Source: Candidatus Saccharibacteria bacterium RIFCSPHIGHO2_12_FULL_41_12 (GTDB lineage Bacteria > Patescibacteriota > Saccharimonadia > Saccharimonadales > 2-12-FULL-41-12). Taken from it: 64,000 nucleotides of DNA. Position 1 is the stretch's first letter. Every line of letters starts with the position of its first letter. A program made the position numbers and the translations under genes. The stretch is taken from positions 104,462 to 168,461 of the forward strand of contig MGCQ01000001.1 in assembly GCA_001790445.1 (NCBI GenBank), given 5' to 3'. Below, piece by piece: positions 1-64,000 of this stretch. The notes beneath the pieces were generated by a model. It had not been told where the DNA came from. It searched no databases and saw only the letters and a list, made by a program, of their open reading frames with translations.

Positions 1-147
1 CTCACTGATAAAACACAGAGGCGTGAGGTGACTTTATCGGCTGTGCTTGGTCTATCCGTGGCGATCATCGCCCAAGTAGTAGATAAACCTCAGCAACAAG
101 TTAGGAATGATCTTGCAACCCTATCAAAAGAGCTAGGTGGAGCATGA
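1..147 (+). CDS. 3' end of an unidentified CDS (partial, runs off the window start)
   Basis: Frame 1 is open from base 1 to TGA at 145-147 (…LATLSKELGGA*). No recognisable domain. Confidence 0.3.
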   Translation, partial: LTDKTQRREVTLSAVLGLSVAIIAQVVDKPQQQVRNDLATLSKELGGA

Positions 148-164
148 TAGACTAAAATACAAGT

Positions 165-425
165 ATGAAAAGATTCGTCATCGACGTCAGAGAACCTGAA
201 GAATACGCGAAAAAACACGTTAAAGATGCGATCAACATTTCTCCAGAAGACTTTCTAAAGGGCGCGAAACAATTATCTGGAGTGCCCAAAGACACCGAAA
301 TTATTTTGTACTGCATATCGGGCAGTAGGTCTAATGTGGCAATGAATATTTTAAAATCAATGGGATTCACTAACACTGTTAACGGTGTCAACATTCGACA
401 CGTCGAAGCTAAATATACTGACTAA
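165..425 (+). CDS. Single-domain rhodanese-like sulfurtransferase
   Basis: 86 aa. Rhodanese fold signature with an active-site loop (LYCISGSRS). Typical small stand-alone rhodanese length. Confidence 0.75.
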   Translation: MKRFVIDVREPEEYAKKHVKDAINISPEDFLKGAKQLSGVPKDTEIILYCISGSRSNVAMNILKSMGFTNTVNGVNIRHVEAKYTD

Positions 426-457
426 TGGCCTCTTAAGGTTATACATTTTGTAAGAAA

Positions 458-471
458 TTTGTGTACACAAA
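458..471. promoter_or_regulatory. 14-bp perfect palindrome TTTGTGTACACAAA, candidate operator upstream of the 541 CDS
   Basis: Perfect dyad read directly from the sequence. Flanked by TACA/TGTA half-sites (441-480). Confidence 0.3.
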
Positions 472-540
472 TGTAAGTTCCTATACGGCAGTGCCAGGGC
501 ATACAGATATACTTAGTAAGTGAACCTGAGGAGGGTAGCG

Positions 541-1044
541 ATGAACGAAATAGATAATGTTTCAATCAATTCAAATACAAACATAACCGGAGCCAATGCA
601 ATAGAATGGCTACAACCCAAAAAAGTTGAAGACCATTTACTAAAACAAATGATCAGAAGTTCATATGAAATCCTGGCAACAGCAAAGACAGTTTTTCCGT
701 TTACACTTTTCCCTCATACAATTACGCTGGATCGCACAAAAGTTACGATTATAAAAAGAAACTTTATTCTCTCATCTGAAACGGTGAGTTTTCGTATAGA
801 GGATATCCTGAATGTGAGCGTAAATGTCACCCCGTTTTTCGGATCAATCAAAATATTAACCAGGGTGTTCGGCACCGAAAAGCCATACCAAGTTGACCAT
901 TTTAAACGAGGCGAGGCGATACATCTAAAACACATCATCCAAGGCTATCTGATTGCAGCTAGACGGAATATCGACTGTTCAACCCTTGAGCATGGTGAGT
1001 TAATCAACCTGCTTGGACAGCTCGGGCATGACCCAACAGGCTAA
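541..1044 (+). CDS. Hypothetical protein, bacterial PH (bPH_2/YdbT-like) domain suspected
   Basis: The ORF track starts at GTG 520, but ATG 541 follows a GGAGG Shine-Dalgarno 7 nt upstream. The central region resembles the bPH topology (weak, from memory). Confidence 0.45.
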   Translation: MNEIDNVSINSNTNITGANAIEWLQPKKVEDHLLKQMIRSSYEILATAKTVFPFTLFPHTITLDRTKVTIIKRNFILSSETVSFRIEDILNVSVNVTPFFGSIKILTRVFGTEKPYQVDHFKRGEAIHLKHIIQGYLIAARRNIDCSTLEHGELINLLGQLGHDPTG

Positions 1045-1162
1045 AGACAACCACATATTACGATTTATTTGATGTAACGAAAGTAGCTCTTTCTAAATGC
1101 GCTTATGTGATTGGTGCTATAATTACTGCAATGAATAGCGTTAATCGCAATCTGGGTAAACA

Positions 1163-1927
1163 ATGTTAATTAGAGCAGTCAAGACAAGCCCCATCAGAGC
1201 GGGGGAACAATCAATATTTGATGTTCTTGATAAATATCTAGAAAAAGTTGAAGAGAGATCTATAGTTGTCATAACCTCTAAAATTGTCGCTTTACTAGAA
1301 AATAGAGTTGTTCAAATAGACGGAACCGACAAAAAAGCCCTAATCAGAGAAAGTGCAGATCTGTATTATCAACCAGAACCATCTGCCTCTAGTTTGGGCT
1401 ACAACTTTACTATCCTTCAGAATACATTAATCCCGTCGTCGGGTATAGACGCCTCGAACACAGACGGTGTTTATGTGCTTTGGCCTGAGGATTCAATCAA
1501 ATCCGCTAATGAAATCCGTCGATATTTAAAACAGAAGTTCCAACTAAAAGATGTCGGCGTAATTATATCCGATAGCACAATTGGCTTATCTCGGTGGGGG
1601 ACTATCGGCATCTGCATAGGGCACAGCGGGTTCAATCCAGTTAATGATTACGTCGGTATGCCAGATATTTTTGGCAGGAATTTAGAACTAAGTTCAGCTA
1701 ATATGGCCGGCAGTTTGTGCGCAGGAGCAGTAGCAGTCATGGGCGAGGGACCAGAGTGCACACCCGTAGCCATCATTGAAGATCTGCCACAGATAAAATT
1801 TCAGGATCATGACACCACGCCAGAGGAAGCTAAGCAATACTACTTATCCCCGCTTGAGGATTTAATATTCAAAGAATTTTTTACATCGGTAAAGTGGTTA
1901 GACGACGGGAATAAATCTGCAAAATAA
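1163..1927 (+). CDS. CofE-family protein (F420-0:gamma-glutamyl ligase-like)
   Basis: 254 aa. Motifs GIDASN, VGVIISDS and GR.LE…MGEG match the CofE family. Confidence 0.75.
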   Translation: MLIRAVKTSPIRAGEQSIFDVLDKYLEKVEERSIVVITSKIVALLENRVVQIDGTDKKALIRESADLYYQPEPSASSLGYNFTILQNTLIPSSGIDASNTDGVYVLWPEDSIKSANEIRRYLKQKFQLKDVGVIISDSTIGLSRWGTIGICIGHSGFNPVNDYVGMPDIFGRNLELSSANMAGSLCAGAVAVMGEGPECTPVAIIEDLPQIKFQDHDTTPEEAKQYYLSPLEDLIFKEFFTSVKWLDDGNKSAK

Positions 1928-1931
1928 ATAA

Positions 1932-1948
1932 CCCCCAGATTTGGGGGC
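1932..1948. terminator. Bidirectional hairpin terminator between convergent genes
   Basis: CCCCCA-GAT-TTGGGGG stem with A/T-rich runs on both sides. Lies between the 1927 stop (+) and the 1974 stop (-). Confidence 0.6.
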
Positions 1949-1973
1949 TATTATTGATACATCTGATGTAATA

Positions 1974-2231
1974 TTATCGAGGCTGTTGCGGCTTAGCTTC
2001 ACTAATAGTGATCGGACGACCACCTAGTTCTTTACCATTGAGCTCTGCAATAGCTTTGTCTCCAGCAGCATCATCTGCCATCTCAACGAAACCAAAACCT
2101 TTTGATCGACCTGTATCGCGATCTGTGATGATCCTTACGGATACAACTTCGCCAATTTGCGCAAAGAAATCTTTCATTTCGTCCTCTGTTAGTTTATATG
2201 GTAGGCTACCGACAAATAATCTTTTTCCCAT
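1974..2231 (-). CDS. RRM-type RNA-binding protein
   Basis: 85 aa. RNP-2 LFVGSL and RNP-1 KGFGFVEM motifs. Confidence 0.9.
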   Translation of the reverse strand: MGKRLFVGSLPYKLTEDEMKDFFAQIGEVVSVRIITDRDTGRSKGFGFVEMADDAAGDKAIAELNGKELGGRPITISEAKPQQPR

Positions 2232-2409
2232 TATTTTCCTTCTTTAGTTCTCTGGTACCTGCCTATAAAAACAGCCAACTGCTCCCGTCTGAAACTTATT
2301 ATTTTATTGTAAATTTACTTAAATATCACTAGCAGTCATCATTAAGTTAAAGATATTGTAACACAAACTTTTGGTTTACAATACCTCCGAGTTACTGTAA
2401 TGTAGAAGT

Positions 2410-3087
2410 GTGGAAAACAAGGACGTAAAGAAACTGTTCAATTCTAGAACCCACACCTTTCAGAAAGGACAGATGATCTATTTTCTTGGAGAAATACCAA
2501 AAAACAGTTTTTTCATTAATGAGGGGTTTATCAAAGTTTACGCCGTAGGAGAGGACGGGACAGAGCAAATTGTTAGATTCTCTGGCCCGGGGGAGTTCCT
2601 CGCACTGGGTTGGTTATTCGGATACTCACAAGTTATTAGATTTTATTATCAAGCCTTAACTGACTGTTCTTGCGAAGTTATATTCCAAGAAGAATTTAAA
2701 AAACACGAAGAAGATCCCAGCGTGCTCAGATGTATCTTAGATCAACTAAACGTTATCGCAAATCTCGGTCTAATTAGAAATATGGCCCTGCAACAGATCA
2801 AAGCTAGACAAAAAATCATCTATTTTCTGTACTTTTTGTCTCTCAGATATGGCAAGGAGCTCAACAATAACCTCTATGCCATCAAAATCCCGATGACCCA
2901 TCAAACAATCGCCGAAAACCTTGGTTTAACCCGAGAAACAGTTTCGACGGAAATGTCAAAACTTAAAAAAGAATCATTAATAGTCGTTAGACAAAAGAAA
3001 TACATCATTGATAAAAAGGTGGTCGTCAGTATCGTCGGACGAGATATAGCGAACTTTCACAGCTCAGCACAATTCAAAAAGAAGTAA
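2410..3087 (+). CDS. Crp/Fnr-family transcriptional regulator
   Basis: 225 aa, GTG start. N-terminal cNMP-binding-like barrel and a C-terminal HTH (TIAENLGLTRETVSTEMSKLKK). Confidence 0.8.
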   Translation: MENKDVKKLFNSRTHTFQKGQMIYFLGEIPKNSFFINEGFIKVYAVGEDGTEQIVRFSGPGEFLALGWLFGYSQVIRFYYQALTDCSCEVIFQEEFKKHEEDPSVLRCILDQLNVIANLGLIRNMALQQIKARQKIIYFLYFLSLRYGKELNNNLYAIKIPMTHQTIAENLGLTRETVSTEMSKLKKESLIVVRQKKYIIDKKVVVSIVGRDIANFHSSAQFKKK

Positions 3088-3099
3088 AAATCAGCCTGT

Positions 3100-3477
3100 T
3101 CAAATAACTTCTTCAATAATTTTTAACAAGTCCTTAGGGCTGGCCCATGACTTAAGAAAATACTTATCTATTCCTAGCTCATAAGCTTGTTTTACTTCAT
3201 TTTGCAGGTCGTAATTACTAAAAACCACCAGCTTTGCTTGGCGGTTTTTATAACGTTTTTTATATTCTTTCAAAAATTTTATGCCATCCATGTTTGGCAT
3301 TTTCAGATCAAGCAGGATCAAGTCATAGTTTGAATCTTCAACCAGACTAAGTGCTTCAATTCCGTCACTTGCTGGCGTTGTGTCGTAACCTGCGGTATCT
3401 AAAATCATGGTGTACGCTTCATTAAGAGATTTGTCGTCTTCTACAATTAATATATTTGCTAGTGTTGTGTCCGTCAT
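3100..3477 (-). CDS. Stand-alone response-regulator receiver domain protein
   Basis: 125 aa. ILIVEDD…DLILLDLKMPNMDG…K receiver motifs, with no output domain. Confidence 0.85.
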   Translation of the reverse strand: MTDTTLANILIVEDDKSLNEAYTMILDTAGYDTTPASDGIEALSLVEDSNYDLILLDLKMPNMDGIKFLKEYKKRYKNRQAKLVVFSNYDLQNEVKQAYELGIDKYFLKSWASPKDLLKIIEEVI

Positions 3478-3523
3478 AAAAACTTAATTATATAGTACCT
3501 AGAAATTTATTTTGTAAAATACT

Positions 3524-4519
3524 TCACAAGGGTAGCTCAATAATAAATATGCTTCCTCCACTGATAGATTTGTGCCTGATGCTTCCGTGGTTAAGCTCAA
3601 CTAATTTTCTAGCAATATACAGCCCTATACCAGAACCACCCTCAATAGATGACAGGGGATTGTCTATGCGTGAAAACTTTTTAAATAATTTAGAGGAATC
3701 TTTTTTCCGAATACCAACACCGTTATCTATAATACGTATGCTCACTGTTGTCGTGTGTTTTTCTACTTCTATTTTTACATGACCCTTAAAATTTGTGTAC
3801 TTAACTGCGTTTGAAAGCAAATTTTCAATGCTCATTCTGACGCATTGTTTGTCAGCGTTAATAATCAGATCATCTGGAGCACTGATCTCAACTTTTAGCT
3901 CTTTTGCTAAAATATTTTGTTCATATATTCGTACGAGTTCTTTGACTAAGTCGACCAAGTCAAAATCGCGGGGGTGAACAATAATTCGCTCTGCATCAAG
4001 CTTTGCCATATACAAAAAATCATTAATAATACGTAGCTGTCTTTCGTTATAAAAATACGCTCTGTCAATAAGGTTTCTTTGTTTGGTGCTTATACTGCCT
4101 GCCATACCCTCACGTATAATCCCAAGGTATTGCTTAACTCCTGTCGCAGGAGTTCTAAGTTGATGCGAGGCAAGTGCCAAAAGATCATCGCGGGCTTCTT
4201 GGAGTTTTAGCTGGTTTGACGTATGTATTTTATCTAGTTTGTTTCTTTTGATAACAACACTAATAACAAATAAAAATAACGCTATCAAAATGCCAAACGA
4301 CATAATAGCCCCTGTCATATCGGTGTTTTTAAAACTAGTATTAAATACACTTTCTAGTGGTGAAATCCAATATTCACCACTGTTCTTATGTGCATTGTGA
4401 TCAAGATTTATGAAAAAAGCCACCAAAAGCACCGCCCCAGCGATAGCATAACTACCGATATAATCTTTTTGAGCAGTTATGTCATGCCAAATGTACCGGG
4501 CAAATTGTTTCAACCTCAT
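3524..4519 (-). CDS. Membrane sensor histidine kinase
   Basis: 331 aa with 2 TM segments. H-box ASHQLRTPATG, N-box LLSNAVKYT, G-boxes DNGVGI and GGSGIGL. Lies upstream of the receiver gene on the same strand. Confidence 0.85.
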   Translation of the reverse strand: MRLKQFARYIWHDITAQKDYIGSYAIAGAVLLVAFFINLDHNAHKNSGEYWISPLESVFNTSFKNTDMTGAIMSFGILIALFLFVISVVIKRNKLDKIHTSNQLKLQEARDDLLALASHQLRTPATGVKQYLGIIREGMAGSISTKQRNLIDRAYFYNERQLRIINDFLYMAKLDAERIIVHPRDFDLVDLVKELVRIYEQNILAKELKVEISAPDDLIINADKQCVRMSIENLLSNAVKYTNFKGHVKIEVEKHTTTVSIRIIDNGVGIRKKDSSKLFKKFSRIDNPLSSIEGGSGIGLYIARKLVELNHGSIRHKSISGGSIFIIELPL

Positions 4520-4530
4520 ACACCCATAAT

Positions 4531-4704
4531 ACTATACTCGACTTACGCAAAATTGATGATTCGCCAGACTTGTCCAGAATTGATTCAAAAAAGGTCTTCT
4601 ACGGTGGAGAGGTACCTGTAGGTACATCGACAGCAGAAAGATCTTTTCTGGGTAAGTCTGGCGAGATTGAGAATGGGCAATTTTTGCGTAAGTCGAGTAT
4701 AGTT
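4531..4704. repeat. ~174-bp imperfect palindrome (long inverted repeat) in a divergent intergenic region
   Basis: Left arm ACTATACTCGACTTACGCAAAA (4531-4552) pairs perfectly with 4683-4704. Inner arms GCCAGACTT / AAGTCTGGC also pair, and the centre is GTACCT-GT-AGGTAC. Confidence 0.7.
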
Positions 4705-4738
4705 GCAAATAACCCACTTGGACATATAGAATATACTT

Positions 4739-5293
4739 ATGGTTAAAAAAACACCTCCGGTGTACAGTTTTGGTATAATCACTTCTTTAAAAGCCCATTT
4801 TATGCTTGTAGCACTGTATTTGATCCAACTGATACTATTTGATGCATCCAAGCTTGTTGCTCCAGATATAGTCAAACAACGTTGGGTCTGCGTCGCCGCT
4901 TTTGTAGTAGCCTGTGCCATCATCGCATATCTGGTAAAAATCAACCCAAAAAAAGTAAAATTCCATAAAATACTTATATTTGCATTGATTACGGTAGATA
5001 TCGCGTTTGCTGCATTTAACGTCTATATTAGCCGTGGCATGGCCAGCAGGGCAGTAATGCTCTTTGTCGTGCCATTGATGGTTGCAGCCCTTCTGATGAG
5101 CCTCAGTGCACTACTTTTGACAGCAACTGTGTGTGCAGCCGTCTATATCGCAACTGCTGTAAGTTATTTTGTGAATAATTTTAATGAAGGCTATAAAGTA
5201 GAGCTTTACGGAGAAGTTGGGTTTTATGCAGCCATGTTCTTCGTTGTAGCGTATTTACTGTGGGCAGTCGTCAAAAACCGCAAGATACTATAA
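4739..5293 (+). CDS. Integral membrane protein, unknown function
   Basis: 184 aa with ~5 hydrophobic helices. No recognisable motif. Confidence 0.6.
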   Translation: MVKKTPPVYSFGIITSLKAHFMLVALYLIQLILFDASKLVAPDIVKQRWVCVAAFVVACAIIAYLVKINPKKVKFHKILIFALITVDIAFAAFNVYISRGMASRAVMLFVVPLMVAALLMSLSALLLTATVCAAVYIATAVSYFVNNFNEGYKVELYGEVGFYAAMFFVVAYLLWAVVKNRKIL

Positions 5294-5327
5294 CCTACGA
5301 TAGCGACAATCTAGTACAATATAAGTA

Positions 5328-8300
5328 ATGGACAAACTAAATTCTAAACAACTTGAGGCTGTCAATGCTATCGAGGGACCAGTTTTGGTCATTGCGGGCC
5401 CTGGAACTGGAAAAACCCAGCTACTTAGCATGAGAGTAGCTAACATTCTCAAAAAAACTGACGCTGACCCTGAAAATATATTGTGTTTAACGTTTACTAA
5501 CAAATCTGCAACAAACATGCGTGATCGTTTGGTTAGTCTGATCGGTGTAGAAGCTAGAAAAGTTCAGGTCAGAACATTCCATAGTTTTGCTGCTGAGATC
5601 ATGAACCAGTATCCAGATTTTTTCTGGAATGGTGCTAAACTTTCTACTGCACCAGAGACGACTCAGCTTGAAATAATTCAACGAATTTTGTCTGATTTAC
5701 CGCACGACAATCCTCTCGCTTCAAGATTTGCTGGAAAATTTACTGCTATACCAAGAATCATGCAAGCTTTAAAATTGACTAAAGAGACGGGGCTTACACC
5801 AGACAAGTTACAGGCGATTGTGGAAGTTAATCTCGCCTATATTGACAAAATTGAAGATCAACTGATAAAAATACTTGCACCAACACTTAGCCTGAAAAGA
5901 ATTCCTGACTTACATACAAAAATCATGTCTTTGCCTGAGCAAGGAATTGGCTCGGGGCTGGCGCCGCTTTTATCATTAACCAGTGTGATTCAAGAAAGTC
6001 TAGAATTCGCCATAGATCAAGACTTAGGCACCGATAGAACAAAGGCCGTTAGTAAATGGAAAACAAAGTGGCTACAATCAGTTGATTCCAAAAAAGGGAT
6101 GCACAATGAAAGAAACCGTAACTTATGGTGGCTGGAGTTAGTCGATGTTTACCAAAAGTACAGAGAGCAGCTTCACTACAGAGGCTATTATGACTACTCC
6201 GATATGCTTGTAGAGGTACTGGCACAACTGGAGCAAAATCCAGAACTACTTTCTGAAGTTCAAGAGAAGTTTCGTTACGTGTTGATCGATGAGTTCCAAG
6301 ACAGTAATGCAGCGCAGCTTCGTCTGGCGCACTTAGTGGCAAATCACGAATCCGCAAATGGAAGACCCAATATTATGGCGGTAGGCGACGATGATCAATC
6401 AATCTTTGGCTTTAATGGGGCAGAACTGAACAATATGTTATTTTTTGATAGAAATTACAAAGATGTTAAAAAAATTGTTTTAGACGAAAACTACCGTTCT
6501 ACTCAAGCAATTCTTGACACAACGAGCAAGATAATTGATCAAGCTGGTGATCGGCTGGTCAAACGAGATAAATCTTTATCGAAAAAGTTAATTGCCAAAA
6601 AAGAAATTTCTGAGAATGGGGAAATACGACACATCAGTTACCCAACGCGTGAACATCAACTTAGCGAAGTCGCTAGAGAGATAAAAAAACGGTGGGCCAA
6701 AAACAATAATGAATCAATTGCGGTGCTGGCGCGCCATCACGGAAGCCTGCAAGCACTTTCGTCAATTCTTTTGAATATTGGGGTTCCAGTTAGCTACGAA
6801 CTTCGGAGCAATATACTTGAGCATGAGGCAGTCAAGCAGGCCATTATCATCGCCAAAATTGTTGGTTCTGTCCAAAATGGAGATAAAGAATTAGCAAACG
6901 AGTTACTTTGCAAAGCGCTACGACACCCAATGTGGGGGATTCCACCTGAAGATTTATGGAAACTTGCTCTGGCTAATTATAGTAAGCCCGACTGGATGAC
7001 GTACTTGCTCACAAGCAAGAACCCTCATTTAAAACAAATTGGAAAACATTTTGTTTGGTTGGCTGCGCAAGCAGACAAACAGCCACTTGCATCAACAATA
7101 GAATATATCTTAGGACTTCGATCCGGGGAACAGGGCTCCAGCCCGTTAAAAAAATATTTCTCAGCCAGACGATCTATTGATAACGATTATCTTCAGACAC
7201 TTTCTGCACTTAGAATTTTGAGAGAATTAGTAACAGAATTTTCCCGCACAACTACGCCCACTCTCGGCGACTTTTTAAAATATATCCAATTGAACGAAGA
7301 TAATAGACTAGGCGTGGTAGATGAATCTCCATTTGTAAGTGACGAAAAAGCAGTTGAACTATACACCGTTCATAAAGCTAAAGGGCTGGAATTTGATTGT
7401 GTATTTATCATAGATACTATCGAAGAAAACTGGCAACCAAAAACAGGTAGATATTCGTGCCCAAGCAATCTGCCGCTGCAACCTCCGCTTGAAAACGACG
7501 ATGACTATGCACGACTACTTTATGTGGCTGCAACCAGGGCAAAGCACACCTTGATTGCGACAAGTTACGATTTTGATCACGCGGGCAAGGAGTTATTGCC
7601 AACCCCACTAATAAGAGAAGCTATCGGACTTAACACAAAAAAAGATAAGACATTGGCAACCGACCCAATTATTGTGCTTGAAGAATCCCTTCGCTGGCCA
7701 CATTTGAATAGAGGGAAAGAAAAAGAGCTGATCAAGGCGAAACTTGAATCGTTTTCTATAAATGTTACAAATCTGTTGAATTTCTTAGACGTTACCCAAG
7801 GTGGACCAGAATACTTTTTTGAAAGAAACGTATTGCGCTTACCAGAGGCAAAAACCGCGACTTTAGCTTATGGATCCGCAGTGCATGCAAGCTTGGATTT
7901 TGGTCAAAAGCTTGTTAATAGCGATAGTTTCAGCTTGGTCAAACTTTTAGATACATTTGCACAAGAGCTTCGTGGTGAAAATTTGCCAAGAGACGAGCAC
8001 ACAAAGTATTTAGCTCGCGGGCAGAAAATGTTCAAAAAACTTTTTGGGGCAAATGGCTTTGTTCTTCCAAAAGGTAGCAAAAGCGAACAACGCATAAAAG
8101 ATGTAAAGTTGTCCTCTGCGATAATCGATGGCAAGCTTGATAGGGTGGACAAGATAGATGATCGGCTGACTATAGTTGACTATAAAACAGGGTCACCCCT
8201 GTCAGGCTTTGAAACGTCTGACCAATCAAAAGCCATCAAGGCTTGGAAACAAAAAACTCAATTAATTTTTTATGCCCTTATTATCAAAAATGACCTCCGA

Positions 8301-8534
8301 TTTGGTAAACCCAGTCATATAGAAGGGGAAATGGTTTATGTTGAAGCAAGCCAATCTAAAGATCTTGTCCGTACTTACATCCCGACTTTAGAAGATGTAG
8401 AGAGGTTAAATCAGCTAGTCGAAGCAGTTTGGCGAAAAATTAATGATTATGACCTGCCAGATGTGTCAAAATACACACCAGATATATCAGGTATAGCTCA
8501 ATTTGAAGAAGATCTCATAAATAATATTTTGTAA
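5328..8534 (+). CDS. UvrD/PcrA-type SF1 helicase fused to a C-terminal PD-(D/E)XK (RecB/AddA-like) nuclease domain
   Basis: 1068 aa. Walker A GPGTGKT, DEFQDSN, ENYRST, VHKAKGLEFD and YVAATRA helicase motifs. The C-terminus carries DRVD…IVDYKTG…QLIFY nuclease motifs. Confidence 0.85.
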   Translation: MDKLNSKQLEAVNAIEGPVLVIAGPGTGKTQLLSMRVANILKKTDADPENILCLTFTNKSATNMRDRLVSLIGVEARKVQVRTFHSFAAEIMNQYPDFFWNGAKLSTAPETTQLEIIQRILSDLPHDNPLASRFAGKFTAIPRIMQALKLTKETGLTPDKLQAIVEVNLAYIDKIEDQLIKILAPTLSLKRIPDLHTKIMSLPEQGIGSGLAPLLSLTSVIQESLEFAIDQDLGTDRTKAVSKWKTKWLQSVDSKKGMHNERNRNLWWLELVDVYQKYREQLHYRGYYDYSDMLVEVLAQLEQNPELLSEVQEKFRYVLIDEFQDSNAAQLRLAHLVANHESANGRPNIMAVGDDDQSIFGFNGAELNNMLFFDRNYKDVKKIVLDENYRSTQAILDTTSKIIDQAGDRLVKRDKSLSKKLIAKKEISENGEIRHISYPTREHQLSEVAREIKKRWAKNNNESIAVLARHHGSLQALSSILLNIGVPVSYELRSNILEHEAVKQAIIIAKIVGSVQNGDKELANELLCKALRHPMWGIPPEDLWKLALANYSKPDWMTYLLTSKNPHLKQIGKHFVWLAAQADKQPLASTIEYILGLRSGEQGSSPLKKYFSARRSIDNDYLQTLSALRILRELVTEFSRTTTPTLGDFLKYIQLNEDNRLGVVDESPFVSDEKAVELYTVHKAKGLEFDCVFIIDTIEENWQPKTGRYSCPSNLPLQPPLENDDDYARLLYVAATRAKHTLIATSYDFDHAGKELLPTPLIREAIGLNTKKDKTLATDPIIVLEESLRWPHLNRGKEKELIKAKLESFSINVTNLLNFLDVTQGGPEYFFERNVLRLPEAKTATLAYGSAVHASLDFGQKLVNSDSFSLVKLLDTFAQELRGENLPRDEHTKYLARGQKMFKKLFGANGFVLPKGSKSEQRIKDVKLSSAIIDGKLDRVDKIDDRLTIVDYKTGSPLSGFETSDQSKAIKAWKQKTQLIFYALIIKNDLRFGKPSHIEGEMVYVEASQSKDLVRTYIPTLEDVERLNQLVEAVWRKINDYDLPDVSKYTPDISGIAQFEEDLINNIL

Positions 8535-8554
8535 AGTATTTTACAGTACTTTTC

Positions 8555-8704
8555 ATGAGTAAATGCAAAGATGTGTTGATGATTATTGAATCTACATTGA
8601 TTTGCCTAGGATATCTGGCTCTTGGAGCACTCATTGCTGACGTATTGATAGTTAATGACAACCTTCCAGTATGTTCAGATATAATTTTGCCTGAACCTGT
8701 GTGA
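8555..8704 (+). CDS. Possible 49-aa small hydrophobic protein
   Basis: ATG ORF found by hand (MSKCKDVLMIIESTLICLGYLALGALIADVLIV…), below the track cutoff. No clear SD. Confidence 0.2.
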   Translation: MSKCKDVLMIIESTLICLGYLALGALIADVLIVNDNLPVCSDIILPEPV

Positions 8705-8737
8705 AGAATAGGGATTGAAAGCTTTAATTAAAGAGTA

Positions 8738-9172
8738 TTAATTTCTTTTGCTGCGATGACGACGTTTTAGTCCGGAAAGTTGGAGTCTGACTGTTTGACG
8801 GTCAATCATTTCTTGAGCGTGTTCAAGTGAAACTTGATCTTTGGCTAATTTCTTCAAGCTTTTGGCTCGCTCAAGTGCTTTTGTGATCTCATCTTCTCTA
8901 AGGTTCTCTAGATCTTCTACCTCGTCAGCCAGAATTATCAGTTCGTTGTCAAGAACCTTGATAGTTCCTCCAAATACCGCCGTTGCGTGTCGATCTGCAT
9001 CTTTGACAGACTTTTCTTCTCGGACATGGATAATTCCATAACTTAGCACACCAATCAGTGGAGCATGGCCACCATAAACCGCAATCTCACCAGCCTTGGT
9101 TGGGATCATCACTTCGTAGACATCTTTATCTATTCTCATACCACTTAGAGTGATTAACTTTAATCTAATCAT
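8738..9172 (-). CDS. atpC: F1 ATP synthase epsilon subunit
   Basis: 144 aa at the last position of the atp operon. Beta-sandwich plus helical tail pattern. Confidence 0.85.
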   Translation of the reverse strand: MIRLKLITLSGMRIDKDVYEVMIPTKAGEIAVYGGHAPLIGVLSYGIIHVREEKSVKDADRHATAVFGGTIKVLDNELIILADEVEDLENLREDEITKALERAKSLKKLAKDQVSLEHAQEMIDRQTVRLQLSGLKRRHRSKRN

Positions 9173-9173
9173 G

Positions 9174-10559
<1,386 letters not shown>

Positions 10560-10588
10560 TTATTCTCCTTATCTAACTTAAATGGTTG

Positions 10589-10694
10589 TTTATATGAATA
10601 CAATACAAGGCAGGGCTGAGAAGCGGACCAAACTGTATTTAATGATACAGTGCGGGAGCATCGCAAGGCATAACGCAGTAGTGTTTCATATAAA
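10589..10694 (-). other. Structured ~105-nt element inside the 145-nt atpG-atpD spacer
   Basis: Outer 10-bp stem TTTATATGAA (10589-98) / TTCATATAAA (10685-94) and inner 7-bp stem ACTGTAT (10632-38) / ATACAGT (10645-51). Confidence 0.4.
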
Positions 10695-10698
10695 TCAA

Positions 10699-11586
10699 TC
10701 ATGATTTGACTGCCTCTGCACCACCAACTATCTCAGCTATCTCTTGGGTTATTGCTGCCTGACGAGCAGTATTTAATGCCAAGGTCAAATCTTCAATAAT
10801 ATCTCCGGCATTATCGCTAGCGTTTTTCATAGCCATCATTCTCATACTTTGTTCACTAGCACCTGCCTCGAGCAGTGCTTGCCAGAGCTGTACTTCTATC
10901 AGACGAATGCCCACACTTTCAATAATTTCTTCAACAGATGGCTCAAAAATAGCCACCTCAAGTGGCGACAACTCGCGGGTTTCAGTCTTTTTGTCATCTG
11001 GATCGATAAGGTAGGGAATCAAAGCTACAGAGACAACTTCTTGGCGGATACTTGAGATAAATTGAGTATAGACGACCTTGACTCTATCTATTTTTTTTTG
11101 TAAATAGTGTGAAGTTATCACCTCAATCATTGGAGCGATCGCTTGTGGGCTCGGGTGATCTCCTAGCATTGGGTAGGCACTGTGGTGATTCAAGCCTTTA
11201 TGTTTTGCTACAAATTTACCAGCATATCGTCCAATTGAAATAACATCTGTATTGATTTTGTCCGCTTTGTTTTGTTTAATGATTTCTATAAATTTCTTTA
11301 ATACGTTTGAGTTATATGCACCGGCTAGTCCTTGGTCACTACAGACAACAACTAGTAGCTCATTTTTAACAGGTCTATTGGCAAATAAATCATCAAGTTT
11401 GGCATCTGAGACACTCGATAGTTGACCGATTAGCAGCCGTGCTTGTTCCTTAAAAGGTCGTGAATTAATCGCATATTCCTGGGCGTGGCGCATCTTGCTA
11501 GCGGACACAAGTTCCATCGCCTTCGTAATCTGGCGCGTGTTTTTGACGCTAGTAATCCGTCTTTTAAGAGTAGTTACGCCTGCCAT
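10699..11586 (-). CDS. atpG: F1 ATP synthase gamma subunit
   Basis: 295 aa. N-terminal RI.SVKNT.QITKAM and C-terminal ITQEI.EIV.GA motifs. Confidence 0.95.
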   Translation of the reverse strand: MAGVTTLKRRITSVKNTRQITKAMELVSASKMRHAQEYAINSRPFKEQARLLIGQLSSVSDAKLDDLFANRPVKNELLVVVCSDQGLAGAYNSNVLKKFIEIIKQNKADKINTDVISIGRYAGKFVAKHKGLNHHSAYPMLGDHPSPQAIAPMIEVITSHYLQKKIDRVKVVYTQFISSIRQEVVSVALIPYLIDPDDKKTETRELSPLEVAIFEPSVEEIIESVGIRLIEVQLWQALLEAGASEQSMRMMAMKNASDNAGDIIEDLTLALNTARQAAITQEIAEIVGGAEAVKS

Positions 11587-11592
11587 ATTTGT

Positions 11593-13119
11593 TTATTTGT
11601 ACTCCTCACCAATCGTCTTCGCGACATCTATGATTGTCTTTTTCATGGCGTCTGTTGGCTTATCGCCCTTGTTAAGCTCATTCATAAGTTTGGTGTGTTT
11701 AGAACCCAAACGGGATAATAGTGCTTGTTTTGCTTGTTGGATTTTATTCACTGCGACTTTATCAAAAGCACCCTCTATAGCCGCTATCAACATCGCTGTT
11801 TGTTCCCATACTGAATATGGCAAGTACTGAGGTTGCTTGAGTAATTCTGTTAGTCGTTGTCCGCGATCAATGCGGTGTTTGGTCTCAGCATCAAGGTCAG
11901 TAGAAAACTGAGCAAATGCTGCCAACTCTCTAAATTGAGCTAGGTTGAGGCGGAGACTACCAGCTACACTTTTTATAGCTTTTGTCTGAGCTGATCCACC
12001 AACACGTGACACAGATAAACCTACAGAAATAGCCGGACGAATACCTTGATAAAACAGGTTAGTTTCAAGAAATATTTGACCATCCGTAATAGAGATAACA
12101 TTGGTTGGAATGTACGCACTGACATCTCCCGCCTGTGTCTCGATGATTGGCAGGGCAGTCAAACTACCGCCCCCAAGTTCATCAGATAATTTAGCAGATC
12201 GCTCTAAAAGGCGTGAATGCAAATAGAAAACATCTCCGGGGAAGGCTTCTCGCCCTGGTGGACGTCGGAGTAGCAAGCTCATTTGCCGGTACGCATTCGC
12301 ATGCTTGGAAAGATCATCATGAATAATCAAGGCATGCTGGCCATTATCACGGAAATATTCTCCCATAGCTGTACCTGAATATGGAGCAAGGTATTGCATA
12401 GAAGCAGCTTCAGAAGCGGACGTAGCGACCACGATAGTCTGTTCCATGACACCTTCACTTGCCAATCTCTCAACAAGCTTGGCTACCTTACTTGTCTTTT
12501 GTCCTATTGCAACATAAATATTGATAACTCCGGTTTTTTGACGATATTGGTTGACCATAGTATCGACTGCGACTGCGGTTTTACCTGTCTGTCTATCACC
12601 AATGAGAAGCTCTCTCTGTCCACGACCAATAGGTACCATAGCGTCAATCGCCATAATGCCAGTCATAAGAGGTTCATGGACACCCTTTCGAGCTAGGACT
12701 CCTGGGGCATGGTTTTCGATCAAACCGGTTTTTTTGGCTTTTATGGGGCCTTTTCCATCAAGTGGTTTACCTAAGGGGTCAACAACCCGTCCAACCAGCT
12801 CTGGACCAACCGGGACACTAAGAGGCTTGCCCGTCAAACGGACACGAGCACCTGCTGACACCGCCAGTTCATCTCCTAGTAACACTGCGCCAATTTCGTT
12901 CTCAGCCAAGTTTAGAGCAAATGCTGTGACTTTATTGCCAGCCGTACCTTCAATTTCCAGTAGCTCATAAGAACCACAAGAACGTAGTCCATAGATCCAC
13001 GCGACCCCATCACCAACACGAGTAACTACTCCTGTTTCCTGAACGTCTGGTAAGTCTTTAATCTCTTCGATGGCTTTTTTGATGTCATTTGACAGTTCTT
13101 TTACTGATATTTGGCTCAT
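11593..13119 (-). CDS. atpA: F1 ATP synthase alpha subunit
   Basis: 508 aa. GDRQTGKT Walker A and typical alpha-subunit conservation. Confidence 0.97.
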
Positions 13120-13139
13120 TGTTGCTTGTCTGTACCTTT

Positions 13140-13517
13140 CTACTTATCTATACTCGATTTTATATAATTTAGCTGACTTTTCAGACTTCTGTCTATCAGG
13201 TAATTTGCAGATTCAATTCTAATTCCTCCAAGTAGGGCAGGGTTAACTTTTGTATGAATAATTATTTCTTTTGCGCCCTGGAAATTTTTCTTAAAATAAG
13301 TTCTAATGCTGTCCAACTGTTTCTGCTGAAGTTCATGGGCAGAAGCTACGCTTATTTCAAATACACCTCTGGTTTCTCTGGTTGTCATAACGTCACGCAT
13401 TAATGAGTCAAGTTGAGATGTTTGCTTGGTGTCTATCAAATAACTTGCGACTTGCTTTGCTAAACCTTTGCTGGCAAACTCTTGATCAATGTAGCCAGCG
13501 ATTTTATGACTCTGCAT
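13140..13517 (-). CDS. atpH: F1 ATP synthase delta (OSCP) subunit, unusually short
   Basis: 125 aa. Called from its operon position and the C-terminal LLGGIRIE…IDRSLKSQL motif. Confidence 0.75.
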
Positions 13518-13520
13518 GGA

Positions 13521-14075
13521 TTATTTACTCTTTCCTCTGCTAAGTGAATCTTCAATCATGGCCTTGTCCTCGACAGATTTGACTTTTTTGCCAATCAATT
13601 TTTCTGTTGTGTCAACAACCAAAGAGACAATTTCTGCCTTGAGGTTGCGACGTGACCGCTCTGATTCTTCTTCGATTTTCTTCTTGGCATCTTCAATCAT
13701 CTTGTCTGTTAGTTTGGTTGCGTTCAGCTCGGCTTTATACAGCATATCTTCTGACTGAGCTTTTGTTTCACTGAGTATCTCGTCTGCTTGCTCACGCGCT
13801 TGCACTCTGAGTTTGGCGACATCTTTTTCAAGTTTTTCTTTTTGCAGAGTCATATCTTGAGCTGATTTTATACCTTGTTCTATGGTCTTTTGTCTCTTGT
13901 CAAGAATATCTACAGCTCGTCCAAAAACATATTTTTTGAGAACATAAAAGACAATCAAAAAAGTCAGCAGTTGAATTATAAAAGCTTTTAGGTCAATGCC
14001 CAGTGCGCCAAAACCACCAGCTTCCTCAGCAGAAGATGTTTCGCTAGCAAATTGTGTAAGTAAAATATTGACCAC
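13521..14075 (-). CDS. atpF: Fo ATP synthase subunit b
   Basis: 184 aa. Single TM followed by a long charged coiled coil, at the expected operon position. Confidence 0.85.
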   Translation of the reverse strand: MVNILLTQFASETSSAEEAGGFGALGIDLKAFIIQLLTFLIVFYVLKKYVFGRAVDILDKRQKTIEQGIKSAQDMTLQKEKLEKDVAKLRVQAREQADEILSETKAQSEDMLYKAELNATKLTDKMIEDAKKKIEEESERSRRNLKAEIVSLVVDTTEKLIGKKVKSVEDKAMIEDSLSRGKSK

Positions 14076-14101
14076 TACTACTTTTAATTCTTCCTATATT
14101 C

Positions 14102-14332
14102 TTATTTGATGATAAATATTGATGCAAATGCGATCAATCCAAAAAGCTCAGCCATAGCGACAAACACAAATAGTTGCCCTAAGAACTTAGCCGATTCTGG
14201 GTTACGACTGACGGCAGCCATATAGCTAGCCCCAAGCAAACCAATAGCGATTGCCGGACCCATTCCTCCAAACCCAACCAAAATCCCTTTGGCCAAAACT
14301 GCTGTATTAACTGTTTCTGCTAATATATCCAT
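14102..14332 (-). CDS. atpE: Fo ATP synthase subunit c
   Basis: 76 aa. Two-helix hairpin with a loop RNPE motif and a carboxylate (AMAELFGL). Confidence 0.9.
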   Translation of the reverse strand: MDILAETVNTAVLAKGILVGFGGMGPAIAIGLLGASYMAAVSRNPESAKFLGQLFVFVAMAELFGLIAFASIFIIK

Positions 14333-14406
14333 TATTTCTCCTTAATTACTTTCATTACTTATATTTTACACCTTGTTATTAAACCTTACCAATACCAATC
14401 TATCTT

Positions 14407-15189
14407 TTATGCGCTAACCTCATCACTATCATGAGAATGAGACAGAGCGACAGATAGATAAGAAACGGTTAGGATAACAAAAATATACGCTTGAAGCAAG
14501 CCAATAAACACTTCCATCAGGGTAAAAGGCACCGCCGTCAAAAAGCCTAAAGCTCCACCAAGATATGCAAAAATAGCGATCAAAATTTCTCCTATAACCA
14601 CATTGAGAAAGAGTCGAAGAGCCAGACTAAAGAGCCTCGTAAACTCTTGAAATACCTCCATTAGACCAATCAGATAGGTGAGTGGGTTAAACAAACTGCC
14701 TGCAAAATAATGCCGGAGGTGTTGTTGTGACCCAGATTCCTTGATCGCAAAAACTTGCACCAAAATAATCGCTACCAGAGCCATACTCAAAGTTCCGTTA
14801 AAATCAGCTGTAAATGGCCGGAGCAAAGCAGTCCCATCATAAGTAAAAGATTTACCGACAAAGGGCAGCAAACCCATCCAGTTATTAATCAGCACAAAGA
14901 AAAATATTGTCGCAAAATACGGCGTGTATTTGCGGGCTCTTTCCTGAGTACCAAGACTGTTAGCTGTCGTAGAATGAATAAACTCAACGCCAAAATCCAG
15001 TATCTGTGCTGGTCCATGACTGCCGTTGACAGTAATCTTTTTGACGCCATAAATAAGTGCAACAATTATTAAGGTGCAGACAATCCACCCATAGATCATT
15101 GAGTTTGTTATGGTCACGCCACCAATGTTAAATAACTTCTCTGGTGCAATAGCAATATGCGGGCCTTCAGAGGCAAAAAAACTAAACAT
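14407..15189 (-). CDS. atpB: Fo ATP synthase subunit a
   Basis: 260 aa polytopic protein. Conserved LSLALRLF.N arginine motif. Confidence 0.9.
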   Translation of the reverse strand: MFSFFASEGPHIAIAPEKLFNIGGVTITNSMIYGWIVCTLIIVALIYGVKKITVNGSHGPAQILDFGVEFIHSTTANSLGTQERARKYTPYFATIFFFVLINNWMGLLPFVGKSFTYDGTALLRPFTADFNGTLSMALVAIILVQVFAIKESGSQQHLRHYFAGSLFNPLTYLIGLMEVFQEFTRLFSLALRLFLNVVIGEILIAIFAYLGGALGFLTAVPFTLMEVFIGLLQAYIFVILTVSYLSVALSHSHDSDEVSA

Positions 15190-15433
15190 TTTCTACTGCT
15201 TTGTTTATTTTTTTGACTTCGTGAATTATCGTAGCGATAGATACACCTAGCCCACCAATAACACCTGCTATTATCTTCGGGATTTCACCATTAGCCCAAA
15301 CAAGCGCTACAAAAAAAGGCGTCAGAAAACTTATTGCTAATTTCCAGGACATATCAAAAAGATAGAAGAAAAATATTTTTCTCAGTTTATCGGCTTTTTC
15401 GCTAGTTTTTGGCGCTATTTTTGCGTCTTTCAT
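15182..15433 (-). CDS. AtpZ/AtpI-like small membrane protein, first gene of the atp operon
   Basis: 83 aa with two TM helices. Overlaps the atpB start by 8 nt. Confidence 0.6.
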   Translation of the reverse strand: MKDAKIAPKTSEKADKLRKIFFFYLFDMSWKLAISFLTPFFVALVWANGEIPKIIAGVIGGLGVSIATIIHEVKKINKAVENV

Positions 15434-15443
15434 TACTAGACGT

Positions 15444-15472
15444 ATTATAGCAGATTAACTCCTGTCACACAA
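15444..15472 (-). promoter_or_regulatory. atp operon promoter (TTGTGT-17 nt-TATAAT), near-leaderless
   Basis: On the minus strand the -35 TTGTGT (15467-72) and -10 TATAAT (15444-49) are separated by a 17-nt spacer. The ATG at 15433 lies 10 nt after the -10. Confidence 0.6.
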
Positions 15473-15793
15473 GTATCGACATAAAATCTACAACTAAACG
15501 GCTATCTTATCAGCTCAAGTTGATCATTATCTAATAGTCTTTCGATCTTTCTCGCGAATTGCAAGATAGTGAAGCCACTTGATGGAGGAGAAAAATCATG
15601 TTGGTTGCTGTCATTACCTTCAGATAGCTCAATCTCTAGCATAAGCATACTACATCATTTTTACAACTATCCGTCTACGCTCGTAAATTTTACGCTTTCA
15701 ACCAATATCATTTTTTATACACGTGTACCAAAAATGATATTTATGGCCTAGTCGGGAGCTGATTGATGCAATTATAATGTGGCATAATGTATA

Positions 15794-16366
15794 GTGATGG
15801 ATTTGAAGGATTATAAGAAAAAGGGTTCGCTTGTGTTGGTTTATACAGGTGAGGGCAAGGGCAAAACCAGTGCTTCTATTGGATTGATGGCGCGGTCTCT
15901 TGGCGGTGGTTGGAGCGTGGCATTTATACAATTTATCAAGACTTGGAACGTTGGCGAGCATGATTTTATACATATGATAGAGCCTGTCTTTAAGAAAAAA
16001 TTGCACTTTTATAAGGGCGGGAAAGGTTTTTATAACGCTGGCAAGCTAAGCGCAAAAGATGTCACGGAGGTGGAGCACAAAAAAGCTGCAGAGCAAACAT
16101 ACCAAGAAGCACTTAAATGCGTGACAAGCGGCAAGTTTGACCTTGTAATCTGCGACGAGATCAACAATGCCGTCCACGACAAGCTTTTGCCTAAGAAAAA
16201 AATGGAAAATTTAATCACCAAAAAGCACCCCAAAACCAGCCTTTGTCTCACCGGGCGCAACTTCCCAAAAGATTTACTACCAAAAATAGACATAGCCACC
16301 GACATGACCAAAATAAAACACCATTTTGACGACAAATACCTTGCCAACCCCGGCATTGATTATTAG
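15794..16366 (+). CDS. cobO: Cob(I)yrinic acid a,c-diamide adenosyltransferase (CobO/BtuR family)
   Basis: 190 aa. GEGKGKTSA P-loop, QFIK, CDEI and the C-terminal PGIDY all match BtuR/CobO. Confidence 0.85.
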   Translation: MMDLKDYKKKGSLVLVYTGEGKGKTSASIGLMARSLGGGWSVAFIQFIKTWNVGEHDFIHMIEPVFKKKLHFYKGGKGFYNAGKLSAKDVTEVEHKKAAEQTYQEALKCVTSGKFDLVICDEINNAVHDKLLPKKKMENLITKKHPKTSLCLTGRNFPKDLLPKIDIATDMTKIKHHFDDKYLANPGIDY

Positions 16367-16396
16367 TTAATTCTGTGTTATAATTTTAATTAATTT

Positions 16397-16624
16397 ATTA
16401 GTCGTAGTAACGAAGTTTTAAGAAAGGCAAAAAGAGCTGCGCCAGTAGCGCTGAGCATTTTTGCAATGACAGTGGCTGCTGGTTGCGGCAATGAGCCAAA
16501 GTCACCTCAAAAACCAGCTGTTAGCCCACAAATAGGTAAAGGTGTTGAAAGTTGCACAACGATTCCTCCTGTCAATATTGAGAAAAAGGCACAGTTAATG
16601 TCTCTACCCCTAAAGGTCATATGA
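16397..16624 (+). CDS. Possible small lipoprotein with no canonical start codon (ATT 16397 suggested)
   Basis: Frame 2 is open from the stop at 16391-93. It encodes …LRKAKRAAPVALSIFAMTVAAGC|GNE, a classic lipobox signal. No ATG/GTG/TTG lies upstream of the signal peptide. It ends in an ATGA overlap with the next ORF. Confidence 0.35.
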   Translation: MSRSNEVLRKAKRAAPVALSIFAMTVAAGCGNEPKSPQKPAVSPQIGKGVESCTTIPPVNIEKKAQLMSLPLKVI

Positions 16625-16929
16625 TTTCGTTCAAAAACGTTGGTAGAAAAGGTCCTGGGGGGAGCGGTAGATCTCTGGATGCAGAGAATGACATTTTGAT
16701 CGTTAGTCAGCGAAATGCGCAAAAACCTGATGATATTCTCCCTATATTTGAAGCCACGAATGAAAAAGTCATTACTTTTGGCACAGAAGTAGTGATAAAT
16801 TTGAGTTCTACTCCAAGTCCAGAAGCTATTAAGATAGCGGGTGAAGTCTGTGATACATTTGATCCTGCGCAAGGGACATCACCCACAGCACCGGATACAA
16901 CGTCGAAGCTCAAGCACTCTCCGCTCTAA
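16621..16929 (+). CDS. Hypothetical protein. Either a separate coupled gene or the C-terminal part of a frameshifted lipoprotein
   Basis: 102-aa ORF. Its ATG overlaps the upstream TGA (ATGA). Confidence 0.4.
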   Translation: MISFKNVGRKGPGGSGRSLDAENDILIVSQRNAQKPDDILPIFEATNEKVITFGTEVVINLSSTPSPEAIKIAGEVCDTFDPAQGTSPTAPDTTSKLKHSPL

Positions 16930-16981
16930 TAATTGCCTTCGTGCCTACTGCGATTAATTATGTAACTGTTATAGTTAATTA

Positions 16982-17512
16982 GTGACCAAAAAACAAATTA
17001 CAAAAATAATTCAAGCGTTGGTACTGTTACTAATTATCTATTTTGGCATAAGCCCAAACATTGGTGGGGTCAAGATAAATTCATCTGCAGTTGTACGTGA
17101 CGCTAGCTATTACAATGTTTCGAAAGTTTATGACGGCGACACGATAGAGGTCGATATGTTAGGCAACCACGAAAAGATCCGCATGATCGGGGTCAATACT
17201 CCAGAGACTCACGATCCACGCAAACCAGTTGAATGTTTTGGGCAGGCTGCCAGCGACTTCACACACAGCCAGCTAGACGGCAAAAAGGTCAGGCTGGAAG
17301 CCGACCCAATCAACCAGAACCGCGATAGATATGATCGACTACTGCGATATATTTACTTAGAAGATGGCACGCTATACAATGCCAAATTGGTAGAAGAAGG
17401 TTACGGCTTTGCCTTGACACACTTCCCATTTACCAAAGCAGACCAGTTTGTCCAACTTGAAAAGCGGGCAAGAGAACAAAGCAAAGGTCTCTGGACCAGC
17501 TGCCCACAGTAG
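16982..17512 (+). CDS. Thermonuclease (staphylococcal nuclease/SNase) family, membrane-anchored or secreted
   Basis: 176 aa, GTG start, N-terminal TM. YDGDTIEV, IRMIGVNTPE and DRYDRLLRYIY…AKLVEEGYG motifs. Confidence 0.85.
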   Translation: MTKKQITKIIQALVLLLIIYFGISPNIGGVKINSSAVVRDASYYNVSKVYDGDTIEVDMLGNHEKIRMIGVNTPETHDPRKPVECFGQAASDFTHSQLDGKKVRLEADPINQNRDRYDRLLRYIYLEDGTLYNAKLVEEGYGFALTHFPFTKADQFVQLEKRAREQSKGLWTSCPQ

Positions 17513-17518
17513 AGAAAT

Positions 17519-18328
17519 TCAAGCAAACTTTTTGAGTATGGCTCTTTGAGCGGTTTCAATATGGGTAGAAATAGCAACAATAAACGTGCTTATATAGGAA
17601 AGAACAGCTAAGATTCGCCAAGATTTATAGCCATATTTTCTGTAAGTCAAATACCACCGTGATAAATATTGAATCAAATCCGTAAGCTGCAAGCTTGTTC
17701 TTTGCATTATGCCCACTATATTGTTGGACATAAAGTTGATTTTCATGTCTCTCGCACTTGCACGCAAACTTAGATCAGAGTCCTCATGGTAGCGAATGTC
17801 GTCAAGCCAAGGCTTATCATCTAGCTTAGCCCACATATCTGCTGGCAGGGCCATGTTTGATCCGTTAAAAGCATAATTTCCAGTCAAAAGTTTCGGAATT
17901 CGATAATATTGCAACGTAAAAAATATTTTCACTATATTCTTAAAAGGTCTGTTGCGGATAAAGATAGGACCTGTCACTGCGGTTTTGATATTTCTTGGTT
18001 GTGAATAATAGTCCTGAATTTTCTCCACCCAATCTTCGGGGATGATACTGTCAGCGTCAATTCGACCGATTATATCCGACTTTGCTGCTCTAAATCCAGC
18101 ATTTCTGGCATATGATATGCCTTGTTGATTAGCCTTGATGACACGAGCAAATTTGTATTTTTTAGCAATACTAATAGTGTTGTCAGTGCAGTTATTATCA
18201 ACTATGATAACTTCGCTGGGCTGAACAGTTTGAGCAGCAATAGCGTCGAGACAATCTGCGATACAATCTTCTTCGTTATAACAGGGAATAACTATTGTAA
18301 GTGCTAACGCTTTTTTGATATTATTCAT
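17519..18328 (-). CDS. Family 2 glycosyltransferase
   Basis: 269 aa. VIPCYNEE, VDNNCTDNT and DAD motifs, with a C-terminal TM. Confidence 0.8.
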   Translation of the reverse strand: MNNIKKALALTIVIPCYNEEDCIADCLDAIAAQTVQPSEVIIVDNNCTDNTISIAKKYKFARVIKANQQGISYARNAGFRAAKSDIIGRIDADSIIPEDWVEKIQDYYSQPRNIKTAVTGPIFIRNRPFKNIVKIFFTLQYYRIPKLLTGNYAFNGSNMALPADMWAKLDDKPWLDDIRYHEDSDLSLRASARDMKINFMSNNIVGIMQRTSLQLTDLIQYLSRWYLTYRKYGYKSWRILAVLSYISTFIVAISTHIETAQRAILKKFA

Positions 18329-18348
18329 ATTAGTTACACCAATTATAC

Positions 18349-19443
18349 ATGAAGAAAAGACAAATTAGGCAATTACTCAGACGAGCCAGGAGACGCTGGT
18401 GGAAGTTTAACCATGCCCACAAATTGCTTGATATTGTCTTGTTGGCATTACTAATTTTTACAATTTTTTCATATACAACTGGTCAGTACTACATCCACAA
18501 ACACAGAAACGAACCTCTTAATTTTGGCGTTACCTTTGTCCCGAGGTATGCCAGATATTATGGACTTGACCCTAAAGAAGTTATGGATGGAGCAATCAAA
18601 GATCTTGTGATTAGAAATTTTCGGCTGGTAAGCTATTGGAGCGATATCGAAAAGAAACAGGGCGAGTATGACTTTTCGGAACTTGACTGGCAATTTCAAA
18701 AAGCAGAAGAATCAAACTCAAAAGTGAGTCTAGCAATTGGCTTGCGACAACCACGGTGGCCAGAATGCCATATGCCGACTTGGGCCCAAAATACGCCTAA
18801 AGAAGACTGGCAACCCGCGCTAAATAATTTCATGGAAACTGTGATCAAGCGGTACAAATCAAGCCCAGCTCTTGATAGTTACCAACTAGAAAACGAGTAC
18901 TTTCTTAACGTCTTTGGAGAATGCACAGACTTTAGCAGAGATAGACTCGTTACCGAATATAATTCGGTCAAAAAACTAGACCCTGATCACAAACTAATAG
19001 TCAGTCGTAGCAATAACTGGGGCGGATACCCAATGAACAAACCGATCCCTGATGAATTCGCCATGTCGGTATACAAGAGAGTCTGGGACAAATCCATGAC
19101 AAAAAGATACATTGAATACCCATATCCGCCATGGTTTTACTCATCACTAGCCGGTGTTCAAGAACTCATACACGGCAAGACAATGCGGATTCACGAGCTC
19201 CAAGCAGAGGCTTGGCTACCAGAAAACAAGGGCTTTACGATGAATAATGTCAATGATATCCCAGAGCAGAACAAATCAATGAATGCAGAAATCCTGCAAA
19301 AACGAATTAAATACGGCGTAGATACTGGGATGCGTGATATTGACCTGTGGGGCTTTGAGTGGTGGTATTGGCAGAAGCAAAACGGTCACCCAGAACTCTG
19401 GGACACTGCCAAAGACCAAATCCAATATTATTCAAACAACTAG
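18349..19443 (+). CDS. Membrane-anchored clan GH-A (GH5/GH42-like) glycoside hydrolase
   Basis: 364 aa with an N-terminal TM. W…IEKKQGEYDF and YQLENEY (NE acid/base-like) motifs. The family assignment is approximate. Confidence 0.5.
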   Translation: MKKRQIRQLLRRARRRWWKFNHAHKLLDIVLLALLIFTIFSYTTGQYYIHKHRNEPLNFGVTFVPRYARYYGLDPKEVMDGAIKDLVIRNFRLVSYWSDIEKKQGEYDFSELDWQFQKAEESNSKVSLAIGLRQPRWPECHMPTWAQNTPKEDWQPALNNFMETVIKRYKSSPALDSYQLENEYFLNVFGECTDFSRDRLVTEYNSVKKLDPDHKLIVSRSNNWGGYPMNKPIPDEFAMSVYKRVWDKSMTKRYIEYPYPPWFYSSLAGVQELIHGKTMRIHELQAEAWLPENKGFTMNNVNDIPEQNKSMNAEILQKRIKYGVDTGMRDIDLWGFEWWYWQKQNGHPELWDTAKDQIQYYSNN

Positions 19444-19475
19444 CAATCCATCGCTATCTGTTAGATAATAAAGAG

Positions 19476-19931
19476 ATGGCAAAGAAGCAGAAACCGCCTC
19501 ACCAGATATTAAATCGTCGTGCTAGTTTTGATTACCAAATACTAGAGTCTTTTCAGGCTGGGCTGGTTTTGACAGGCAAAGAGACAAAGGCTATCCGAAT
19601 GGGCAAGGCAGATCTGAGTGGTGCATACGTCAATTTTGTCAGTGGGGAACTGTGGCTAATTGGTGCGACTGTCTTTGGCACCACAGGAATTCCTATCAGC
19701 GACGTAGAGCAAAAACAAAATCGTAAATTGCTTTTGAAAAAAAACGAGCTTAAAAAACTTCTAGAAAAAAAACAAACTGGCATGGCTATCATCCCCCTAA
19801 AGATCAATAATAAAAGCCGTTATATTAAAATAGAAATCGCCCTAGCCAAAGGCAAGAGGGAATACGACAAACGTCAAACCATCAAAAAACGAGATACAGA
19901 CCGCGACCTCCGCAGAAAGGCTAGCATTTGA
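19476..19931 (+). CDS. smpB: SsrA-binding protein
   Basis: The ORF is open from 19359, but the SmpB homology starts at ATG 19476 (MAKKQK…NRRASFDY…GLVLTG.E.K). Basic C-terminal tail. Confidence 0.9.
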   Translation: MAKKQKPPHQILNRRASFDYQILESFQAGLVLTGKETKAIRMGKADLSGAYVNFVSGELWLIGATVFGTTGIPISDVEQKQNRKLLLKKNELKKLLEKKQTGMAIIPLKINNKSRYIKIEIALAKGKREYDKRQTIKKRDTDRDLRRKASI

Positions 19932-20467
19932 GCCCTGAGGAACAAGCCAAAATTGTTGAACTGATTGTAGCAGGCAAAGTTGCCATAATGCCCACAGATA
20001 CCATATATGGTATAGTTGGGCAGGCTGTAAATCCTGCAGTCGTGGAGCGTATTTATCAAGTCAAGGACAGAAAACATACTAAACCTTTTGTAGTTCTGGT
20101 GTCTGATTATTCTCAGCTTGAACCACTCGGAACTCATATCAACTCACATCAAAAAGATTACTTAGAAACAATTTGGCCAGGCCCCGTCAGTGTGGTTATT
20201 CCAACGGATAGCCTGGAATTTCTGCACAGAGGCACAGCGTCACTAGCAGTGCGTATGCCCAAGCCCTCGTGGCTTAAACAAATTATTGACCAAACCGGCC
20301 CGATAGTTGCCACCAGCGCCAACCTAGCAGACGGGCAGTACGTCCATGACTTATCTTTTATCTCTCAAAAATTCCAAGGTTCGGTCGACTACATTTCAAA
20401 ACATAAGATCCCAAAATCCAACCCCTCACGAATCATCAATATTGTGAATAAAGCAAATTTAAGATAA
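19928..20467 (+). CDS. tsaC: L-threonylcarbamoyladenylate synthase (TsaC/YrdC family)
   Basis: 179 aa. The TTG start overlaps the smpB stop. PTDTIYGI, KP. and ATSANL motifs. Confidence 0.8.
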   Translation: MSPEEQAKIVELIVAGKVAIMPTDTIYGIVGQAVNPAVVERIYQVKDRKHTKPFVVLVSDYSQLEPLGTHINSHQKDYLETIWPGPVSVVIPTDSLEFLHRGTASLAVRMPKPSWLKQIIDQTGPIVATSANLADGQYVHDLSFISQKFQGSVDYISKHKIPKSNPSRIINIVNKANLR

Positions 20468-20476
20468 TATATCTTA

Positions 20477-21022
20477 ATGTTTGAAGTATTAAAAACAAAA
20501 TCCACAGACTCTAGATCCAGAGCTCGAGTTCCTTTCCGAACTAATTTAATTGCTGGCAGAATACTAGATCAATACATCGAGAACAGAGATAGGGTTGTAG
20601 GGATGAAAGAAGCCCACAAGGGGTTAGATCCAGATGCATATGGGATTGGCACTATATTGACTTTTGCTGAAAATAAGGTGGTGACCATACCAGCCTCAGC
20701 TTATAGGAAATTCGGCCACATGCCCCCTGCTCAAATAACAGTAGCACAAGCTATAGTGCCTTTTGTTGGAGTAGTTGCTCCAATCAAAAATTCTGGACAG
20801 GCTATAGTTGGATTTCAAGAAACACCGCATGGGCTACTTAGCCCTACGTTAATGCCAGAACCAGATGAGTCTGGACATGTCTTTAAGGGCGTAGACGAAG
20901 AATTTGGTATTACTGGTGAGTTATTTTTTGATGACATAAGGATAGCTAGAGAAATTCCTATGGACGGCTTCAGACTGAGACACTACCTGAATCCAAGTGA
21001 TCTTGAGAACATGTCATTTTAA
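20477..21022 (+). CDS. Hypothetical protein
   Basis: 181-aa ORF with no recognisable motif. Confidence 0.5.
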   Translation: MFEVLKTKSTDSRSRARVPFRTNLIAGRILDQYIENRDRVVGMKEAHKGLDPDAYGIGTILTFAENKVVTIPASAYRKFGHMPPAQITVAQAIVPFVGVVAPIKNSGQAIVGFQETPHGLLSPTLMPEPDESGHVFKGVDEEFGITGELFFDDIRIAREIPMDGFRLRHYLNPSDLENMSF

Positions 21023-21105
21023 CAAATATATTTACTAAATGCCTTCTCTCATGTAGAATTATTCTAGTTGACTTGTGAAAAAGTATCACAAGCATTAGTC
21101 GCTGT

Positions 21106-21180
21106 TCCCGGGTAGCTCAATGGTGGAGCAAGAAGCTGTTAACTTCGAGGTTGTCGGTTCGAATCCGACCCCGGGAGCCA
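21106..21180 (+). tRNA. tRNA-Asn (GTT), CCA encoded
   Basis: 75 nt. Acceptor TCCCGGG/CCCGGGA, D stem GCTC/GAGC, anticodon loop CTGTTAA, T arm GTCGG-TTCGAAT-CCGAC, then G-CCA. Confidence 0.95.
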
Positions 21181-21181
21181 T

Positions 21182-21226
21182 CCTCCGTCGCTATGTTTTG
21201 ACATAGCTATGGGGGATTATTTTTTG
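21182..21226 (+). terminator. Hairpin plus T-run terminator directly after tRNA-Asn
   Basis: Stem GCTATGT/ACATAGC with an outer CCTCC/GGGGG extension, followed by TTATTTTTT. Confidence 0.65.
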
Positions 21227-21268
21227 AGTCGGACTTGAACAAGACAACCCATACAAGCCAGCTTGGAT

Positions 21269-21357
21269 GGTAGTTGTCGGTTCGTTCATAAGAAGCTCTC
21301 GCAGAAGCTTGCTCCGAGAAAGCTTTGCAGTGTGCCAAAGGCAGCCCCACCCCGAGA
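21269..21357 (+). repeat. tRNA-Asn-derived T-arm fragment carrying a ~62-nt insertion (repeat B), a direct repeat of 23890-23975
   Basis: GTTGTCGGTTCG + insert (TTCATAAGAAGCTCTCGCAGAAGCTTGC…GGCAGCC) + CCACCCCGAGA. Roughly 90% identical by eye to the 23868-23980 copy. Confidence 0.8.
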
Positions 21358-21379
21358 ATCAATTCAGATTCAAGATACT

Positions 21380-21417
21380 GTTAGAACCGATTCCCCTCGT
21401 TGGGAGTCGGTTCTAAC
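21380..21417 (+). other. 16-bp perfect-stem hairpin in the leader of the KaiC-like gene
   Basis: GTTAGAACCGATTCCC-CTCGTT-GGGAGTCGGTTCTAAC with one G-U pair. No following T-run. Confidence 0.6.
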
Positions 21418-21541
21418 CATTTCTGGGAACTGTAAAAGGCCCCATTCATTTTTTCTAGTGAACCTACGCATTTGATTGCATTTATCCTCTGAGTTAGCTA
21501 TCATTTAGATACAAACAACTAATGTTTTTTCATCTGGGCGT

Positions 21542-23335
21542 ATGATAGATAATAGCGATGTTCAACCTAACTTAGACAATACGAATGATCAAGAGATATT
21601 TGAATGCGAAAAAAATCAATTGTTAAATGATAGAAATACTTACCCCCCTACTTCTGCTTCAGTAGAGAAGACACTCAACACGGATATACGCCCCACTGGC
21701 ATCCCAGAACTTGATCAAGTTCTTTATGGAGGAATGCCTTCAAACGCAACTGTTATTTTAGCTGGCGGACCTGGCACAGGAAAAACAACACTCGCCTTGC
21801 AATGGCTTGTCGCAGGGTACAAACAGTACAATGAACCCGGTCTATACATCACAGCTACCGAGCCCATCAACAAAGCTTTAAGCAATTTAAAAAAACATGA
21901 GTTTGGCAAAGAATTTGTAATGAACAAAGATACTATAGTTTTTGAAGATCTTCGGACAATTATTAGTAATCTGAATATGAAAGAAGAGAATCTTGTCGAC
22001 GAAAATCTTGATCGGATTATTGACGCAATCTCTGATTTAATTCAGACAAGCGGTGCCAAGCGAGTCGTTATTGATTCTATTACCGCTCTCACATATGGCC
22101 TCCAGGAGAAAAGCCAAGTTCGCAAATTCATTCATCATATGGACGCCCTTATAACGCTTTCTGGCGTAAATATTATTTTAATCTCAGAAGCGTCAGGTGC
22201 TGACCGCTCCGTTTTTGGGGTTGAGGAATTTATAGCTGATGGCATCATCAGATTGACACGAGCCAGGGAGAGCAACGAACTCGTTCATTATCTAGAAATT
22301 ATAAAAATGCGCACGATATCATATAATTCACGACCAATCTCTTATAAAATTACGCCACATGGAATTAAGTTATTTCCTGACACAGAACAAGATTTGACTT
22401 ATCAATCATCATCTAAGCGCATTACTACAGGTATCCCCGGTTTAGACGAAATGACCGGCGGGGGATTTATAGAAGGATCAGCTATACTTGTCACCGGCAC
22501 ATCAGGAGCCGGCAAATCAATCTTGTCCCTACAATTTTTGCAAAATAGATTGCTGGAAAAACAAAATGCGGTTCTCGTTTCCTTTGAAGAATCTAAAGAG
22601 CAAATATACCGAAATGCAAAATCTTTCGGGTGGGATCTCGAATCTTATGAGAAAAATGGTCAGCTCACTGTACTTACAGGATTCCCCGAAAGCAAATATC
22701 CCCAGGAACACATACTAACTATCCAAGAATTGACCGAAAAAACAAATGCCAAGTTTTTAATATTTGATTCTATATCGGCGGTAGAAAGTACATTTTCTTC
22801 TGAAAAAGCACGTGATATGATCACGCATCTCAATGCTTATTTGAAATCTAAAGCCATAACCACCATATATACGAATGCGACACAGACACTTCTTGGCTCA
22901 ACACAAGTAACTGACTCGCGGCTCTCTACGATTACTGACCAAATCATTATGTTACGATACGTTGAAGTGCAGTCGAAATTACGTCATGCGCTCCTCATAC
23001 TTAAAATGCGTGGAAGCAGCCACGATAAAAGTGTGAAAGAGATAGTGTTTGACACAAGTGGTTTAAGAATTACAAATGATTTTTCTGGAATGGAGGGAGT
23101 TCTGACCGGAAGCGCGAAACAAGTTTCCGCATCAACTGAAGAAAAAGTGCATTCTTTATACATGGAGATGCTGGGACCAATGGGAGAAAAACTGTTCAAT
23201 CAAGAGAAAAAAGGCGGTCTATCAGCTACCAAAATACACCTTATGATCCAGGATCTAGCAGATCAGGGAATTCTTGCGAAAGAAAAAAAAGAAGAGTTCT
23301 TTTCTAAAATTAATTCTATTTTTGGCATCAAATAA
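21542..23335 (+). CDS. KaiC-like double RecA-fold ATPase
   Basis: 597 aa. Two tandem KaiC/RadA-like domains with Walker A GGPGTGKT and GTSGAGKS, each preceded by GIP.LD. Has ~55-aa N-terminal and ~80-aa C-terminal extensions. Confidence 0.85.
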   Translation: MIDNSDVQPNLDNTNDQEIFECEKNQLLNDRNTYPPTSASVEKTLNTDIRPTGIPELDQVLYGGMPSNATVILAGGPGTGKTTLALQWLVAGYKQYNEPGLYITATEPINKALSNLKKHEFGKEFVMNKDTIVFEDLRTIISNLNMKEENLVDENLDRIIDAISDLIQTSGAKRVVIDSITALTYGLQEKSQVRKFIHHMDALITLSGVNIILISEASGADRSVFGVEEFIADGIIRLTRARESNELVHYLEIIKMRTISYNSRPISYKITPHGIKLFPDTEQDLTYQSSSKRITTGIPGLDEMTGGGFIEGSAILVTGTSGAGKSILSLQFLQNRLLEKQNAVLVSFEESKEQIYRNAKSFGWDLESYEKNGQLTVLTGFPESKYPQEHILTIQELTEKTNAKFLIFDSISAVESTFSSEKARDMITHLNAYLKSKAITTIYTNATQTLLGSTQVTDSRLSTITDQIIMLRYVEVQSKLRHALLILKMRGSSHDKSVKEIVFDTSGLRITNDFSGMEGVLTGSAKQVSASTEEKVHSLYMEMLGPMGEKLFNQEKKGGLSATKIHLMIQDLADQGILAKEKKEEFFSKINSIFGIK

Positions 23336-23356
23336 TGCTTATGTTAATATAAAAAC

Positions 23357-23854
23357 ATGGACAACACGCCCCTAGACGTTTCTGCTATTATCCTAAATAT
23401 TATTGCTACCATGATCTCTTTCAGTGTGATTGTGCTGATGATCATCCTTATTATGAGAACAAAACTTCTGAGGAGGGGTCTAACGTTTATCAGTGTAGGT
23501 TTTGGAGTTGCAGTATTCTTGCATTTACTAGCTGATTCTTTAGAATTGGCTGGCTATCTGGGCAAGGGCACCCTGATGGATATTATGCCTATATTTATTG
23601 CTGTCGGATCTATCTTAATATTTATTGGGTGTTATAACCTGTTAAAAATTACAAGACCTATCAATAAACTGACAGAAGAAGTACAAAGTATCTCCACTGG
23701 TAAACTGGATATTGAATTGTCTGGAATAGATAGAAAAGACGAGCTCGGAGAGCTAGCGAAAGCTTTTAACCGAATATTAGTAAGTCTCAAACTCGCCATG
23801 AGAGAACAACCAGTCGCAGGATCAGAAATAAGCGAAAAGACCAAAGAAATTTGA
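23357..23854 (+). CDS. Membrane protein with a HAMP domain and no output domain
   Basis: 165 aa. Three TM helices, then HAMP-like ITRPINKLTEEVQSISTGKLDIEL…DELGELAKAFNRILVSL. Confidence 0.75.
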   Translation: MDNTPLDVSAIILNIIATMISFSVIVLMIILIMRTKLLRRGLTFISVGFGVAVFLHLLADSLELAGYLGKGTLMDIMPIFIAVGSILIFIGCYNLLKITRPINKLTEEVQSISTGKLDIELSGIDRKDELGELAKAFNRILVSLKLAMREQPVAGSEISEKTKEI

Positions 23855-23867
23855 AAAGCTAAAAACA

Positions 23868-23980
23868 AGCAAGAAGCTGTTAACTTCGGGGTTGTCGGTT
23901 CGTTCACAAGAAGCTCTCGCAGAAGCTTGCTTCGAGAAAGCTTTGTAGCATACCAAAGGCAGCCCCGACCCCGGGAGCCA
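23868..23980 (+). repeat. Partial tRNA-Asn copy (anticodon arm to CCA) with a 62-nt insertion in the T loop (repeat C)
   Basis: AGCAAGAAGCTGTTAACTTCGGGGTTGTCGGTTCG + 62 nt (23903-23964) + CCGACCCCGGGAGCCA. It lacks the acceptor 5' strand and the D arm. Confidence 0.85.
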
Positions 23981-23999
23981 AATACAACAAGAAATTAAA

Positions 24000-24030
24000 A
24001 GACTGACTTTCTGTAACTGGTCTTTTTTTT
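24000..24030 (+). terminator. Probable terminator (weak stem, T8 run)
   Basis: AGAC…GTCT stem followed by TTTTTTTT at 24023-24030. Confidence 0.45.
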
Positions 24031-24060
24031 ATTTATTCACCATGCCTAGAAACCTTGTGC

Positions 24061-24089
24061 TTGATATTTTTACTGTTTTATTATACAAT
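24061..24089 (+). promoter_or_regulatory. Promoter TTGATA-17 nt-TACAAT for a leaderless transcript
   Basis: -35 at 24061-66 and -10 at 24084-89. The ATG at 24096 lies only 6 nt after the -10. Confidence 0.6.
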
Positions 24090-24095
24090 ATCTGA

Positions 24096-24872
24096 ATGAC
24101 AAAAGAGATTCTTGTAGCTAAATTTGGTACGAAGTGTGTTGTTAATGGTGGAGCTATCGCTCAAAACCGTGTAAATCGTCACGCCAAAAGATTCTCACGA
24201 CTTTTAGACAGTCATAGACTTGGAATAGTTAGTTCAGGAGCCGTAGGATCAGGTAGCCGCAGAATTGCAAGCCGCAGACCAGACTTAACAGATAAATTAG
24301 ATAAGCGTACGCTTGCAGCAATAGGCAGCCCAAGTGCTTTCCATACCTGGAGAAGGGCGTTTGGACGACTCGAATTCGAAGGAATGCCAATTGTTGCAGC
24401 AGAGCTTAAAGCAACTCATGACAACATGGACCACCCTGACGAAGGGAAAAGTTTGGTAGAAGTTTTTCTCAACTGTGTCAATCACGGAATTATTCCAGTG
24501 TTTAACATAAATGACCCTCTGGACAGATATAAAGACGAGTTAGGCGGTATTGAAGCAGGAAGAGACAATGACCACGCAGCCGAACACCTAGCACGAAAAG
24601 TTGGGGCAAATACATTAATGTTGTTAACTGCAAAAGTAGGCGGAGTTATAATTGACGGGCAAATCCAGCCAACAATTTCGGTATCCGACATAGGTGATTT
24701 AGATACTCATCTTACTGGTACAGACGAGGACGGCACAGGATCAATGGCCAGCAAGTTGCAAGCAGGGGCGAACGCACTTCAAGGTGGTGTCGAAAATGTA
24801 TTTATTGGTAGCTCAAGTTCTGATCCTCGAGAAATCCTTGCCAGGCACATAGGCACCCAACTCATACCATGA
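24096..24872 (+). CDS. Glutamate 5-kinase-like amino-acid kinase (kinase domain only, no PUA)
   Basis: 258 aa. KFGT, VSSGAVGSG, LAAIGS, IPVFNINDP, DNDHAAEHLA and GTGSMASKLQAG parallel ProB. Confidence 0.7.
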   Translation: MTKEILVAKFGTKCVVNGGAIAQNRVNRHAKRFSRLLDSHRLGIVSSGAVGSGSRRIASRRPDLTDKLDKRTLAAIGSPSAFHTWRRAFGRLEFEGMPIVAAELKATHDNMDHPDEGKSLVEVFLNCVNHGIIPVFNINDPLDRYKDELGGIEAGRDNDHAAEHLARKVGANTLMLLTAKVGGVIIDGQIQPTISVSDIGDLDTHLTGTDEDGTGSMASKLQAGANALQGGVENVFIGSSSSDPREILARHIGTQLIP

Positions 24873-25072
24873 GTTAGTAAATACCGAAATAGTTCTAACT
24901 TCCGTCACTATTGAGGACCATGAAAGATGAATCCTAATAGACTTATTTTTTGATATACTGATTATGTTGATAAGTCCAGATATTCAAATAGCTCTTTTGG
25001 TTTCTTAAGAATAACTATCTCTGGCAAACCCGCACGAAGAGACTCAATATTAGCTAAATAAGGAGTCATCAG

Positions 25073-25231
25073 ATGTCAAAAATGACAAAAGAAGATGAGA
25101 TGCGCTGGTACGAACAGTCAAGAAAGCATTGGCGTTCGTGGGGTTCATGGTTCAGCTGGGGTTCTCCTGTGGGGTTAGGTCTTTTTGTGCTTGCCCTCGC
25201 AGGTGCAGTCTGGATCATTGCTCAAATCTAG
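25073..25231 (+). CDS. 52-aa small membrane protein
   Basis: Hand-found ORF with a strong SD (AAGGAG, 8 nt upstream) and a C-terminal TM (LGLFVLALAGAVWIIAQI). A terminator follows. Confidence 0.55.
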   Translation: MSKMTKEDEMRWYEQSRKHWRSWGSWFSWGSPVGLGLFVLALAGAVWIIAQI

Positions 25232-25245
25232 GGAGCAACCAGTAG

Positions 25246-25281
25246 CAAAAAACAGAGCGTACCAAAAGCGCTCTGTTTTTA
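25246..25281. terminator. Bidirectional Rho-independent terminator
   Basis: AAAAAACAGAGCG-TACCAAAA-GCGCTCTGTTTTT, an 8-bp stem flanked by an A-run and a T-run. Confidence 0.75.
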
Positions 25282-25338
25282 GTTGGAGGGTCGAGAGACC
25301 GACCAGGTTCCTATATCCGGCGATGCTGACTTTACACG

Positions 25339-25354
25339 ATACCCCTGAGGGTAT
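25339..25354. promoter_or_regulatory. Inverted repeat ATACCC-CTGA-GGGTAT, a CsoR/RcnR-type operator-like site
   Basis: Dyad read from the sequence ~70 nt upstream of the 25422 CDS. An extra GGGTAT half-site sits at 25374-79. Confidence 0.4.
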
Positions 25355-25421
25355 ATCATGAAAGTATGATAGAGGGTATTAAAAACAAGCCTTGCACCGC
25401 TCAAAAATCTTTTAAGGTCAG

Positions 25422-25856
25422 ATGAAAGGCTTAGAGAAAATAAGAGGAAGAAGAAAAATATTTTTAGGGATGGGAGTGTTTCTGGGCTTACTGGCTTCTG
25501 GGCTCGCTGGCTATTATGTCGGGAATTCTTCAAAAGCAAACAGAATAGTTAAAGACCCCCAAACAATAAAGAATGCTGATACTAAACAAGAGAAAAATCT
25601 GTATGACGGTAGCAGTTTAACTCTGTCCGAAATGTACAGTAGTCTTCAAGGAGCCTCGGGCAGTGATTTTGACCATCGGTTGTTGGTGTATGAAATAGCA
25701 ATCAAGCAAAATGAGACAGGCATGCTGCGTATTGCCAAAGAAAAATCGCAACAAGATTCAATGAAAAAGTACATTGATATTCAGATGGGACAAAATGATA
25801 CAGTCGCAAAGATGCTCTATGAATGGCAACGTAATTGGGGGTTCAGTCATCATTAA
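25422..25856 (+). CDS. Membrane-anchored protein, divergent DUF305-like four-helix domain suspected
   Basis: 144 aa with an N-terminal TM. The C-terminal pattern D.F…Q.E…M…W…WG is reminiscent of DUF305, but the HH motif is not conserved. Confidence 0.4.
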   Translation: MKGLEKIRGRRKIFLGMGVFLGLLASGLAGYYVGNSSKANRIVKDPQTIKNADTKQEKNLYDGSSLTLSEMYSSLQGASGSDFDHRLLVYEIAIKQNETGMLRIAKEKSQQDSMKKYIDIQMGQNDTVAKMLYEWQRNWGFSHH

Positions 25857-25972
25857 TAGACGGATTTTATAACATAGTTACGGAGTAGTCGATCACCAAA
25901 AATCTCGTAGTCACTTTGGGTGATTATTTTTCATTTATTGAGTAGTCAGCCCAGAGAATGTAAAATATAGTT

Positions 25973-26242
25973 ATGACAACGAAAGTGAAAAAAATTGTTG
26001 GTGGGGTTGTACATGAATTACCAAATGATTTTAGGGATGCAATTATTTCTGACGCTAAAGTTCTAGCACTATGGGAAGATATTACACCACTGGCACGAAA
26101 TGAATGGATCTGCTGGGTGGATTCTGCTAAAAAATCAGAGACAAGAGATCGACGAATCAAAGTCGGCCTATCCAAAATGCACTCAGGAATGCGTCGCCCT
26201 TGCTGTTGGGTCGGCTGTATTCATCGAACAAAACAAGCGTAA
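25973..26242 (+). CDS. YdeI/OmpD-associated (OmdA) family protein
   Basis: 89 aa. TPLARNEWICWV.SAKK.ETR..RI and C-terminal RRPCCW.GC.HR motifs. Confidence 0.6.
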   Translation: MTTKVKKIVGGVVHELPNDFRDAIISDAKVLALWEDITPLARNEWICWVDSAKKSETRDRRIKVGLSKMHSGMRRPCCWVGCIHRTKQA

Positions 26243-26364
26243 GCGTGCCTGGACGAGGTGTTTCTAGATAACAAGCCACAGGCAGCTTTGCTCTAGGTCC
26301 ACCAGTTAGGAGAAGCCGACAACACTTGCCAAGCCTCCGCTTTTGTGGTATTTTACTTACCAAG

Positions 26365-26874
26365 ATGCCCCGAATAAATCCCGAATATCTAGATAGAGAT
26401 GAACCATTTCGTGTACCTGTAGGTGATTTTAGGTTCATATCAAGAAAACCCACCAAGGCAGAGCGCAGAGAGGTACTTTGGCAAGATGGTTGTCTGGCAG
26501 AAGAACTGGGAAAAGTAAGTGGATACAATAGTGCATCTGACGTTACTAGCAATAATACTACTTACGGAGACAAAAGACTCTTTGAAGACGGGAGCACTGA
26601 AAGGTTAATAGGATGTTCCAGCTGCGGGGCAATGTGTACGATTGTTACAAGCCCTCGTAAAGGAACCGGACCTGGTACTGAAGAAGACCCAAATAATGTG
26701 CTCAGTGTAGCTGAAGCGCCACTACCAAACCCATGGATGGAATTAGGCAATTTTTCTGATTGTAAAATAGGAAGAGTTCAAGTTCCTGAAGGAGCAAATG
26801 CTCTTACAGAACCCCACGGATTAAGCGAGCTCCAAAGAGTTTTTGTAAAGATTAGTCATGGTGTAGCTGATTAA
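26365..26874 (+). CDS. Hypothetical protein (Cys-containing, CSSCGAMC)
   Basis: The ORF is open from 26326, and ATG 26365 (MPRINPEY…) is preferred. It competes with an antisense ORF at 26157..26552. Confidence 0.4.
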   Translation: MPRINPEYLDRDEPFRVPVGDFRFISRKPTKAERREVLWQDGCLAEELGKVSGYNSASDVTSNNTTYGDKRLFEDGSTERLIGCSSCGAMCTIVTSPRKGTGPGTEEDPNNVLSVAEAPLPNPWMELGNFSDCKIGRVQVPEGANALTEPHGLSELQRVFVKISHGVAD

Positions 26875-27060
26875 GCTGTTAGTGATATTGGCCAATACCG
26901 TAAGCATCTAGCAAATCTTGTATTTATAATATGCACGTGATTAAACAATGCAGGATATACGTATTAACATTGGGGTGTTATAGTGCACATCTACTGAATA
27001 AACAAAGTTATGCCTTCAAAGACGAGACTTTAAATAGCAACATGTTATAATCAAGATGTA

Positions 27061-27528
27061 ATGAGTGACGAAAAGACGAGGCAAAAAGTTCTAGTTTTTC
27101 TAAAGCATAATCCACACGGCGTACTCTCAACAGTTTCTGCAGATGGAAAGCCGTGGGGTTCATCAGTTTATTTTGCCATCGACGAAGATTTTAACTTCTT
27201 TTTTATAACCAGAGTCAAAACCCATAAATACCGAAACATTGCGAAAAACCACTACTGTTCTATGACAGTTTCTGATAACGCTTCCCAGACAACGGTGCAA
27301 GCAGCCGGCAAAGTTACGCGCGTACCATCAAAAGACATTGTTAGCATTGTCATGAAAAAGCTAACACACACCAAGCCACACGACGACAACAAATGGGTCC
27401 CACCAATTGTCAAGGTCCATGGCGGGGATTATATGGTGCTGAGACTAACGCCTGAGGCATTGCAATACGCAAACTTCAAACAAACAAAGTCAGACATCAA
27501 CGAAAGTCACATAAAAAAAATCATCTAA
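27061..27528 (+). CDS. Pyridoxamine 5'-phosphate oxidase-family FMN-binding protein
   Basis: 155 aa. Split-barrel pattern (GVLSTVSADGKPWGS.VYF, typical PNPOx-like N-terminus). Confidence 0.6.
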   Translation: MSDEKTRQKVLVFLKHNPHGVLSTVSADGKPWGSSVYFAIDEDFNFFFITRVKTHKYRNIAKNHYCSMTVSDNASQTTVQAAGKVTRVPSKDIVSIVMKKLTHTKPHDDNKWVPPIVKVHGGDYMVLRLTPEALQYANFKQTKSDINESHIKKII

Positions 27529-27540
27529 CACAGTAATCTT

Positions 27541-27568
27541 TTGACAATTGCGAGTATTAGTGTATAAT
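27541..27568 (+). promoter_or_regulatory. Consensus promoter TTGACA-16 nt-TATAAT
   Basis: -35 at 27541-46 and -10 at 27563-68, upstream of the 27594 CDS. Confidence 0.7.
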
Positions 27569-27593
27569 TATAAATCTTGAAAGAGTGCAGACA

Positions 27594-28370
27594 ATGAGCA
27601 AAATACATTTCTATGGACCTGAATTTGGAGAAGCAATGGCGAGAAGTATTGCTACTGCAGATGTGTCTAATGCAGTTGATGCAGCTAGAATACCAGATAG
27701 CCCTGCTTTTTCTGTTGAAAGTTGCGTCAGACATGAGGGCCCATCAAAAGGTGACCTAGATGGTAGCTACTATATAGAAACATCTAGAACGAAAATTGGC
27801 TCATTTGACCCTTCTGAAACGGCCGCAATGATGAGTCAAACCTTTGGGGTTAATTGTGGCGGGGAAGATCTAGAAATCATTAGATACTCGAACGACAGCA
27901 AAGGAACACGGGTCACTGTTGATGATAGGTTATTTAGACGAATTAATGCAAAAGATATTTCAATATTTGATTTTGTGCATTATGATCCGATGTTGAGTAT
28001 GATCCATGAACTTAAAGACGGAACATTTAGCTCTGATGATCTGCTTGATAGACCATTTGATGTTCTGTTCATGCAACAAAGTGGCAGGTGGATTGTTGAA
28101 AAAAGCCCTTGGTCAGAGGCCACATATACTCACTATATGGTGGAAGAACACGGAGATCTTGTAACTGTAAGGACCAAATTATTGCCAGACGGTACAACAA
28201 ACAGAACTATTGAGGTAAGTGATGGCAAAAGACATTCTCTACCAACTACTCAAATAACAAGAGATGGGGGAACTGGCGAAACAAAAATTTGCAAACCTTC
28301 ATCTACGAAAGATGTATTAGAAACAAGCAGAACACTTACAGGCATTTTGAATAACGCTATATTAATATAA
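27594..28370 (+). CDS. Hypothetical protein
   Basis: The ORF track starts at GTG 27585. ATG 27594 (MSKIHFYG…) is preferred. No recognisable domain. Confidence 0.5.
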   Translation: MSKIHFYGPEFGEAMARSIATADVSNAVDAARIPDSPAFSVESCVRHEGPSKGDLDGSYYIETSRTKIGSFDPSETAAMMSQTFGVNCGGEDLEIIRYSNDSKGTRVTVDDRLFRRINAKDISIFDFVHYDPMLSMIHELKDGTFSSDDLLDRPFDVLFMQQSGRWIVEKSPWSEATYTHYMVEEHGDLVTVRTKLLPDGTTNRTIEVSDGKRHSLPTTQITRDGGTGETKICKPSSTKDVLETSRTLTGILNNAILI

Positions 28371-28388
28371 AATTTTCCAGGTATATAA

Positions 28389-28919
28389 TTATAACTTATC
28401 TACAACAGCTTTGATGCTTATTGTGTAAGAATCGTCAATAAGCATTTCATTTTGGTCGAAAATCTCTGTAAATCTCACGATGTTGACTTGGGGCTCAACT
28501 ACTTTCATGCCAATTTTGTTTAAAACTTTGACAAGTCCATCGGCAGAATTTTTGCCTCCTGACCTGCCGCCGTAACTGATAATGCCTGCTGGCTTGTCTC
28601 CCCACTCTTTATATAAATAATCTATAGCATTTTTGAGTGAGGCAGGGTAACCAGCGTTGTATTCCGGGGTAACAAAGATATATGCCTGTGCCTCAGATAT
28701 TTTTGCGCTCCATTTTTTTGTGTGCTCGTGGGCGTAGATTCCAGTTGATGGCATTTCAACTTCGTCAAGCAGAGGCAAATTATAATCAACAAGGTCAAGC
28801 AGCTCTACCTCTGTAAATTTGTTATTATTCTTAGCAATTTGCTCAACATATCTTGCGACCATCGGACCTTTACGCGCCGGACGGGTAGACCCAATAATTA
28901 TTTGCAGTTTCATAGTCAT
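28389..28919 (-). CDS. NADPH-dependent FMN reductase family protein
   Basis: Start moved to MTMKLQIIIGSTRPARKG. TPEYNAGYP and AIDYL motifs are typical of the family. Confidence 0.7.
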   Translation of the reverse strand: MTMKLQIIIGSTRPARKGPMVARYVEQIAKNNNKFTEVELLDLVDYNLPLLDEVEMPSTGIYAHEHTKKWSAKISEAQAYIFVTPEYNAGYPASLKNAIDYLYKEWGDKPAGIISYGGRSGGKNSADGLVKVLNKIGMKVVEPQVNIVRFTEIFDQNEMLIDDSYTISIKAVVDKL

Positions 28920-28965
28920 AGTATAGCCTAAATGTACCAGCATGATGATATAATTGTCCTATATT

Positions 28966-30057
28966 ATGAGGGTTAGCAAAAACTTTATTATTGGGCTACT
29001 AATATTCCTTGGCTTGGCTGGAGTTGTGGCGTCATCTTTCTTTGTTGACTATCGTAATATCACTAGCCGCGCATCAAAAACCAAGCCAGCTGTCCAAGTT
29101 CCAGAATCTACGACGCCACCTCAAGCAAAAATAGTAGAGGAAGAAAAGATCAAATTTGTAGCTGTTGGCGACTTTGACTCGGAAGCCAGATTTGATCAAA
29201 CTTTAACAAATATTAAGAAGGCTGAGCCAGCTTATACCCTCGCATTGGGAGACTTGAGCTACGGCAAAATACCAGAACAACAGTGGTGCGACAAAGTAAA
29301 TTCCGTCCTTGGTAACAAACCGTTTGAAATAGTCCCAGGCAACCATGATATTGAACCAAAGTCTCAGCTGACTAATTTTAGCCGATGCCTACCAAACAGG
29401 ATTAACAATATCGTAGGTAGTTATCCTGATCGCTATTATTTCGATAAAGGCAAAACTCTGAGAACAATCGTCATTTCGCCGGATGTAGCAATCAATGGCA
29501 ATCCGAATAAATTCAACCCAGGCAGCGAAGAATTGCTATGGGTCGAGAAAATTCTACAAGATGCCAAAGAACAAAAAATCCGCTGGGTAGTTGTCGCTAT
29601 GCACAAAAACTGCTTAACTATTGGCGAAAAAACATGCGAGATAGGACAAACTCTAAACAACCTACTAATAAAAAATAACGTTGATCTTATTTTGCAGGGG
29701 CACGAGCATAATTATATGCGAAGCGACCAACTGGCTCTTAGCCCAACTTGTCTGAATATTCTACCCAATAAAGTAAATCCAAAATCCTGCACAGTGCCGA
29801 GTAAAACGTCTCAGTATGACAAAGGAAATGGCAGTATACTGGCCATTGTCGGAACAGGCGGGGCAGAACTCAGAGACATCAATAAAAATTCCGCATCTTT
29901 TCCTTTATTTAGTAAGTTCCTAGGTAAATTTAACGACCCAACCTACGGAGTACTTGTTGTTGAAGTGTCCAACAACAAACTTTCAGCTAAGATGATAGAA
30001 AATACGACAGGTACTGTCAAAGACACGTTTACTATCGATTACAAAATCACCCCATGA
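28966..30057 (+). CDS. Secreted or membrane-anchored calcineurin-like metallophosphoesterase
   Basis: GD.D, GDLSY, GNHD and GHEHNY motifs. ATG 28966 lies 12 nt after a TATAAT at 28949-54, whereas the track starts at TTG 28954. Confidence 0.7.
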   Translation: MRVSKNFIIGLLIFLGLAGVVASSFFVDYRNITSRASKTKPAVQVPESTTPPQAKIVEEEKIKFVAVGDFDSEARFDQTLTNIKKAEPAYTLALGDLSYGKIPEQQWCDKVNSVLGNKPFEIVPGNHDIEPKSQLTNFSRCLPNRINNIVGSYPDRYYFDKGKTLRTIVISPDVAINGNPNKFNPGSEELLWVEKILQDAKEQKIRWVVVAMHKNCLTIGEKTCEIGQTLNNLLIKNNVDLILQGHEHNYMRSDQLALSPTCLNILPNKVNPKSCTVPSKTSQYDKGNGSILAIVGTGGAELRDINKNSASFPLFSKFLGKFNDPTYGVLVVEVSNNKLSAKMIENTTGTVKDTFTIDYKITP

Positions 30058-30722
30058 AAATGCTTAAACCACCGCAAATACTTTATATCGGCGTATATAC
30101 TGCCTTGATTATTTGGGTTCTAGTAGCGAGTAGTAGTCTTCGTGGCTCGGAGTTTTTTGCCATAAGCGCCCTGGGCTTAACTGCATATTCACTGATGTGG
30201 GCTCACTATTTTAATGGATTTATTCGTGGTGTGTTTTTCCCAGAGTCAAATACCAAAACTCTATATAAAATAACTAAATATTTTGTTTTTTTCGCGATCA
30301 TTGCGCATCCTCTAGGCGTCAGCTACGTAGTAACAAGCAGTGGGTTTGGCATTCCACCGATGAGCTATATCCGATATTTCGGACTCGGTAATTTCCTATA
30401 TGTTGCTCTTGGAATGGTAAGCCTATTGATATTTTTGAGCTTTGACCTAAAATCAAAACTAAACAAAAAATATCAAATCATCGTTGAGCATCTGAGCAAC
30501 TTTGCTATGTTGATGATAACTTTCCATGCGCTACTGCTAGGCTATGTCCTGCAAGACAATCGATATAGAATTTTCTTTTATTTTCTGGCTATAACTCTAA
30601 CCCTAATGATGGCGCGACTTTACGCAAAAGAAAAAAGCAAAACTATCTCTATCGTCGGACTAATTCTAGTAGCAATATCTCTCAGCGTTGTCTCAATTAT
30701 TATCTTAAGGAGTAGTCAGTAG
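30054..30722 (+). CDS. Polytopic membrane protein, unknown function
   Basis: 222 aa with ~6 TM helices. Its start overlaps the upstream stop (ATGA). Confidence 0.6.
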   Translation: MKMLKPPQILYIGVYTALIIWVLVASSSLRGSEFFAISALGLTAYSLMWAHYFNGFIRGVFFPESNTKTLYKITKYFVFFAIIAHPLGVSYVVTSSGFGIPPMSYIRYFGLGNFLYVALGMVSLLIFLSFDLKSKLNKKYQIIVEHLSNFAMLMITFHALLLGYVLQDNRYRIFFYFLAITLTLMMARLYAKEKSKTISIVGLILVAISLSVVSIIILRSSQ

Positions 30723-30756
30723 ACAAGTATCCGATAGTTAGTTCTTATCTGTGTAT

Positions 30757-31458
30757 TTATAGGTGGGTACCAACGAGCAGACCAATAGCATATGTCAGTG
30801 CCATTGCCACAGAACCACCAATTAGTACTCTGACCGAAGCACGAATTTTTGGCGCACCGCCTAGGCTTGCTCCAACAGATCCTAAAATAGCTAATGCCAC
30901 CAATGTTGACCCCACTATCATAAAGTTATAGCTACTGCTTTTCACCATGAATATTCCAACAAGCAGTGGGATTAAAGCACCCGCCGTAAAGGCTATTGCC
31001 GAGCTTATAGCAGCCTGCCACGGGTTAGCCAACCCATCAACATTGATCCCTAGCTCTTCCCGTGCGTGTGCACTCAATGCGTCGTGATCATGCATAGCAA
31101 CCGCTACCTTTTTTGCTAAAGTTGGACTTAGCCCCCGACTTGTATAAATATTTTCAAGCTCTTCAAGTTCATGCTCAGGGTAGAGCTCAAGCTCATTTTT
31201 CTCACGCTCCAAATCAGCATGTTCAACATCTCGCTGTGAGCTAACAGACACGTATTCTCCTGCAGCCATTGAAAGTGCTCCAGCCACAGTCGCGGCAAAA
31301 CCCGCAACAAGCACACTGCTAGGACCAGTGCCGGCAGCAGCAACACCAATGACAACACTGGCAACTGAAACTATGCCATCATTCGCACCAAGCACAGCGG
31401 CTCTTATCCACTGTGACCGATTAATTCTATGGTCCTCGCTAATGTATTCTTGGTGCAT
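30757..31458 (-). CDS. VIT1/CCC1-family Fe/Mn transporter
   Basis: RAAVLGANDGIVSVASVVIGVA plus a C-terminal TM bundle. The internal ATG 31458 was chosen so the gene does not overlap the divergent 31506 gene. Confidence 0.75.
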   Translation of the reverse strand: MHQEYISEDHRINRSQWIRAAVLGANDGIVSVASVVIGVAAAGTGPSSVLVAGFAATVAGALSMAAGEYVSVSSQRDVEHADLEREKNELELYPEHELEELENIYTSRGLSPTLAKKVAVAMHDHDALSAHAREELGINVDGLANPWQAAISSAIAFTAGALIPLLVGIFMVKSSSYNFMIVGSTLVALAILGSVGASLGGAPKIRASVRVLIGGSVAMALTYAIGLLVGTHL

Positions 31459-31505
31459 ATATTTAGAAGTAATTATACCACCATATGTTATAATTTTAGA
31501 CATTA

Positions 31506-32627
31506 ATGAGTGATAGCAAAGCAATACAAAAACATCTAGAACTAAAGGGAAAGATTGAAACAGGGCTTAAAGTAGAGCTAACTCCAGAAAATTTAGCGTT
31601 ACTCTACACACCAGGGGTAGGTGAGGCTTCGATGATGGTTAAAAACCAGCCTGATTCGGCCAATCAGCTAACTATAAAAGGAAACACTATAGCTGTTGTA
31701 AGTGACGGTTCGGCAGTGCTTGGCCTTGGCAATATTGGCGGACAAGCTGCACTACCTGTCATGGAAGGCAAGGCGATGTTATTTAAAGCCCTTGCAGATG
31801 TTAACGCTTTCCCGATTTGTCTGGATACTCAAGACAGTGAAGAGATTATCAAAACAGTTATCAATATTGCTCCGAATTTTGCCGGTATTAACCTAGAAGA
31901 CATATCTGCCCCAAGGTGCTATGAGATTGAACAGAGACTTCAAGCGGAGTTAGACATCCCTGTCATGCACGACGACCAACACGCAACGGCAATAATTATC
32001 TTGGCCGGACTCATTAATGCGACAAAAGTTGTCGGCAAAGATTTACTAAAAGCCAAAATAGTTATTATAGGAGCAGGACCGGCTGGATACGCGACCACAA
32101 AGCTGCTCAAACATTATGGCATAAACGATATTGCCGTTTGTGACAGCAAGGGGGTTATAACACAAAATAGAGAGGGACTTGATCAATACAAAAAAGAAAT
32201 TTCAACTGACAAATATGACAAACCAACGACGGCAGAAGAAGCCAGCAAAGGAGCTGACATTATTATTGGCCTATCTCGAGCCGGAGCAATTACAGATACA
32301 ATGGTGCGATCAGCGTCCGCAGGACCAATAGTTTTCGCTTTAGCAAATCCCGTACCTGAGATCATGCCAGAACTGGCTAAGGAAGCAGGGGCAAAAGTTA
32401 TAGCCACAGGGCGTAGCGATTTCCCAAATCAGCTTAATAACGTCCTGGTTTTCCCCGGGATATTCAAAGGCATGGTAGAAAATAATATTAAATCTGTTAC
32501 TCCACAAATAAAAATTAAAACCGCAGAAGCGATAGCCAGCATTATTGAAAAACCAACTGTAACCAACATCATACCCAGCGTATTTGATCCCAAAGTCGCC
32601 ACGACTGTTGCAAAAAGCCTAGAATGA
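31506..32627 (+). CDS. NAD(P)-dependent malic enzyme (short prokaryotic type)
   Basis: 373 aa. YTPGV, VVSDGSAVLGLGNIG and PVMEGKAMLFK motifs, plus a Rossmann GAGPAG. Confidence 0.85.
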   Translation: MSDSKAIQKHLELKGKIETGLKVELTPENLALLYTPGVGEASMMVKNQPDSANQLTIKGNTIAVVSDGSAVLGLGNIGGQAALPVMEGKAMLFKALADVNAFPICLDTQDSEEIIKTVINIAPNFAGINLEDISAPRCYEIEQRLQAELDIPVMHDDQHATAIIILAGLINATKVVGKDLLKAKIVIIGAGPAGYATTKLLKHYGINDIAVCDSKGVITQNREGLDQYKKEISTDKYDKPTTAEEASKGADIIIGLSRAGAITDTMVRSASAGPIVFALANPVPEIMPELAKEAGAKVIATGRSDFPNQLNNVLVFPGIFKGMVENNIKSVTPQIKIKTAEAIASIIEKPTVTNIIPSVFDPKVATTVAKSLE

Positions 32628-32646
32628 TCTCTGCTAGAGCCACCTC

Positions 32647-32675
32647 TTGATATGGCTTACCCTTCAAGCTATAAT
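32647..32675 (+). promoter_or_regulatory. Consensus promoter TTGATA-17 nt-TATAAT upstream of mscL
   Basis: -35 at 32647-52 and -10 at 32670-75. A GGAGG SD precedes the ATG at 32708. Confidence 0.7.
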
Positions 32676-32707
32676 AACTTCTATAAATTTACAGTTGGAG
32701 GCAATAA

Positions 32708-33064
32708 ATGGCTGGTAAAAAACGAGCAATAGTCAAAAAACAATTAAAAGGTTTTTCTGAGTTTGCAAGAGAGCAGGGGGTAGTCGGCTTGGCGGTCGGT
32801 CTAGTAATAGGTGCTGCAGTAGCTACTTTAGTTAATTCGCTAATCAATAATGTAATAATGCCGCCACTAGGTTTTGTTCTGGGCTCTGCAGAGGGCCTAA
32901 AAGGCTTAACTTTTAGTTTGGGTGCAACCTCAAAGGGCCAAGAAGCTGTCGTACACTATGGGACATTTTTGAACGACTTTGTTAACTTTATCGTCATAGC
33001 TTTTGTTGTCTACTTTATTGTTCATGGTCTAAGACTAGACAAAAAACTAGAAAAAAAGAAATAG
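32708..33064 (+). CDS. mscL: Large-conductance mechanosensitive channel
   Basis: 118 aa. FAREQGVVGLAVGLVIGAA and FLN.VINF motifs. Confidence 0.85.
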   Translation: MAGKKRAIVKKQLKGFSEFAREQGVVGLAVGLVIGAAVATLVNSLINNVIMPPLGFVLGSAEGLKGLTFSLGATSKGQEAVVHYGTFLNDFVNFIVIAFVVYFIVHGLRLDKKLEKKK

Positions 33065-33067
33065 TGA

Positions 33068-34006
33068 CTACTGCTCCATAATCTTCGCTTCGTCAGAAAT
33101 TATCTCTGGCGCGTAACGTTGGTGTTTCAAGAACGGCAACATGACAGCGAAAACCAAAACGTATAGACCAAACGCCGCAGCCCTGACAACCCCAATAGCC
33201 GAAGACCCTCCTGAGCCACTGTTAATTTGCCCAACAGCACCAGCGTTAACAACTTTTTGCTTTTTTGGTGAGGTAGCTACAAAGCTATTGCTCTGGCTGC
33301 CTCCTAGACTATCTTTTACAGTTACAACTACTGTATGACTATCTTTATTCTGGTATGTATGCCCAGAGTTAATTTTTGTATCTTTGGTCTCTTGGCTATC
33401 AACTTTGTTATCGCCCCAATCAATATTGACTTTATACGGAGATGCTCCTCCCTCAAGATTTATGGTCCAACTAAAACCCACTTTTGGTACGTAGAAGATA
33501 ACTCCCTTGTCCACAGAAACACTGATGTCGCTTTTAACAAGCTTGCTGGTCGCGTAGAGCGGTACGCTTACACTGTTTAACGTTTCTTGTCCTGTTGTAT
33601 TAATAGCGCTCACAGTGAACACATTGGAGGCCAAGAGCAGTGGCTGAACAGTCGAGAAAGTGCCAGTATCGCTACAGGTCGTGGAACCACTGATCTTTGA
33701 GACATTGCGAATTATCACATAATTTTGTGTATTTTTGGGGCAAGTACCGGAAACTTCAACGGTATCGGTCTCTACCCGGCTATTGACAGCTGGACTGGCA
33801 ATAAAGGGAATACCATCAGGCTTAGGTGCACTAAATACAGATTGAGGCTCTACCACACTAACTTTATTATTGGAATAAGGTACTAGCCAAATTATGAAGA
33901 GTCCTGCAACTAGCAATACTGCAACTATAGCTCTGTACGATGTATGCCTGCGGTGTATAACCGAGCCACTGTGACGATGATGCTGAAGATGTAGATGATT
34001 TTTCAC
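33068..34006 (-). CDS. Membrane-anchored protein with a PKD-like domain and a C-terminal TM
   Basis: 312 aa. His-rich N-terminus plus a TM. The PKD signature reads NIDWGDN…GHTY…HTVVVTVKDSLG. Its start overlaps the RND gene stop. Confidence 0.6.
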   Translation of the reverse strand: MKNHLHLQHHRHSGSVIHRRHTSYRAIVAVLLVAGLFIIWLVPYSNNKVSVVEPQSVFSAPKPDGIPFIASPAVNSRVETDTVEVSGTCPKNTQNYVIIRNVSKISGSTTCSDTGTFSTVQPLLLASNVFTVSAINTTGQETLNSVSVPLYATSKLVKSDISVSVDKGVIFYVPKVGFSWTINLEGGASPYKVNIDWGDNKVDSQETKDTKINSGHTYQNKDSHTVVVTVKDSLGGSQSNSFVATSPKKQKVVNAGAVGQINSGSGGSSAIGVVRAAAFGLYVLVFAVMLPFLKHQRYAPEIISDEAKIMEQ

Positions 34007-36690
34007 AATTTTCTTCCAAATATAGACGATGTTTTTGCTCTCAACAGTTCGATGATCAGCCAGAAATAAGGGAAGGTTATTATAACCAACAAAGTACTGG
34101 ATACCAGTCCAGCCATAAGAGTAACAGACAACGATTCCCAGAATGGGTTAGACAGAGTTAGAGGGATCAAGGCGGCTACACTAATTATACTGGTAGTAAT
34201 CAGTGGGCGGAAACGATTTTTCAACGCCTCAGCAATTGCGTCGATGGGTGATTTGCCAGCTTTAATTTCTTTGTTAGCGTAATCTGTCAGCAGTATAGTA
34301 TTGTTGACCGCCATACCAATCAATGCAAAGAAGCCAACAAGCACAAAAAAGCTCACCGGGTTGTTGCTCAGTTTTAGACCTAAAGCAACACCAAGCCAGC
34401 TGTAGGGAATTGCAAGGAATATAAGAAGTGGTTGGACAAAACTCCTAAACTGCAAAAGTAGCAGTAGATACATCACGATCAGAAGAACAGGGAAGGCCTT
34501 AATCATAGCGTTAAATGATTCCTGATTGTTACTTTCACTGCCAAAATCAAACTTCAACGCACTTGGCTCAAGCCCATAACTTTTAATTTTGTCGGTGTTG
34601 TACTCTTTTTGGATGTCTACTTGTGCTAGCTTAACCAACTGAGAAACATCATCTCCGTTAAATTTAGCTTTTACCTCAGTAGTTTTTAGGGAATCGTAAC
34701 GAGTAGTAGACAACACATTAACAATATTTGGCTCAATTATTTTAGCTTTTGAGCCATTAACTCGCGTAAGTTCACGGTTATTTATTGATTTAACTAGATC
34801 GTTTGCCAGTAGCATGGCTTTGGCGTTATCCTCTGAGGCTATCCTAATGCTAAGCGGTTCATCATCTTTGGGTGGACCAGTAGACAATAAATCTACTTTT
34901 GCTTTTGCTCCTGCGATATGACCAATAACTGCGTTCGCCGAATCTTTAAGCTGCGCATAAGTCAAGTGTCTGTCCTGGTAGTGGGTAAGATCAACTATGG
35001 CCATTGCCTGTAAATTATCGGCGTTATTGGTGTAGACAACTCTCGTAGCGTAAGCCCCGAGGGCTTTACTCAATCTATCGTTTACTTCGTCTGTTATTGT
35101 TTCTGCTTTTTCTATGCTTGTTCCTTCGTTAAACTTGATGCTCAATGTTAGTTGATTCCCATCCTTTGAAGCAGGAAAAATGTCAAACTTAAGTTTCGAA
35201 AATGTGTATATTGCCAAAGAGATTGATCCCACTGCCAACAGCGCAGAGATAACAAGCGTTAATGTTTTCATCTTCCACGAGCCCTTAACCCTTAAGATAT
35301 TATTGACCAGCATGTCTTTGAATCTTGCTTCGGCTCGTGTGATTGGGTTGGTATTTTTGCCTTTACCCCCAAGTATAAGTTTTTTTGATAAAAATGGGAT
35401 CAAAGATAACGAAATAATTAGAGATGAAATGATTGCTATGATTATTGTTATGGGTAGAGCCTTTATAAAACTCCCCAAAATTCCAGTGATAAACAACATC
35501 GGCGCAAAGGCCAAAGACGTCACGAGAGTCCCAGTCATACTGGCGCGCGCAACCTTTTTGATAGCGTCTGTGACAGCCTGACGTTTTTCCTTGTGTCTAT
35601 TTCTGGCTGCATCTATTGCTTCTGCGACAATAGTAGTATCATCAACAATTAAACTTAGTGCTAACACCAGCCCAAAGAGGGTTATTGTGTTAAGAGTATA
35701 ACCGAATATGTAGAGAACCCCGACGGTGGCCAGAAGCACTGTCACCATACTCAGAGCAGTAGCGAGCCCAGCTCGCCAGCTGATCAATGCAAAACTAATG
35801 ATTATGACTATAGCGAAACCTTCCAAAAGGCTACCTTGGAGGTTAGCCAGCTGCTCACGAATGCCTTCAGCGTAATCTGATGCAACGATCGCTTGAGCAC
35901 TACCTGATTTGTTTATTTCTTCAATTTTTTTATTGGTATCATCGTAGAGTTGCAGGGCGTCTGCAGAATTATTGCCAGCAATCCCAATGCTGAAAGAACG
36001 GTGAAATTTTGCTCTGTCCAGCTCTTTGTCGTACACACCCACGCGGTCAAATGAGACTTTTTTGTTGATTGAGCTACCATCTAGAGGACTAGTAACTTGT
36101 CTGTACTGAGGGATAACTTCTGATTTGGTGACATTCCGAGTAGAAGATAGCTTCTGCGCGACATACTTAGCTTGATCTTCGGTTACAGTTTGACCATTTT
36201 TACCATAAACGTTGACGATAATATCATATGTTTGATTAAACTTACCGACGTCAAGTACCTTAAATTCAATTTTTGCCGTTTTTGGCAGGGGCAAGCTATT
36301 CACGACGTTTTGGACCTCGGAACTAACCCGAGGCAAATTAACGCCTTCTTTATACTCGACCAAAGCAAAAAAGTTATTGTCTAATGCTCTAATATTTGTT
36401 GATTTAACACCGTCAATAGTCTTTAACTTTTCACTAATAGGTTTGGCAAGCTCTGCGTCAACCTTATCTTTGTCGCCAACCACATAAACACCGCTAATTG
36501 TGCTCAGGGGCACGTTAACGCTTGGGAAACCTTTGCGGGTCATAAATGTCGTGTAGGACAAAATACCAAAGCCAAGTATAACTAACCAAAGGACTAAGCT
36601 GGTCTTGAAGTGATCATAAAAGAACAATGAAAACCTCTGAAAAGCACTAAGTTTTTGTTTTTTTAATAAGCCTTTGATCACCCTCAACAT
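34003..36690 (-). CDS. RND-superfamily transporter permease
   Basis: 895 aa. Two 6-TM bundles with large loops and a VDDTTIVAEAI motif. Confidence 0.8.
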   Translation of the reverse strand: MLRVIKGLLKKQKLSAFQRFSLFFYDHFKTSLVLWLVILGFGILSYTTFMTRKGFPSVNVPLSTISGVYVVGDKDKVDAELAKPISEKLKTIDGVKSTNIRALDNNFFALVEYKEGVNLPRVSSEVQNVVNSLPLPKTAKIEFKVLDVGKFNQTYDIIVNVYGKNGQTVTEDQAKYVAQKLSSTRNVTKSEVIPQYRQVTSPLDGSSINKKVSFDRVGVYDKELDRAKFHRSFSIGIAGNNSADALQLYDDTNKKIEEINKSGSAQAIVASDYAEGIREQLANLQGSLLEGFAIVIIISFALISWRAGLATALSMVTVLLATVGVLYIFGYTLNTITLFGLVLALSLIVDDTTIVAEAIDAARNRHKEKRQAVTDAIKKVARASMTGTLVTSLAFAPMLFITGILGSFIKALPITIIIAIISSLIISLSLIPFLSKKLILGGKGKNTNPITRAEARFKDMLVNNILRVKGSWKMKTLTLVISALLAVGSISLAIYTFSKLKFDIFPASKDGNQLTLSIKFNEGTSIEKAETITDEVNDRLSKALGAYATRVVYTNNADNLQAMAIVDLTHYQDRHLTYAQLKDSANAVIGHIAGAKAKVDLLSTGPPKDDEPLSIRIASEDNAKAMLLANDLVKSINNRELTRVNGSKAKIIEPNIVNVLSTTRYDSLKTTEVKAKFNGDDVSQLVKLAQVDIQKEYNTDKIKSYGLEPSALKFDFGSESNNQESFNAMIKAFPVLLIVMYLLLLLQFRSFVQPLLIFLAIPYSWLGVALGLKLSNNPVSFFVLVGFFALIGMAVNNTILLTDYANKEIKAGKSPIDAIAEALKNRFRPLITTSIISVAALIPLTLSNPFWESLSVTLMAGLVSSTLLVIITFPYFWLIIELLRAKTSSIFGRKL

Positions 36691-36823
36691 AATTTACCTA
36701 AATTGTATCATATTATCTGTATCTACCACATGACATGTTCTTGCTACGTCAAACTAGCAAGCACTACAAAGTTTGGTAATCGCGCGGGATAATACCCATC
36801 CACAGCAATTTCAAGATAGCGGA

Positions 36824-37426
36824 CTAAGCGGCTAGGGTTTCTGGCGCGTCCTGGGCATCTGGAAACTCTGCCTGGATTGTTGTTGCGACTACACCTACGC
36901 CAGCAATATCGGTAATAGAAGTAATCGAGGTAATGGTACCTGGTTTAATTTCAGAAACATGGTTTTTTATCTTCAAAGCACCCAATAAAGCCCAGATAGA
37001 ATCTTTTTCAGTAACCGCATAAGTCGGTCTATTAAAAGGATCTTTGACAACCATATTATAAAAATTAAGCATCCTCTCCATATCAAGTCTTGTATACGCA
37101 GGCAAGCCAACTTCGTCTAGACCGAGTACCTCAACCTTACCGTCTACCTCAAAATCTCCCCGGGTACTGTTTTTGTCTAAAAGGGAGCTGATACTATGGC
37201 CAGGAATTTTGGCAGCCACAGCAATAGCCTTAGTTGCTACTAAAGCACCACTACTGGGGGATGTAAACAGATTAACTTCACCACGATAACTCCCCAATAG
37301 AGTGTTGCCGATTGCATTGGCTTGTCTCTCTCCGACTGTAAGGAGTTTTGCTCGCACAGATAAATCAGACTCGGCTAAGCTGGCTTCGCATTCTGGTGTA
37401 CAAATAAAATTAACAGGTTGTTTCAT
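36824..37426 (-). CDS. Hypothetical protein
   Basis: 200-aa ORF with no recognisable motif. Confidence 0.5.
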   Translation of the reverse strand: MKQPVNFICTPECEASLAESDLSVRAKLLTVGERQANAIGNTLLGSYRGEVNLFTSPSSGALVATKAIAVAAKIPGHSISSLLDKNSTRGDFEVDGKVEVLGLDEVGLPAYTRLDMERMLNFYNMVVKDPFNRPTYAVTEKDSIWALLGALKIKNHVSEIKPGTITSITSITDIAGVGVVATTIQAEFPDAQDAPETLAA

Positions 37427-37467
37427 AGGTTTTTACATCTTTCCTTCTAAGGAAAGTCTATAAAATA

Positions 37468-38715
37468 TCACATACTACGAAGAGAGTCAATAGGGTCTTT
37501 GCGTGCTGCCTTTCGGGCAGGAGCCACACCAAACACAGTACCAATAACCACGGAGCCAATTATCGCAAAAATCACCACTGAAAGATTTACGACCGGCTCT
37601 AAGTTAGTAAAGATGCGGAGCAGAAGCATAACTATCCCCGCCACGAGTAGGCCAGACAGTGAACCCCAAAAACTCAACACCATCGATTCTGTTAAAAATT
37701 GCCATTTGATCTGAGAGTTTGAAGCACCAACAGCTTTTCTGATACCTATTTCACGCGCTCTTTCGCTAACGGTCACTAGCATCACGTTCATTATCCCAAT
37801 ACCCCCAACTAGCAAAGATATTATTGCGATCAACACTGTCGTTGATGAAACAAGTGTAAACGTCTTGCTTGTCAAAATAGACATCTCATCACTACGCAGT
37901 ACGGTAAAATCTTCTTGTCCACCATGAACACTCTTGATTCTTTGATCGATAGCCCTAACTACACTCTGCTTGTCATACTCTGGTTTTACGCTCACTAGCA
38001 ATTCGTAGAGTTGGGGTTTTGATCCGGATAAGTTATACCCAACATTCTCAGGAATAAATATTGTCGAATTATAATTCATATTCTGGGTCAGCGGAGCTAT
38101 AGGGAATTGCTCAAAAACACCTCTAACAATGTACTCTTGGTCCCGAAACGTAAATGTCTTGCCAATAGGCACGACCTCCCCAAAAAAATCTTCGGCGATA
38201 CTTTTGCCGATAACGGCAACTCTTTTTTCTTTGTCGACATCTCCGTAAAATCCTCCAAAATCAATTTTCTGGGATACTGTATCAACAAAATCGTGTTTTG
38301 TGGCGATTACTGTTGCGCCACCGTATTCCTTATTGTCATATTTGACTGTACCGCTGACCAAAGCCATTGGGACAACTCGTTCAACTCCATCGATTAATTC
38401 GATTTCTTTGGCATCGTTAAGTGTGATCGAACCAGTTTGGATTGATGCTGGCAAAATATTTATTCTAGTGATTACTCCGTTACCATCTCGTTCGGCAATT
38501 CGGCCTGGTCGGACTGAAATAATATTTTTGGTGACAGTTTCACTCTGACGATTTACTTGGTGCTTAATGCCTTCGCCGATTCCAACAACAGTCACTACCG
38601 AAGCCACACCAATAATCACTCCAAGCATAGTCAAAAAACTTCTAAAGCGGTTGGCGCGGATTGAGTTTCTAGCCATCCGCATGTGATCAACCATCATCAT
38701 AGCCTTGCACCACAC
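37468..38715 (-). CDS. MacB/FtsX-type ABC transporter permease
   Basis: 415 aa. N-terminal TM, large periplasmic-type domain and a C-terminal FtsX 3-TM bundle (EIGIRKAVGA). The start may be one of the internal Met codons at 38676-38700. Confidence 0.8.
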   Translation of the reverse strand: MWCKAMMMVDHMRMARNSIRANRFRSFLTMLGVIIGVASVVTVVGIGEGIKHQVNRQSETVTKNIISVRPGRIAERDGNGVITRINILPASIQTGSITLNDAKEIELIDGVERVVPMALVSGTVKYDNKEYGGATVIATKHDFVDTVSQKIDFGGFYGDVDKEKRVAVIGKSIAEDFFGEVVPIGKTFTFRDQEYIVRGVFEQFPIAPLTQNMNYNSTIFIPENVGYNLSGSKPQLYELLVSVKPEYDKQSVVRAIDQRIKSVHGGQEDFTVLRSDEMSILTSKTFTLVSSTTVLIAIISLLVGGIGIMNVMLVTVSERAREIGIRKAVGASNSQIKWQFLTESMVLSFWGSLSGLLVAGIVMLLLRIFTNLEPVVNLSVVIFAIIGSVVIGTVFGVAPARKAARKDPIDSLRSM

Positions 38716-38737
38716 CTTTCCGCTAAATCAGAAATCA

Positions 38738-39634
38738 TCATGACTTTTTGGACCTCTTGTATTTCTTCTTTTTCGTAGGTCTTTTAACAGATGGCTTGCG
38801 AGATTTCTTGGTGGATTGAGGATTCATTTTTACATATTTACCTTGATCGGTCTCAACAGTCAACATAGCAGATACCCCAGCTATGTCATGCTCTTCGTTA
38901 GTTGTTTCTTCAAAAAACTTTGTATTTTCGCTAGACTCAGATATATCACCAAGTGATTTTTTCTCATCATGCACAATCATGCCGTCACGCATAAAAAGCA
39001 CTCTCGTCGCATAACGAGTCAGTTCTGGATTATGAGTCACCATTAATATCGTATTACCCATTTTATGAATATCGGCCAGCAGTTCCATAACCAAGCGGGA
39101 AGCGATACTGTCTAAATTTCCTGTTGGTTCGTCAGCAATAATAATCTCTGGCTGGTTGATCAATGAACGCGCGATGGCTACGCGTTGCACCTGCCCGCCA
39201 CTCAGCTGAGTTGGCAAAAAATAAGATCTGTCGCCCAACCCAACTCGCTCAAGCATCGTCCTAGCTTGCAGTATTCTATGGTGCAAATTTGCGCCCTGAT
39301 AGGCAAGAGGTAAAGCTACATTTTCTAGCACGTTCATGTTTGGCAACAAACTAAAAGATTGAAACACAAAACCAATTTTGTCCCTGCGTACCTTGGCACG
39401 CTGATCATCTTTTAAAGCCTCGACGTTGTCGCCATGTAGGGTAAAAGCGCCATACGTAGGCCTGTCCAGCAAACCAATAACATTCATCAGCGTGGACTTG
39501 CCCGAGCCACTTGGGCCCATTATTGCGACAAACTCGCCCTTGTTAATTTCCAAATTAATGTCCTCAAGGGCGACAGTAGTGGCGTCGCCAAATCCGTATA
39601 ATCGACTGACATCTTTTAAATTTATTATTGGCAT
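38738..39634 (-). CDS. ABC transporter ATP-binding protein (MacB/LolD-like) with a Lys-rich C-terminal tail
   Basis: 298 aa. GPSGSGKST, LSGGQVQR and IIIADEPT motifs, plus a ~70-aa extension ending KKKKYKRSKKS. Confidence 0.9.
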   Translation of the reverse strand: MPIINLKDVSRLYGFGDATTVALEDINLEINKGEFVAIMGPSGSGKSTLMNVIGLLDRPTYGAFTLHGDNVEALKDDQRAKVRRDKIGFVFQSFSLLPNMNVLENVALPLAYQGANLHHRILQARTMLERVGLGDRSYFLPTQLSGGQVQRVAIARSLINQPEIIIADEPTGNLDSIASRLVMELLADIHKMGNTILMVTHNPELTRYATRVLFMRDGMIVHDEKKSLGDISESSENTKFFEETTNEEHDIAGVSAMLTVETDQGKYVKMNPQSTKKSRKPSVKRPTKKKKYKRSKKS

Positions 39635-39875
39635 TACCTCTTAGTCTACACCTGTGGATAACTAAACTCAAGAAGTTAATGTCGTAATTTTAGCAATAGG
39701 CAAAATATCAACATTTGACAGATTAACAACGGTGCAGCAAAATTTAATCGTTAAATTAAATAAAATAAAAACTTATTAAAGGAAGATCACGAAACGAAAG
39801 GCCAGAAGTATTTTAAGCAATTCAGATGGAATCGCCCATCTGGGGATAGTAATTCTAATTGTTGCTGTCTTAGGT

Positions 39876-40061
39876 GTGATTAGTTTTGGTGTCTACAGAG
39901 TAGTCAGTGCCAATAACAGTGATCCTGTAACTACAGCCGAGATAGAAGAAGCAGAAATTAATGACGATGACGACGATGGTTACGCAGCCTCCAGCCAAGA
40001 TGAGCCGGACAATAACAAAGTAGACATCAAAGATCAGGAGGCAAAAAATGAAAAACTTTAA
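39876..40061 (+). CDS. Small acidic protein. The reading frame is open upstream to 39780 and encodes a TM helix without a canonical start
   Basis: First canonical start is GTG 39876. The upstream in-frame sequence (…KRKARSILSNSDGIAHLGIVILIVAVLGVISFGVY) looks like the real N-terminal anchor. Confidence 0.35.
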   Translation: MISFGVYRVVSANNSDPVTTAEIEEAEINDDDDDGYAASSQDEPDNNKVDIKDQEAKNEKL

Positions 40062-41289
40062 ACAAAAGTCATCATTTATTATCGTTCCTGTGCTCATGTT
40101 CGTAGCAGTAGGTACACTAGTTTTTTCTGGAGCCGTTTCTGCCCAGACCTCAACGGGTGGTGTGGCAGGACCCATAAAACCAAACTTAACTGATATTAAC
40201 AATTGTAGAACATCACTGTCTGCCTACGATGTTGCGTCCGTCAAGAAATACGGTAAAGAACGAGCAGACAAAAGAGCTAAGACGGTGGCAAAACTCGAAG
40301 CACTTATAAATGAGTCCTCCAGCAAAAGAGATTCTACATTTAACGCCAAGATGAGTTCTATAGAATCAATAATCAATAAATATGGACAAAACTCAAATGC
40401 GCAACTTGATAAATCATTGCCGAGCGGCAAAGCGCAACTAATTTCTGAGGTGAATAACAGCAGAACAATAGTTAGTAGAGGTACTGAAACAATTGGTGCG
40501 ACAGCTACTGCACAAGATGCTGCAAACGCAACCTGCTCGATGATTTATGAAGCTCAAATATACTCAACACTTGTTAACAAAGTCAGAGCACAAATCAAGC
40601 TAGACAATCTGTCAATGCGCAATTCTCTCAATCAAGCCAGACTTGTTGCAACAAACGCCCTCTATGACTCTAACCAGGGGGACAAAGAGATTGGCAATAA
40701 GGTAAAAGCACACAAAGCCACAATCGCAAAACTTTCTAGTCCAAAGGCTAATAGTGCTGGTCTTGAAAGTGCGCAAGCAAAAGTCAATACTGGTCAAGAC
40801 ATAAATAGTGAACTACAAACGCTCACACAGACTATTACGAAAACTCAGGGACCACAAATTGCCTCAGAACTATCACAAGTCAGAAATACAATCAAAAGTG
40901 AGATTACTGCAAAAACAAAGTCTTCAACGAAGAAGTCAAAGACAAAGTCAAAAGGTGGCACTGGCGGATCGGCACCAACAAGTGGTGGATCAACTAAACA
41001 GACCGCCAAAAAGAAAGCTACAATAAAGAAAAAAGCCACAAAAAGAGAACACTCTAGCCATAAGGGGACAGAATGTGCGAAAAGTGGCAGTGGAAACCAG
41101 CACTGTGCGGCATACCAGCCTCAAGGCAAAGGAGAATCAATACTATACGTCAACAAACGACGAGCAGATGCTCAAAGAAAAGCCAACAAGCAAGCAAAAG
41201 CTGAAGACAACGCCAAAAAGCAAGCAAAAGAAAATCAAAAAATTGAAAAAAAAGGAAACAAATTAGTCAAAAAGCTGCGTGGGCTTTAA
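40048..41289 (+). CDS. Secreted Lys/Ser/Thr-rich protein, unknown function
   Basis: 413 aa. Signal peptide …FSGAVSA|QTS, low-complexity helical body and a basic C-terminal third. Confidence 0.6.
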   Translation: MKNFKQKSSFIIVPVLMFVAVGTLVFSGAVSAQTSTGGVAGPIKPNLTDINNCRTSLSAYDVASVKKYGKERADKRAKTVAKLEALINESSSKRDSTFNAKMSSIESIINKYGQNSNAQLDKSLPSGKAQLISEVNNSRTIVSRGTETIGATATAQDAANATCSMIYEAQIYSTLVNKVRAQIKLDNLSMRNSLNQARLVATNALYDSNQGDKEIGNKVKAHKATIAKLSSPKANSAGLESAQAKVNTGQDINSELQTLTQTITKTQGPQIASELSQVRNTIKSEITAKTKSSTKKSKTKSKGGTGGSAPTSGGSTKQTAKKKATIKKKATKREHSSHKGTECAKSGSGNQHCAAYQPQGKGESILYVNKRRADAQRKANKQAKAEDNAKKQAKENQKIEKKGNKLVKKLRGL

Positions 41290-41336
41290 ACTTAGTTAAT
41301 TATCAACTCTGACTTAACTGCTATAATTACTGGGTT

Positions 41337-41426
41337 GGAGAGGTGTCCGAGTGGCTTAAGGAGCACGCTTGGAAAGCGTGTAAAGGGGCAACTCTTTCGC
41401 GGGTTCGAATCCCGCTCTCTCCGCCA
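41337..41426 (+). tRNA. tRNA-Ser (GGA), CCA encoded
   Basis: 90 nt, class II. Acceptor GGAGAGG/TCTCTCC, anticodon stem CACGC/GCGTG with loop TTGGAAA, long variable arm, T arm GCGGG-TTCGAAT-CCCGC. A TATAAT at 41322-27 sits just upstream. Confidence 0.95.
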
Positions 41427-41463
41427 TCCTTCGTCCCTCCGCCTTTTGCGGGGCTACGAAGGA
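41427..41463 (+). terminator. Hairpin directly after tRNA-Ser, with the same flanks as the hairpin after tRNA-Asn
   Basis: TCCTTCG…CGAAGGA outer stem with inner CCGC/GCGG, followed by TTATTGG. Compare TCCTCCGTC…GGGGGATTATTTTTT after tRNA-Asn. Confidence 0.5.
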
Positions 41464-41471
41464 TTATTGGG

Positions 41472-41555
41472 TGCGGGTTCGAACCAAAAGACAAGTTTAC
41501 TCGGGTTCTGAGTGAGTACCGCAGGGAAGAGGCTTCAGCCGATATCCCGCTCTCT
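41472..41555 (+). pseudogene. tRNA-Ser-derived T-arm/acceptor fragment with a ~61-nt insertion in the T loop
   Basis: TGCGGGTTCGAA + 61 nt + TCCCGCTCTCT mirrors the genuine 3' end CGCGGGTTCGAATCCCGCTCTCTCC located 60 nt upstream. Confidence 0.75.
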
Positions 41556-41658
41556 TTCATATAAAAAGTCAGCTTTGGATGACTCAAGTTTATTTTAAGC
41601 TTGCCATTTTGAGACGTGTAGGGGTATGATATGAACATAAATAAGAGGGAGTTATTTT

Positions 41659-42195
41659 ATGTCAACAATAAAAACATTAGAACAACAGATTGGTGGCCTG
41701 TTTAAAGATTTGCCATCACTACCGAAAAACGTCAAGGATACTTTGGTCCAATGGTGGCCATATCTGGCGCTTATTTTTGGTATTTTACAACTGTTAGCAG
41801 CTTGGGGACTGTGGAACTTATTAAGTGTTAGCAACTCATTGATTAACTATGCTAACCAAATTAGCCAATACACTACGGGTGTTTCTGTTGGGTATAGTTC
41901 AACAGACAAAATAGTTATCTACGGTGGGATAGCTCTGTTGGTCATTAATGCTGTTATCTTTTTGATGGCGTTTGCGCCACTCAAGCTCAAAGCTCAAAGA
42001 GGCTGGGATCTACTATTTCTTGCCAGCCTAATCAATATCGTTTATGGGGTTGCGCAGATCTTTATTTCTGGACGAGGTGTTGGAGATTTCATTTTGAGTT
42101 TGATCGGTACAGCTATTGGCCTATATCTATTGTTCCAGGTCAAAGACTACTACGGCAAAAAAGGCTCAGCTAGTTCCGCACCTGTTAGCAAATAG
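41659..42195 (+). CDS. Membrane protein, unknown function
   Basis: 178 aa with 4 TM helices. Confidence 0.6.
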   Translation: MSTIKTLEQQIGGLFKDLPSLPKNVKDTLVQWWPYLALIFGILQLLAAWGLWNLLSVSNSLINYANQISQYTTGVSVGYSSTDKIVIYGGIALLVINAVIFLMAFAPLKLKAQRGWDLLFLASLINIVYGVAQIFISGRGVGDFILSLIGTAIGLYLLFQVKDYYGKKGSASSAPVSK

Positions 42196-42209
42196 TAAAC
42201 AGTTAGTAT

Positions 42210-42629
42210 ATGGATATATCAGTTAATTATCTTGCAGTATTTTTGGCGGCCATTGTTAGTGTTGTAGTTGGGGCGGTTTGGTATTCAAACACTGTTCTGG
42301 GCCAAACTTGGAGAAAGTTGGTCAGACTAACAGGGGAGGATATTGAAGATAATACGCTTAGCGCTAATATAAAAGCCTTTGCGATGTCTCTTCTCAGTGC
42401 ATTTATTCTGTTTAATATTACATTTCTGTACCACCAATATTTCAACAGTTCATGGATGAGTGCATCGCTTGGGACGGCGTTTTGGGTCTGGCTCGGCTTT
42501 ATTGTGACGTCACATGTAACCCATGATACATTCAGAAAAAGAGATTTTAGGCTGACGACAATATCTCTTGGCCACCATTTAATGGAGTTTTTGGCTATGG
42601 GTCTAGTTATTGGCCTAATCGGGAGATAA
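42210..42629 (+). CDS. DUF1761-family membrane protein
   Basis: 139 aa. N-terminal …VVGAVWYSN.VLGQ.W motif and 4 TM helices. Confidence 0.6.
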   Translation: MDISVNYLAVFLAAIVSVVVGAVWYSNTVLGQTWRKLVRLTGEDIEDNTLSANIKAFAMSLLSAFILFNITFLYHQYFNSSWMSASLGTAFWVWLGFIVTSHVTHDTFRKRDFRLTTISLGHHLMEFLAMGLVIGLIGR

Positions 42630-42650
42630 CCCTTTTTGGGTTTTCCCTCC

Positions 42651-43355
42651 TTAAGAAATTAGGGTACCGGCTGGTTTTCCTGCCGATGCGTTTTTAATGT
42701 TGCCTTTTTTGGTTAGGTCAAAAACTACTACCTTTACCTTGTGCTCCATCGCAAGACCAAGTGCAGCTTTGTCCATAACTTTGATGTCTCTGTTTTCAAT
42801 TGCTTGTTGCATGGTTAAAGTTTCGAATTTTTTTGCATCAGGATTATCGGCAGGGTCTTTGTCGTATACACCATCAAATTTTGTGGCTTTTAAGACCACT
42901 TCACAGTCAAGTTCAAGCGCAATTACCACCGCCGCTGTATCAGTAGTAAGATATGGTCTACCAGTACCACCAGCCGCGATAACTACACGACCTTTTTCTA
43001 AATGCTTGTTAGCTAGACGGTGAACAAATTTCTCCGCAACCTGATCTGCAAAAATATTGCTTAGACAACGCGTCCTAACCCCCTGAGCTTCAAAAATATC
43101 AGTTAGTGCCAGTGCATTGATCACCGTACCAAGCATGCCCATGTGGTCGCCCGTAACACGCTTGACACCATGGCCAACAACCTGTGCGCCACGTACAAAA
43201 TTACCGCCTCCTACCATGAGAACAACCTGAGTTCCTGACTCTGATATTTCCTTAATTTCTCTAGCCAACCATCCCACTAATTCCGGATCAATACCTGATT
43301 CAAATTTGCCAGAAAGTTGTTCGCCAGAGATTTTGATTAAGACTCTTTTATACAT
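42651..43355 (-). CDS. pyrH: UMP kinase
   Basis: 234 aa. YKRVLIKISGE, VGGGNF.RG and TTDTAA motifs. Confidence 0.93.
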   Translation of the reverse strand: MYKRVLIKISGEQLSGKFESGIDPELVGWLAREIKEISESGTQVVLMVGGGNFVRGAQVVGHGVKRVTGDHMGMLGTVINALALTDIFEAQGVRTRCLSNIFADQVAEKFVHRLANKHLEKGRVVIAAGGTGRPYLTTDTAAVVIALELDCEVVLKATKFDGVYDKDPADNPDAKKFETLTMQQAIENRDIKVMDKAALGLAMEHKVKVVVFDLTKKGNIKNASAGKPAGTLIS

Positions 43356-43372
43356 CGGAAATAGTATAGCAT

Positions 43373-43663
43373 ATGGAAAGTAAATCGTGCTATGATTATA
43401 TGACTATGAGTGGTACAGACAGAGAAATTCGGCATTTATCTATGTTGGTTGAGGATGTAATCAGCCAGAACAAAGCTGTTTTGGAGATTGTTGGAGACAT
43501 GCAAGAAGATATGAAATGTCTTGCAAAAAGTAAAGACTTGGAAGAAGTTAAGGCAGATGTGAAAACGATAAAAACCGTAATAACAGACACCAACAAGCAA
43601 GTCAACAATCATGAAAAACGCATAACAAAACTTGAAAAAAATAGCTTAGCTTTTCAGACATAA
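43373..43663 (+). CDS. Hypothetical coiled-coil protein
   Basis: 96-aa ORF with heptad-like charged sequence. The start is uncertain because internal Met codons exist. Confidence 0.4.
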   Translation: MESKSCYDYMTMSGTDREIRHLSMLVEDVISQNKAVLEIVGDMQEDMKCLAKSKDLEEVKADVKTIKTVITDTNKQVNNHEKRITKLEKNSLAFQT

Positions 43664-43666
43664 ATT

Positions 43667-44467
43667 ATGAAGCTTTATAGCTGGAATGTGAATGGAATCA
43701 GGGCGGTTATCAATAAAGGTGCTTTTGGAGATTTTATAAAGAGGCATGATCCTGATATTCTTTGCCTACAAGAGACAAAGGCGATGCAAGGCCAAGCAGA
43801 AATTGATCTGCCACAGTATGAAGAATATTGGAACTCAGCTGTCAAAAAAGGTTATTCTGGTACAGCTATTTTTACCAAGACAAAACCTCTTACGATAATA
43901 AATAACTTCTCTGAGAAAATTGCTAAGAAATATGATCTTCAAAATGACGGATACGGTGATGTCAACTCTGAGGGCAGGGTATTATCTCTGGAATTTGAAG
44001 ATTTTTGGGTTGCAACAGTCTATACACCCAATTCTAAGGGAGATCTGTCTCGCCTAGAACTTCGCCACAAAAAGTGGGATCCAGCATTTTTAGAACATAT
44101 AAAAGAACTAGAAAAAACCAAGCCAGTTATCTTCTGCGGCGACCTTAACGTTGCGCACACAGAGATTGACTTAGCCAGACCTAAAGAAAATATTGGCAAA
44201 CACGGCTTTACGAGTGAAGAGAGAGAAGGGTTCGATAAGATGTTATCTGCAGGTTTTTTTGACACTTTTCGCCATTTCTATCCTGACAAGACTGATGCCT
44301 ACTCCTGGTGGACGCACTGGGCTAATGCTAGAGCGAAAAATGTAGGTTGGCGTATAGATTATTGGCTCGCAAGTAACTCAATTATAGACAAGGTTAAATC
44401 AGCAGAAATATACCCAGACGTTATAGGCTCCGACCACTGCCCGATTAGTGTAGAACTAGACATATAA
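43667..44467 (+). CDS. xth: Exodeoxyribonuclease III (AP endonuclease)
   Basis: 266 aa. SWNVNG, LCLQETK, GDLNV and SDHCP motifs. Confidence 0.93.
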   Translation: MKLYSWNVNGIRAVINKGAFGDFIKRHDPDILCLQETKAMQGQAEIDLPQYEEYWNSAVKKGYSGTAIFTKTKPLTIINNFSEKIAKKYDLQNDGYGDVNSEGRVLSLEFEDFWVATVYTPNSKGDLSRLELRHKKWDPAFLEHIKELEKTKPVIFCGDLNVAHTEIDLARPKENIGKHGFTSEEREGFDKMLSAGFFDTFRHFYPDKTDAYSWWTHWANARAKNVGWRIDYWLASNSIIDKVKSAEIYPDVIGSDHCPISVELDI

Positions 44468-44471
44468 ACTC

Positions 44472-44508
44472 GCTCCTCTTTGTAGGGTTGAACCTTGCAA
44501 AGAGGAGC
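44472..44508. terminator. Hairpin terminator between convergent genes
   Basis: 11-bp stem GCTCCTCTTTG / CAAAGAGGAGC. Confidence 0.65.
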
Positions 44509-44532
44509 CTTGCACAAAAATTTTGACTTAGC

Positions 44533-46041
44533 TTAGAGGCTAACTGTTTTTGTTATAACAGCTGTTGCGCCGTTAGCATCAGTTACGATCAATGTAGCGA
44601 TGTAATTGCCTAGTTTTTTATATTTGTGAGTGGGGGATACAGCCGTAGAAGTTCCGCCATCTCCGAAGTTCCAGCTATAAGTCAGATTCGTACCATCTAT
44701 ATCACTTGAAGTATTTGCAAAACTTACATTGCGATGTGAGCCAACAGTAAAGTTGAATCCAACCGTTGGATCGTCGTTAATACTGGAGACAGTCAGGCTA
44801 ACCGTGGCTGTGGCAGAACCCTCAGAATTAGAGACTGCATATGTAAAGCTATCACTGCCATTGTAGTTAGTGGCAGGGGTGTAGGTAAATGTGCCATCTG
44901 TAGAAACGGAAACTGTGCCATGTTGAGCTTGTGTCTGTAATGAGTAGGTGGCCACGCCTTCGACAGAGTCGTTTGTGGTGACACTACCGCTTAGCGCGCT
45001 GTCTTCACTGACTGAGAAATTGTCGGCAATGGCAACAGGCGGTTCAATTACAGGATTGACCGTAATATTTACGATAGCCTGGGAGCTAAAACCATCAGCA
45101 TCTGTCACGCTGTAAACAAAGCTATCGACGCCGTTGTAGTTGGCGGCAGGGGTGTAGGTGAATGAACCATTGCCTAGATTTTGCAAAGTTCCGTGATCAG
45201 CACCATCGACAACGTCAACTTGCCCAGGCAAAGGCTGGTCATCGCTATCATTGGCATATACGTTAATCTGGACTGAGCTGTCTTCATTAACAACCGCTTG
45301 GTCGTTCTGAAGAGTTGGAGCTACTGGATCGGGGACTACTGTTCCTAGAGTCATAGTAACTGTTGCTTCATTGCTAACACCTCCATACACATCAACTGCT
45401 CGATAAGTAAAGCTAACTGGGCCTCTATAACCAGGCTCAGGAGTATATGATGTATAGACTGACTGGCCTACGTTGACACTTCCGTGATCCGGCTGGGTTA
45501 CTACCTCGGCGAATAGGAAATCACCTTCGGGATCTGAGTCGTTTGCACGCAAATCAGGCGTTATAGTGTTTCCGCTATCAAGAGAATAGTCTGACAGACC
45601 ACTAAAATCATACTGATCATTATTAGCCGTGGGAGACTGATTAACATCGCGAACATTGAGATCCCTACTATAACTATCCGTCAATCCTACTTCGTCAGTA
45701 ACTGTTAACGTAGCCACGAAAACACCTGGAGTAAGATATACGTGCGTAATATCTCCAGCAGAAGAACTATAGCCTGTGCCGTCTCCAAAATCCCAAGTGT
45801 AATTTGTTATTTGATCCCCGCAGCCATCACTGTAATTAGTAAAATTTGCAGTCTGATTGGTCATAATCGTAGCGTCGGTCCAGAAGGAAGAATAAGGCAC
45901 ACCATCCGCACCGCATGTAGGGCCCCCAGCAGCACTTGCTTTATTAACACTTACAATACCTAGGACCGGCGTCATCGCCAGAAACAGAGCAAAAACCCCA
46001 AAAGTAAATTTTTTAATATTTGTTAACATTAGACCCTCCAT
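44533..46041 (-). CDS. Secreted surface protein with PKD domains flanking cadherin/Ig-like repeats
   Basis: 502 aa with a signal peptide. WDFGDG…H.Y appears at both ends (PKD), with repeated …DSF.Y.V.D..G.S… modules between. Confidence 0.7.
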   Translation of the reverse strand: MEGLMLTNIKKFTFGVFALFLAMTPVLGIVSVNKASAAGGPTCGADGVPYSSFWTDATIMTNQTANFTNYSDGCGDQITNYTWDFGDGTGYSSSAGDITHVYLTPGVFVATLTVTDEVGLTDSYSRDLNVRDVNQSPTANNDQYDFSGLSDYSLDSGNTITPDLRANDSDPEGDFLFAEVVTQPDHGSVNVGQSVYTSYTPEPGYRGPVSFTYRAVDVYGGVSNEATVTMTLGTVVPDPVAPTLQNDQAVVNEDSSVQINVYANDSDDQPLPGQVDVVDGADHGTLQNLGNGSFTYTPAANYNGVDSFVYSVTDADGFSSQAIVNITVNPVIEPPVAIADNFSVSEDSALSGSVTTNDSVEGVATYSLQTQAQHGTVSVSTDGTFTYTPATNYNGSDSFTYAVSNSEGSATATVSLTVSSINDDPTVGFNFTVGSHRNVSFANTSSDIDGTNLTYSWNFGDGGTSTAVSPTHKYKKLGNYIATLIVTDANGATAVITKTVSL

Positions 46042-46122
46042 TAATTTTAAACCATGGATTTATTAAACCACTTATTGCACGCAATAACAACCAGGCTTGA
46101 TTAGAACCCCTACACTGCCCAA

Positions 46123-46797
46123 TCAGTGTAGAAATCTAAATGGTAATGAATCTTGCTGAGCAACTCTTCCAGCCCTTAAAACATGAGGCGGTTTCTTTGT
46201 GGGAGGCTCGATGCCTACAATCCAATCCTTTTTAATACCACCGAATATTCCAACTTCTGCTACCTCAATTGTATCTTTATACCCAATTTGTTTGTCTGTG
46301 GCTTCAATAACCTTCGCCACTGGCAGCACTCGATCCATAGGAACATCAAGAGCCATAAGGTGCATGTGTGGCCAGATGCGTTTTTTTGCTAGGTACTCAT
46401 CGTAGGTTGCAGATAACCATACGGTGGCAACTCCGTAAGCTCTTTGCATATAAACAGACTGCATTCTGTCAACTTTAGGTACAAAACAGCCTGGCAAATC
46501 AGGACTTTCATCATCTAATGGCTCAATCTTTTTCCTATAGAAATCAAATGGATCCTTTGAATACCAATCAGGTAACTTTACTGTGTTTGACAATGTCGCT
46601 ATACTAGCAACGCTCAAATTACCGATATCTATCCCCCTAAAGGCTGTTGCTAGCTGTGGAACATCAATATTTAAGGATCTTCTATACAAGCGTATGTTGT
46701 CACCGTTAATTTCTATCTCTGAATTACCTTCAAAGTAAGGTCGATACTCGCGTCCGCCAGCTTCGATATATTGAGCAAATGTATTAAAATAAGACAT
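46123..46797 (-). CDS. Hypothetical protein
   Basis: 224-aa ORF with no recognisable motif. Confidence 0.5.
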   Translation of the reverse strand: MSYFNTFAQYIEAGGREYRPYFEGNSEIEINGDNIRLYRRSLNIDVPQLATAFRGIDIGNLSVASIATLSNTVKLPDWYSKDPFDFYRKKIEPLDDESPDLPGCFVPKVDRMQSVYMQRAYGVATVWLSATYDEYLAKKRIWPHMHLMALDVPMDRVLPVAKVIEATDKQIGYKDTIEVAEVGIFGGIKKDWIVGIEPPTKKPPHVLRAGRVAQQDSLPFRFLH

Positions 46798-46873
46798 AAT
46801 CTTAAATATTATACAACTATATTTTGTATGTAGCTATTTTGTTTTATTGAAAAAACAACATAATATTAAACCT

Positions 46874-47250
46874 GTTGCGATTAAAGCCCTCTGGGCTTTT
46901 AATCACCATACTTTCTTGTGCTAACAAGAAAGTATGCAAAGAAATAGCAGGCGGTTGAACAAACTTGATGGGACTATCGGTCAAGGATCACAACAGACTG
47001 CGGAACTCTCTCCCTTTGGTCGTTCAAACAGTCCTCGCCTGATAGTTGTGATCTTGACGTAGTCTCTCAGGTTTGTTCAAGGCCTGACCAACAATCTGTA
47101 TATTTTCGTAGAAAATATTATTAATTATGACTTTAGACTATTTCATGCCAGGCCCTTGAATAACTGATGAAATATCTATTCAAGCAACGCCATGTTTTGA
47201 GGACCAGGGCTTGTCCCCGACTGGAAGGAGTCCCGGAAAAACTGGGTTGG
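46874..47250 (+). ncRNA. Candidate large structured RNA, copy 1 (unassigned class). The 3' boundary is uncertain
   Basis: No credible ORF. It is homologous in blocks to the reverse complement of 55172-55564, with compensatory changes in at least four helices (see findings). Confidence 0.6.
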
Positions 47251-47377
47251 TTGGAGAGATATTTCAATCATGTTAGTTCAATAGCCTGTCGTTTTTTGGG
47301 TTCCGTTTTTGTCGACACAAAAATGGAACAAAATACGGCTTGTGTGCAAGCCTGCTGGAAGTTGTTATACTTATGAT

Positions 47378-48091
47378 ATGAAGAGGAAGTTTGCGGTATT
47401 TGATATTGATGGCACTTTGATACGGTGGCAACTTTATCATGCTGTTGTTGATAAATTGGCGGGTGCTGGGCTTCTGGGCAAAGAGGCAGAGGAGAAGTTA
47501 CATCGAGCTAGGATGGTCTGGAAAAACCGCGAGCATCCAGAGGCCTTCGCTGGTTATGAGAACAATCTAATAACTATATTTGAATCTGCCTTGCACCAGA
47601 TCAAAACAGCTGAGTTTGACGAGATGATCGACAAAGTTATAGATCAATACAAAAATCAAATCTACACTTACACCAGGGGGCTAGTTAAAGACTTAAAAGC
47701 CAAAGGGTATTTTCTGATAGCAATATCAGGATCGCACCACGAACTGGTTGAAAGATTAGCAAAATACTACGAATTTGATGATTGGGTAGGGACCCACTAC
47801 GAAAGAGAGGCCGGAGGTTTTAGCGGTAAGAAATTTATCGCTAGCAAAGACAAAAGCGCAGTTTTAGAGCAGATAATTGAAAAATACGGGTTATCTAGCG
47901 AGGGTAGCTACGGCGTTGGTGATAGCAAAACCGACGTTAGCATGCTTCAAATTGTAGATAATCCGATTGCCTTTAACCCAAACCAAGCACTGTACGAAAT
48001 TGCCAAATCTCACGGCTGGCCGATAGTGATAGAACGCAAAAATGTCGTCTACAGAATAAATGAAAGCAACGACCGCTACATCTTACAATAG
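47378..48091 (+). CDS. HAD-IB family hydrolase (SerB-like)
   Basis: The ORF is open from 47309, and homology starts at ATG 47378 (MKRKFAVFDIDGTL). ISGS and GDSKTD motifs. Confidence 0.7.
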   Translation: MKRKFAVFDIDGTLIRWQLYHAVVDKLAGAGLLGKEAEEKLHRARMVWKNREHPEAFAGYENNLITIFESALHQIKTAEFDEMIDKVIDQYKNQIYTYTRGLVKDLKAKGYFLIAISGSHHELVERLAKYYEFDDWVGTHYEREAGGFSGKKFIASKDKSAVLEQIIEKYGLSSEGSYGVGDSKTDVSMLQIVDNPIAFNPNQALYEIAKSHGWPIVIERKNVVYRINESNDRYILQ

Positions 48092-48135
48092 TTGTAAAAT
48101 TGACACATTGACATTTTTGTGATAAAATCACTATC

Positions 48136-48621
48136 ATGTTAAGGAACGGCACTTCTCCGGTATTTGATTTTGAATTTTTGCGAGCTCTTGACCACGAGTT
48201 CAATCCACAATGTGACCCAGAAAGAGGAAGTCACACTTTGGCAAAGTTAGCCATGTCTGTTATTGATAAAGGCGAGAAGATTAGTCAGGACAAAATATCA
48301 AGACAACCAAGCTGGGGAAAAGAATTTAGTGTTGAAGTTGTTGGCACAAAAGCTGGCAAAGACAAACCTAGGTCAGTGCTATGGCTTGGGCTTCATGGGC
48401 CACATAGAGATATATCATTCACATTTGACAATAAACAGCATCAGATAATAGTTACAAGTAGTGGAGTTAAGAGTTTGGAACCCGAATTTGAAGTTCCTAT
48501 ATCATTAAGTAGACAGGAAGATTGGTCTCAATCTGCAGCCATCATAGCTATGGCTACTGAAGCTTTCTTTGATACACCTCCTCACGCAGCAGATTTGACA
48601 ACTGTCGATAAGTCTATATAA
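48136..48621 (+). CDS. Hypothetical protein
   Basis: 161-aa ORF with no recognisable motif. Confidence 0.45.
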   Translation: MLRNGTSPVFDFEFLRALDHEFNPQCDPERGSHTLAKLAMSVIDKGEKISQDKISRQPSWGKEFSVEVVGTKAGKDKPRSVLWLGLHGPHRDISFTFDNKQHQIIVTSSGVKSLEPEFEVPISLSRQEDWSQSAAIIAMATEAFFDTPPHAADLTTVDKSI

Positions 48622-48730
48622 TTAAAGTTTATGGGTAAAATGCTACCACTATACTACACTTGGAACTTTAACTACTTTTTTAGAAAGCGGCGTTTTAGTC
48701 TATATTAATTTATAAGCAAATAAAGACTAG

Positions 48731-48754
48731 ACCGCCAAAAGAGGCGGTTTTTTA
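48731..48754 (+). terminator. Rho-independent terminator
   Basis: ACCGCC-AAAAGA-GGCGGT followed by TTTTTT. Confidence 0.8.
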
Positions 48755-48777
48755 ATTTTAGAATAAGAAAAACAATC

Positions 48778-49932
48778 ATGACAGAAGCAACACAAGACAG
48801 AATAAGAGATACGGGCTACAAAGATCACTTTCAGCCTGAATATCCTAATGTTGCAGAGCTGGAAGAGGTAACCCGCAAGTTGAGAGATATGACTGGAATC
48901 GCTACTCCTGAGGAAATACTGACAACCAAACAGCAATATGCCGGCGTAGCAACTGGCGCAAACGGTAGCTGGATTTTGGTAACTGGACCATGTAGTGAGC
49001 CAATATCACTACAGCAACCAGAGACTACATTTGTTGAACGATATACCAGACTCCTGCAGATAGGCAAAGCTTCAAGCCCTACAAGTCCGCCACTTCATGC
49101 TTTGCGGGCTTGTGGACAGAACGCAAAACCAAGAAGTGCCGAGTGTGAGATGTTGCCGGATGGTTCAATTGTACCTTCTTACTACGGAGATTTGATTAAT
49201 GGCATTGACCCCAGCGACCGTACACCAGACCCCACGCGCATGGTTGCAGGCGCTTTGCAGGCACGAGATGTCAATCGTGCGCTAAGAGATAATGGTCAAC
49301 AATTCGTATCTACTCATGAGGCTCTGCTTCTTCCGTATGAAGAGAGCTTTATCGTCCAAGGCGCACAAGGGCGAGAATTCTTAACTTCATGTACCGTGCC
49401 ATGGATTGGCAAGCGCACTAATGAACCAGATGGTATTCATGTTGATATGTTAAAAGATATAGAAAACCCAATCGGCATAAAGATCGGCCCTGGAGACAAA
49501 CCAGAAAAAATCGCAGAACTTACCCAAAAGCTAAACCCGAGTTGTGAGCCTGGCAAACTTTTGTATATTTTGCGATTTGGTGTTGGCAACTTATACCAAG
49601 CACCAGAAATATTGCAATCCATAAAAGATCACTCAAAAGGTGCGCTGATTCTTTGTGATCCAATGCATGGTAACACAGTCAAAACCCTCGACGGACGAAA
49701 AACGCGTGAAGTCCCGAGGATAATAGATGAGATCAAAGCCATTAGTAAAATGTGCCAGGAACTAGGTTTACGCTTGCATGGTCTCCACCTAGAGGCCAGC
49801 GGTAGAGATGACAGGGTAGAATGTGTGGACTCAGTCGGTCAAAGCCCAGACCACACCGCCGTAGTCGATCCAGAACTCAATAATAACCAACTTGCAGGAG
49901 TACTAGAAGAAACCGGGGAGTGTTTCGTCTGA
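48778..49932 (+). CDS. Class II 3-deoxy-7-phosphoheptulonate (DAHP) synthase-like enzyme, short form
   Basis: 384 aa. GQNAKPRS, STHEALLLPYE, WIGKRTNEPDGIHV, NP.G.K.GP, CDPMHGNT and LHLEASG follow the AroA(II) motif order. Confidence 0.75.
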   Translation: MTEATQDRIRDTGYKDHFQPEYPNVAELEEVTRKLRDMTGIATPEEILTTKQQYAGVATGANGSWILVTGPCSEPISLQQPETTFVERYTRLLQIGKASSPTSPPLHALRACGQNAKPRSAECEMLPDGSIVPSYYGDLINGIDPSDRTPDPTRMVAGALQARDVNRALRDNGQQFVSTHEALLLPYEESFIVQGAQGREFLTSCTVPWIGKRTNEPDGIHVDMLKDIENPIGIKIGPGDKPEKIAELTQKLNPSCEPGKLLYILRFGVGNLYQAPEILQSIKDHSKGALILCDPMHGNTVKTLDGRKTREVPRIIDEIKAISKMCQELGLRLHGLHLEASGRDDRVECVDSVGQSPDHTAVVDPELNNNQLAGVLEETGECFV

Positions 49933-50000
49933 GTGACGACATAGCAACACATAACGCTAATGCTTGCAAACTGTCTACCAAAAATCTACAATAGCTGACA

Positions 50001-50978
50001 ATGAGTAGAAAAGCTCCTGCAGAAAATTGTATAGAGATAATTGCCCCATTACTTGAAGAGTTGAATCACCAAGGGATGCCTCCGTGTCAACTCATAGGAG
50101 GTATAGGTTCGGCGGCTTTGAAAGACCCACGTACAGAGATATTGCCCAAAACAAAAGAGGTAATAGCACCCCCTGACTTGTGGGTTCCTTCAAGGCGCGA
50201 AGAAGACAACACCCTGAGAGATTTGGACTTGCTTGTTTTAAGTACTGAAGCGACCGACATACGAAAGATTAATGGTCTAGCCACCAGCATCATCGGGAAT
50301 GCACTAGATGTATCAGTATTCGGTCTGCAAAAAGTTAGCAAATTAGAAAAAAGATCGCGTCAATTTATACTGTCCACTGCTGTGGGTTTTGTTTCAGACA
50401 GATACATCTACGACCTTGGGCAAGCCCCAAGAGATGGCGTCGATGGACATAAGGCGTTATTCCCATTTGCCGCACCTATCACCGAATCTTCTTTGGAGCC
50501 ATGGGAGTTGCATATTGGTGGCAACGTTGCACATGTACCTCATCCTGCAGTAGTCCCTCTCTATTATGCGGGAAGGTCCATATCCGGTCTGCGCCACAGA
50601 GACGTAGAAAAAGTCAACAAGATTGCTACAAATGTCTTTGATAAATTCCCCGAAGCTCTCGAGTGGATTGAGGAAGGTCCTGGTAAATCACAGTTAGAGT
50701 TTGCGCGCATCCTACACACACTCAGCACAAGCGCTTGGAGCGAAGAACCATTAATTCTAGGAGGGAAGCTTAGGATTGATCCACTCCCACTCGGCAAACT
50801 TGCTAGCCACGACTATTTTCTGTTGAAAGACCGACCTGAGAAGACACAACAACGTGCCCTCAACGCAGCCCGTGCCAAATCCCGCACCATAAAATTTGGA
50901 GAACAGTTTGATCCTCTCGTAGCAATATGGCGCAAATATTTCGAACGATACGCTGACGTCTTCACCCATAACCAATAG
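50001..50978 (+). CDS. Hypothetical protein, possible nucleotidyltransferase fold
   Basis: 325 aa. IGGIGSAAL…DLDLLV resembles the G[GS]…D.D NTase signature (weak). Confidence 0.35.
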   Translation: MSRKAPAENCIEIIAPLLEELNHQGMPPCQLIGGIGSAALKDPRTEILPKTKEVIAPPDLWVPSRREEDNTLRDLDLLVLSTEATDIRKINGLATSIIGNALDVSVFGLQKVSKLEKRSRQFILSTAVGFVSDRYIYDLGQAPRDGVDGHKALFPFAAPITESSLEPWELHIGGNVAHVPHPAVVPLYYAGRSISGLRHRDVEKVNKIATNVFDKFPEALEWIEEGPGKSQLEFARILHTLSTSAWSEEPLILGGKLRIDPLPLGKLASHDYFLLKDRPEKTQQRALNAARAKSRTIKFGEQFDPLVAIWRKYFERYADVFTHNQ

Positions 50979-50996
50979 CTTGCTATAATTATCGTA

Positions 50997-51908
50997 ATGA
51001 ACAGGGACGAATTTACTATAGCGGAGCATCATTTTAAGACCACTGATGGTCTGCACACACTGTATGTGCACGAGTGGGGTAATCCTCATGGTAAACCAAT
51101 TCTATACGTTCATGGTGACCCTGGTGATGGTTGCAAAGAGAAAAACAAATTGTTTTTTGACCCCAAAAAATTCAGGGTGATATTTCTAGACCAAAGAGGA
51201 GCAGGCAAGAGCGTACCCAGTGGCAGCATCGACAACAACACGATGCAGTATCTTCTAGAAGATATTGAAATGGTCAGAACAAAGCTCAAAATAGACAAAT
51301 GGGCTATTACCGGCGAATCATGGGGTTCTACTCTGTCGCTTTGTTACGCAATCAAGCATCCTGATCGCGTCTCAAGATTGATCATCGGGGCAATATGGCT
51401 AGGCACAGATTCAGAATTTGACTGGTTGTTTGGCGGGGGTTGGAGAGACTTTTTTCCAGATTTATGGGAACAACTTCTCCAGAATACTCCGAAGCGATAT
51501 CATCAAAATCCTGGGCAGTATCATCTTAACAATGTCTTTGATCCTAAATCAAAAACTTCAAATAAATCATTATTCGAGCTTAGCAATGTTGAGTTTTCAC
51601 TTGTTCATATGGACGAGAAAAAGGTACCTCTCAATATCGATGAGTTTGACGTAAATGGCATGAAGGTTGAAATGCATTATTTAAAAAATTCATGTTTCAT
51701 AGACAATGATCATATTATTGCAAATGCTGATAAATTGACCATGCCAATTAATATTATCCAAGGACGATACGATATGGTCTGCACACCAAAAAACGCCTAT
51801 AAACTGCACCAATCTTTGCCAAACTCAACACTAACTTGGACGCTCGACGGACACGCATCAAGTCGCGCATCTAGCGATGTTATCGGGCAAACGATTAAGA
51901 TGATTTAA
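50997..51908 (+). CDS. Proline iminopeptidase-type alpha/beta hydrolase
   Basis: 303 aa. HG.PG, DQRGAGKS and the nucleophile elbow GESWGS. Confidence 0.75.
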   Translation: MNRDEFTIAEHHFKTTDGLHTLYVHEWGNPHGKPILYVHGDPGDGCKEKNKLFFDPKKFRVIFLDQRGAGKSVPSGSIDNNTMQYLLEDIEMVRTKLKIDKWAITGESWGSTLSLCYAIKHPDRVSRLIIGAIWLGTDSEFDWLFGGGWRDFFPDLWEQLLQNTPKRYHQNPGQYHLNNVFDPKSKTSNKSLFELSNVEFSLVHMDEKKVPLNIDEFDVNGMKVEMHYLKNSCFIDNDHIIANADKLTMPINIIQGRYDMVCTPKNAYKLHQSLPNSTLTWTLDGHASSRASSDVIGQTIKMI

Positions 51909-51913
51909 AGCTT

Positions 51914-52687
51914 ATGGATATTGCAAAACTTAATCCAAAAGACTTTGAGGAAATACTTTGGTCGCGTCCAGAAAATAACCGCCAAGCCAGCACTTTAATC
52001 ATCCTTGGTGGGAGCAAAGATCACTTTGCAATTACCTCTAGATACTACATGTCTTTGGCAAATACAAAAGGAGTCAAACTCAGTTTAGTTTTACCTGATT
52101 ATCTGGCAAAACTTGTTGGCAAAAAAGACCCCAATATTATATTTGTGAATTCTAGTAAAAGTGGGGGATACTACGTCCGGCAATCACTACCGGAAATTGC
52201 TGGAATTATTGACGGGGCAGATGCATGCTTAATTTCTGGCGAAATGGGCAACAGTAGCGAAACCCAACAATTTCTAGAAAATTTACTAGACGATTGTAAG
52301 GTTCAAATAATTCTCAACGAATCCGCGCTGAGCTGTTTTGCAGAAAATTATTTGCTTAAATTACTATCAAAAGATAATGTCACCCTATGTATAGATAACT
52401 TGGCTCTTGGCAAGCTTGGCAGAAGCATAAAATTTGAAAAAGCGTTTACTACTAGCCTAGGGCTCGCCCAGAAATTGCAATACTTTGAAATCTTCACAAA
52501 AAAGTACTCATGTGCGCTTGTCACCTCTGATACAGGCACAATTTGGTGCGCCAAAAACGGAAAAGTTTTTTATACAAAATCGGCAAAAAACATAGAACAA
52601 GTGACAGCAGATATCAGCTGCTGGTTGTCTTGGAATAGCAAAGACCCTCTCAAAACAATCGCCTCAACCTTTGATAATTTCTGGTAA
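51914..52687 (+). CDS. Divergent YjeF_C/ribokinase-like fold protein
   Basis: 257 aa. ILGGS…, ISGEMG and ILNESAL parallel the YjeF C-terminal motif order, but catalytic residues are not conserved. Confidence 0.3.
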   Translation: MDIAKLNPKDFEEILWSRPENNRQASTLIILGGSKDHFAITSRYYMSLANTKGVKLSLVLPDYLAKLVGKKDPNIIFVNSSKSGGYYVRQSLPEIAGIIDGADACLISGEMGNSSETQQFLENLLDDCKVQIILNESALSCFAENYLLKLLSKDNVTLCIDNLALGKLGRSIKFEKAFTTSLGLAQKLQYFEIFTKKYSCALVTSDTGTIWCAKNGKVFYTKSAKNIEQVTADISCWLSWNSKDPLKTIASTFDNFW

Positions 52688-53284
52688 TTTTGCCAATTGA
52701 TCTGTGCTGGCATCTGCTGAAAAGGCATTGTGCTGAGCAAACAAAATGCTTTTCATACCAGCTGATTTCGCGGCTTGAACATCAACGTGGGTGTCGCCAA
52801 CATACACGCAGTTTTCAGGAAGAATCCCAAGTTTTTTGCCTGCCAACAACAAGGGAGTTGGGTCCGGTTTATGCTTGTCTGTGTCTTCATACGCAACCAC
52901 AACTTTAAAGTAATTTTGCATGGCAACGAGGTCTGGTATTTTAAAGATACTGTCGCGGATTCTGCTGGTAACAATTCCCAATCGATAGTTTTTACTGAGT
53001 TCGATTATAGTTTTTTCAAGATCTGGCATTGCACTAGGGAATGAACGATCCCTAACAACAAGATTCTTGCCCAGCTCCCAGATACGATTTATCTCCTCCT
53101 CGTCTTCTATGGACGTATGCAACTGAATAACTTTCTTCATATTATGGTGAAAATACGGTCTGTACTGCTCAGCCGTTAAGGGCTCGTGGCCGGTTTTGTT
53201 AAAAAGCTCAGAAAAAAACTCTGCATTTGACTCAAGCGAATCAATCATCACCCCGTCAACATCAAATATAACAGCTTCGATCAT
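52664..53284 (-). CDS. HAD-IA hydrolase (beta-phosphoglucomutase/phosphatase-like)
   Basis: 206 aa. AVIFDVDGVMIDS, VTS and VGDT..D motifs. Confidence 0.8.
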   Translation of the reverse strand: MIEAVIFDVDGVMIDSLESNAEFFSELFNKTGHEPLTAEQYRPYFHHNMKKVIQLHTSIEDEEEINRIWELGKNLVVRDRSFPSAMPDLEKTIIELSKNYRLGIVTSRIRDSIFKIPDLVAMQNYFKVVVAYEDTDKHKPDPTPLLLAGKKLGILPENCVYVGDTHVDVQAAKSAGMKSILFAQHNAFSADASTDQLAKLPEIIKG

Positions 53285-53321
53285 ATATTATTTATCCCAA
53301 ACTTATCATTTAATAATTTCA

Positions 53322-53406
53322 TGGTGCCGGAGGAGGGACTCGAACCCTCAAGCCTTGCGGCATGCGATTTTGAGTCGCACGCGTATACCAATTCCGCCAC
53401 TCCGGC
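53322..53406 (-). tRNA. tRNA-Leu (CAA), CCA encoded
   Basis: 85 nt on the minus strand. Acceptor GCCGGAG/CTCCGGC, anticodon stem TGCGA/TCGCA with loop CTCAAAA, long variable arm, T arm GAGGG-TTCGAGT-CCCTC, then A-CCA. Confidence 0.95.
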
Positions 53407-53409
53407 ATT

Positions 53410-53658
53410 TTATCTATTATACACTAAGGATTTTAAGAATTCTTTACCTACACCTGATTTTAAATACTTTTCACGTTTGCGTGCTTCTAGCCCTGTCCCG
53501 CACATCTCGCTGTACACAAGCCTGAGAGGAGCATAAGCTTTTGTTGAACGACTCTTACCCTCATTATGTTGCTGAATTCTTCTTTTTAGATTACTGGTCA
53601 TCCCCACATAAATGTAGTTTTTTGATTCACTTTGTAGGGCATAGACATAATAATTCAT
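53410..53658 (-). CDS. GIY-YIG nuclease family protein (UPF0213-like, 82 aa)
   Basis: YVYAL…IYVGMTSNLKRRIQQHNEG…E…REKYLK motifs. The stop codon ends 3 nt before the mature 5' end of tRNA-Leu. Confidence 0.85.
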   Translation of the reverse strand: MNYYVYALQSESKNYIYVGMTSNLKRRIQQHNEGKSRSTKAYAPLRLVYSEMCGTGLEARKREKYLKSGVGKEFLKSLVYNR

Positions 53659-53677
53659 GATAAAGGATTGTATTTAA

Positions 53678-53748
53678 GTTGCACGCGCCTACCTGCGGTA
53701 GGTAAATATACCAATCTTGCCTGCCGGAGGCAGGTCCGCCACTCCGGC
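53678..53748 (-). pseudogene. tRNA-Leu 5'-half-like fragment interrupted by two hairpin insertions
   Basis: The minus strand reads GCCGGAGTGGCGGA-[CCTGCCTCCGGCAGGCAAG]-ATTGGTATA-[TTTACCTACCGCAGGTAGG]-CGCGTGCAAC. The real tRNA has GCCGGAGTGGCGGAATTGGTATACGCGTGCGAC. Confidence 0.8.
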
Positions 53749-53779
53749 ATTTCGGATTTATTCGGAAAAGACTGTGCGT

Positions 53780-53788
53780 ATTATACCA
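53780..53788 (-). promoter_or_regulatory. Extended -10 promoter (TGGTATAAT) upstream of the fragment, GIY-YIG and tRNA-Leu
   Basis: Minus-strand TGGTATAAT lies ~31 nt upstream of the tRNA-like fragment. No other promoter-like hexamer was seen between it and tRNA-Leu. Confidence 0.45.
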
Positions 53789-53839
53789 AAGTTAGCTTGT
53801 CAGAAACAGATATACTATAATAATTGAAGTTAAACGCTT

Positions 53840-55036
53840 ATGAATGATCCAACTAAAAAAACACCTCTTGATGCACTCGGGGACGACAATAATCCAGAAC
53901 TTGCGGCTGAGTTAGTTAGGAAGAAATTAGATAAACTTTATGGCAAAGAACCCAGTGCCAAAGAAGAGATTCAAGAAGTTCAGCATGAAGATTCCAGCGA
54001 TATGTCCAAACATCAGCACTACATGGACGACCTTTCCAAATCAGGACTTAGTCTACACGAAATTCAAATAAAGTGGCATGAATATTATAACGCTCTGCCA
54101 GACAACGAAAAGAGACAAGTTTGGCGAGAATTTTATCGGCACCACGAGCAACAAAAAAATAAATTGCAGCATGCCCAAAGTTCTCGGAAGCAAACCACTT
54201 CAATAGCCAGTGCAAGTCATGTACACGCGCAACATTCTGCCAAAATTCATGACAAAGACACCACAGAAGCTGTGAAGAATGATTTGATCAATCGCATCCA
54301 AACGCGGTCCAAACCAATAACCAAAAATCAGCACGTTCGATCGCTCATCTTTGGCTTTTCAATGGGTGGTTTTGTGCTGTTGGTGCTACTTTTTAGCTTT
54401 TTCAATGAAAGATTCATCACGCCATTTATACGGCCTAGCACTAACGTTAGCGCCTCGGCAATTATCGTTAACCCAGAGGGGGCGGGCACTGCATCAGGAC
54501 CAGAGCCAAAAATAATCATCCCAAAGATCAATGTTGAGGCCCCTGTGGTGTATGACGAGCCATCGATAGAAGAAAAAGCCGTCCAAAAGGGGCTGGAAAG
54601 AGGTGTTGTCCACTACGGCACAACTCCAAATCCTGGAGAAAAGGGAAACGCCGTTATATTTGGCCACAGTAGTGGCAATATCATCAATAGTGGTCAATAT
54701 AAATTTGCCTTTATTCTTCTCAAAAGTCTCGAAAAAAACGACACTTTTATTATTGATAAAGATGGCAAAAGATATGCCTACAAGGTTTATGAAAAATATG
54801 TCACTGCACCGACGGATGTTAGCATACTCAAAGCTAGGGACCGTCCATCGACAATGACACTTGTTACTTGTGACCCACCTGGTATGTCGACAAACCGCCT
54901 AATAGTAGTCGGTGAACAAATTTTTCCTGATCCTGTCGCGAACAAAGAGAGTACTGTAGTTAATCAAAATGAAATACCTAAAACCCTGCCAAGTAATAGT
55001 CCTAGTCTTTGGCAAAAAATTAAAAACTGGTTCTAA
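53840..55036 (+). CDS. Sortase-family transpeptidase with a long N-terminal region and a TM anchor
   Basis: 398 aa. GNAVIFGHS and TLVTCDP (TLxTC) catalytic motifs. Confidence 0.85.
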   Translation: MNDPTKKTPLDALGDDNNPELAAELVRKKLDKLYGKEPSAKEEIQEVQHEDSSDMSKHQHYMDDLSKSGLSLHEIQIKWHEYYNALPDNEKRQVWREFYRHHEQQKNKLQHAQSSRKQTTSIASASHVHAQHSAKIHDKDTTEAVKNDLINRIQTRSKPITKNQHVRSLIFGFSMGGFVLLVLLFSFFNERFITPFIRPSTNVSASAIIVNPEGAGTASGPEPKIIIPKINVEAPVVYDEPSIEEKAVQKGLERGVVHYGTTPNPGEKGNAVIFGHSSGNIINSGQYKFAFILLKSLEKNDTFIIDKDGKRYAYKVYEKYVTAPTDVSILKARDRPSTMTLVTCDPPGMSTNRLIVVGEQIFPDPVANKESTVVNQNEIPKTLPSNSPSLWQKIKNWF

Positions 55037-55072
55037 AGAATAATAAACTTCTATAATGAACTGCATTTCGCC

Positions 55073-55093
55073 AAGCCCTAAATAGGGCTTTTG
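55073..55093 (+). terminator. Rho-independent terminator of the sortase gene
   Basis: AAGCCC-TAAATA-GGGCTT followed by TTTG. Confidence 0.65.
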
Positions 55094-55171
55094 TCGACCT
55101 ACTTTTTCTCTATAGCAAGAAAAAAGTAAGCAAAAAGTGCCACCCCAGTTTAAAAACAATTACCCTAGCTT

Positions 55172-55564
55172 ATTACAACTACAAACAGACTACTCTTCCG
55201 GGACTCCTTCCAGTCGGGGACAAGCCCTGGTCCTCAGATTAATCTGTTTGTAGTTGCAATAACCAAAGGTGTTTTTAAAAGGGGACCAAAAGCAGTCTAA
55301 AGTCATTATTAATAATATTTCCTACGGAAATATACAGATTGTTGGTCAGGCCCTTTGAAAAACAGATGAGACGAACAAACCAAAAGCTCCTTGTTTTGAG
55401 GACTAGGTCTCCCAGACCCGACCAAAGGAAGTCCCGGAGAAACAGGGCTTTTGTTTTGTTTGGATCAATATGTATTTTTCAAACAGCCTGCTATTTCTTT
55501 GCATACTTTCTTGTTGGCACAAGAAAGTATGGTGATTGAAAGCCTGGAAGGCTTTAAGCGCAAC
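55172..55564 (-). ncRNA. Candidate large structured RNA, copy 2 (inverted relative to copy 1)
   Basis: The reverse complement aligns block-wise with 46874-47250. The 41-nt block at 55194-55234 is identical, and helices are maintained by compensatory substitutions. Confidence 0.6.
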
Positions 55565-55602
55565 TTTTTAGTTAAAAATAGGTTCTTTGGGAAAAAACTA
55601 TT

Positions 55603-57093
55603 CTACTGGTCTGCTGGAGTTCTCAAAGCCACCTGATCCAACGTATAGGTAACAGCATCCAGTGAACCAATTGTATAGTATTTCTCATAATCTCGATCGA
55701 AATATATATTTTTTGAACTGGGGAGGGGAGTAAGCACCTGTTTATTTGAACCGTCAAAATCAATCATCATACCTTGACCATTCCCTGACACAACAATCCT
55801 GTGCCCATCTAACCAGATTGGCGCATCGCCCGCAGGCATAATCGCATCTATTTTATAATGGTAGCTTTTCTTATCTTCCATATCATAAATCGAGATATCA
55901 CCACCACCAAACGAAGATATAAACCTTACATTTTTAGAAAATTCTAGCTTCAGATTACTACTTATATTATTTTTGATCACTCTGATTGGACTAACTTTTG
56001 CGGAAGTAGTCGCCTTTGATTTTTTTACAAAATCCTCATAAATATATGTCTTGCCCTCTTTTTCTGAGCCAATAATTATGTACCACTTATCTTGAAAACT
56101 AGCGATATTAAGCGGTAGGTTCTCGCTCAGAGGTATATCACGGATATCATATAATTTGTTGTTATCAATGAGCGAAACACGAGCTTTAGTCTTGTCGCTG
56201 GGGCTAACGTGAGTAAATAATATCTTATCATCACCGTGCGATTTAAAGCTTAACACGCCACTGAGAAGTAGGCTTGTTTTTTTATCTTTCTTGTTTATAA
56301 GAGTCAAAGCACCACTAGACTTATTAAATACCAAAAACTTATCGGCACTTTTATCCAGCAGGCTGACTTCGCCGTCAATCGTACCAATTGTTTTAAGATT
56401 AAACGATTTTGTTGGTTGATCTCTGTTAAGAAGCGCATATTCAAACTTATTGTCATAAGTATGTTTGACCAAAAAATCCGTGTTGTTATTCGACCAATCT
56501 ACCACTTCAAATTGGCTAGGTCCTACGGCTTTTTCAAAAACCCCATCCGGTATCGCAAAAGAGCGTATTTTTGGTAATTTTGCACTAGTAAGATCAGTCA
56601 AATGATATTCTTTCATAGAAGACAGATCCGCATTTTCGCTAACAATCAGCCAGTTGCGATCCGGGCTCTGGGAATATACGCTTTTCATCGTTGTATTTGA
56701 GTCAACTTTGACTGTTTTGAGGTCTTTGGGCACTAACATTGGGTAATTAAATCGCTCTATCTCACTACCTTCTAGCTCAAACTTTCTCTGCCAAGTCCTG
56801 TATCCCTCTTTATTTAGTTGCAAATCATAGCCCCCAGCGAGCAGTGTAAACCTGGTGTTTGTTTTATCTGGGTGATCTTGACCATTAATCTTGATATTTG
56901 CCTTATCAGGGGCACTATCGACATAAACTAGACCATTTTGGATCACTTCGCCTGTTTTTCTATCCACATCGAAGCCGTAGGCCTTTAAAACAAGCATCAG
57001 AGCGACCGTCACCACCGCCAAGCCAACCAAGCCCTGACCTATGACTAATATCCAATTATGACGTCTTTTATACTCTGGATCGAGAAATTCCAT
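55603..57093 (-). CDS. Membrane-anchored PEGA-domain protein with a probable beta-propeller-like C-terminal region
   Basis: 496 aa with an N-terminal TM. PEGA-like motif …ANIKINGQ…GGYDLQLNKEGYRTW. Confidence 0.6.
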   Translation of the reverse strand: MEFLDPEYKRRHNWILVIGQGLVGLAVVTVALMLVLKAYGFDVDRKTGEVIQNGLVYVDSAPDKANIKINGQDHPDKTNTRFTLLAGGYDLQLNKEGYRTWQRKFELEGSEIERFNYPMLVPKDLKTVKVDSNTTMKSVYSQSPDRNWLIVSENADLSSMKEYHLTDLTSAKLPKIRSFAIPDGVFEKAVGPSQFEVVDWSNNNTDFLVKHTYDNKFEYALLNRDQPTKSFNLKTIGTIDGEVSLLDKSADKFLVFNKSSGALTLINKKDKKTSLLLSGVLSFKSHGDDKILFTHVSPSDKTKARVSLIDNNKLYDIRDIPLSENLPLNIASFQDKWYIIIGSEKEGKTYIYEDFVKKSKATTSAKVSPIRVIKNNISSNLKLEFSKNVRFISSFGGGDISIYDMEDKKSYHYKIDAIMPAGDAPIWLDGHRIVVSGNGQGMMIDFDGSNKQVLTPLPSSKNIYFDRDYEKYYTIGSLDAVTYTLDQVALRTPADQ

Positions 57094-57260
57094 AACAGTT
57101 ATCTTATCACAGTTTTTACCTTAGCTATGGCATCGGAATGAAGATAGTGCAAGGCAAAGCTGTCTAGTCCTAGCATGATTCTACTGAAAGAAGATGTTTG
57201 ACATTGAAAGAGTCTTCATTATATTATAAAGACATCTAAAATAGCTGGAAGAAAATAAAA

Positions 57261-58307
57261 ATGAGCGAAATACAATCGACAATAGAAATAAACGGCAAAA
57301 CTTATAACATGAGGAGTGGGCAAGTGCTGGGCAGCAACCCCAGTGCCAAGACAGTAGAACCTAAATCTACTGGCAGAATAGATGGTTTTATTGGTGATAA
57401 TAACGTCAGCGTTCATACCATTTCTCACCAACACAAACTAAACAAAACAGCAATAAACCACATTGCTCGCAGTCCGGCCAAAGCAAACACTCTTGTTCGA
57501 AGTATTGGACGTCCATCAACTCAACACCTCACCACAGTTAATAAAGCAAAACCAGGTGAATTTGTCGCTAAAACAGGAGAGACTACCACCAGAAGCCCGG
57601 CAATCAAGAAATTCCACCAACAGGCCAGCCAAACATCTACAACCAAACCTATCAATAAAATCTACACAGAAGTTGCCGTCAAGACGCCTACTCAAAATTT
57701 GTCGCACATGACTATTGAACAGCTAGAAAGCAAATTTAAATCCAATGTAGTCGACCCATTTGAAGAAGCAATCAAAGAGGCATCTAGCCATATTCACGAG
57801 CTACATATTGTTGAATCACCATTCTCTAGGATTGTAAAGATATTTCACCCCTTTGGATCAAGAGCACGCGTCGCCTTAACCGCTGTCGTAGTTGTTTCTG
57901 CCTTTATAATTGGTGTTTATCTCACAATTCCTTCCATAAAAGTCAAAATGGCTAGCTTGCAGGCCAGTATCCCCGCCAGCTTGCCCAAATACCAGCCTGC
58001 CGGTTTTGGAATTTACGGACCAATCAAGGCAGAACCAGGCAAAGTTATCGTCAACTACAAATCAAACACTGACAGTGGCAACTATAGGATAACTCAACAA
58101 GCCAGTGACTGGTCCAGCCAATCACTGCTCAACAACCAAGTCCTTGCTACAGCCAAACCATTTCAGACATATCAGCAAAATGGCAAAACAGTTTACGTCT
58201 ATGACAACAACAAGGCAGTTTGGGTTGATGCTGGCATTCTCTACAGCATAGAAGGCGATACTAACCTTGATGCAGACCAACTCCTCAAAATCGCCGAAAG
58301 CCTATAG
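57261..58307 (+). CDS. Membrane-anchored hypothetical protein (DUF4367-like C-terminal domain suspected)
   Basis: 348 aa with a central TM. The C-terminal beta-rich domain ends in …GILYSIEGD…LLKIAESL. Confidence 0.45.
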   Translation: MSEIQSTIEINGKTYNMRSGQVLGSNPSAKTVEPKSTGRIDGFIGDNNVSVHTISHQHKLNKTAINHIARSPAKANTLVRSIGRPSTQHLTTVNKAKPGEFVAKTGETTTRSPAIKKFHQQASQTSTTKPINKIYTEVAVKTPTQNLSHMTIEQLESKFKSNVVDPFEEAIKEASSHIHELHIVESPFSRIVKIFHPFGSRARVALTAVVVVSAFIIGVYLTIPSIKVKMASLQASIPASLPKYQPAGFGIYGPIKAEPGKVIVNYKSNTDSGNYRITQQASDWSSQSLLNNQVLATAKPFQTYQQNGKTVYVYDNNKAVWVDAGILYSIEGDTNLDADQLLKIAESL

Positions 58308-58334
58308 AGCACCGATCTGTTATAATTACCTTTA

Positions 58335-59750
58335 ATGAGTAATGTTAAGACTAGATTTGCGCCAAGTCCCACCGGGTTTTTACACGTCGGTGGGGTTCGC
58401 ACTGCACTTTTTGCGTGGCTGGTTGCCAAACAATCTGGGGGTAAATTTATCTTGCGAATCGAAGATACAGACCAAGCGCGCGAGGTGCAGGGCAGTGTCG
58501 AACATATTCAAGAAAGCCTGCAGTGGCTGGGGCTGGAATGGGACGAAGAAACGTATTTTCAGAGCAAGCGCCTAGATATCTATAAGAAATGGGCAGACAA
58601 ATTAAGAGAAAGTGGGCGAGCATACGCCGACCCATATACACCTGAGCAAGTTCAAGAATTTCGTGAACAAGCCAAACGTGATAAACAACCATTTCTATAC
58701 CGCAATCACCGCCCCGATCCGCCAGCTGGCGGGCCACCGATCTGGGATGGCTCTCAGCCACTCCGCCTCAAATCAAACCCTAAAGGATACAGTTGGCACG
58801 ACGAAGTCATGGGAGATCTTCATAGCGGAGAAGAAGTTATTGATGATTTTATTTTAATCAAATCTGATGGTTTCCCAACCTACAATTTCTGCCATATTAT
58901 TGACGACCACGAGATGGAGGTTACTCATGTTATCCGTGGTCAGGAATTCTTGGCAAGCATACCAAAATATTTGAATCTATACGAAGCTCTGGCTATTAAA
59001 CCTCCTATTATGGCAACAATGCCACACATTATGAGCGAGATGGGCAATAAAAAGCTTAGCAAGCGAGATGGGGCAAAGGATATTTTGGATTATAGGGATG
59101 AGGGATACTTACCAGAAGCTATGATCAACTTTCTCACTACACTAGGTTGGAATGATGGGACAGAGCAAGAGATATTTGCCGTTGATGAACTTATCAAGAA
59201 ATTCGATATTTCGAAAATCCAAAAGAGTGGGGCACAGTTCGACGAGCGGCGTCTGCTCTGGCTTAACGGCGCACATATCCGTAAATTATCTTTGGATGAT
59301 CTGTATGAGAAAGTTGCTCCGTTCTGGCCAGAAGAGGCTAAAAACGCAGATGAATCATATAAAAAACGCGTGCTGACTCTGGTCCAAGAACGGCTCAAAT
59401 TCTTTGCAGAACTGCCTGAGCTAACACGATTTTTCTTTATCGATTTGCCAATTAATCCAGAACTTATAAGCACCCACAAACAACTTAAAAATTACGAACA
59501 CTCGCGGCTAAAAGAACTTCTGGAGACAACGCTGGAGTCTCTACAGCAAAGTGATTTCTCGGCAGATGATCTAAAAGAACGCCTCAATAAATTATTAGAG
59601 TTGACCGACGAAAAACCAGTTGCGCTCTTTAGCCTGATCCGCATAGCCACCACCCAAGCACCAGCCAGCCCCGAACTCACAGGATCTCTCCACACCCTCG
59701 GCAAAGACAAGAGCCTATCTAGAATCAATAGCCAGCTCGCAAATTTCTAA
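58335..59750 (+). CDS. gltX: Glutamate--tRNA ligase
   Basis: 471 aa. RFAPSPTGFLHVGG (HIGH) and KLSKRDG (KMSKS) motifs. Confidence 0.95.
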   Translation: MSNVKTRFAPSPTGFLHVGGVRTALFAWLVAKQSGGKFILRIEDTDQAREVQGSVEHIQESLQWLGLEWDEETYFQSKRLDIYKKWADKLRESGRAYADPYTPEQVQEFREQAKRDKQPFLYRNHRPDPPAGGPPIWDGSQPLRLKSNPKGYSWHDEVMGDLHSGEEVIDDFILIKSDGFPTYNFCHIIDDHEMEVTHVIRGQEFLASIPKYLNLYEALAIKPPIMATMPHIMSEMGNKKLSKRDGAKDILDYRDEGYLPEAMINFLTTLGWNDGTEQEIFAVDELIKKFDISKIQKSGAQFDERRLLWLNGAHIRKLSLDDLYEKVAPFWPEEAKNADESYKKRVLTLVQERLKFFAELPELTRFFFIDLPINPELISTHKQLKNYEHSRLKELLETTLESLQQSDFSADDLKERLNKLLELTDEKPVALFSLIRIATTQAPASPELTGSLHTLGKDKSLSRINSQLANF

Positions 59751-59791
59751 GCCTGCCCAGGCTATGAAGGTTATGTTTTACATACTATACA

Positions 59792-61153
59792 ATGTATAGT
59801 ATAGTATTACAAATGGAACGTCCCGCTCAAGACTATACTGTATTAGATATGAAAGCAATTCACAGCGAAGCCTTTTTGGACAATGCCGTATTCGACATAG
59901 TTAAGGCCGTGCTCGACAACGCAGGCATTAATGACCCAGAAGCATATCGTGAAAATGCTAACCAAGAGGTGTTAGACTGGTTTGCTGCAAAGGGGGATGA
60001 TAAGCCAGACATGAACTTAGGAGAATCGACCGAAGTCTTAGCAATTTTTAGGGACTTCAAGACGCTGTTTGGCAAAAATTCTTTAAGTCTAACATTGGAT
60101 AATGACGGAGAGGTTGATAAACGAGTTAGCTACTACTTTATGTCACATGCTGTGTCATCAGCAATGCTAGAAGCAACCAATTTTGATGACGCAGATTCGG
60201 TTGTGTGTTTACTCAAGAGACAAGCAAGTCTAGACAGAAACCTCCGCCTTGCGATTAACCTCAATAGCATCGTTCAGGCAAGAATATCTGACAAGGTGCT
60301 TGAGGAAATTCTCCGCAGCAAAGACTTCAACGTCGGCGGCTTGGCCGTCAACACAATGTATAAGGACAGACTATCCATTGACGAAAAAATTATCCTATTT
60401 CACAAGCTACGCAGGGCGCGCCAAGATCCAGAAAATCACGCAACTGATGGCCATAACGAAATAGGAGAGAGCGGCTTAGTCAAAGACCTTGTTGAAAGCA
60501 ATCAGCTCGAGTATTTATATGGATTAGTACTCACTGACCAAATAAACCCTGGTTATATTAAGGAGCACTACTCTGAAGTAGGCGACGACTATTTAATACC
60601 TTTTTTGAAGCTTGAGACCGACACAAGCAACATAGAGTCAGGACTTAGATATATCGACGATCCGAGAGTACTAAGACAATTAGCCGAGGAGGCTAGCAGC
60701 TTCACCCGTCTTAGCGAAGAAAGCGCCAGTGAGTTTGCATACGAAGCTAACCAGCTTGCTACAGCCATAGAATCCGAGCCCATCCTTGCCGAAGTTGCAC
60801 CGCTAAACGAAGGTGAGGAGAACAAATTCGTCGTCGCTGTGGACACCAGTTCTGGCGAACCAAAGATTGTTATTGCATGGTCAAACACTAAGGATTACTT
60901 CCGTCACAAGGAGATACTGAGTCAGTATTGTCAGCAAAACGACACCCCAAGAATCTCAATCGACAACAGCCTTGTTAGTGGCGGCCATCTGGCCGTCCAG
61001 ACAGCCAATGGCAATACCCAAGTTACCTTCAGCTCAGCAAGCGGCGATTACGGTCGTTACAACCCTCAGCTGCTACAACGATACTCACAAAAAATAGGAG
61101 CAGCTCTAGCCAAATCACTGGACGCAGAACGATTAACATTTTCTTTCGTCTAA
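59792..61153 (+). CDS. Hypothetical protein
   Basis: 453-aa acidic ORF with no recognisable motif. An alternative start exists at ATG 59813. Confidence 0.5.
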   Translation: MYSIVLQMERPAQDYTVLDMKAIHSEAFLDNAVFDIVKAVLDNAGINDPEAYRENANQEVLDWFAAKGDDKPDMNLGESTEVLAIFRDFKTLFGKNSLSLTLDNDGEVDKRVSYYFMSHAVSSAMLEATNFDDADSVVCLLKRQASLDRNLRLAINLNSIVQARISDKVLEEILRSKDFNVGGLAVNTMYKDRLSIDEKIILFHKLRRARQDPENHATDGHNEIGESGLVKDLVESNQLEYLYGLVLTDQINPGYIKEHYSEVGDDYLIPFLKLETDTSNIESGLRYIDDPRVLRQLAEEASSFTRLSEESASEFAYEANQLATAIESEPILAEVAPLNEGEENKFVVAVDTSSGEPKIVIAWSNTKDYFRHKEILSQYCQQNDTPRISIDNSLVSGGHLAVQTANGNTQVTFSSASGDYGRYNPQLLQRYSQKIGAALAKSLDAERLTFSFV

Positions 61154-61410
61154 CACTGGCGAATTAGCTTAAGCGTTGTTATGATAGGTCTATGGGCAAC
61201 GAAGCAGGCAGCTTCCTTACACCAGTCGAGGTAGCCACCGTCGAAACACCAAAAGAACAGCCAGCCCGGAACTAGCCCCAACTCTCTACACCCTTGGAAA
61301 AAAAAGTAATCACCCGAATGAACCAACAGATCAAAGCTCTGTAGCGCTATATTTACATCTCTTTAGGCTTATGCTAAAATACTATTTAGTTAAATTGATA
61401 AAATAAAAAT

Positions 61411-62550
61411 ATGGATAGAGATATATTCAAAACAAACCAACCGCAAAATGGCGTCCAGCCTCAAATTATTGTTGGTCAAAAAAAGGCAAAAAGGAGGATC
61501 AAACTCTTGCCGGACGACCCTAAAAAAAGAAAAATCACCATTGTAGCAATAATTTTAGGTCTGATTATAGGGTGTGGTCTTATTTGGTATTTCTTTATTA
61601 AGGCTGATCCGCCAAAACAATCAGCGGCACCTGCTCCTGTAGTAAAAGCTCCGCCAAAACCAACCACTGAAGCTTCACGTCTGACAGGCATCCAAATTCC
61701 AATAGGGGGTAACGCACGGCCAATTACCTCAATCCAGATAGAGAACAGTCCAGACTCACGACCGCAATCAGGACTCAAAGACGCCGGAGTTATATTTGAG
61801 GCAATTGCCGAGGGAGGAATAACACGGTTTAACGCGTCTTTTATGGAAACCCAACCTGACTATATTGGCCCAGTACGTTCAGTAAGACCTTATTATGTCG
61901 ACCTAGTCGCACCATTTGACCCAATATTTGTCCACGCAGGGGGCAGTGGTGACGGGCTGGCTGAGCTACGAAATGTCGGTCTCAAAGATCTAGACCATGG
62001 AGCCAACGGTGCCGCTTTCCGAAGAGTCAGTGACCGATATGCACCGCACAACCTCTACACTTCTACTGCAGATCTTGACAAAGCAGCCGCAGGCAGGGGA
62101 TATACCACGAGCAATGCCGTCGGGTTCGGCAGAAAAGCCAAAGAAGCACCAAGCCCTACGCCAAACGCCCATGCCGTAGATTTTAATCTTTCCGGATTTT
62201 TGTATAACCCGCACTTTGACTATAGCGCTCCAACAAACTCTTATCTACGGAGCCAAGCAGGGAAACCACATACGGACCTGAGGTCTGGGGCTCAGCTTAG
62301 TCCAAAAGTAGTGATTGCTATTGTTACTGACTATTCAACTCAAGGTATTTACTCTGTTTATCGCACGACTGGCACAGGTACAGTCTATATCTTCCAAGAT
62401 GGCACAGTCACCCAAGGTATATGGACAAAATCAGCCATCAAGTCCCAGTTTGTCTTCACAGATGCAGCTGGCAAGCCCATACAGCTAAACCCAGGTCAGA
62501 CATGGGTAACAATGGTTGGCAGTCTTGATTCGGTTAAGATCACTCCTTAA
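61411..62550 (+). CDS. DUF3048-family membrane-anchored protein
   Basis: 379 aa with an N-terminal TM. The GPVRSVRPYYVDLV…FVHAGGS motif is typical of DUF3048. Confidence 0.7.
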   Translation: MDRDIFKTNQPQNGVQPQIIVGQKKAKRRIKLLPDDPKKRKITIVAIILGLIIGCGLIWYFFIKADPPKQSAAPAPVVKAPPKPTTEASRLTGIQIPIGGNARPITSIQIENSPDSRPQSGLKDAGVIFEAIAEGGITRFNASFMETQPDYIGPVRSVRPYYVDLVAPFDPIFVHAGGSGDGLAELRNVGLKDLDHGANGAAFRRVSDRYAPHNLYTSTADLDKAAAGRGYTTSNAVGFGRKAKEAPSPTPNAHAVDFNLSGFLYNPHFDYSAPTNSYLRSQAGKPHTDLRSGAQLSPKVVIAIVTDYSTQGIYSVYRTTGTGTVYIFQDGTVTQGIWTKSAIKSQFVFTDAAGKPIQLNPGQTWVTMVGSLDSVKITP

Positions 62551-62554
62551 AATC

Positions 62555-64000
62555 ATGGACAAAGGACATCTAAAACAATTTACAAATAAAACGCAAAATC
62601 TTATATTCATCTCTTTTTTGTTTGTTGCTGGAATATCTATTTCGCTAATCATTGGTCTTGGCTACTACACCAATATTTCTTTTATAGCAATATTGGCTTT
62701 AGTAGTTGCAGTTGTGACAGTGACCAGTCTATTGCTCAGCATAAAATTAAATTCAATCACTACCAAACCACTTAGTCTAGTTGCAAATGCTATATACCAC
62801 CTTGAGCCTAACAACAACTTGACCACGCCGCCTAACTTAAAGCAAATAAACTTTGGTAGAGAACTGACTACAAATTTAGTCCGTCAAATATATGATCTAG
62901 CCAGCGCAAAAACAAGCTCTATCGCGCCAAACAAACAGACTGAACCAATCTTAGATTTAATAAAAATGCCAATAGTCGGTATCGATAGTGGTGGGGTCGT
63001 CATGTTAGCTAACTCCCAGGCAACACACCTATCAAACTCAGGAGAGTCAATTATAGGCAAAAAATTCAGCGAGGTATTCAACCTAGACGAATCCGACAAC
63101 AAAGTCACTGAATGGTTGAAGCAAACAGCGTCTAGTCATGTAATCGATAACAAATCCTGGTCACGTGTTGGTCTAACAGGCAAAAACAGCGGCGATTACC
63201 AATATTATGACCTTTCTGCAAGCTACAGCCAACACAGCGCCTCTGGAACCGACACGTTGCTGTGCTTTTTTGACCAGTCAGATAAATATTCAAAAGATGA
63301 TGATTCATTTAGCTTTATTGCTTTAGCGGTTCATGAGCTTCGCACACCATTGACCGTCTTAAGAGGTTACTCTGAAGTACTTGAAAAAGAAACAGCTAAT
63401 AACGAAAATATTAGCTCTTATGTCAAAAAAATGAGAGCTTCTGTTGACAGTCTGGCTTTTTTTGTCAGTAATATTTTAAATGTTGCACGCTTTGACAAAC
63501 AAGTTCTAAAATTAACGCTCAGCGAGACAGTGTGGCCAGAGCTATTAGAAAAAGTTGTTGCAGAAACAAAAATCCGGGCAGAGGTTTATGACAAAAAAAT
63601 CAATATTGAAATTGCCGATAATCTGCCCACTGTCGGTGCAGACCCCATAACAATAACAGAAGTTTTGGTTAACCTAATCGATAACGCTATAAAGTACAGC
63701 ACCAAAACCGACAGTGCTATCGATATTAGCGCACGGCTCAACGAAGAAGGAATGATAGAAACAACTGTCAAAGACTACGGGGAGGGAATCCCTGAATCTG
63801 TCATGCCTCATATTTTTGAAAAGTTTTCTAGAAATCACCGCAACAAAGTCCGCATAGCGGGGACTGGATTGGGACTGTACATCTGCAAAGCCATAGTTAG
63901 CGCTCATGATGGCACTATCTCCGCCAGAAGCACAGATGGCAAGGGAAGCGAACTATCATTTACCTTGCATCCATATAGCGCAGTGGCTAGCCAAAACACT
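62555..64000 (+). CDS. Sensor histidine kinase (partial, continues past the window end)
   Basis: Not in the ORF track because it has no stop. ATG at 62555, 2 TM helices and a PAS-like region. H-box AVHELRTPLTVLRGY, N-box LIDNAIKYS, G-boxes DYGEGIP and GTGLGLYICK. Confidence 0.85.
   Translation, partial: MDKGHLKQFTNKTQNLIFISFLFVAGISISLIIGLGYYTNISFIAILALVVAVVTVTSLLLSIKLNSITTKPLSLVANAIYHLEPNNNLTTPPNLKQINFGRELTTNLVRQIYDLASAKTSSIAPNKQTEPILDLIKMPIVGIDSGGVVMLANSQATHLSNSGESIIGKKFSEVFNLDESDNKVTEWLKQTASSHVIDNKSWSRVGLTGKNSGDYQYYDLSASYSQHSASGTDTLLCFFDQSDKYSKDDDSFSFIALAVHELRTPLTVLRGYSEVLEKETANNENISSYVKKMRASVDSLAFFVSNILNVARFDKQVLKLTLSETVWPELLEKVVAETKIRAEVYDKKINIEIADNLPTVGADPITITEVLVNLIDNAIKYSTKTDSAIDISARLNEEGMIETTVKDYGEGIPESVMPHIFEKFSRNHRNKVRIAGTGLGLYICKAIVSAHDGTISARSTDGKGSELSFTLHPYSAVASQNT

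Follow-up and report, generated by a model that had tools for sequence, protein, structure and literature searches.

Two inverted, self-folding non-coding elements around a mostly native gene block in a Candidatus Saccharibacteria genome

The window considered here is a stretch of 64,000 nucleotides that belongs to a Candidatus Saccharibacteria MAG. It carries two non-coding, strongly self-folding elements of about 0.5 kb, A and B, which lie at 46.9 and 55.5 kb, are diverged from each other and are inverted. A preliminary description had placed two repeat copies facing each other, on the plus strand at 46.9 kb and on the minus strand at 55.5 kb, and this arrangement was borne out. The elements had been located correctly, but their limits were drawn too narrowly: each runs about 90–100 nt further (A to 47361, B to about 55061), owing to a degenerate inverted repeat of the 5' domain at its 3' end. 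The locus contains the following features.

44533..46797, minus: PKD/Big_9 502-aa protein (PKD502) and the ORFan unk224; species-specific, outside the bracket
46874..47361, plus: element A, full pseudo-palindromic extent, 488 nt; inverted-repeat arms, fold z = -9, 3' inverted copy of the 5' domain
47378..55036: enclosed block (Pfam/NCBIfam matches and colinear orthologs in L081, L123, L124, L125 and L085); backbone or common to relatives: HAD237, unk161, DAHP synthase II, unk325, prolyl-aminopeptidase-like hydrolase, unk257; species-specific slot: HAD206, tRNA-Leu, GIY-YIG; last backbone member: sortase
55061..55564, minus: element B, full pseudo-palindromic extent, 504 nt; repeat arms, fold, terminal copies
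55603..57093, minus: PEGA-domain gene, conserved neighbour; in five relatives, its stop and that of sortase are 1–7 nt apart

Between the elements lie nine protein genes and a tRNA-Leu(caa), so that the ten enclosed genes counted earlier are correct if the tRNA is included, but not as proteins. The gene identities given for two HAD proteins, a class II DAHP synthase, a sortase, a GIY-YIG protein, the tRNA-Leu and a prolyl-aminopeptidase-like protein (an alpha/beta hydrolase) all held. The possible nucleotidyltransferase has a single sub-threshold match behind it (E = 0.004), and the supposed degenerate YjeF_C-like protein, unk257, does match YjeF_C/Nnr, though weakly (E = 0.033). As had been said, there is no transposase or recombinase between the repeats; nor was any transposase, recombinase or invertase found in the window or in the approximately 8.5 kb on each side of it (about 81 kb in all). 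Species-specific insertions occur outside the bracket too (PKD502, unk224 and unk453).

Are the enclosed genes cargo? The relatives used for comparison were drawn from eight other Saccharibacteria samples, the nearest being 71–75% identical in PEGA, and they carry the backbone from Exo_endo_phos and HAD through sortase to PEGA in the same order and orientation. HAD237, unk161, unk325, unk257 and sortase are colinear and co-oriented in L081, L123 and L124, and L125 has the DAHP synthase (46%) and the hydrolase (68%) at equivalent positions. The accessory cargo of the preliminary description thus fails, with seven enclosed genes colinear at the same locus in element-free relatives. So does the composite element or invertible segment that it proposed, since relatives keep the gene order without the elements, the very observation it had named as counting against the idea. 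Its two suggested checks point the same way: synteny revealed neither absence nor inversion of the block but the same order and orientation, and the tetranucleotide, GC and GC3 profiles are flat, with no boundary. "Accessory-looking" was apt in part, in that the slot of HAD206, tRNA-Leu and GIY-YIG is found only in this species and the DAHP synthase and hydrolase have a patchy distribution in the relatives, but the block is mostly native, and synteny with relatives at only 70–75% protein identity sufficed to show it. The orientation of the block in the window is the ancestral one; a single (ancestral) orientation was seen in 12/12 contig observations (5 PEGA contigs and 7 HAD contigs), and the assemblies contain no A/B hybrid element.

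The junctions occupied by the elements are tight elsewhere. The Exo_endo_phos and HAD genes, which PKD502, unk224 and element A jointly split here, overlap or abut in closer relatives (L081, L123, L124 and L125), and the sortase and PEGA stops are separated by 1 nt in L089, 4 in L081, 2 in L090, 7 in L123 and 1–2 in L125. With junctions ranging from an overlap to 7 nt, the relatives have no room for an element there. The orthologous sites are empty and tight in L081, L089, L090, L123, L124 and L125, in a comparison made between species rather than strains, and no element was found in the relatives by blastn, by the covariance models R1 and R2 or by the motif HMM. Saccharibacteria have small genomes, densely packed with genes that meet at junctions of 0–7 nt, and a non-coding insert of 0.5 kb at each of two such junctions is conspicuous there.

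Two copies were found in the approximately 81 kb surveyed; Saccharibacteria genomes are roughly 1 Mb in size. There is no third occurrence of the conserved blocks 1–3 in the window at up to three mismatches (0/100 shuffles gave even two matches), model R2 matches only A and B, and the tip motif is confined to the two elements in 196 kb by HMM. JGI metagenomes, IMG/VR and phage and plasmid collections yielded no homologs, so the case for mobility comes solely from presence and absence between species. PEGA identity to the nearest relatives is only 71–75%, so the choice of gain in this lineage over repeated loss elsewhere is a matter of parsimony. The longest candidate target-site duplications at each element's own ends are 5–6 nt, equal to the chance expectation (control mean 6.0), and since the outer flanks consist of ancestral neighbours and species-specific DNA, no duplicated ancestral target can be traced for the whole unit. 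There is no GC-skew switch between A and B. The literature searched contained no report of MITE-like or structured intergenic insertions from Saccharibacteria or Patescibacteria.

Each element is a pseudo-palindrome, newly recognised here: the 81-nt two-hairpin domain of its 5' end recurs, inverted and degenerate, at its 3' end, and the tips of its two long hairpins are reverse-complementary to one another. From 5' to 3', the anatomy is P1, P2, a junction and a long hairpin with a motif tip, then block 2, then a second long hairpin with a motif tip followed by junction, P2' and P1'. The parts are as follows.

46874..46954, plus: A left terminal domain, with P1 (46883-46899), P2 (46907-46936), junction CAAAGAAAUAG and CAGGC; 92% identical to B, model R1 113.9 bits
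46948..47086, plus: A hairpin 1, 54 pairs, closed by CAGGC/GCCUG; MFE -62.0, z = -6.2
47081..47139, plus: A block 2, the mostly single-stranded centre of the element, which includes an 8-bp hairpin; 95% identical to B
47140..47272, plus: A hairpin 2, its tip formed by block 3 (47198-47238); sense -42.6 versus antisense -36.6
47282..47361, minus: A right terminal domain, in which P1-P2-junction-CAGGCU recurs inverted and degenerate; R1 24.9 bits
55061..55136, plus: B right terminal domain, in which P1-P2-junction recurs inverted; R1 15.2 bits at 55073-55136
55156..55293, minus: B hairpin 2, its tip formed by block 3 (55196-55236); sense -52.7 versus antisense -40.1 kcal/mol
55294..55352, minus: B block 2; 95% identical to A
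55347..55490, minus: B hairpin 1, 52 pairs; MFE -55.0, z = -5.7
55484..55564, minus: B left terminal domain (P1, P2, junction, CAGGC); R1 112.3 bits

The common 5' boundary of A and B is sharp, at GUUGCG, and the left domain of B begins 38 nt downstream of the stop of PEGA, which is on that strand too. P1 of A is a small G+C hairpin followed by a U run, and P2 is a perfect 13-bp hairpin. The right terminal repeat is degenerate and is not conserved between A and B. In A, the R1 match to it covers the full model length (E = 0.001 in 392 kb), and its similarity to the 5' domain by sequence only is weak (z = 0.4–1.5). The 5' domain of A aligns with the reverse complement of the 3' flank of B over 66 columns (z = 6.0, 0/1000 shuffles), and global alignment of the whole element with its own reverse complement gives z = 6.0 for A and 9.0 for B. 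P1' of A is terminator-like on the minus strand (47352-47337), and that of B (AAGCCCTAAATAGGGCTTTT, about 55069-55088) resembles a terminator for the sortase gene. The tip of hairpin 1 resembles the reverse complement of block 3 in A (46999-47037; motif HMM E = 0.001) and is close to it in B (55397-55438; E = 3.8e-07); the predicted tip/block 3 duplexes have energies of -32.3 kcal/mol in A (z = -2.4) and -56.2 kcal/mol in B (z = -7.2, with 0/300 shuffles as good).

Conservation between the copies is a mosaic. Three colinear arm pairs (46874-46963/55475-55564, 47081-47139/55294-55352 and 47198-47238/55196-55236) are 89%, 95% and 100% (41/41) identical, and A and B have perfect tracts of 41 and 30 nt in common. 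The three blocks stand at 92%, 95% and 100%, and the hairpin arms between them, including those of hairpin 1 and those that carry the invariant block 3 tip of hairpin 2, are at random-level identity yet still paired; about 180 nt of paired arms have been randomised between A and B. Blocks at 92–100% beside random-level arms are unlike the neutral decay of a selfish repeat. Both elements fold far better than shuffles (z = -9.0 for A and -9.05 for B), with like architecture. In the consensus structure, 15 of the 91 pairs have changed on both sides with pairing kept, compared with 0–3 in slid controls, a generous control because the structure was built from the same two sequences; the changes include C-G to U-A in P1 and U-A to C-G in block 2. 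All four long hairpins are more stable on the sense strand, with 17 G.U pairs against 8. The earlier hedge, that structure is what the repeats are maintained for, has support. Both elements are intergenic and, with GC of 0.43 and 0.41 in a window of 0.41, not notably AT-rich. They have no ORF in common and annotation pipelines call none there; no convincing promoter or sense-strand terminator was seen, and the Rfam 15 covariance models returned no family even at E <= 10, the best scores (15–23 bits against gathering thresholds of 40–127 bits) being noise.

What, then, are A and B? We think it fairly probable that a MITE-like non-coding structured element was inserted twice, in this lineage, at two conserved junctions, and that the enclosed 8 kb are native and their bracketing incidental. 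It is possible, if doubtful, that the two are paralogous genes for a dedicated, lineage-specific, trans-acting structured ncRNA of about 400 nt, with functional loops and junctions as the conserved blocks, stems kept by pairing alone, and symmetry as the by-product of an ancient internal duplication. Blocks at 92–100% between random but paired arms would suit such an RNA, as would compensatory changes within the well-aligned blocks, the sense-strand stability and G.U bias, the sharp start at GUUGCG and tip-to-tip complementarity at a matching position in both copies. However, no Rfam family appears even at E <= 10, absence from every relative and all collections scanned is unusual for a housekeeping RNA, and A and B lie in unrelated contexts, A in a divergent promoter region and B where two genes converge. 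The element also opens with a terminator-like hairpin, shows no clear sense-strand promoter or terminator, and has terminal inverted DNA copies that an RNA gene does not need. It seems rather unlikely to us that A and B represent a new class in Saccharibacteria, of which they would be the sole members sampled: pseudo-palindromes of about 0.5 kb that are structured RNAs or mobile RNA-like elements and are maintained by selection instead of decaying as repeats. If true, it would imply three invariant functional modules (the 13-bp hairpin with its junction, the single-stranded core and the 41-nt hairpin tip) and long stems free to change completely, or driven to do so, and the complementary tips (-56 kcal/mol in B) could join copies head to tail as multimers or bring about a large conformational switch. 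Neutral decay and ordinary compensatory evolution both fail to explain so extreme a mosaic.

DNA-level cis-acting sites that are neither RNA nor mobile DNA, whether protein-binding palindromes or facing polar replication or recombination sites, are quite improbable: P2 is a perfect 13-bp palindrome, each element has two inverted motifs of about 40 bp, invariant between the copies, and the copies face each other, but GC skew does not switch between them, no conserved partner-protein gene lies nearby, the G.U-dependent stability favours one strand, and relatives with the same locus lack the element. It is highly improbable that the pair marks the ends of a composite mobile element with ten cargo genes, or of a segment inverted by recombination. 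Inverted repeats of about 0.4–0.5 kb around 8 kb invite that thought; some enclosed genes are patchy among relatives, the perfect 41- and 30-nt tracts could in principle allow rare homologous recombination, and MITE pairs around cargo are known from integrons (PMC10969869). Nevertheless, seven enclosed genes keep their place, order and orientation in element-free relatives, the genes at the flanking junctions were neighbours ancestrally, species-specific genes are found within the bracket as well as outside it, composition is flat, about 81 kb hold no transposase, recombinase or invertase, the assemblies agree on orientation without hybrid copies, and a recent duplicative event would not have left the arms so diverged.

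Two MITE-like insertions in native DNA would account for the locus in the following way. The syntenic block would be native, running from Exo_endo_phos through HAD-unk-(DAHP)-unk-(hydrolase)-unk, the variable slot and sortase to PEGA, and copies of the element would have been inserted exactly at its two outer junctions in this lineage only. With its symmetric core between terminal inverted repeats, the element is built like a MITE or foldback element; it may have arrived by trans-mobilisation or local duplication, and the pair would be neither the ends of a composite transposon that imported the genes nor an invertible cassette. The element is presumably transcribed on its "sense" strand. Outward-facing terminator-like hairpins could halt transcription from the neighbours (P1 after PEGA, P1' after sortase), and copy B may serve as a bidirectional terminator or insulator between these convergent genes. 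At the other junction, copy A would keep the HAD operon apart from the divergent unk224/PKD unit, itself newly inserted, and would have broken the co-transcription of that operon with Exo_endo_phos. Probably the three near-invariant blocks are where a trans factor makes contact, or where RNA forms tertiary or tip-to-tip pairs, and the arms would need only to pair. For the annotation of reduced CPR genomes, the lesson is one of caution: "accessory-looking" genes enclosed by long inverted repeats do not necessarily form a mobile or invertible unit. As for the elements, they are a minor curiosity that deserves record, and further copies, if found, could shed light on the evolution of palindromic elements or lead to a new RNA.

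How do A and B compare with known systems? The MITE criteria used here were taken from PMC10969869. MITEs are typically under 500 bp, non-coding and without a transposase, with terminal repeats usually of 4–30 nt; they occur in multiple dispersed copies, with flanking direct repeats that may fade with age, lie in AT-rich intergenic DNA, give stable stem-loop transcripts, and are mobilised in trans by related IS with matching ends (PMC10969869). Several have functional RNA or terminator features, including Correia/CREE in Neisseria, ERIC, SPRITE/RUP/BOX in pneumococcus and the QMITEs of Coxiella (PMC10969869). Like MITEs, A and B are small (at 488 and 504 nt, of MITE size), non-coding and intergenic, with terminal inverted repeats (atypically long, and in A weak at the sequence level) and no transposase of their own; their transcripts are predicted to fold very stably (z = -9 in both copies), their ends are terminator-like, and they are present or absent at orthologous sites, a polymorphism that is here between species. 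Unlike MITEs, they have terminal repeats of about 80 nt with two hairpins each, rather than 4–30 nt, and a right repeat that is degenerate; their ends lack a target-site duplication, two copies are seen in the approximately 81 kb surveyed, no parent IS was found in the sequences examined, and the copies are mosaic rather than uniformly similar. Composite structures are exemplified by Tn5 and by class 1 integrons in Acinetobacter flanked by identical MITEs (PMC10969869). Here, too, two short repeats bracket a multi-gene segment, but the bracketed genes are ancestral at the locus, the copies are highly diverged, and there is no transposase, no flanking duplication traced and no second location of the unit found. 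REPINs, doublets of REP sequences that form hairpins, measure about 100 nt and number tens to hundreds of copies; they are accompanied by a RAYT gene, whose transposase mobilises them. A and B likewise carry two inverted short motifs in a hairpin-forming intergenic element in which structure is kept and the sequence between the motifs varies, but their motif occurs only in A and B in 196 kb, and no IS200-like gene is present. Finally, although A and B gave no covariance-model match to ROOL, GOLLD, OLE or raiA, and were found in one species where those families cross genera, they resemble them in being several hundred nt long and multi-hairpin, with conserved loops and junctions and covarying stems, and their self-complementary tips could allow multimerisation, as with large structured ncRNAs.

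The inverted pair at 46.9 and 55.5 kb is real, as the preliminary description had proposed. A repeat search of 45-58 kb finds three inverted arms that are colinear between the two structured elements, A and B, and each of the shared blocks occurs exactly twice in the 64-kb window with three or fewer mismatches allowed, while two matches were obtained in 0 of 100 shuffles.

Positions of the two elements and of their repeated parts
46874-47361, plus strand: element A, full pseudo-palindromic span
55061-55564, minus strand: element B, full pseudo-palindromic span
46874-46963 and 55475-55564: inverted arm 1, 90 nt, 89% identical
47081-47139 and 55294-55352: inverted arm 2, 59 nt, 95% identical
47198-47238 and 55196-55236: inverted arm 3, 41 nt, 100% identical
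47282-47361, minus strand: inverted match to the 5′ domain at A, 24.9 bits (E = 0.001) over the full model length, CAGGCU junction retained
55073-55136, plus strand: inverted match to the 5′ domain at B, 15.2 bits

The two copies fold with energies of -160.9 and -162.8 kcal/mol (z = -9.0 and -9.05 against dinucleotide shuffles), and they do so in the same layout. The small 5′ hairpins P1 and P2 are followed by a hairpin of ~140 nt closed by CAGGC/GCCUG, a core that is largely single-stranded apart from an 8-bp hairpin, and a second long hairpin of ~135 nt that is capped in both copies by the invariant 41-mer (block 3). In the consensus fold, 15 of the 91 pairs have changed on both sides with pairing kept, compared with 0-3 in a slid-partner control, which is lenient because the consensus structure was derived from the same two sequences. 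The clean compensatory cases, all within unambiguously aligned blocks, are a C-G to U-A change in P1, a U-A to C-G change in the small hairpin, and three changes at the base of hairpin 1.

Each element is a pseudo-palindrome of ~0.5 kb, [P1-P2-J-hairpin(motif′)] - block 2 - [hairpin(motif)-J′-P2′-P1′], where J is a junction and primes mark inverted counterparts. This reading follows from the inverted tip motifs, the inverted 3′ copies of the 5′ domain and the symmetry of the whole element. The tip of hairpin 1 is approximately the reverse complement of block 3, and the segment that pairs best with block 3 has the same place in A and B; the predicted duplex is strong in B (-56.2 kcal/mol, z = -7.2, 0 of 300 shuffles) and weaker in A (-32.3 kcal/mol, z = -2.4). 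According to a motif HMM run on 196 kb of Saccharibacteria DNA, this ~40-nt motif is confined to the elements. The 81-nt 5′ domain was also made into a covariance model, whose best non-self matches in 392 kb of searched strand lie directly 3′ of each element and on the other strand. The 5′ domain of A aligns with the reverse complement of the 3′ flank of B over 66 columns (z = 6.0, 0 of 1000 shuffles); at the sequence level, B's own pair gives z = 2.6 and A's own pair is not significant. Self-symmetry of the whole element is significant in both (z = 6.0 and 9.0). The inverted tip motif and the terminal inverted copies are newly recognised features of this anatomy. Both 3′ terminal domains (47301-47328 and 55085-55094) also carry TTTTGTCGAC, a SalI-type palindrome between T/A runs, which is located in the P2′ loop in A and in the P1′-P2′ linker in B.

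How have the two copies diverged? Their alignment is a mosaic, in which near-identical blocks alternate with stretches that cannot be aligned.

Identity between A and B by part
Left terminal domain: 92%
Block 2: 95%
Block 3: 100%
Tip of hairpin 1: 65%
Four hairpin arms and right terminal domain: 46-57% (shuffle baseline, 47-51%)

In spite of identity at the level of shuffled sequence, 43-54 base pairs are retained in every pair of arms. A duplicated repeat decaying neutrally would not keep 180 nt nearly intact, and ordinary compensatory evolution would not randomise ~180 nt of stem and spare the blocks. The mosaic could have arisen if the blocks were under strong selection and arm-to-arm conversion took place inside each palindrome, if two diverged members of a family were acquired independently, or if homology between A and B was selected against.

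The preliminary description saw accessory-looking cargo in the ~8 kb between the copies and likened the arrangement to a composite element or an invertible segment. Its list of enclosed genes is essentially correct, including the lack of any transposase or recombinase among them. The PEGA protein next to B is 100% identical to that of Candidatus Saccharibacteria bacterium RIFCSPHIGHO2_12_FULL_41, with the next best matches at 74% and 71%, and the HAD protein next to A likewise drops from 100% to 74%; the species therefore has no close sequenced relative. Contigs were chosen by graded PEGA and HAD homologues, and the window proteins were mapped onto them by tblastn. Three of these (L081, L123 and L124) carry Exo_endo_phos - HAD - unk~150 - unk~320 - unk~258 - small variable genes (one or two) - sortase, followed by PEGA (convergent) - DUF4367 - GltX - DUF3048, an order that matches the window, as does the relative orientation of the genes. 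A fourth, L125, has Exo_endo_phos - HAD - unk159 - class II DAHP synthase (46% identical) - alpha/beta hydrolase (68%) - unk256 - Nuc_deoxyrib_tr - sortase - PEGA. Since the order is colinear in the first three and L125 adds a further pair, seven of the bracketed genes are resident at the same locus in other Saccharibacteria.

The DAHP synthase (48778-49932) is short (384 aa) and scores 226 bits against an NCBIfam equivalog cut-off of 614.7. It is 46% identical to the syntenic L125 copy and 30-34% identical to proteobacterial and actinobacterial enzymes, which were the only genes returned when synteny was sought through it in GTDB genomes. Its distribution in Saccharibacteria is patchy, being present in L125 and missing from L081, L123, L124 and L085. 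The slot between unk257 and the sortase gene is a hotspot of gene turnover in an otherwise conserved block, with different contents in every genome, and is the only enclosed part that is unique to the window species.

Contents of the slot between unk257 and the sortase gene
Window, 52664-53839: HAD206, tRNA-Leu(caa) and a GIY-YIG protein of 82 aa
L081, 12837-13280: 147-aa ORF
L123, 9038-10044: 256-aa and 77-aa ORFs
L125, 7940-8347: nucleoside deoxyribosyltransferase (Nuc_deoxyrib_tr)

The junctions that bear the elements are the tightest of the region in relatives, where neither blastn, the motif HMM nor two covariance models found a trace of an element in any contig examined. In L081, L123, L124 and L125, Exo_endo_phos either overlaps HAD or abuts on it, and the convergent sortase and PEGA stops are 1 nt apart in L089 (read from the sequence), 4 in L081, 2 in L090, 7 in L123 and 1-2 in L125. 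The window has 566 nt with copy B at the latter junction, and 2.9 kb with PKD502, unk224 and copy A at the former. PKD502, a PKD/Big_9/cadherin-like protein of 502 aa, and unk224, a 224-aa ORFan, lie to the left of A at 44533-46797, between Exo_endo_phos and HAD. As these two genes overlap or abut in closer relatives, the insertion must have severed HAD and the genes downstream from their former upstream gene. No homologue of unk224 exists among 5.8 billion proteins, hence it gives no leverage on the elements through gene association. Another species-specific insertion outside the bracket is unk453 (59792-61153, 453 aa, no Pfam or NCBIfam match), located between GltX and DUF3048, which are neighbours in L081 and L123.

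The cargo reading is contradicted by the same gene order without the elements in relatives, the finding by which the preliminary description had proposed to refute it. Nor does the segment look foreign: the expected compositional boundary is absent from GC, tetranucleotide correlation and GC3, and the enclosed segment, at z = -1.5 to +0.8 for tetranucleotide correlation, does not depart from the spread seen elsewhere in the window. Recombinase, integrase and transposase genes are lacking in the window and for ~8.5 kb past each end. Five of five PEGA contigs and seven of seven HAD contigs, from several assemblies and samples, have the ancestral orientation; independent assemblies contain no inversion isoform or A/B hybrid, and two short contigs starting in A are 100% A-type. 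Short-read assemblies do break inside the elements (L088, 4251-4325; L128, 1-393): one Logan contig stops ~75 nt into B, at a 30-nt tract common to A, and two contigs begin midway through the hairpin 1 palindrome in A. These breaks are induced by repeats and palindromes and are not evidence of rearrangement. A replication terminus or origin trap between the facing copies is likewise unsupported, because GC skew does not switch there. The bracket geometry is real but incidental, and we are highly confident that the enclosed block is native, neither cargo nor an invertible segment.

P1 and P1′, the hairpins at the outer ends, resemble intrinsic terminators directed against incoming transcription. 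In B, P1 is ~50 nt past the PEGA stop on the same strand and P1′ (AAGCCCTAAATAGGGCTTTT) comes after the sortase stop; in A, P1′ is a terminator-like site detected on the minus strand. The sense strand is the more stable in all four long hairpins (hairpin 2 of B, -52.7 kcal/mol versus -40.1 antisense), and G·U pairs are about twofold more numerous in the sense folds (17 versus 8), which is modest evidence that a sense transcript may matter. A search for a promoter and for a terminator on the sense strand gave nothing convincing.

What are the elements? Rfam returned only noise, both for the whole window at the gathering threshold and in permissive scans of both copies (E ≤ 10). Three block patterns had no match in IMG/VR viral contigs, the block 3 loop pattern had none in JGI metagenomes, and blastn found no homologue in phage and plasmid collections. 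The 27 matches of a junction 19-mer in JGI metagenomes are all chance, mostly within one ABC-permease gene. Searches by blastn, a motif HMM and two covariance models gave no third copy in ~81 kb of genome and no dispersed motif in relatives. Inspection of the sequence also rejects a conserved small ORF, the sole ATG-led frame of block 2 being 10 aa in A and 38 aa in B, and integron attC-like R/L boxes at GTTGCG/CCAAC, which are off consensus. Elsewhere in the window, the gap 3′ of tRNA-Asn (21181-21541, plus strand; MFE -117.8 kcal/mol, z = -5.1) is structured; it opens with a terminator-like hairpin, holds a perfect 16-bp hairpin, has no Rfam family and is unrelated to A and B. A gap at 1928-2409 also scored as structured (z = -4.2) and is largely an 85-aa RRM_1-domain gene on the minus strand, below the ORF length cut-off used and called in contig L121 at 10541-10798 (~1974-2231 of the window).

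The elements are most likely two lineage-specific, non-coding, self-folding pseudo-palindromes inserted at both outer junctions of a native Saccharibacteria gene block. The explanation as a whole, which adds a MITE-like origin and a role as terminator or insulator, is somewhat favoured. The elements are unclassified. The pair lacks the tested defining features of composite transposons and of invertons. By criteria taken from PMC10969869, the elements resemble MITEs in being small, non-coding and intergenic, with terminal inverted repeats, a stable transcript fold and empty orthologous sites; as to copy number, there are two in ~81 kb. Unlike MITEs, they have no target-site duplication above chance, and they are atypical in their mosaic conservation and in having terminal repeats of ~80 nt made up of two hairpins. 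Since the likeness is partial in these respects, they are best described as a new variant that is MITE-like in anatomy, rather than assigned as members of that class.

Follow-up and report, generated by a model that had tools for sequence, protein, structure and literature searches.

A probable compact selfish cassette, made of a small GIY-YIG nuclease gene and a palindrome-interrupted tRNA copy, at a tRNA-Leu(CAA) gene of Saccharibacteria

Introduction

Stand-alone GIY-YIG proteins of ~80-100 aa are very abundant, and were uncharacterised before the publication in 2025 of the Ssn nucleases (CDD cd10448) with their NTS/SRM hairpin repeats (Chenal et al., 2025; PMC11893778). As defined in that work, an Ssn protein is a single domain of at most 150 aa, whose gene is flanked by an inverted repeat of 20-50 nt able to form a hairpin. 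These enzymes cut single-stranded DNA site-specifically beside the hairpin, leaving double-stranded DNA and RNA uncut (PMC11893778). For SsnA of Neisseria, the control of incoming ssDNA has been proposed as a role, and a comparison with IS200/IS605 elements has been drawn; the way in which the hairpin repeats spread and the role of the enzymes outside Neisseria were left open (PMC11893778).

Endonuclease genes associated with duplicated parts of the gene that they enter have been described in fungal mitochondria, where mORFs with duplicated gene termini are found in atp6 of Allomyces and in atp6, atp9, cox2 and nad3 of Glomus (PMC3630166).

Here we describe a small GIY-YIG gene lying between a partial and an intact tRNA-Leu in a stretch of 64,000 nt from a Candidatus Saccharibacteria genome, referred to as the window. 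Searches of the literature on the palindrome sequence found at this locus, and on GIY-YIG together with tRNA-Leu, palindrome or Bacteroidetes, yielded no description of the arrangement, and the package of nuclease, palindrome and tRNA appears to be undescribed so far.

The locus and its empty counterparts

On the minus strand of the window, a putative native tRNA promoter is followed by an interrupted copy of tRNA-Leu nt 1-39, the GIY-YIG ORF and an intact tRNA-Leu(CAA) (Table 1). The extended -10, the fragment, its hairpins, the ORF and the intact tRNA are all found where the preliminary description had placed them, and the same is true for the gap of 3 nt between the stop of the ORF (TAA, 53412-53410) and the 5′ end of the tRNA (G1 at 53406). 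The start of the tRNA look-alike at 53748 is likewise correct, but the ATG lies 13 nt past the end of the homology and not 19, the earlier figure having been counted from an earlier end point. The GIY-YIG gene is the only ORF between the tRNA repeats, which enclose 265 nt. An assembly artefact is ruled out, since the region recurs with 100% identity in five further public contigs from this strain.

Table 1. Features of the tRNA-Leu(CAA) locus, in window coordinates
Feature	Position	Strand	Remarks
Putative promoter block gacaagctaactttggtataata	53779..53801	-	Also directly precedes tRNA-Leu(CAA) at the empty sites L203 and L206
Extended -10-like element TGGTATAAT	53788-53780	-	Within promoter block gacaagctaactttggtataata
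Fragment block 1, tRNA-Leu nt 1-14, GCCGGAGTGGCGGA	53735..53748	-	100% identity to the intact tRNA
Palindrome copy P1 CCTGCCTCCGGCAGGCAAG	53716..53734	-	19-nt hairpin insert after tRNA nt 14
Fragment block 2, D-loop nt 15-23, ATTGGTATA	53707..53715	-	Identical to the intact tRNA
Palindrome copy P2 TTTACCTACCGCAGGTAGG	53688..53706	-	19-nt hairpin insert at the border of D-loop and D-stem 3′ strand
Fragment block 3, nt 24-39, CGCGTGCaACTtAAAt	53672..53687	-	3 mismatches to the intact tRNA
Leader acaatcctttatc, 13 nt, from fragment end to ATG	53659..53671	-	Read from the sequence
GIY-YIG ORF, 82 aa, single-domain	53410..53658	-	Pfam PF01541, E=1.6e-17
Intact tRNA-Leu(CAA), CCA encoded	53322..53406	-	ARAGORN; Rfam 59.7 bits

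The orthologous position was located in related Saccharibacteria through the sortase neighbour. In four contigs (L203, L206, L204 and L205, with sortases 76%, 75%, 68% and 63% identical to that of the window, respectively), the divergent sortase gene is followed by tRNA-Leu(CAA) without the ORF or the palindrome, which identifies the cassette as an insertion. These orthologous empty sites bear out the earlier proposal that the cassette was inserted with a duplicated tRNA 5′ part, and the comparison of related tRNA-Leu(CAA) loci makes it clear that the ORF is not universal. A metagenome scan with the HAD neighbour gave 40% identity at best and no synteny. The promoter block is retained at two of the four empty sites (L203 and L206), and, judged against the empty-site relatives, fragment block 1 occupies the native position of the tRNA start relative to the promoter. 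In turn, the intact tRNA-Leu(CAA) of the window and the tRNA at the empty site L204 share 100% identity; the mismatches of block 3 are therefore the product of fragment decay. tRNA genes are seen to be invadable without inactivation.

It is plausible that fragment, ORF and tRNA are co-transcribed, because the block that precedes the fragment is the native tRNA-Leu promoter block of L203 and L206. A perfect TATAAT within the final codons of the ORF, 9 nt upstream of the tRNA, may act as an independent tRNA promoter. The TGGTATAAT site was missed by a simple scan for -35/-10 promoters and terminators, the outcome of which was not decisive. We also considered the endonuclease of a tRNA-Leu group I intron and rejected it: an Rfam E-value scan of positions 53250-53900 had the tRNA as its sole match, with no group I intron RNA, and the downstream tRNA is uninterrupted.

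Two similar hairpin inserts of 19 nt each split the fragment into three blocks, as initially noticed, and the homology to the tRNA runs out at the 3′ border of the anticodon loop. The GGTATA of the D-loop is lineage-specific and is present also in L203-L205. The inserts had been regarded as a local decoration; they are instead worn copies of a perfect 20-nt palindrome, CCTGCCTGCCGGCAGGCAGG, hereafter P, which is shared across phyla. P1 corresponds to CCTGCCTGCCGGCAGGCAGG with one deletion and one substitution and constitutes a clean insertion; P2 is more degenerate, and its paired G>A and C>T changes keep the stem. Both represent one unit in opposite orientations, since the reverse complement of P1 matches P2 at 14 of 19 positions. 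Folded as DNA, P1 gives a 6-bp hairpin of -5.4 kcal/mol and P2 a hairpin of -4.4 kcal/mol (z = -4.5). A degenerate P1/P2 pattern has two matches in the 64 kb, both at this locus, and two or more matches were obtained in none of 100 shuffles. The insertion is old, given that both P copies and the inner fragment have decayed while the ORF is intact, and the system may no longer be active in this genome, both P copies being degenerate. The tRNA-Asn and tRNA-Ser fragments of the window, previously taken to be of the same kind, are something different: they lack both the palindrome and a GIY-YIG ORF, and carry inserts of ~60 nt.

The GIY-YIG protein

The assignment of the protein to the GIY-YIG family is clear (64 bits against a Pfam cut-off of 22.6), and residues Y6, Y17, G19, R27, N32 and E63 are invariant across 24 homologues, the window protein included. 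Members of the family are mostly 77-85 aa long, and the subfamily carries the C-terminal motif REKYLKSG[VI]GKEFLK. The AF2 model (pLDDT 93.7) has the three-stranded beta-sheet plus helices of the GIY-YIG fold, with strands at 3-10, 16-21 and 45-53 and helices at 24-32 and 56-67, arranged as a single domain with an added helix at the C-terminus. The protein amounts to a catalytic domain alone, devoid of a DNA-binding domain. Furthermore, the ORF is under purifying selection, as dN/dS amounts to 0.06-0.22 in pairs of close homologues (the mis-registered pair L013/L053 was left out).

Foldseek matches in the PDB comprise 1zg2, Slx1, I-TevI and UvrC, the best being the UPF0213 protein BH0048 (1zg2, 37% identity) and Slx1 (TM 0.64-0.69 normalised to the query), with I-TevI in 12th position (E=0.25). 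At the sequence level, an Ssn-type homologue from Azospirillum, itself flanked by NTS-like repeats, shares 44% identity with the window protein (E=4e-14; hhalign probability 97.7%). In bit scores, this Ssn-type protein (36-48) and B. subtilis YazA of UPF0213 (38-47) are equally distant. TIGR01453 (grpIintron_endo) reached 18.2 bits, below its cut-off of 56, and NCBIfam, PADLOC and PHROGs returned weak generic GIY-YIG matches only. The nearest relatives of the protein are thus stand-alone UPF0213, Slx1-type and Ssn-type nucleases and not Seg-like homing enzymes, and the initial suggestion of a Seg-like homing endonuclease has to be given up for an 82-aa bare catalytic domain with this fold and this similarity to an Ssn-type protein.

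The family profile recovers 3,578 cluster representatives at E<=1e-10. The window ORF is nearest to a Bacteroidota clade (70% identity) rather than to other Saccharibacteria.

A layout shared across phyla

A set of 80 homologous loci from GTDB genomes was surveyed, counting a tRNA if it lay on the same strand within 200 nt of the ORF and a copy if at least 12 nt were exact; fragment and tRNA blocks were mapped by manual reading and by chained blastn-short HSPs. A same-strand tRNA abuts the ORF in 77 of the 80 loci, so that the tRNA adjacency of small GIY-YIG ORFs, suspected from the window, holds for this family. The ORF precedes the tRNA in 54 cases and follows it in 23, and in two of the three loci lacking a tRNA its start has been lost to N-masking or to the end of the contig. 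The abutting tRNA is mostly a tRNA-Leu, with any anticodon, and in one clade a tRNA-Arg. From ORF stop to tRNA +1 the median distance is 4 nt, with at most 13 nt in 48 of 54 loci.

Moreover, a partial copy of the abutting tRNA lies on the far side of the ORF in 71 of these 77 loci but in none of 68 control regions, and 64 of the 71 copies are interrupted by P. The layout, found in Bacteroidota, Patescibacteria, Ignavibacteria and Elusimicrobia, is real and not due to chance. The extent of the fragment ranges from ~22 to ~73 nt across the family, and the leaders are short and unconserved. At 23 loci, the P-bearing fragment is located downstream of the ORF, past a duplicated terminator. On either side of P the fragment blocks match the resident, isoacceptor-specific tRNA, which fits in-situ duplication better than an imported donor homology arm.

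Several observations speak of mobility. Close pairs of ORFs are found at different Leu isoacceptors, the ORFs linked to tRNA-Arg form a separate clade, one MAG holds two identical copies, and tandem cassettes occur at several loci. The affinity of the window ORF to a Bacteroidota clade, the gain of P copies at orthologous loci and the occurrence of P without the gene (see below) speak for it as well.

The palindrome

Across 81 loci, P has 95 matches, 53 of them exact, nearly all located no further than 150 nt from the ORF and opposite the tRNA. A P-like 20-nt palindrome, that is, a flanking inverted repeat of the type that characterises the Ssn family, is present in 77 of the 81. Its insertions are clean in 55 of 55 mappable cases, with neither duplication nor deletion. 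P is either constrained or continually renewed, since in an Algoriphagus-type clade it is exact although the dS of the ORF is 0.1-0.7. At orthologous Chitinophagaceae loci P copies have been gained, L020 and L072 having fewer than L074 and L016.

P also exists without the nuclease gene: it is found in 35 stretches of viral contigs, mostly far from any ORF of the family or tRNA, and as an in-frame insert of a uvrB-like gene in L078. A phage-borne cassette was considered and discarded, as an ORF scan of viral contigs yields one weak match. We also abandoned the idea that P always inserts in hairpin loops: between 40 viral-contig sites and 1,178 control sites, the predicted structure of the healed junction is no different. 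As predicted hairpin loops are not over-represented at the viral sites, the position of P at loop borders in the tRNA fragments may reflect a weak R^Y sequence preference or shared ancestry. The viral-contig sites do prefer purine^T (15 of 40, against 8.6% of the controls).

Comparison with described systems

One of the closest parallels is offered by the Ssn nucleases. In both systems, a single-domain GIY-YIG protein of less than 100 aa, well within the Ssn size limit, is linked to a hairpin-forming inverted repeat that is also found elsewhere without the gene. Nevertheless, P is another sequence, unrelated to the NTS consensus; it is a perfect palindrome of 20 nt that lacks an oriented flank, and it sits on one side of the ORF only, within a partial tRNA copy. 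The cassette is, in addition, wedged into tRNA-Leu or tRNA-Arg genes, while tRNA is unmentioned in PMC11893778. The C-terminal motif of the protein differs as well, and sequence comparison does not assign the family to the Ssn clade rather than to UPF0213.

As in the fungal mORFs, an endonuclease ORF lies in a gene whose duplication leaves one functional copy and a displaced fragment. However, the mORF targets are protein-coding, their enzymes are full-size LAGLIDADG or GIY-YIG proteins, their functional terminus is foreign whereas the intact tRNA of the window is lineage-native, and their displaced copies contain no palindrome insert. The SegB endonuclease of phage T4 shares the GIY-YIG catalytic domain, the adjacency to tRNA genes and a selfish inheritance; unlike the cassette protein, it is multi-domain, cleaves duplex DNA and is phage-borne, the cassette being nearly absent from viral contigs, and it has neither a partial tRNA duplication nor a palindrome.

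REP/BIME-RAYT, IS200/IS605 and the Rickettsia palindromic elements resemble P in being dispersed short palindromes tied to one hairpin-recognising enzyme gene, and in their clean insertion without target duplication. The in-frame position of P in the uvrB-like gene also has its counterpart in Rickettsia palindromic elements, which may lie within genes in the same manner. P is, however, just 20 nt long, and REP/RAYT and IS200/IS605 depend on HUH/Y1 transposases with covalent intermediates, whereas a GIY-YIG hydrolase is incapable of strand transfer. Finally, the closest solved folds are those of UPF0213 (B. halodurans BH0048, PDB 1zg2; B. subtilis YazA) and Slx1. UPF0213 genes are housekeeping-like, yazA lying between trmNF and rsmI, and have no known association with repeats or tRNA fragments, while Slx1 is a structure-specific nuclease acting on branched DNA, which differs from the cassette protein in an extra RING domain and a partner protein.

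A selfish cassette and its alternatives

We are moderately confident that a compact selfish cassette has entered the tRNA-Leu(CAA) transcription unit at this locus, composed of a stand-alone Ssn-like nuclease of ~80 aa, its cognate hairpin repeat P and a direct repeat of part of the target tRNA. In such a cassette, the ORF would be expressed from the tRNA promoter, and RNase P would cleave off the tRNA with which the mRNA ends. By analogy with the Ssn nucleases, the protein would bind the P hairpin in single-stranded DNA and nick nearby; binding and cleavage at P are assumed for this subfamily. Repair of the breaks would proceed by copying and use the conserved sequence of the tRNA as portable homology, and this copying could move the ORF among tRNA-Leu isoacceptor genes and among genomes while the tRNA stays functional. 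The same activity might spread P as a clean 20-nt insertion, which would persist nowhere but in tolerant DNA, the redundant tRNA fragment included. Clean insertions of 20 nt are beyond a hydrolytic nuclease acting by itself.

A bolder version, which we advance tentatively and hold to be possible rather than probable, sees the nuclease of ~78 aa and P as a minimal autonomous mobile system. Nicking of hairpins in ssDNA would drive the copy-insertion of the 20 nt, and the gene would home into tRNA-Leu and tRNA-Arg in different phyla by means of the universally conserved tRNA homology, with the tRNA promoter and RNase P serving its expression.

Among the alternatives, a domesticated and immobile host nuclease is unlikely, though not negligible. 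It would control incoming P-bearing ssDNA or process hairpins, for instance, with the tRNA site guaranteeing its expression and the fragment being the fossil of one ancient insertion per lineage. A host role in transformation is on record for Ssn (PMC11893778), and P in viral contigs provides a possible target. The long vertical retention at the same tRNA-Leu(CAA) locus in several Algoriphagus-type genomes, together with the strong purifying selection indicated by dN/dS, also fits a host benefit. Against this stand the patchy distribution, with empty sites in close relatives, the hopping of ORFs between isoacceptors, the multiple and tandem copies, and a nearest relative of the window ORF in a different phylum; the PADLOC matches, moreover, are weak and generic.

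We find it improbable that the gene encodes a classical free-standing homing endonuclease like T4 SegB, which would make a double-strand break in an ORF-less tRNA-Leu and have the ORF and its flanking tRNA copied by repair, with the palindromes serving only to spoil the redundant fragment as a recognition site or as a source of homology. The coexistence of occupied and empty alleles (L203, L204, L205 and L206) is what homing predicts, and ORF clades that follow tRNA identity, Arg versus Leu, agree with it. There is also precedent in the mobile endonuclease ORFs beside partial target-gene duplications of fungal mitochondria (PMC3630166), and PMC2330249 places SegB activity in a tRNA gene cluster. 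Yet proteins of 77-85 aa do not have the DNA-binding domain that Seg and I-TevI enzymes require (~200-250 aa in total), and their fold is closer to UPF0213 and Slx1 than to I-TevI. In addition, an intact tRNA identical to the empty-site tRNA of L204 leaves the occupied allele without visible immunity, and homing does not explain a 20-nt palindrome exact across phyla or its ORF-less copies in viral contigs.

A function at the RNA level, with the tRNA-like fragment and its hairpins as a structured leader that would, for example, act as a decoy for RNase P or control the translation or autoregulation of the nuclease mRNA, is very improbable. The fragment does lie in the presumed 5′ UTR wherever the ORF precedes the tRNA, and the window hairpins have been preserved by compensatory changes; but the 23 loci with the P-bearing fragment beyond the ORF and its duplicated terminator, the ordinary RNA folding energy of the window leader (z = -1.05), the variable extent of the fragment and the lack of any Rfam match in the region beyond the tRNA all argue against it. 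Integration at tRNA genes is common and leaves partial tRNA repeats behind, but an att duplication or a chance resemblance is effectively refuted by the absence of a tyrosine or serine recombinase in the cassette, by a repeat that comprises the tRNA 5′ part (att repeats being of the 3′ end) and encloses so few nucleotides, and by a pattern recurring at 71 of 77 loci against none of the controls.

Implications

Partial tRNA copies bearing hairpins can be seen as the footprints of a specific element and not as random decay, which matters for tRNA annotation. The family also constitutes an unusually clean natural experiment, with a fixed target (tRNA-Leu or tRNA-Arg), empty and occupied alleles, and P insertions mappable at base resolution. 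Provided that hairpins guide the nuclease as they do Ssn, it would represent a new pair of enzyme and site for single-stranded-DNA tools. Should the reading as a minimal mobile system be true, P would be among the smallest mobile DNAs known, and a mechanism would be at hand for the multiplication of NTS/SRM and, possibly, of Rickettsia-type palindromes. Hosts of these elements include culturable Bacteroidota (Algoriphagus, Dawidia and Imperialibacter), and ultra-small CPR genomes also carry them.

The tRNA-Leu locus and its empty counterparts

All the features that the preliminary description had placed around the tRNA-Leu gene are present on the minus strand (see the table below), and the region is identical in five further public contigs from the same organism. 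The reverse complement of the first hairpin insert is identical to the second at 14 of 19 positions, so the two represent one unit in opposite orientations. They are the sole matches to the unit's pattern in the 64-kb window, and two matches were obtained in 0 shuffles.

Features of the tRNA-Leu(CAA) locus in the window
Feature	Position	Strand	Remarks
TGGTATAAT	53788-53780	minus	
tRNA-Leu 5' copy (fragment)	from 53748	minus	blocks nt 1-14, nt 15-23 and nt 24-39 (three mismatches)
Two hairpin inserts, 19 nt each	53734-53716 and 53706-53688	minus	between fragment blocks
Leader, 13 nt		minus	between fragment and ORF
GIY-YIG ORF, 82 aa	53658-53410	minus	Pfam GIY-YIG, E=1.6e-17
Intact tRNA-Leu(CAA)	53406-53322	minus	G1 3 nt past the TAA stop of the ORF

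Orthologues of the neighbouring, divergently transcribed sortase gene, 63-76% identical, occur in other Saccharibacteria contigs. In four of these (L203, L204, L205 and L206) tRNA-Leu(CAA), encoded on the opposite strand, comes directly after the sortase, and the loci carry no GIY-YIG ORF, no palindrome-interrupted fragment and no copy of the palindrome P described below. The earlier suggestion of a nuclease-cassette insertion is thus borne out by the existence of empty sites. The block gacaagctaactttggtataata, directly upstream of the tRNA in L203 and L206, lies upstream of the fragment in the window, and the window's intact tRNA is 100% identical to that of L204; read from this comparison, the window shows first the native promoter, then the displaced nt 1-39 copy and its two inserts, then leader and ORF, and last the native tRNA. 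On the same comparative grounds the cassette (ORF, fragment and P) is an insertion, and the mismatches of the fragment to the intact tRNA (G>A, C>T and A>T), together with its worn palindromes, which retain 6-bp stems upon DNA folding, indicate that it is an old one.

Among these contigs, similarities of tRNA-Leu(CAA) (53322-53406 in the window) and of the sortase are discordant: the L204 sortase is 68% identical, yet its tRNA is the same as the window's, and in L203 and L206 the sortase is 75-76% identical and the tRNA differs at about 10 positions, chiefly in the variable arm. The downstream gene encodes a nucleoside deoxyribosyltransferase in L203 and L206, and a HAD hydrolase in the window. 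In L205 (2700-2930), tRNA-Leu fragments without an ORF flank the intact tRNA on both sides, with GCCGCGGTGG followed by about 49 nt upstream, and 53 nt followed by GGTTCAGGTCTCTCCCGCGGCACCA downstream; such ORF-less fragments seem to be common in its lineage.

A widespread tRNA-linked cassette

Homologues of the ORF (57-71% identity) occur chiefly in Bacteroidota and have in common the C-terminal motif REKYLKSG[VI]GKEFLK. One genome per GTDB species was scanned, which yielded 265 relatives, and the best 80 of them were analysed. As to the tRNA adjacency that the preliminary description had proposed to survey, in 77 of these 80 loci a same-strand tRNA lies within 200 nt of the ORF. Two of the other three have lost the tRNA start to N-masking or a contig end, and the third is a tandem array. 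The adjoining gene is either a tRNA-Leu, for which five anticodons are represented, or a tRNA-Arg; it follows the ORF in 54 of the 77 loci (median distance from stop to tRNA, 4 nt) and precedes it in 23. An exact copy, at least 12 nt long, of part of the same tRNA is found on the far side of the ORF in 71/77 loci, vs 0/68 control regions. Where the ORF comes first, 43 of 50 loci have the start of the repeat 0-4 nt ahead of tRNA +1, and where the tRNA comes first the repeat also takes in the intrinsic terminator. By its sequence, the window locus is one case of this widespread architecture.

Several observations speak for mobility. ORFs linked to tRNA-Arg form a separate clade. Closely related ORFs, 81% identical within each pair, adjoin different Leu isoacceptors (L016, CAA, and L021, GAG; L033, CAA, and L075, TAA). 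Two identical copies exist in one Sunxiuqinia MAG, and tandem cassettes in L027, L030, L032 and L085. The window ORF is nearest to a Bacteroidota clade of opposite layout (70% identity), not to other Saccharibacteria.

The palindrome P

A single 20-nt sequence, P (CCTGCCTGCCGGCAGGCAGG), interrupts the tRNA copies, and the two inserts in the window are degenerate copies of it. Allowing up to 3 edits, 95 matches (53 exact) were found in 81 loci; 77 of the 81 hold at least one, nearly always no farther than 150 nt from the ORF and on the side opposite the intact tRNA. The hosts are Bacteroidota, Ignavibacteria, Elusimicrobia and, within Patescibacteria, Saccharibacteria, Paceibacterota, Nomurabacteria and Spechtbacteria. 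All 55 mappable insertions (55/55) are clean, with neither target duplication nor deletion, and they are concentrated at recurring sites: following nt 14 or 15 of the tRNA, where the D-loop meets the D-stem 3' strand, where the anticodon loop ends on its 3' side, at the borders of the T-loop and at nt 44/45; ORF-proximal fragment ends coincide with these sites. One P can be nested in the centre of another, for example in L006, L008, L009, L190 and L194.

Since orthologous Chitinophagaceae fragments differ in the number of P copies, the gain of P is independent of the ORF. Folded as DNA, P gives a stem of 8 bp and the loop CCGG (-8.0 kcal/mol). It remains exact across loci whose ORFs have a dS of 0.1-0.7, and is therefore constrained or continually renewed. 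Downstream of the ORF of locus L011 (~2300-2480) there is a tandem array of the 19-nt unit TGGTCTGCCTTTGGTAGAC, which joins a piece like half of P to tRNA-Leu D-loop nt 16-24.

P also exists apart from the gene. Viral contigs of IMG/VR hold the exact 20-mer in 35 stretches, with the ORF or a tRNA near almost none of them. In one viral contig (L192, 2239-2330) it sits in the variable loop of a phage tRNA-Met(CAT) that is complete in all other respects and still called by ARAGORN as a 92-nt tRNA; another locus (L169) holds the same tRNA with a damaged T-arm. At 40 viral insertion points no enrichment in predicted loops was detected against controls; they do show a preference for purine^T (15 of the 40, vs 8.6% of controls). 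In a Saccharibacteria genome (L078, ~1005-1024), P lies in-frame in a uvrB-like ORF (...YLKN-LPAGRQ-VKAEYLHSDI...), which recalls the Rickettsia palindromic elements, known to sit inside genes. A further viral contig (L199, 495-900) carries the same kind of cassette at a tRNA-Lys(UUU)-like gene: in its upstream fragment the anticodon loop is uninterrupted and P lies at GGTA^GAGC, and in its downstream copy, for which ARAGORN makes no call, ...GGTTGGCT is followed by a long insertion that may be an intron.

The nuclease and its known relatives

The AlphaFold2 model is a confidently predicted minimal GIY-YIG domain (pLDDT 93.7). Among PDB entries it is matched best by the UPF0213 protein BH0048 (37% identity) and by the nuclease domain of Slx1, a structure-specific nuclease, with I-TevI and UvrC far lower in rank.

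The closest known kind is Ssn, stand-alone nucleases associated with NTS/SRM hairpin repeats. A tblastn search against plasmids retrieved a 97-aa GIY-YIG gene between sufB and sufC on Azospirillum lipoferum plasmid AZO_p3 (L166), with the 28-nt repeat CGTCATCCCCGCGAAGGCGGGGATCCAG as an inverted pair on each side (478-563 and 903-987). The repeat fits the published NTS/SRM consensus (PMC11893778), and the whole, judged by sequence, is a textbook NTS-ssn-NTS unit. The window protein matches the Azospirillum protein at 44% identity (E=4e-14); its bit scores to that protein and to B. subtilis YazA (UPF0213) are equal, so it is a candidate rather than an assigned member of the Ssn clade. The Ssn paper mentions neither tRNA nor Bacteroidetes (PMC11893778). 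Our literature search retrieved neither a paper containing the palindrome sequence nor one linking small GIY-YIG genes with tRNA-Leu fragments. The gene-fragment duplication of fungal mitochondrial mORFs offers a parallel to the tRNA fragment (PMC3630166).

Possible mechanism and alternatives

As a description, a selfish nuclease cassette that carries its cognate palindrome and has inserted into the transcription unit of a tRNA, part of which was duplicated, is well supported. The tRNA promoter would drive expression of the ORF, and RNase P would free the tRNA. By analogy with Ssn nucleases, which recognise a hairpin in single-stranded DNA (PMC11893778), the P hairpin would be recognised in that form, and breaks might be mended by copying through tRNA homology. 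Against these mechanistic steps, clean 20-nt insertions exceed what a hydrolase alone explains, and the fragment is specific to the resident tRNA on either side of P, which favours duplication in situ over an imported homology arm.

It also counts against these steps that long vertical retention and purifying selection fit domestication of the nuclease as well; dN/dS of close ORF pairs is 0.06-0.22. A Seg-type homing enzyme, a group I intron and an integrase island all fail on their defining features.

The last ORF codons in the window (53410-53424, minus strand), GTG TAT AAT AGA TAA, hold a perfect TATAAT 9 nt upstream of tRNA-Leu G1, possibly an internal, independent tRNA promoter and as such a further point against the proposed mechanism. 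Many homologous loci have a similar ORF end, with TAA and then AAT(T) before tRNA +1.

Other tRNA loci in the window

Two partial tRNA-Asn copies (21273-21358 and 23868-23980, plus strand; the second covers about nt 24 through the CCA end) have a common T-loop insertion, roughly 60 nt long, and show 92% identity over 76 nt. Between them lie genes for a KaiC-like ATPase (21542-23335) and for a HAMP-domain protein (23357-23854). P is absent from the insertion, and the locus has neither a GIY-YIG ORF nor an integrase. Downstream of tRNA-Ser, a T-arm copy (41473-41555, plus strand; GCGGGTTCGAA ... TCCCGCTCTCT) is split near the T-loop end by a 61-nt insertion (41484-41544) unrelated to P and without a second copy within the window. 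Immediately 3' of both tRNA-Asn (21181-21222, plus strand) and tRNA-Ser (41427-41468, plus strand) there is a similar hairpin, beginning with TCCTYCGTC and finishing with GGATTATT; this points to a 3' element common to both, for instance a terminator or a processing site.

Follow-up and report, generated by a model that had tools for sequence, protein, structure and literature searches.

The window, as the whole stretch of DNA analysed here is called, comprises 64,000 nucleotides of contig MGCQ01000001.1 from Candidatus Saccharibacteria bacterium RIFCSPHIGHO2_12_FULL_41_12, whose GltX matches that of the window at 100% identity, and contigs identical to it are present in Rifle groundwater assemblies. 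Copy 2 of a long repeat lies, as had been claimed, between the 3' ends of a PEGA-domain gene (55603-57093, minus strand) and a sortase gene (53840-55036, plus strand), and copy 1 is followed, at a distance of 25 nt, by a HAD hydrolase gene (47378, plus strand). The two copies are convergent, with an 8-kb block of core genes, syntenic in relatives, between them. Beside copy 1, positions 44533-46797 (minus strand) hold lineage-specific cargo, namely, a 502-aa secreted protein with PKD, Big_9 and cadherin repeats and a 224-aa ORFan. The latter was considered as a partner protein and set aside, with no relatives in Pfam or PHROG and no match other than itself among 5.8 billion proteins.

Elsewhere in the window, a second copy of the 3' half of tRNA-Asn(GTT) (21106-21180) lies at 23868-23902 (97%), and an 81-nt stretch near this tRNA gene (21273-21353) recurs at 23891-23971 (90%). 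The ~2.7 kb between these repeats encode a KaiC-like ATPase (21542-23335) and a HAMP-domain protein (23357-23854); the region 21106-23971 looks like an island integrated at tRNA-Asn(GTT), with no integrase seen there. An 82-aa ORF with a GIY-YIG domain (53410-53658, minus strand; Pfam E = 1.6e-17) adjoins tRNA-Leu(CAA) (53322-53406) and is annotated as a gene in one assembly and not in another.

The original prediction held that the reverse complement of 55172-55564 shares blocks, in the same order, with 46874-47250, and this is borne out by alignment. The blocks common to copies 1 and 2, listed below, are 89-100% identical and are separated by unrelated, self-complementary stems.

Block A: GTTGCG, two hairpins and GCAAAGAAATAGCAGGC; common to both copies
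Block B: CCTTTGGTCG...AGTCCTC; common to both copies
Block C: GGCCTGACCAACAATCTG...ATGACTTTAGACT; common to both copies
Block D: GAGGACCAGGGCTTGTCCCCGACTGGAAGGAGTCCCGGAA; common to both copies

Block D (40 nt) and the head of block C (25 nt) each occur exactly twice in the window, with 0 occurrences expected from shuffles, and a repeat finder returned three inverted arm pairs (90 nt at 89%, 59 nt at 95% and 41 nt at 100%). The self-complementary insert GGTCT-GGG-AGACC between CCTTTGGTCG and AGTCCTC was confirmed in the sequence, as was the pairing of CCAAACAAAACAAAAGC with GCTTTTGGTTTGTT, and the first reading was right that hairpins are kept while stem sequences differ. The repeat is real, but the span 55172-55564 is too short: as the homologues described below reveal, its 3' part runs on through a conserved tail to ~55059, and the full unit of copy 2 is 55059-55564 (minus strand). 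The full unit of copy 1 extends to ~47352, that is, 46874-47352 (plus strand). The parts of the two units are as follows.

55059-55564, minus strand: copy 2, whole unit, 506 nt; A, X (B orientation), block C, X (D orientation), inverted A-like tail
55486-55564, minus strand: copy 2, terminal unit A; TTGCGC, P1 (55536-55557), ATCACC, P2 (55502-55531), linker CAAAGAAATAGCAGGC; aligns with 10 other element ends
55346-55491, minus strand: copy 2, X module 1; long hairpin with conserved apical core 55398-55437, the reverse complement of block D
55294-55352, minus strand: copy 2, central block C; hairpin at the dyad centre, 55315-55333
55148-55281, minus strand: copy 2, X module 2; long hairpin with many G-U pairs, apical core D at 55198-55235
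55059-55147, minus strand: copy 2, tail, an inverted A-like unit; GGGGTGGCACTTTTTGC, P2' (55098-55130), P1' (55073-55092), GGCGAAATGCAGTT
46874-47352, plus strand: copy 1, whole unit, 479 nt
46874-46952, plus strand: copy 1, terminal unit A
46947-47087, plus strand: copy 1, first X module
47081-47139, plus strand: copy 1, central block C
47164-47272, plus strand: copy 1, second X module, core 47199-47236
47283-47352, plus strand: copy 1, tail of type 1, an inverted, diverged A-like unit

The order of the unit is thus terminal A (two hairpins), X, central hairpin, inverted X, and inverted A-like tail. The A unit, ~80-90 nt in length, consists of the P1 hairpin AAAGCC-loop-GGCTTT, the motif ATCACC, the P2 hairpin, and a purine-rich linker with a CAGGC end, and stands in inverted orientation at the two ends of the element. 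Each unit contains two X modules, also in inverted orientation, with a ~45-nt conserved apical core in each, and the homologues reveal that block B is approximately the reverse complement of block D. In copy 2, unit A and the reverse complement of the tail are identical at 49 of 62 aligned positions, and this tail is conserved in four metagenomic loci (L018, L028, L029, L031). On the plus strand, P1' together with TTTTG appears terminator-like for the sortase gene.

Global alignment of each copy with its own reverse complement gave 79% identity for copy 2 (score 262 versus 114 +/- 14 for shuffled sequences) and 68% identity for copy 1 (score 214 versus 101 +/- 13). These self-alignments, like that of one homologue (L029), are collinear across the whole element, and the unit is therefore a pseudo-palindrome. 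Eleven ends, comprising 5' ends and reverse-complemented 3' ends, align on the pattern ..TA(A/G)CYNCA followed by TTGCGMTTAAAGCC-loop-GGCTTTnAATCACCWTACTTT, with TA directly before 9 of the 12 ends examined. The organization is symmetric, with two conserved, hairpin-capable units inverted around a spacer, as in REPINs, and the terminal inverted repeats, small size and lack of an ORF are those of a MITE. The terminal units of ~80-90 nt show no GTAG/CGTC tag at conserved positions at the hairpin foot, the tag that marks the 20-40-nt REP unit.

Both copies are predicted to fold strongly, with energies of -138.6 and -146.2 kcal/mol (z = -7.8 each against shuffles). The 18 X modules aligned in the D orientation share an invariant core, GAGGAC, a small hairpin, and CGAC-YRRARGG-AGUCCCG. 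The core consensus contains 15 pairs, 10 of which show double compensatory changes, and 95.9% of all cells are paired, versus 79.9% in shuffles; on every measure, the observed values were reached by none of 500 shuffles, and slid controls collapsed. Central block C contributes one compensatory change, U-A to C-G, between copies 2 and 1. The family is extragenic and multi-copy, with compensatory changes in its hairpins, as are REPINs associated with RAYTs. A covariance model (R1) built from the 18-module alignment finds exactly the known modules and none elsewhere in the window or in the syntenic loci of relatives. Its four hits in the window fall two per element in inverted orientation: 55374-55461 (plus strand, 76.8 bits; X module 1) and 55175-55259 (minus strand, 77.8 bits; X module 2) in copy 2, and 47175-47260 (plus strand, 84.9 bits) and 46976-47060 (minus strand, 51 bits) in copy 1. 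Folding of the two strands was compared for whole units and for each module separately.

Whole units: sense -1700 versus antisense -1633 kcal/mol; G-U pairs 112 versus 100
Right-hand X module, all 9 copies: sense -420 versus antisense -331 kcal/mol; G-U pairs 50 versus 20
Left-hand X module: sense -570 versus antisense -586 kcal/mol; G-U pairs 24 versus 27

The near-equal folds of the two strands follow from the global dyad symmetry, and the strand asymmetry is partial evidence for one transcribed strand. From the pairing and the two-strand fold data, it follows that hairpin formation in a single-stranded state is maintained.

Searches against known families were performed with both copies and their blocks. 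In Rfam 15, the window copies matched no family: at the gathering threshold, the window gave three tRNAs only, at E <= 10, both copies gave chance-level matches alone, and nine homologous loci gave none. By-eye likenesses to RNase P P4 (GGAAGGAGUCC), to the R/S elements of group I introns and to the hammerhead CUGAUGA motif were rejected, with no model support and the partner motifs missing. The track ORFs overlapping copy 2 had been judged not to be genes, and a chimeric six-frame peptide query assembled from the blocks agreed with this, finding no match among 5.8 billion proteins. A type I toxin-like small ORF was also ruled out because the AUG in block C is not kept in homologues. Comparison with blastn yielded one chance match of 32 nt among phages and none among plasmids, and scans of viral contigs with blocks D, C and A returned nothing. 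A 20-mer from block D had no true match in the genomes of 185,579 species and one chance match, in Intrasporangium.

A first metagenome scan with the head of block C as the query found nothing, and a second one, with the 19-mer CCCGACTGGAAGGAGTCCC, returned 17 loci. Nine of these (L017, L018, L022, L025, L027-L029, L031 and L033) are true homologues with 10 copies in total; the other eight loci matched by chance, in unrelated DNA of high GC content. All but one of the true loci come from Hainich groundwater, the exception being a JGI contig (L028), and the Hainich samples with copies of the element also contain relatives whose GltX is 84% identical. The members detected come from a narrow group of groundwater Saccharibacteria. 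No further copies were found within +/-10 kb of the window.

The synteny of related genomes, which the original prediction had proposed to compare, was informative at both copies. Three relatives with GltX 78-82% identical (L006, L008, L009) share the order sortase, PEGA, DUF4367, GltX, and the C-termini of the sortase and PEGA proteins are conserved. The stop codons of these two genes are 1-6 nt apart in the relatives, compared to 566 nt in the window, so that the whole spacer is lineage-specific and the element is absent at the orthologous sites. The closest relatives (84% GltX) were left out of this comparison, their contigs ending before the sortase/PEGA site. The two segments delimited in this way are as follows.

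55037-55602, no strand: sortase/PEGA intergenic region, 566 nt, an insertion relative to the syntenic relatives L006, L008 and L009
44468-47377, no strand: lineage-specific segment of 2.9 kb between the Exo_endo_phos and HAD genes, with the PKD/Big_9 surface protein gene, the 224-aa ORFan and copy 1

In L008, there is a 4-nt overlap between the Exo_endo_phos and HAD genes, which are 2.9 kb apart in the window. At the sortase/PEGA site, no clean target-site duplication can be defined between the filled and empty forms, with ~27 and 22 extra nt left over. Promoter searches revealed none that is consistent among copies, the upstream flanks being unrelated. A simple scan for terminators detected none inside the two copies and none at all at copy 2, the sole terminator being at 47337-47352 beside the tail of copy 1. 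A shared 5'-UTR or riboswitch role had already been considered unlikely, rightly so, given that copy 2 points toward the 3' end of the sortase gene and that orientation varies among the 12 copies.

All copies, two in the window and 10 in the metagenomic loci, are intergenic, and their flanks differ by locus (rplS, truB, an ABC permease and others), with every orientation relative to the neighbors represented. Among the X stems, at least four sequence classes, unrelated to one another, can be told apart, and they occur in both orientations and at both positions; for example, the stem of the right-hand X module in copy 1 is a flipped form of the left-hand stem class found in L022, L025, L031 and L033. 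At least three types of tails are found among the copies. A second hairpin module (..GGAGAGTATAAGCGGAGTGCAGACCGAGAAGATATCTTCTCGG..) is present in opposite orientations at ~1880-2010 of L027 and ~4230-4320 of L017, where it replaces or adjoins an X module. Six contigs (L003, L005, L022, L025, L028, L031) end inside the element, often directly after block A; such breaks in independent assemblies are consistent with a multi-copy repeat on which assembly graphs collapse, and copy numbers in MAGs are therefore probably underestimated. Blocks are 90-100% identical between species, compared to 67% for the HAD proteins, a difference that fits selection and recent spread equally well.

The locus orthologous to that of copy 1 was recovered in L033 and in L034, a longer contig from the MAG GCA_964355265.1. 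There, the element lies directly upstream of the HAD gene, which is 67% identical and preceded by the same type 1 tail as in copy 1, and a 206-aa ORF is located between the A-X half and the X-C-X-A' part of the element, which are in inverted orientation. This ORF matches the Pfam family Y1_Tnp (IS200-like) with 40.1 bits (E = 4.7e-10) and the NCBIfam model of REP-associated tyrosine transposases with 38.6 bits, below the cut-off of 80, and contains an HUH-like motif, HFHLL, along with RYIHLNPV. Small inverted hairpins, GAGAGGTCAGACCTC, stand directly on either side of the ORF; they look like the X apical hairpin (GAGGTC.GACCTC and GGTCT..AGACC, respectively) and were not found in the window. 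With flanking hairpins of its own, the Y1 gene may merely have inserted into an element. Among the loci examined, this is the one locus where the repeat units enclose a Y1 gene; in the window and within +/-10 kb of it, no transposases were detected, whether Y1 homologues or others.

Some features of L033 deserve separate mention. Downstream of the Y1 transposase gene, at 1204-1300, a 48-nt unit, TTTTCGAGAGGTCAGACCTCATAAAGGACTAAAATGTGTTTTAATGTG, is repeated in tandem, and the alignment between L036 and L033 is broken at this array, suggesting that its length may differ between assemblies. The inner part of the element is inverted relative to the outer units, and together with the convergent arrangement of the copies in the window, this suggests that inversions between copies or modules may occur.

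On balance, copies 1 and 2 belong to a family of non-coding, pseudo-palindromic mosaic repeats of ~480-510 bp that is probably a non-autonomous mobile element of the REPIN/BIME/MITE kind, its putative mover being a Y1 (HUH) transposase. The original prediction had left the choice between an independent RNA gene and a DNA-level element, of which the latter is favored and the former less so. Five observations favor the DNA-level reading: close relatives do not have the element at the orthologous sites; in another species, it is scattered over intergenic sites unrelated to one another; the unit as a whole is dyad-symmetric and ends in long inverted repeats; its modules form mosaics in which either orientation occurs; and one copy carries a gene for a Y1 transposase. 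Several observations weigh against it. No transposase was found in the window or in the +/-10 kb around it, and the Y1 gene is seen at one locus only; the single comparison of filled and empty sites shows no clear target-site duplication; the unit is 5-10 times the size of classical REPINs, without their GTAG/CGTC tags; the conserved apical cores and 60-bp stems exceed the expected needs of a transposase; and the sense-strand folding bias of the right-hand X module would be expected from a transcribed functional RNA, too. No excision or insertion polymorphism of the element was observed in the loci compared.

Transposases of the Y1 (HUH) class act on folded single-stranded DNA. We propose that such an enzyme, acting in trans on the non-autonomous element, would copy it into intergenic sites, usually beside TA, the likeliest candidate being the IS200/RAYT-like Y1 protein nested between the halves of one copy. 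The use of folded single-stranded DNA by these enzymes might also be the reason why hairpin pairing, rather than stem sequence, is kept. The inward-facing terminal hairpins with their short T-runs could terminate transcripts entering from the flanks, which, we propose, would make insertions tolerable.

The alternative that the copies are independent ~500-nt structured non-coding RNA genes, with several paralogues, appears unlikely. The cores would then be functional sites, perhaps for protein binding or tertiary contacts, with the variable stems as scaffolds, and the mutually complementary B and D cores could pair within or between molecules. The very low folding z-score (-7.8), the compensatory changes in 10 of the 15 X core pairs, and the conservation of the cores far beyond that of the flanking proteins are in line with this possibility, as are the excess of G-U pairs on the sense strand and the ~90 kcal/mol better sense fold of the right-hand module when all nine copies are pooled; the 5' TTGCGCT and 3' AGCGCAA could, furthermore, close a terminal helix. 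However, retention at orthologous loci and a promoter and terminator of its own, as would befit a non-coding RNA gene, were not found: the sites in close relatives are without the element, and neither a conserved promoter nor a canonical terminator was detected. Dyad symmetry gives both strands nearly the same fold (see the whole-unit values above), and in the left module the sense strand is not favored. Copies differ by exchanged and inverted modules, one of them has a transposase gene inside, and orientation to the neighboring genes is inconsistent. The family is also very narrow, the block D 20-mer having found no true match among 185,579 species.

A variant of this reading, to which we assign a somewhat lower probability still, is that the element is, or has become, a functional RNA locus that spreads like a selfish gene in ultra-small CPR genomes. 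It would produce either a ~500-nt pseudo-symmetric "ornate" RNA or two divergent RNAs of ~230-250 nt, the X cores pairing with each other or binding a dedicated protein; in the two-RNA form, each RNA may consist of an X hairpin and an A unit, about half of the element.

We attach a comparably low probability to a classical MITE moved by a DDE transposase, such as a TA-targeting enzyme of the IS630/Tc1 type, with hairpin modules that are incidental or selected by the host. The long terminal inverted repeats, the TA directly before 9 of 12 ends, the length below 600 bp, the lack of an ORF and the intergenic location all suit such an element. Yet no DDE transposase and no autonomous IS with the same ends were seen among 36 loci, the sole transposase physically linked to the family is a Y1 enzyme, and no duplicated TA is demonstrable when the filled and empty sites are compared; transposition of double-stranded DNA would, in addition, not be expected to maintain pairing or to conserve internal cores. 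Finally, a locally duplicated cis-acting transcription element (a bidirectional terminator or insulator, or an mRNA-stabilizing 3' or 5' UTR structure) is highly improbable: terminal hairpins AAAGCC..GGCTTT(T) point inward at both ends, copy 2 lies between convergent genes and copy 1 just upstream of the HAD gene, but the simple scan found no terminator within either copy, 500 nt with conserved internal cores go far beyond the needs of a terminator, and relatives have just 1-6 nt between the same genes.

The preferred reading, a mobile mosaic repeat, invites comparison with known systems, the closest being REPINs and BIMEs. REPINs are symmetric doublets with conserved ends and compensating hairpin stems that flank a RAYT gene (PMC3116915; PMC2817692). 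The family described here is similar in being extragenic and multi-copy, with inverted doublets and palindromic units that alternate and form mosaics (PMC3116915; PMC2817692), and here, too, a Y1/HUH transposase gene is flanked by inverted repeat units, at one locus. The differences are substantial: the unit is ~500 nt, whereas REPINs have ~100 nt and REPs 20-40 nt, and it lacks the GTAG/CGTC tag; conserved motifs are located at the tips of long (60-bp) sub-hairpins in addition to the ends; copy number is apparently low; the Y1 protein scores 38.6 against the RAYT cut-off of 80 bits; and the host belongs to the Saccharibacteria, within CPR. The element is, therefore, not assigned to the REP family.

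Non-coding intergenic repeats with modular or palindromic structure also include the pneumococcal BOX, the Correia elements of Neisseria, ERIC, and the Rickettsia palindromic elements (RPE), and Correia elements insert at TA. In contrast to these, the element here is much longer, contains two inverted copies of a conserved internal hairpin module, and keeps its pairing by compensatory change. IS200/IS605 elements and PATEs, their non-autonomous derivatives, resemble it in several respects: the transposase is of the Y1 type, the ends carry hairpins, target duplications are not obvious, and movement proceeds through single-stranded DNA, a mechanism under which hairpins are selected. IS200/IS605 have asymmetric ends whose hairpins both act on the same strand, whereas the ends in this family form true inverted repeats and dyad symmetry extends over the entire unit. 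We know of no transposase-bearing parent with the ends of the element. The large "ornate" RNAs OLE, GOLLD, ROOL and raiA, whose function is not known, likewise span hundreds of nucleotides and contain numerous hairpins, in which cores are conserved and stems vary. Unlike the present family, however, they are broadly distributed, are not DNA palindromes and are neither mosaic nor flipped; the repeats here are insertion-polymorphic between relatives, occur in a very narrow range and match nothing in Rfam. What BOX, Correia, ERIC and RPE share with the present family is terminal inverted repeats, hairpins that are stable if transcribed, and tolerance near gene ends (see also PMC3184786).

The genomes of Saccharibacteria and other CPR bacteria are tiny and streamlined, and no description of interspersed repeat families in these organisms was found in the literature searched. 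For RNA discovery screens, the family is a caution, since mobile elements that pass through single-stranded DNA can yield both compensatory pairing and very negative folding z-scores; if, on the other hand, the X core functions at the RNA level, a new RNA motif would have been identified. Should the mobile-element interpretation be correct, biology of the REPIN/BIME type would extend to the CPR radiation, with units several times larger and more elaborate, and the repeat family would be a natural marker of recent genome dynamics in Saccharibacteria epibionts.
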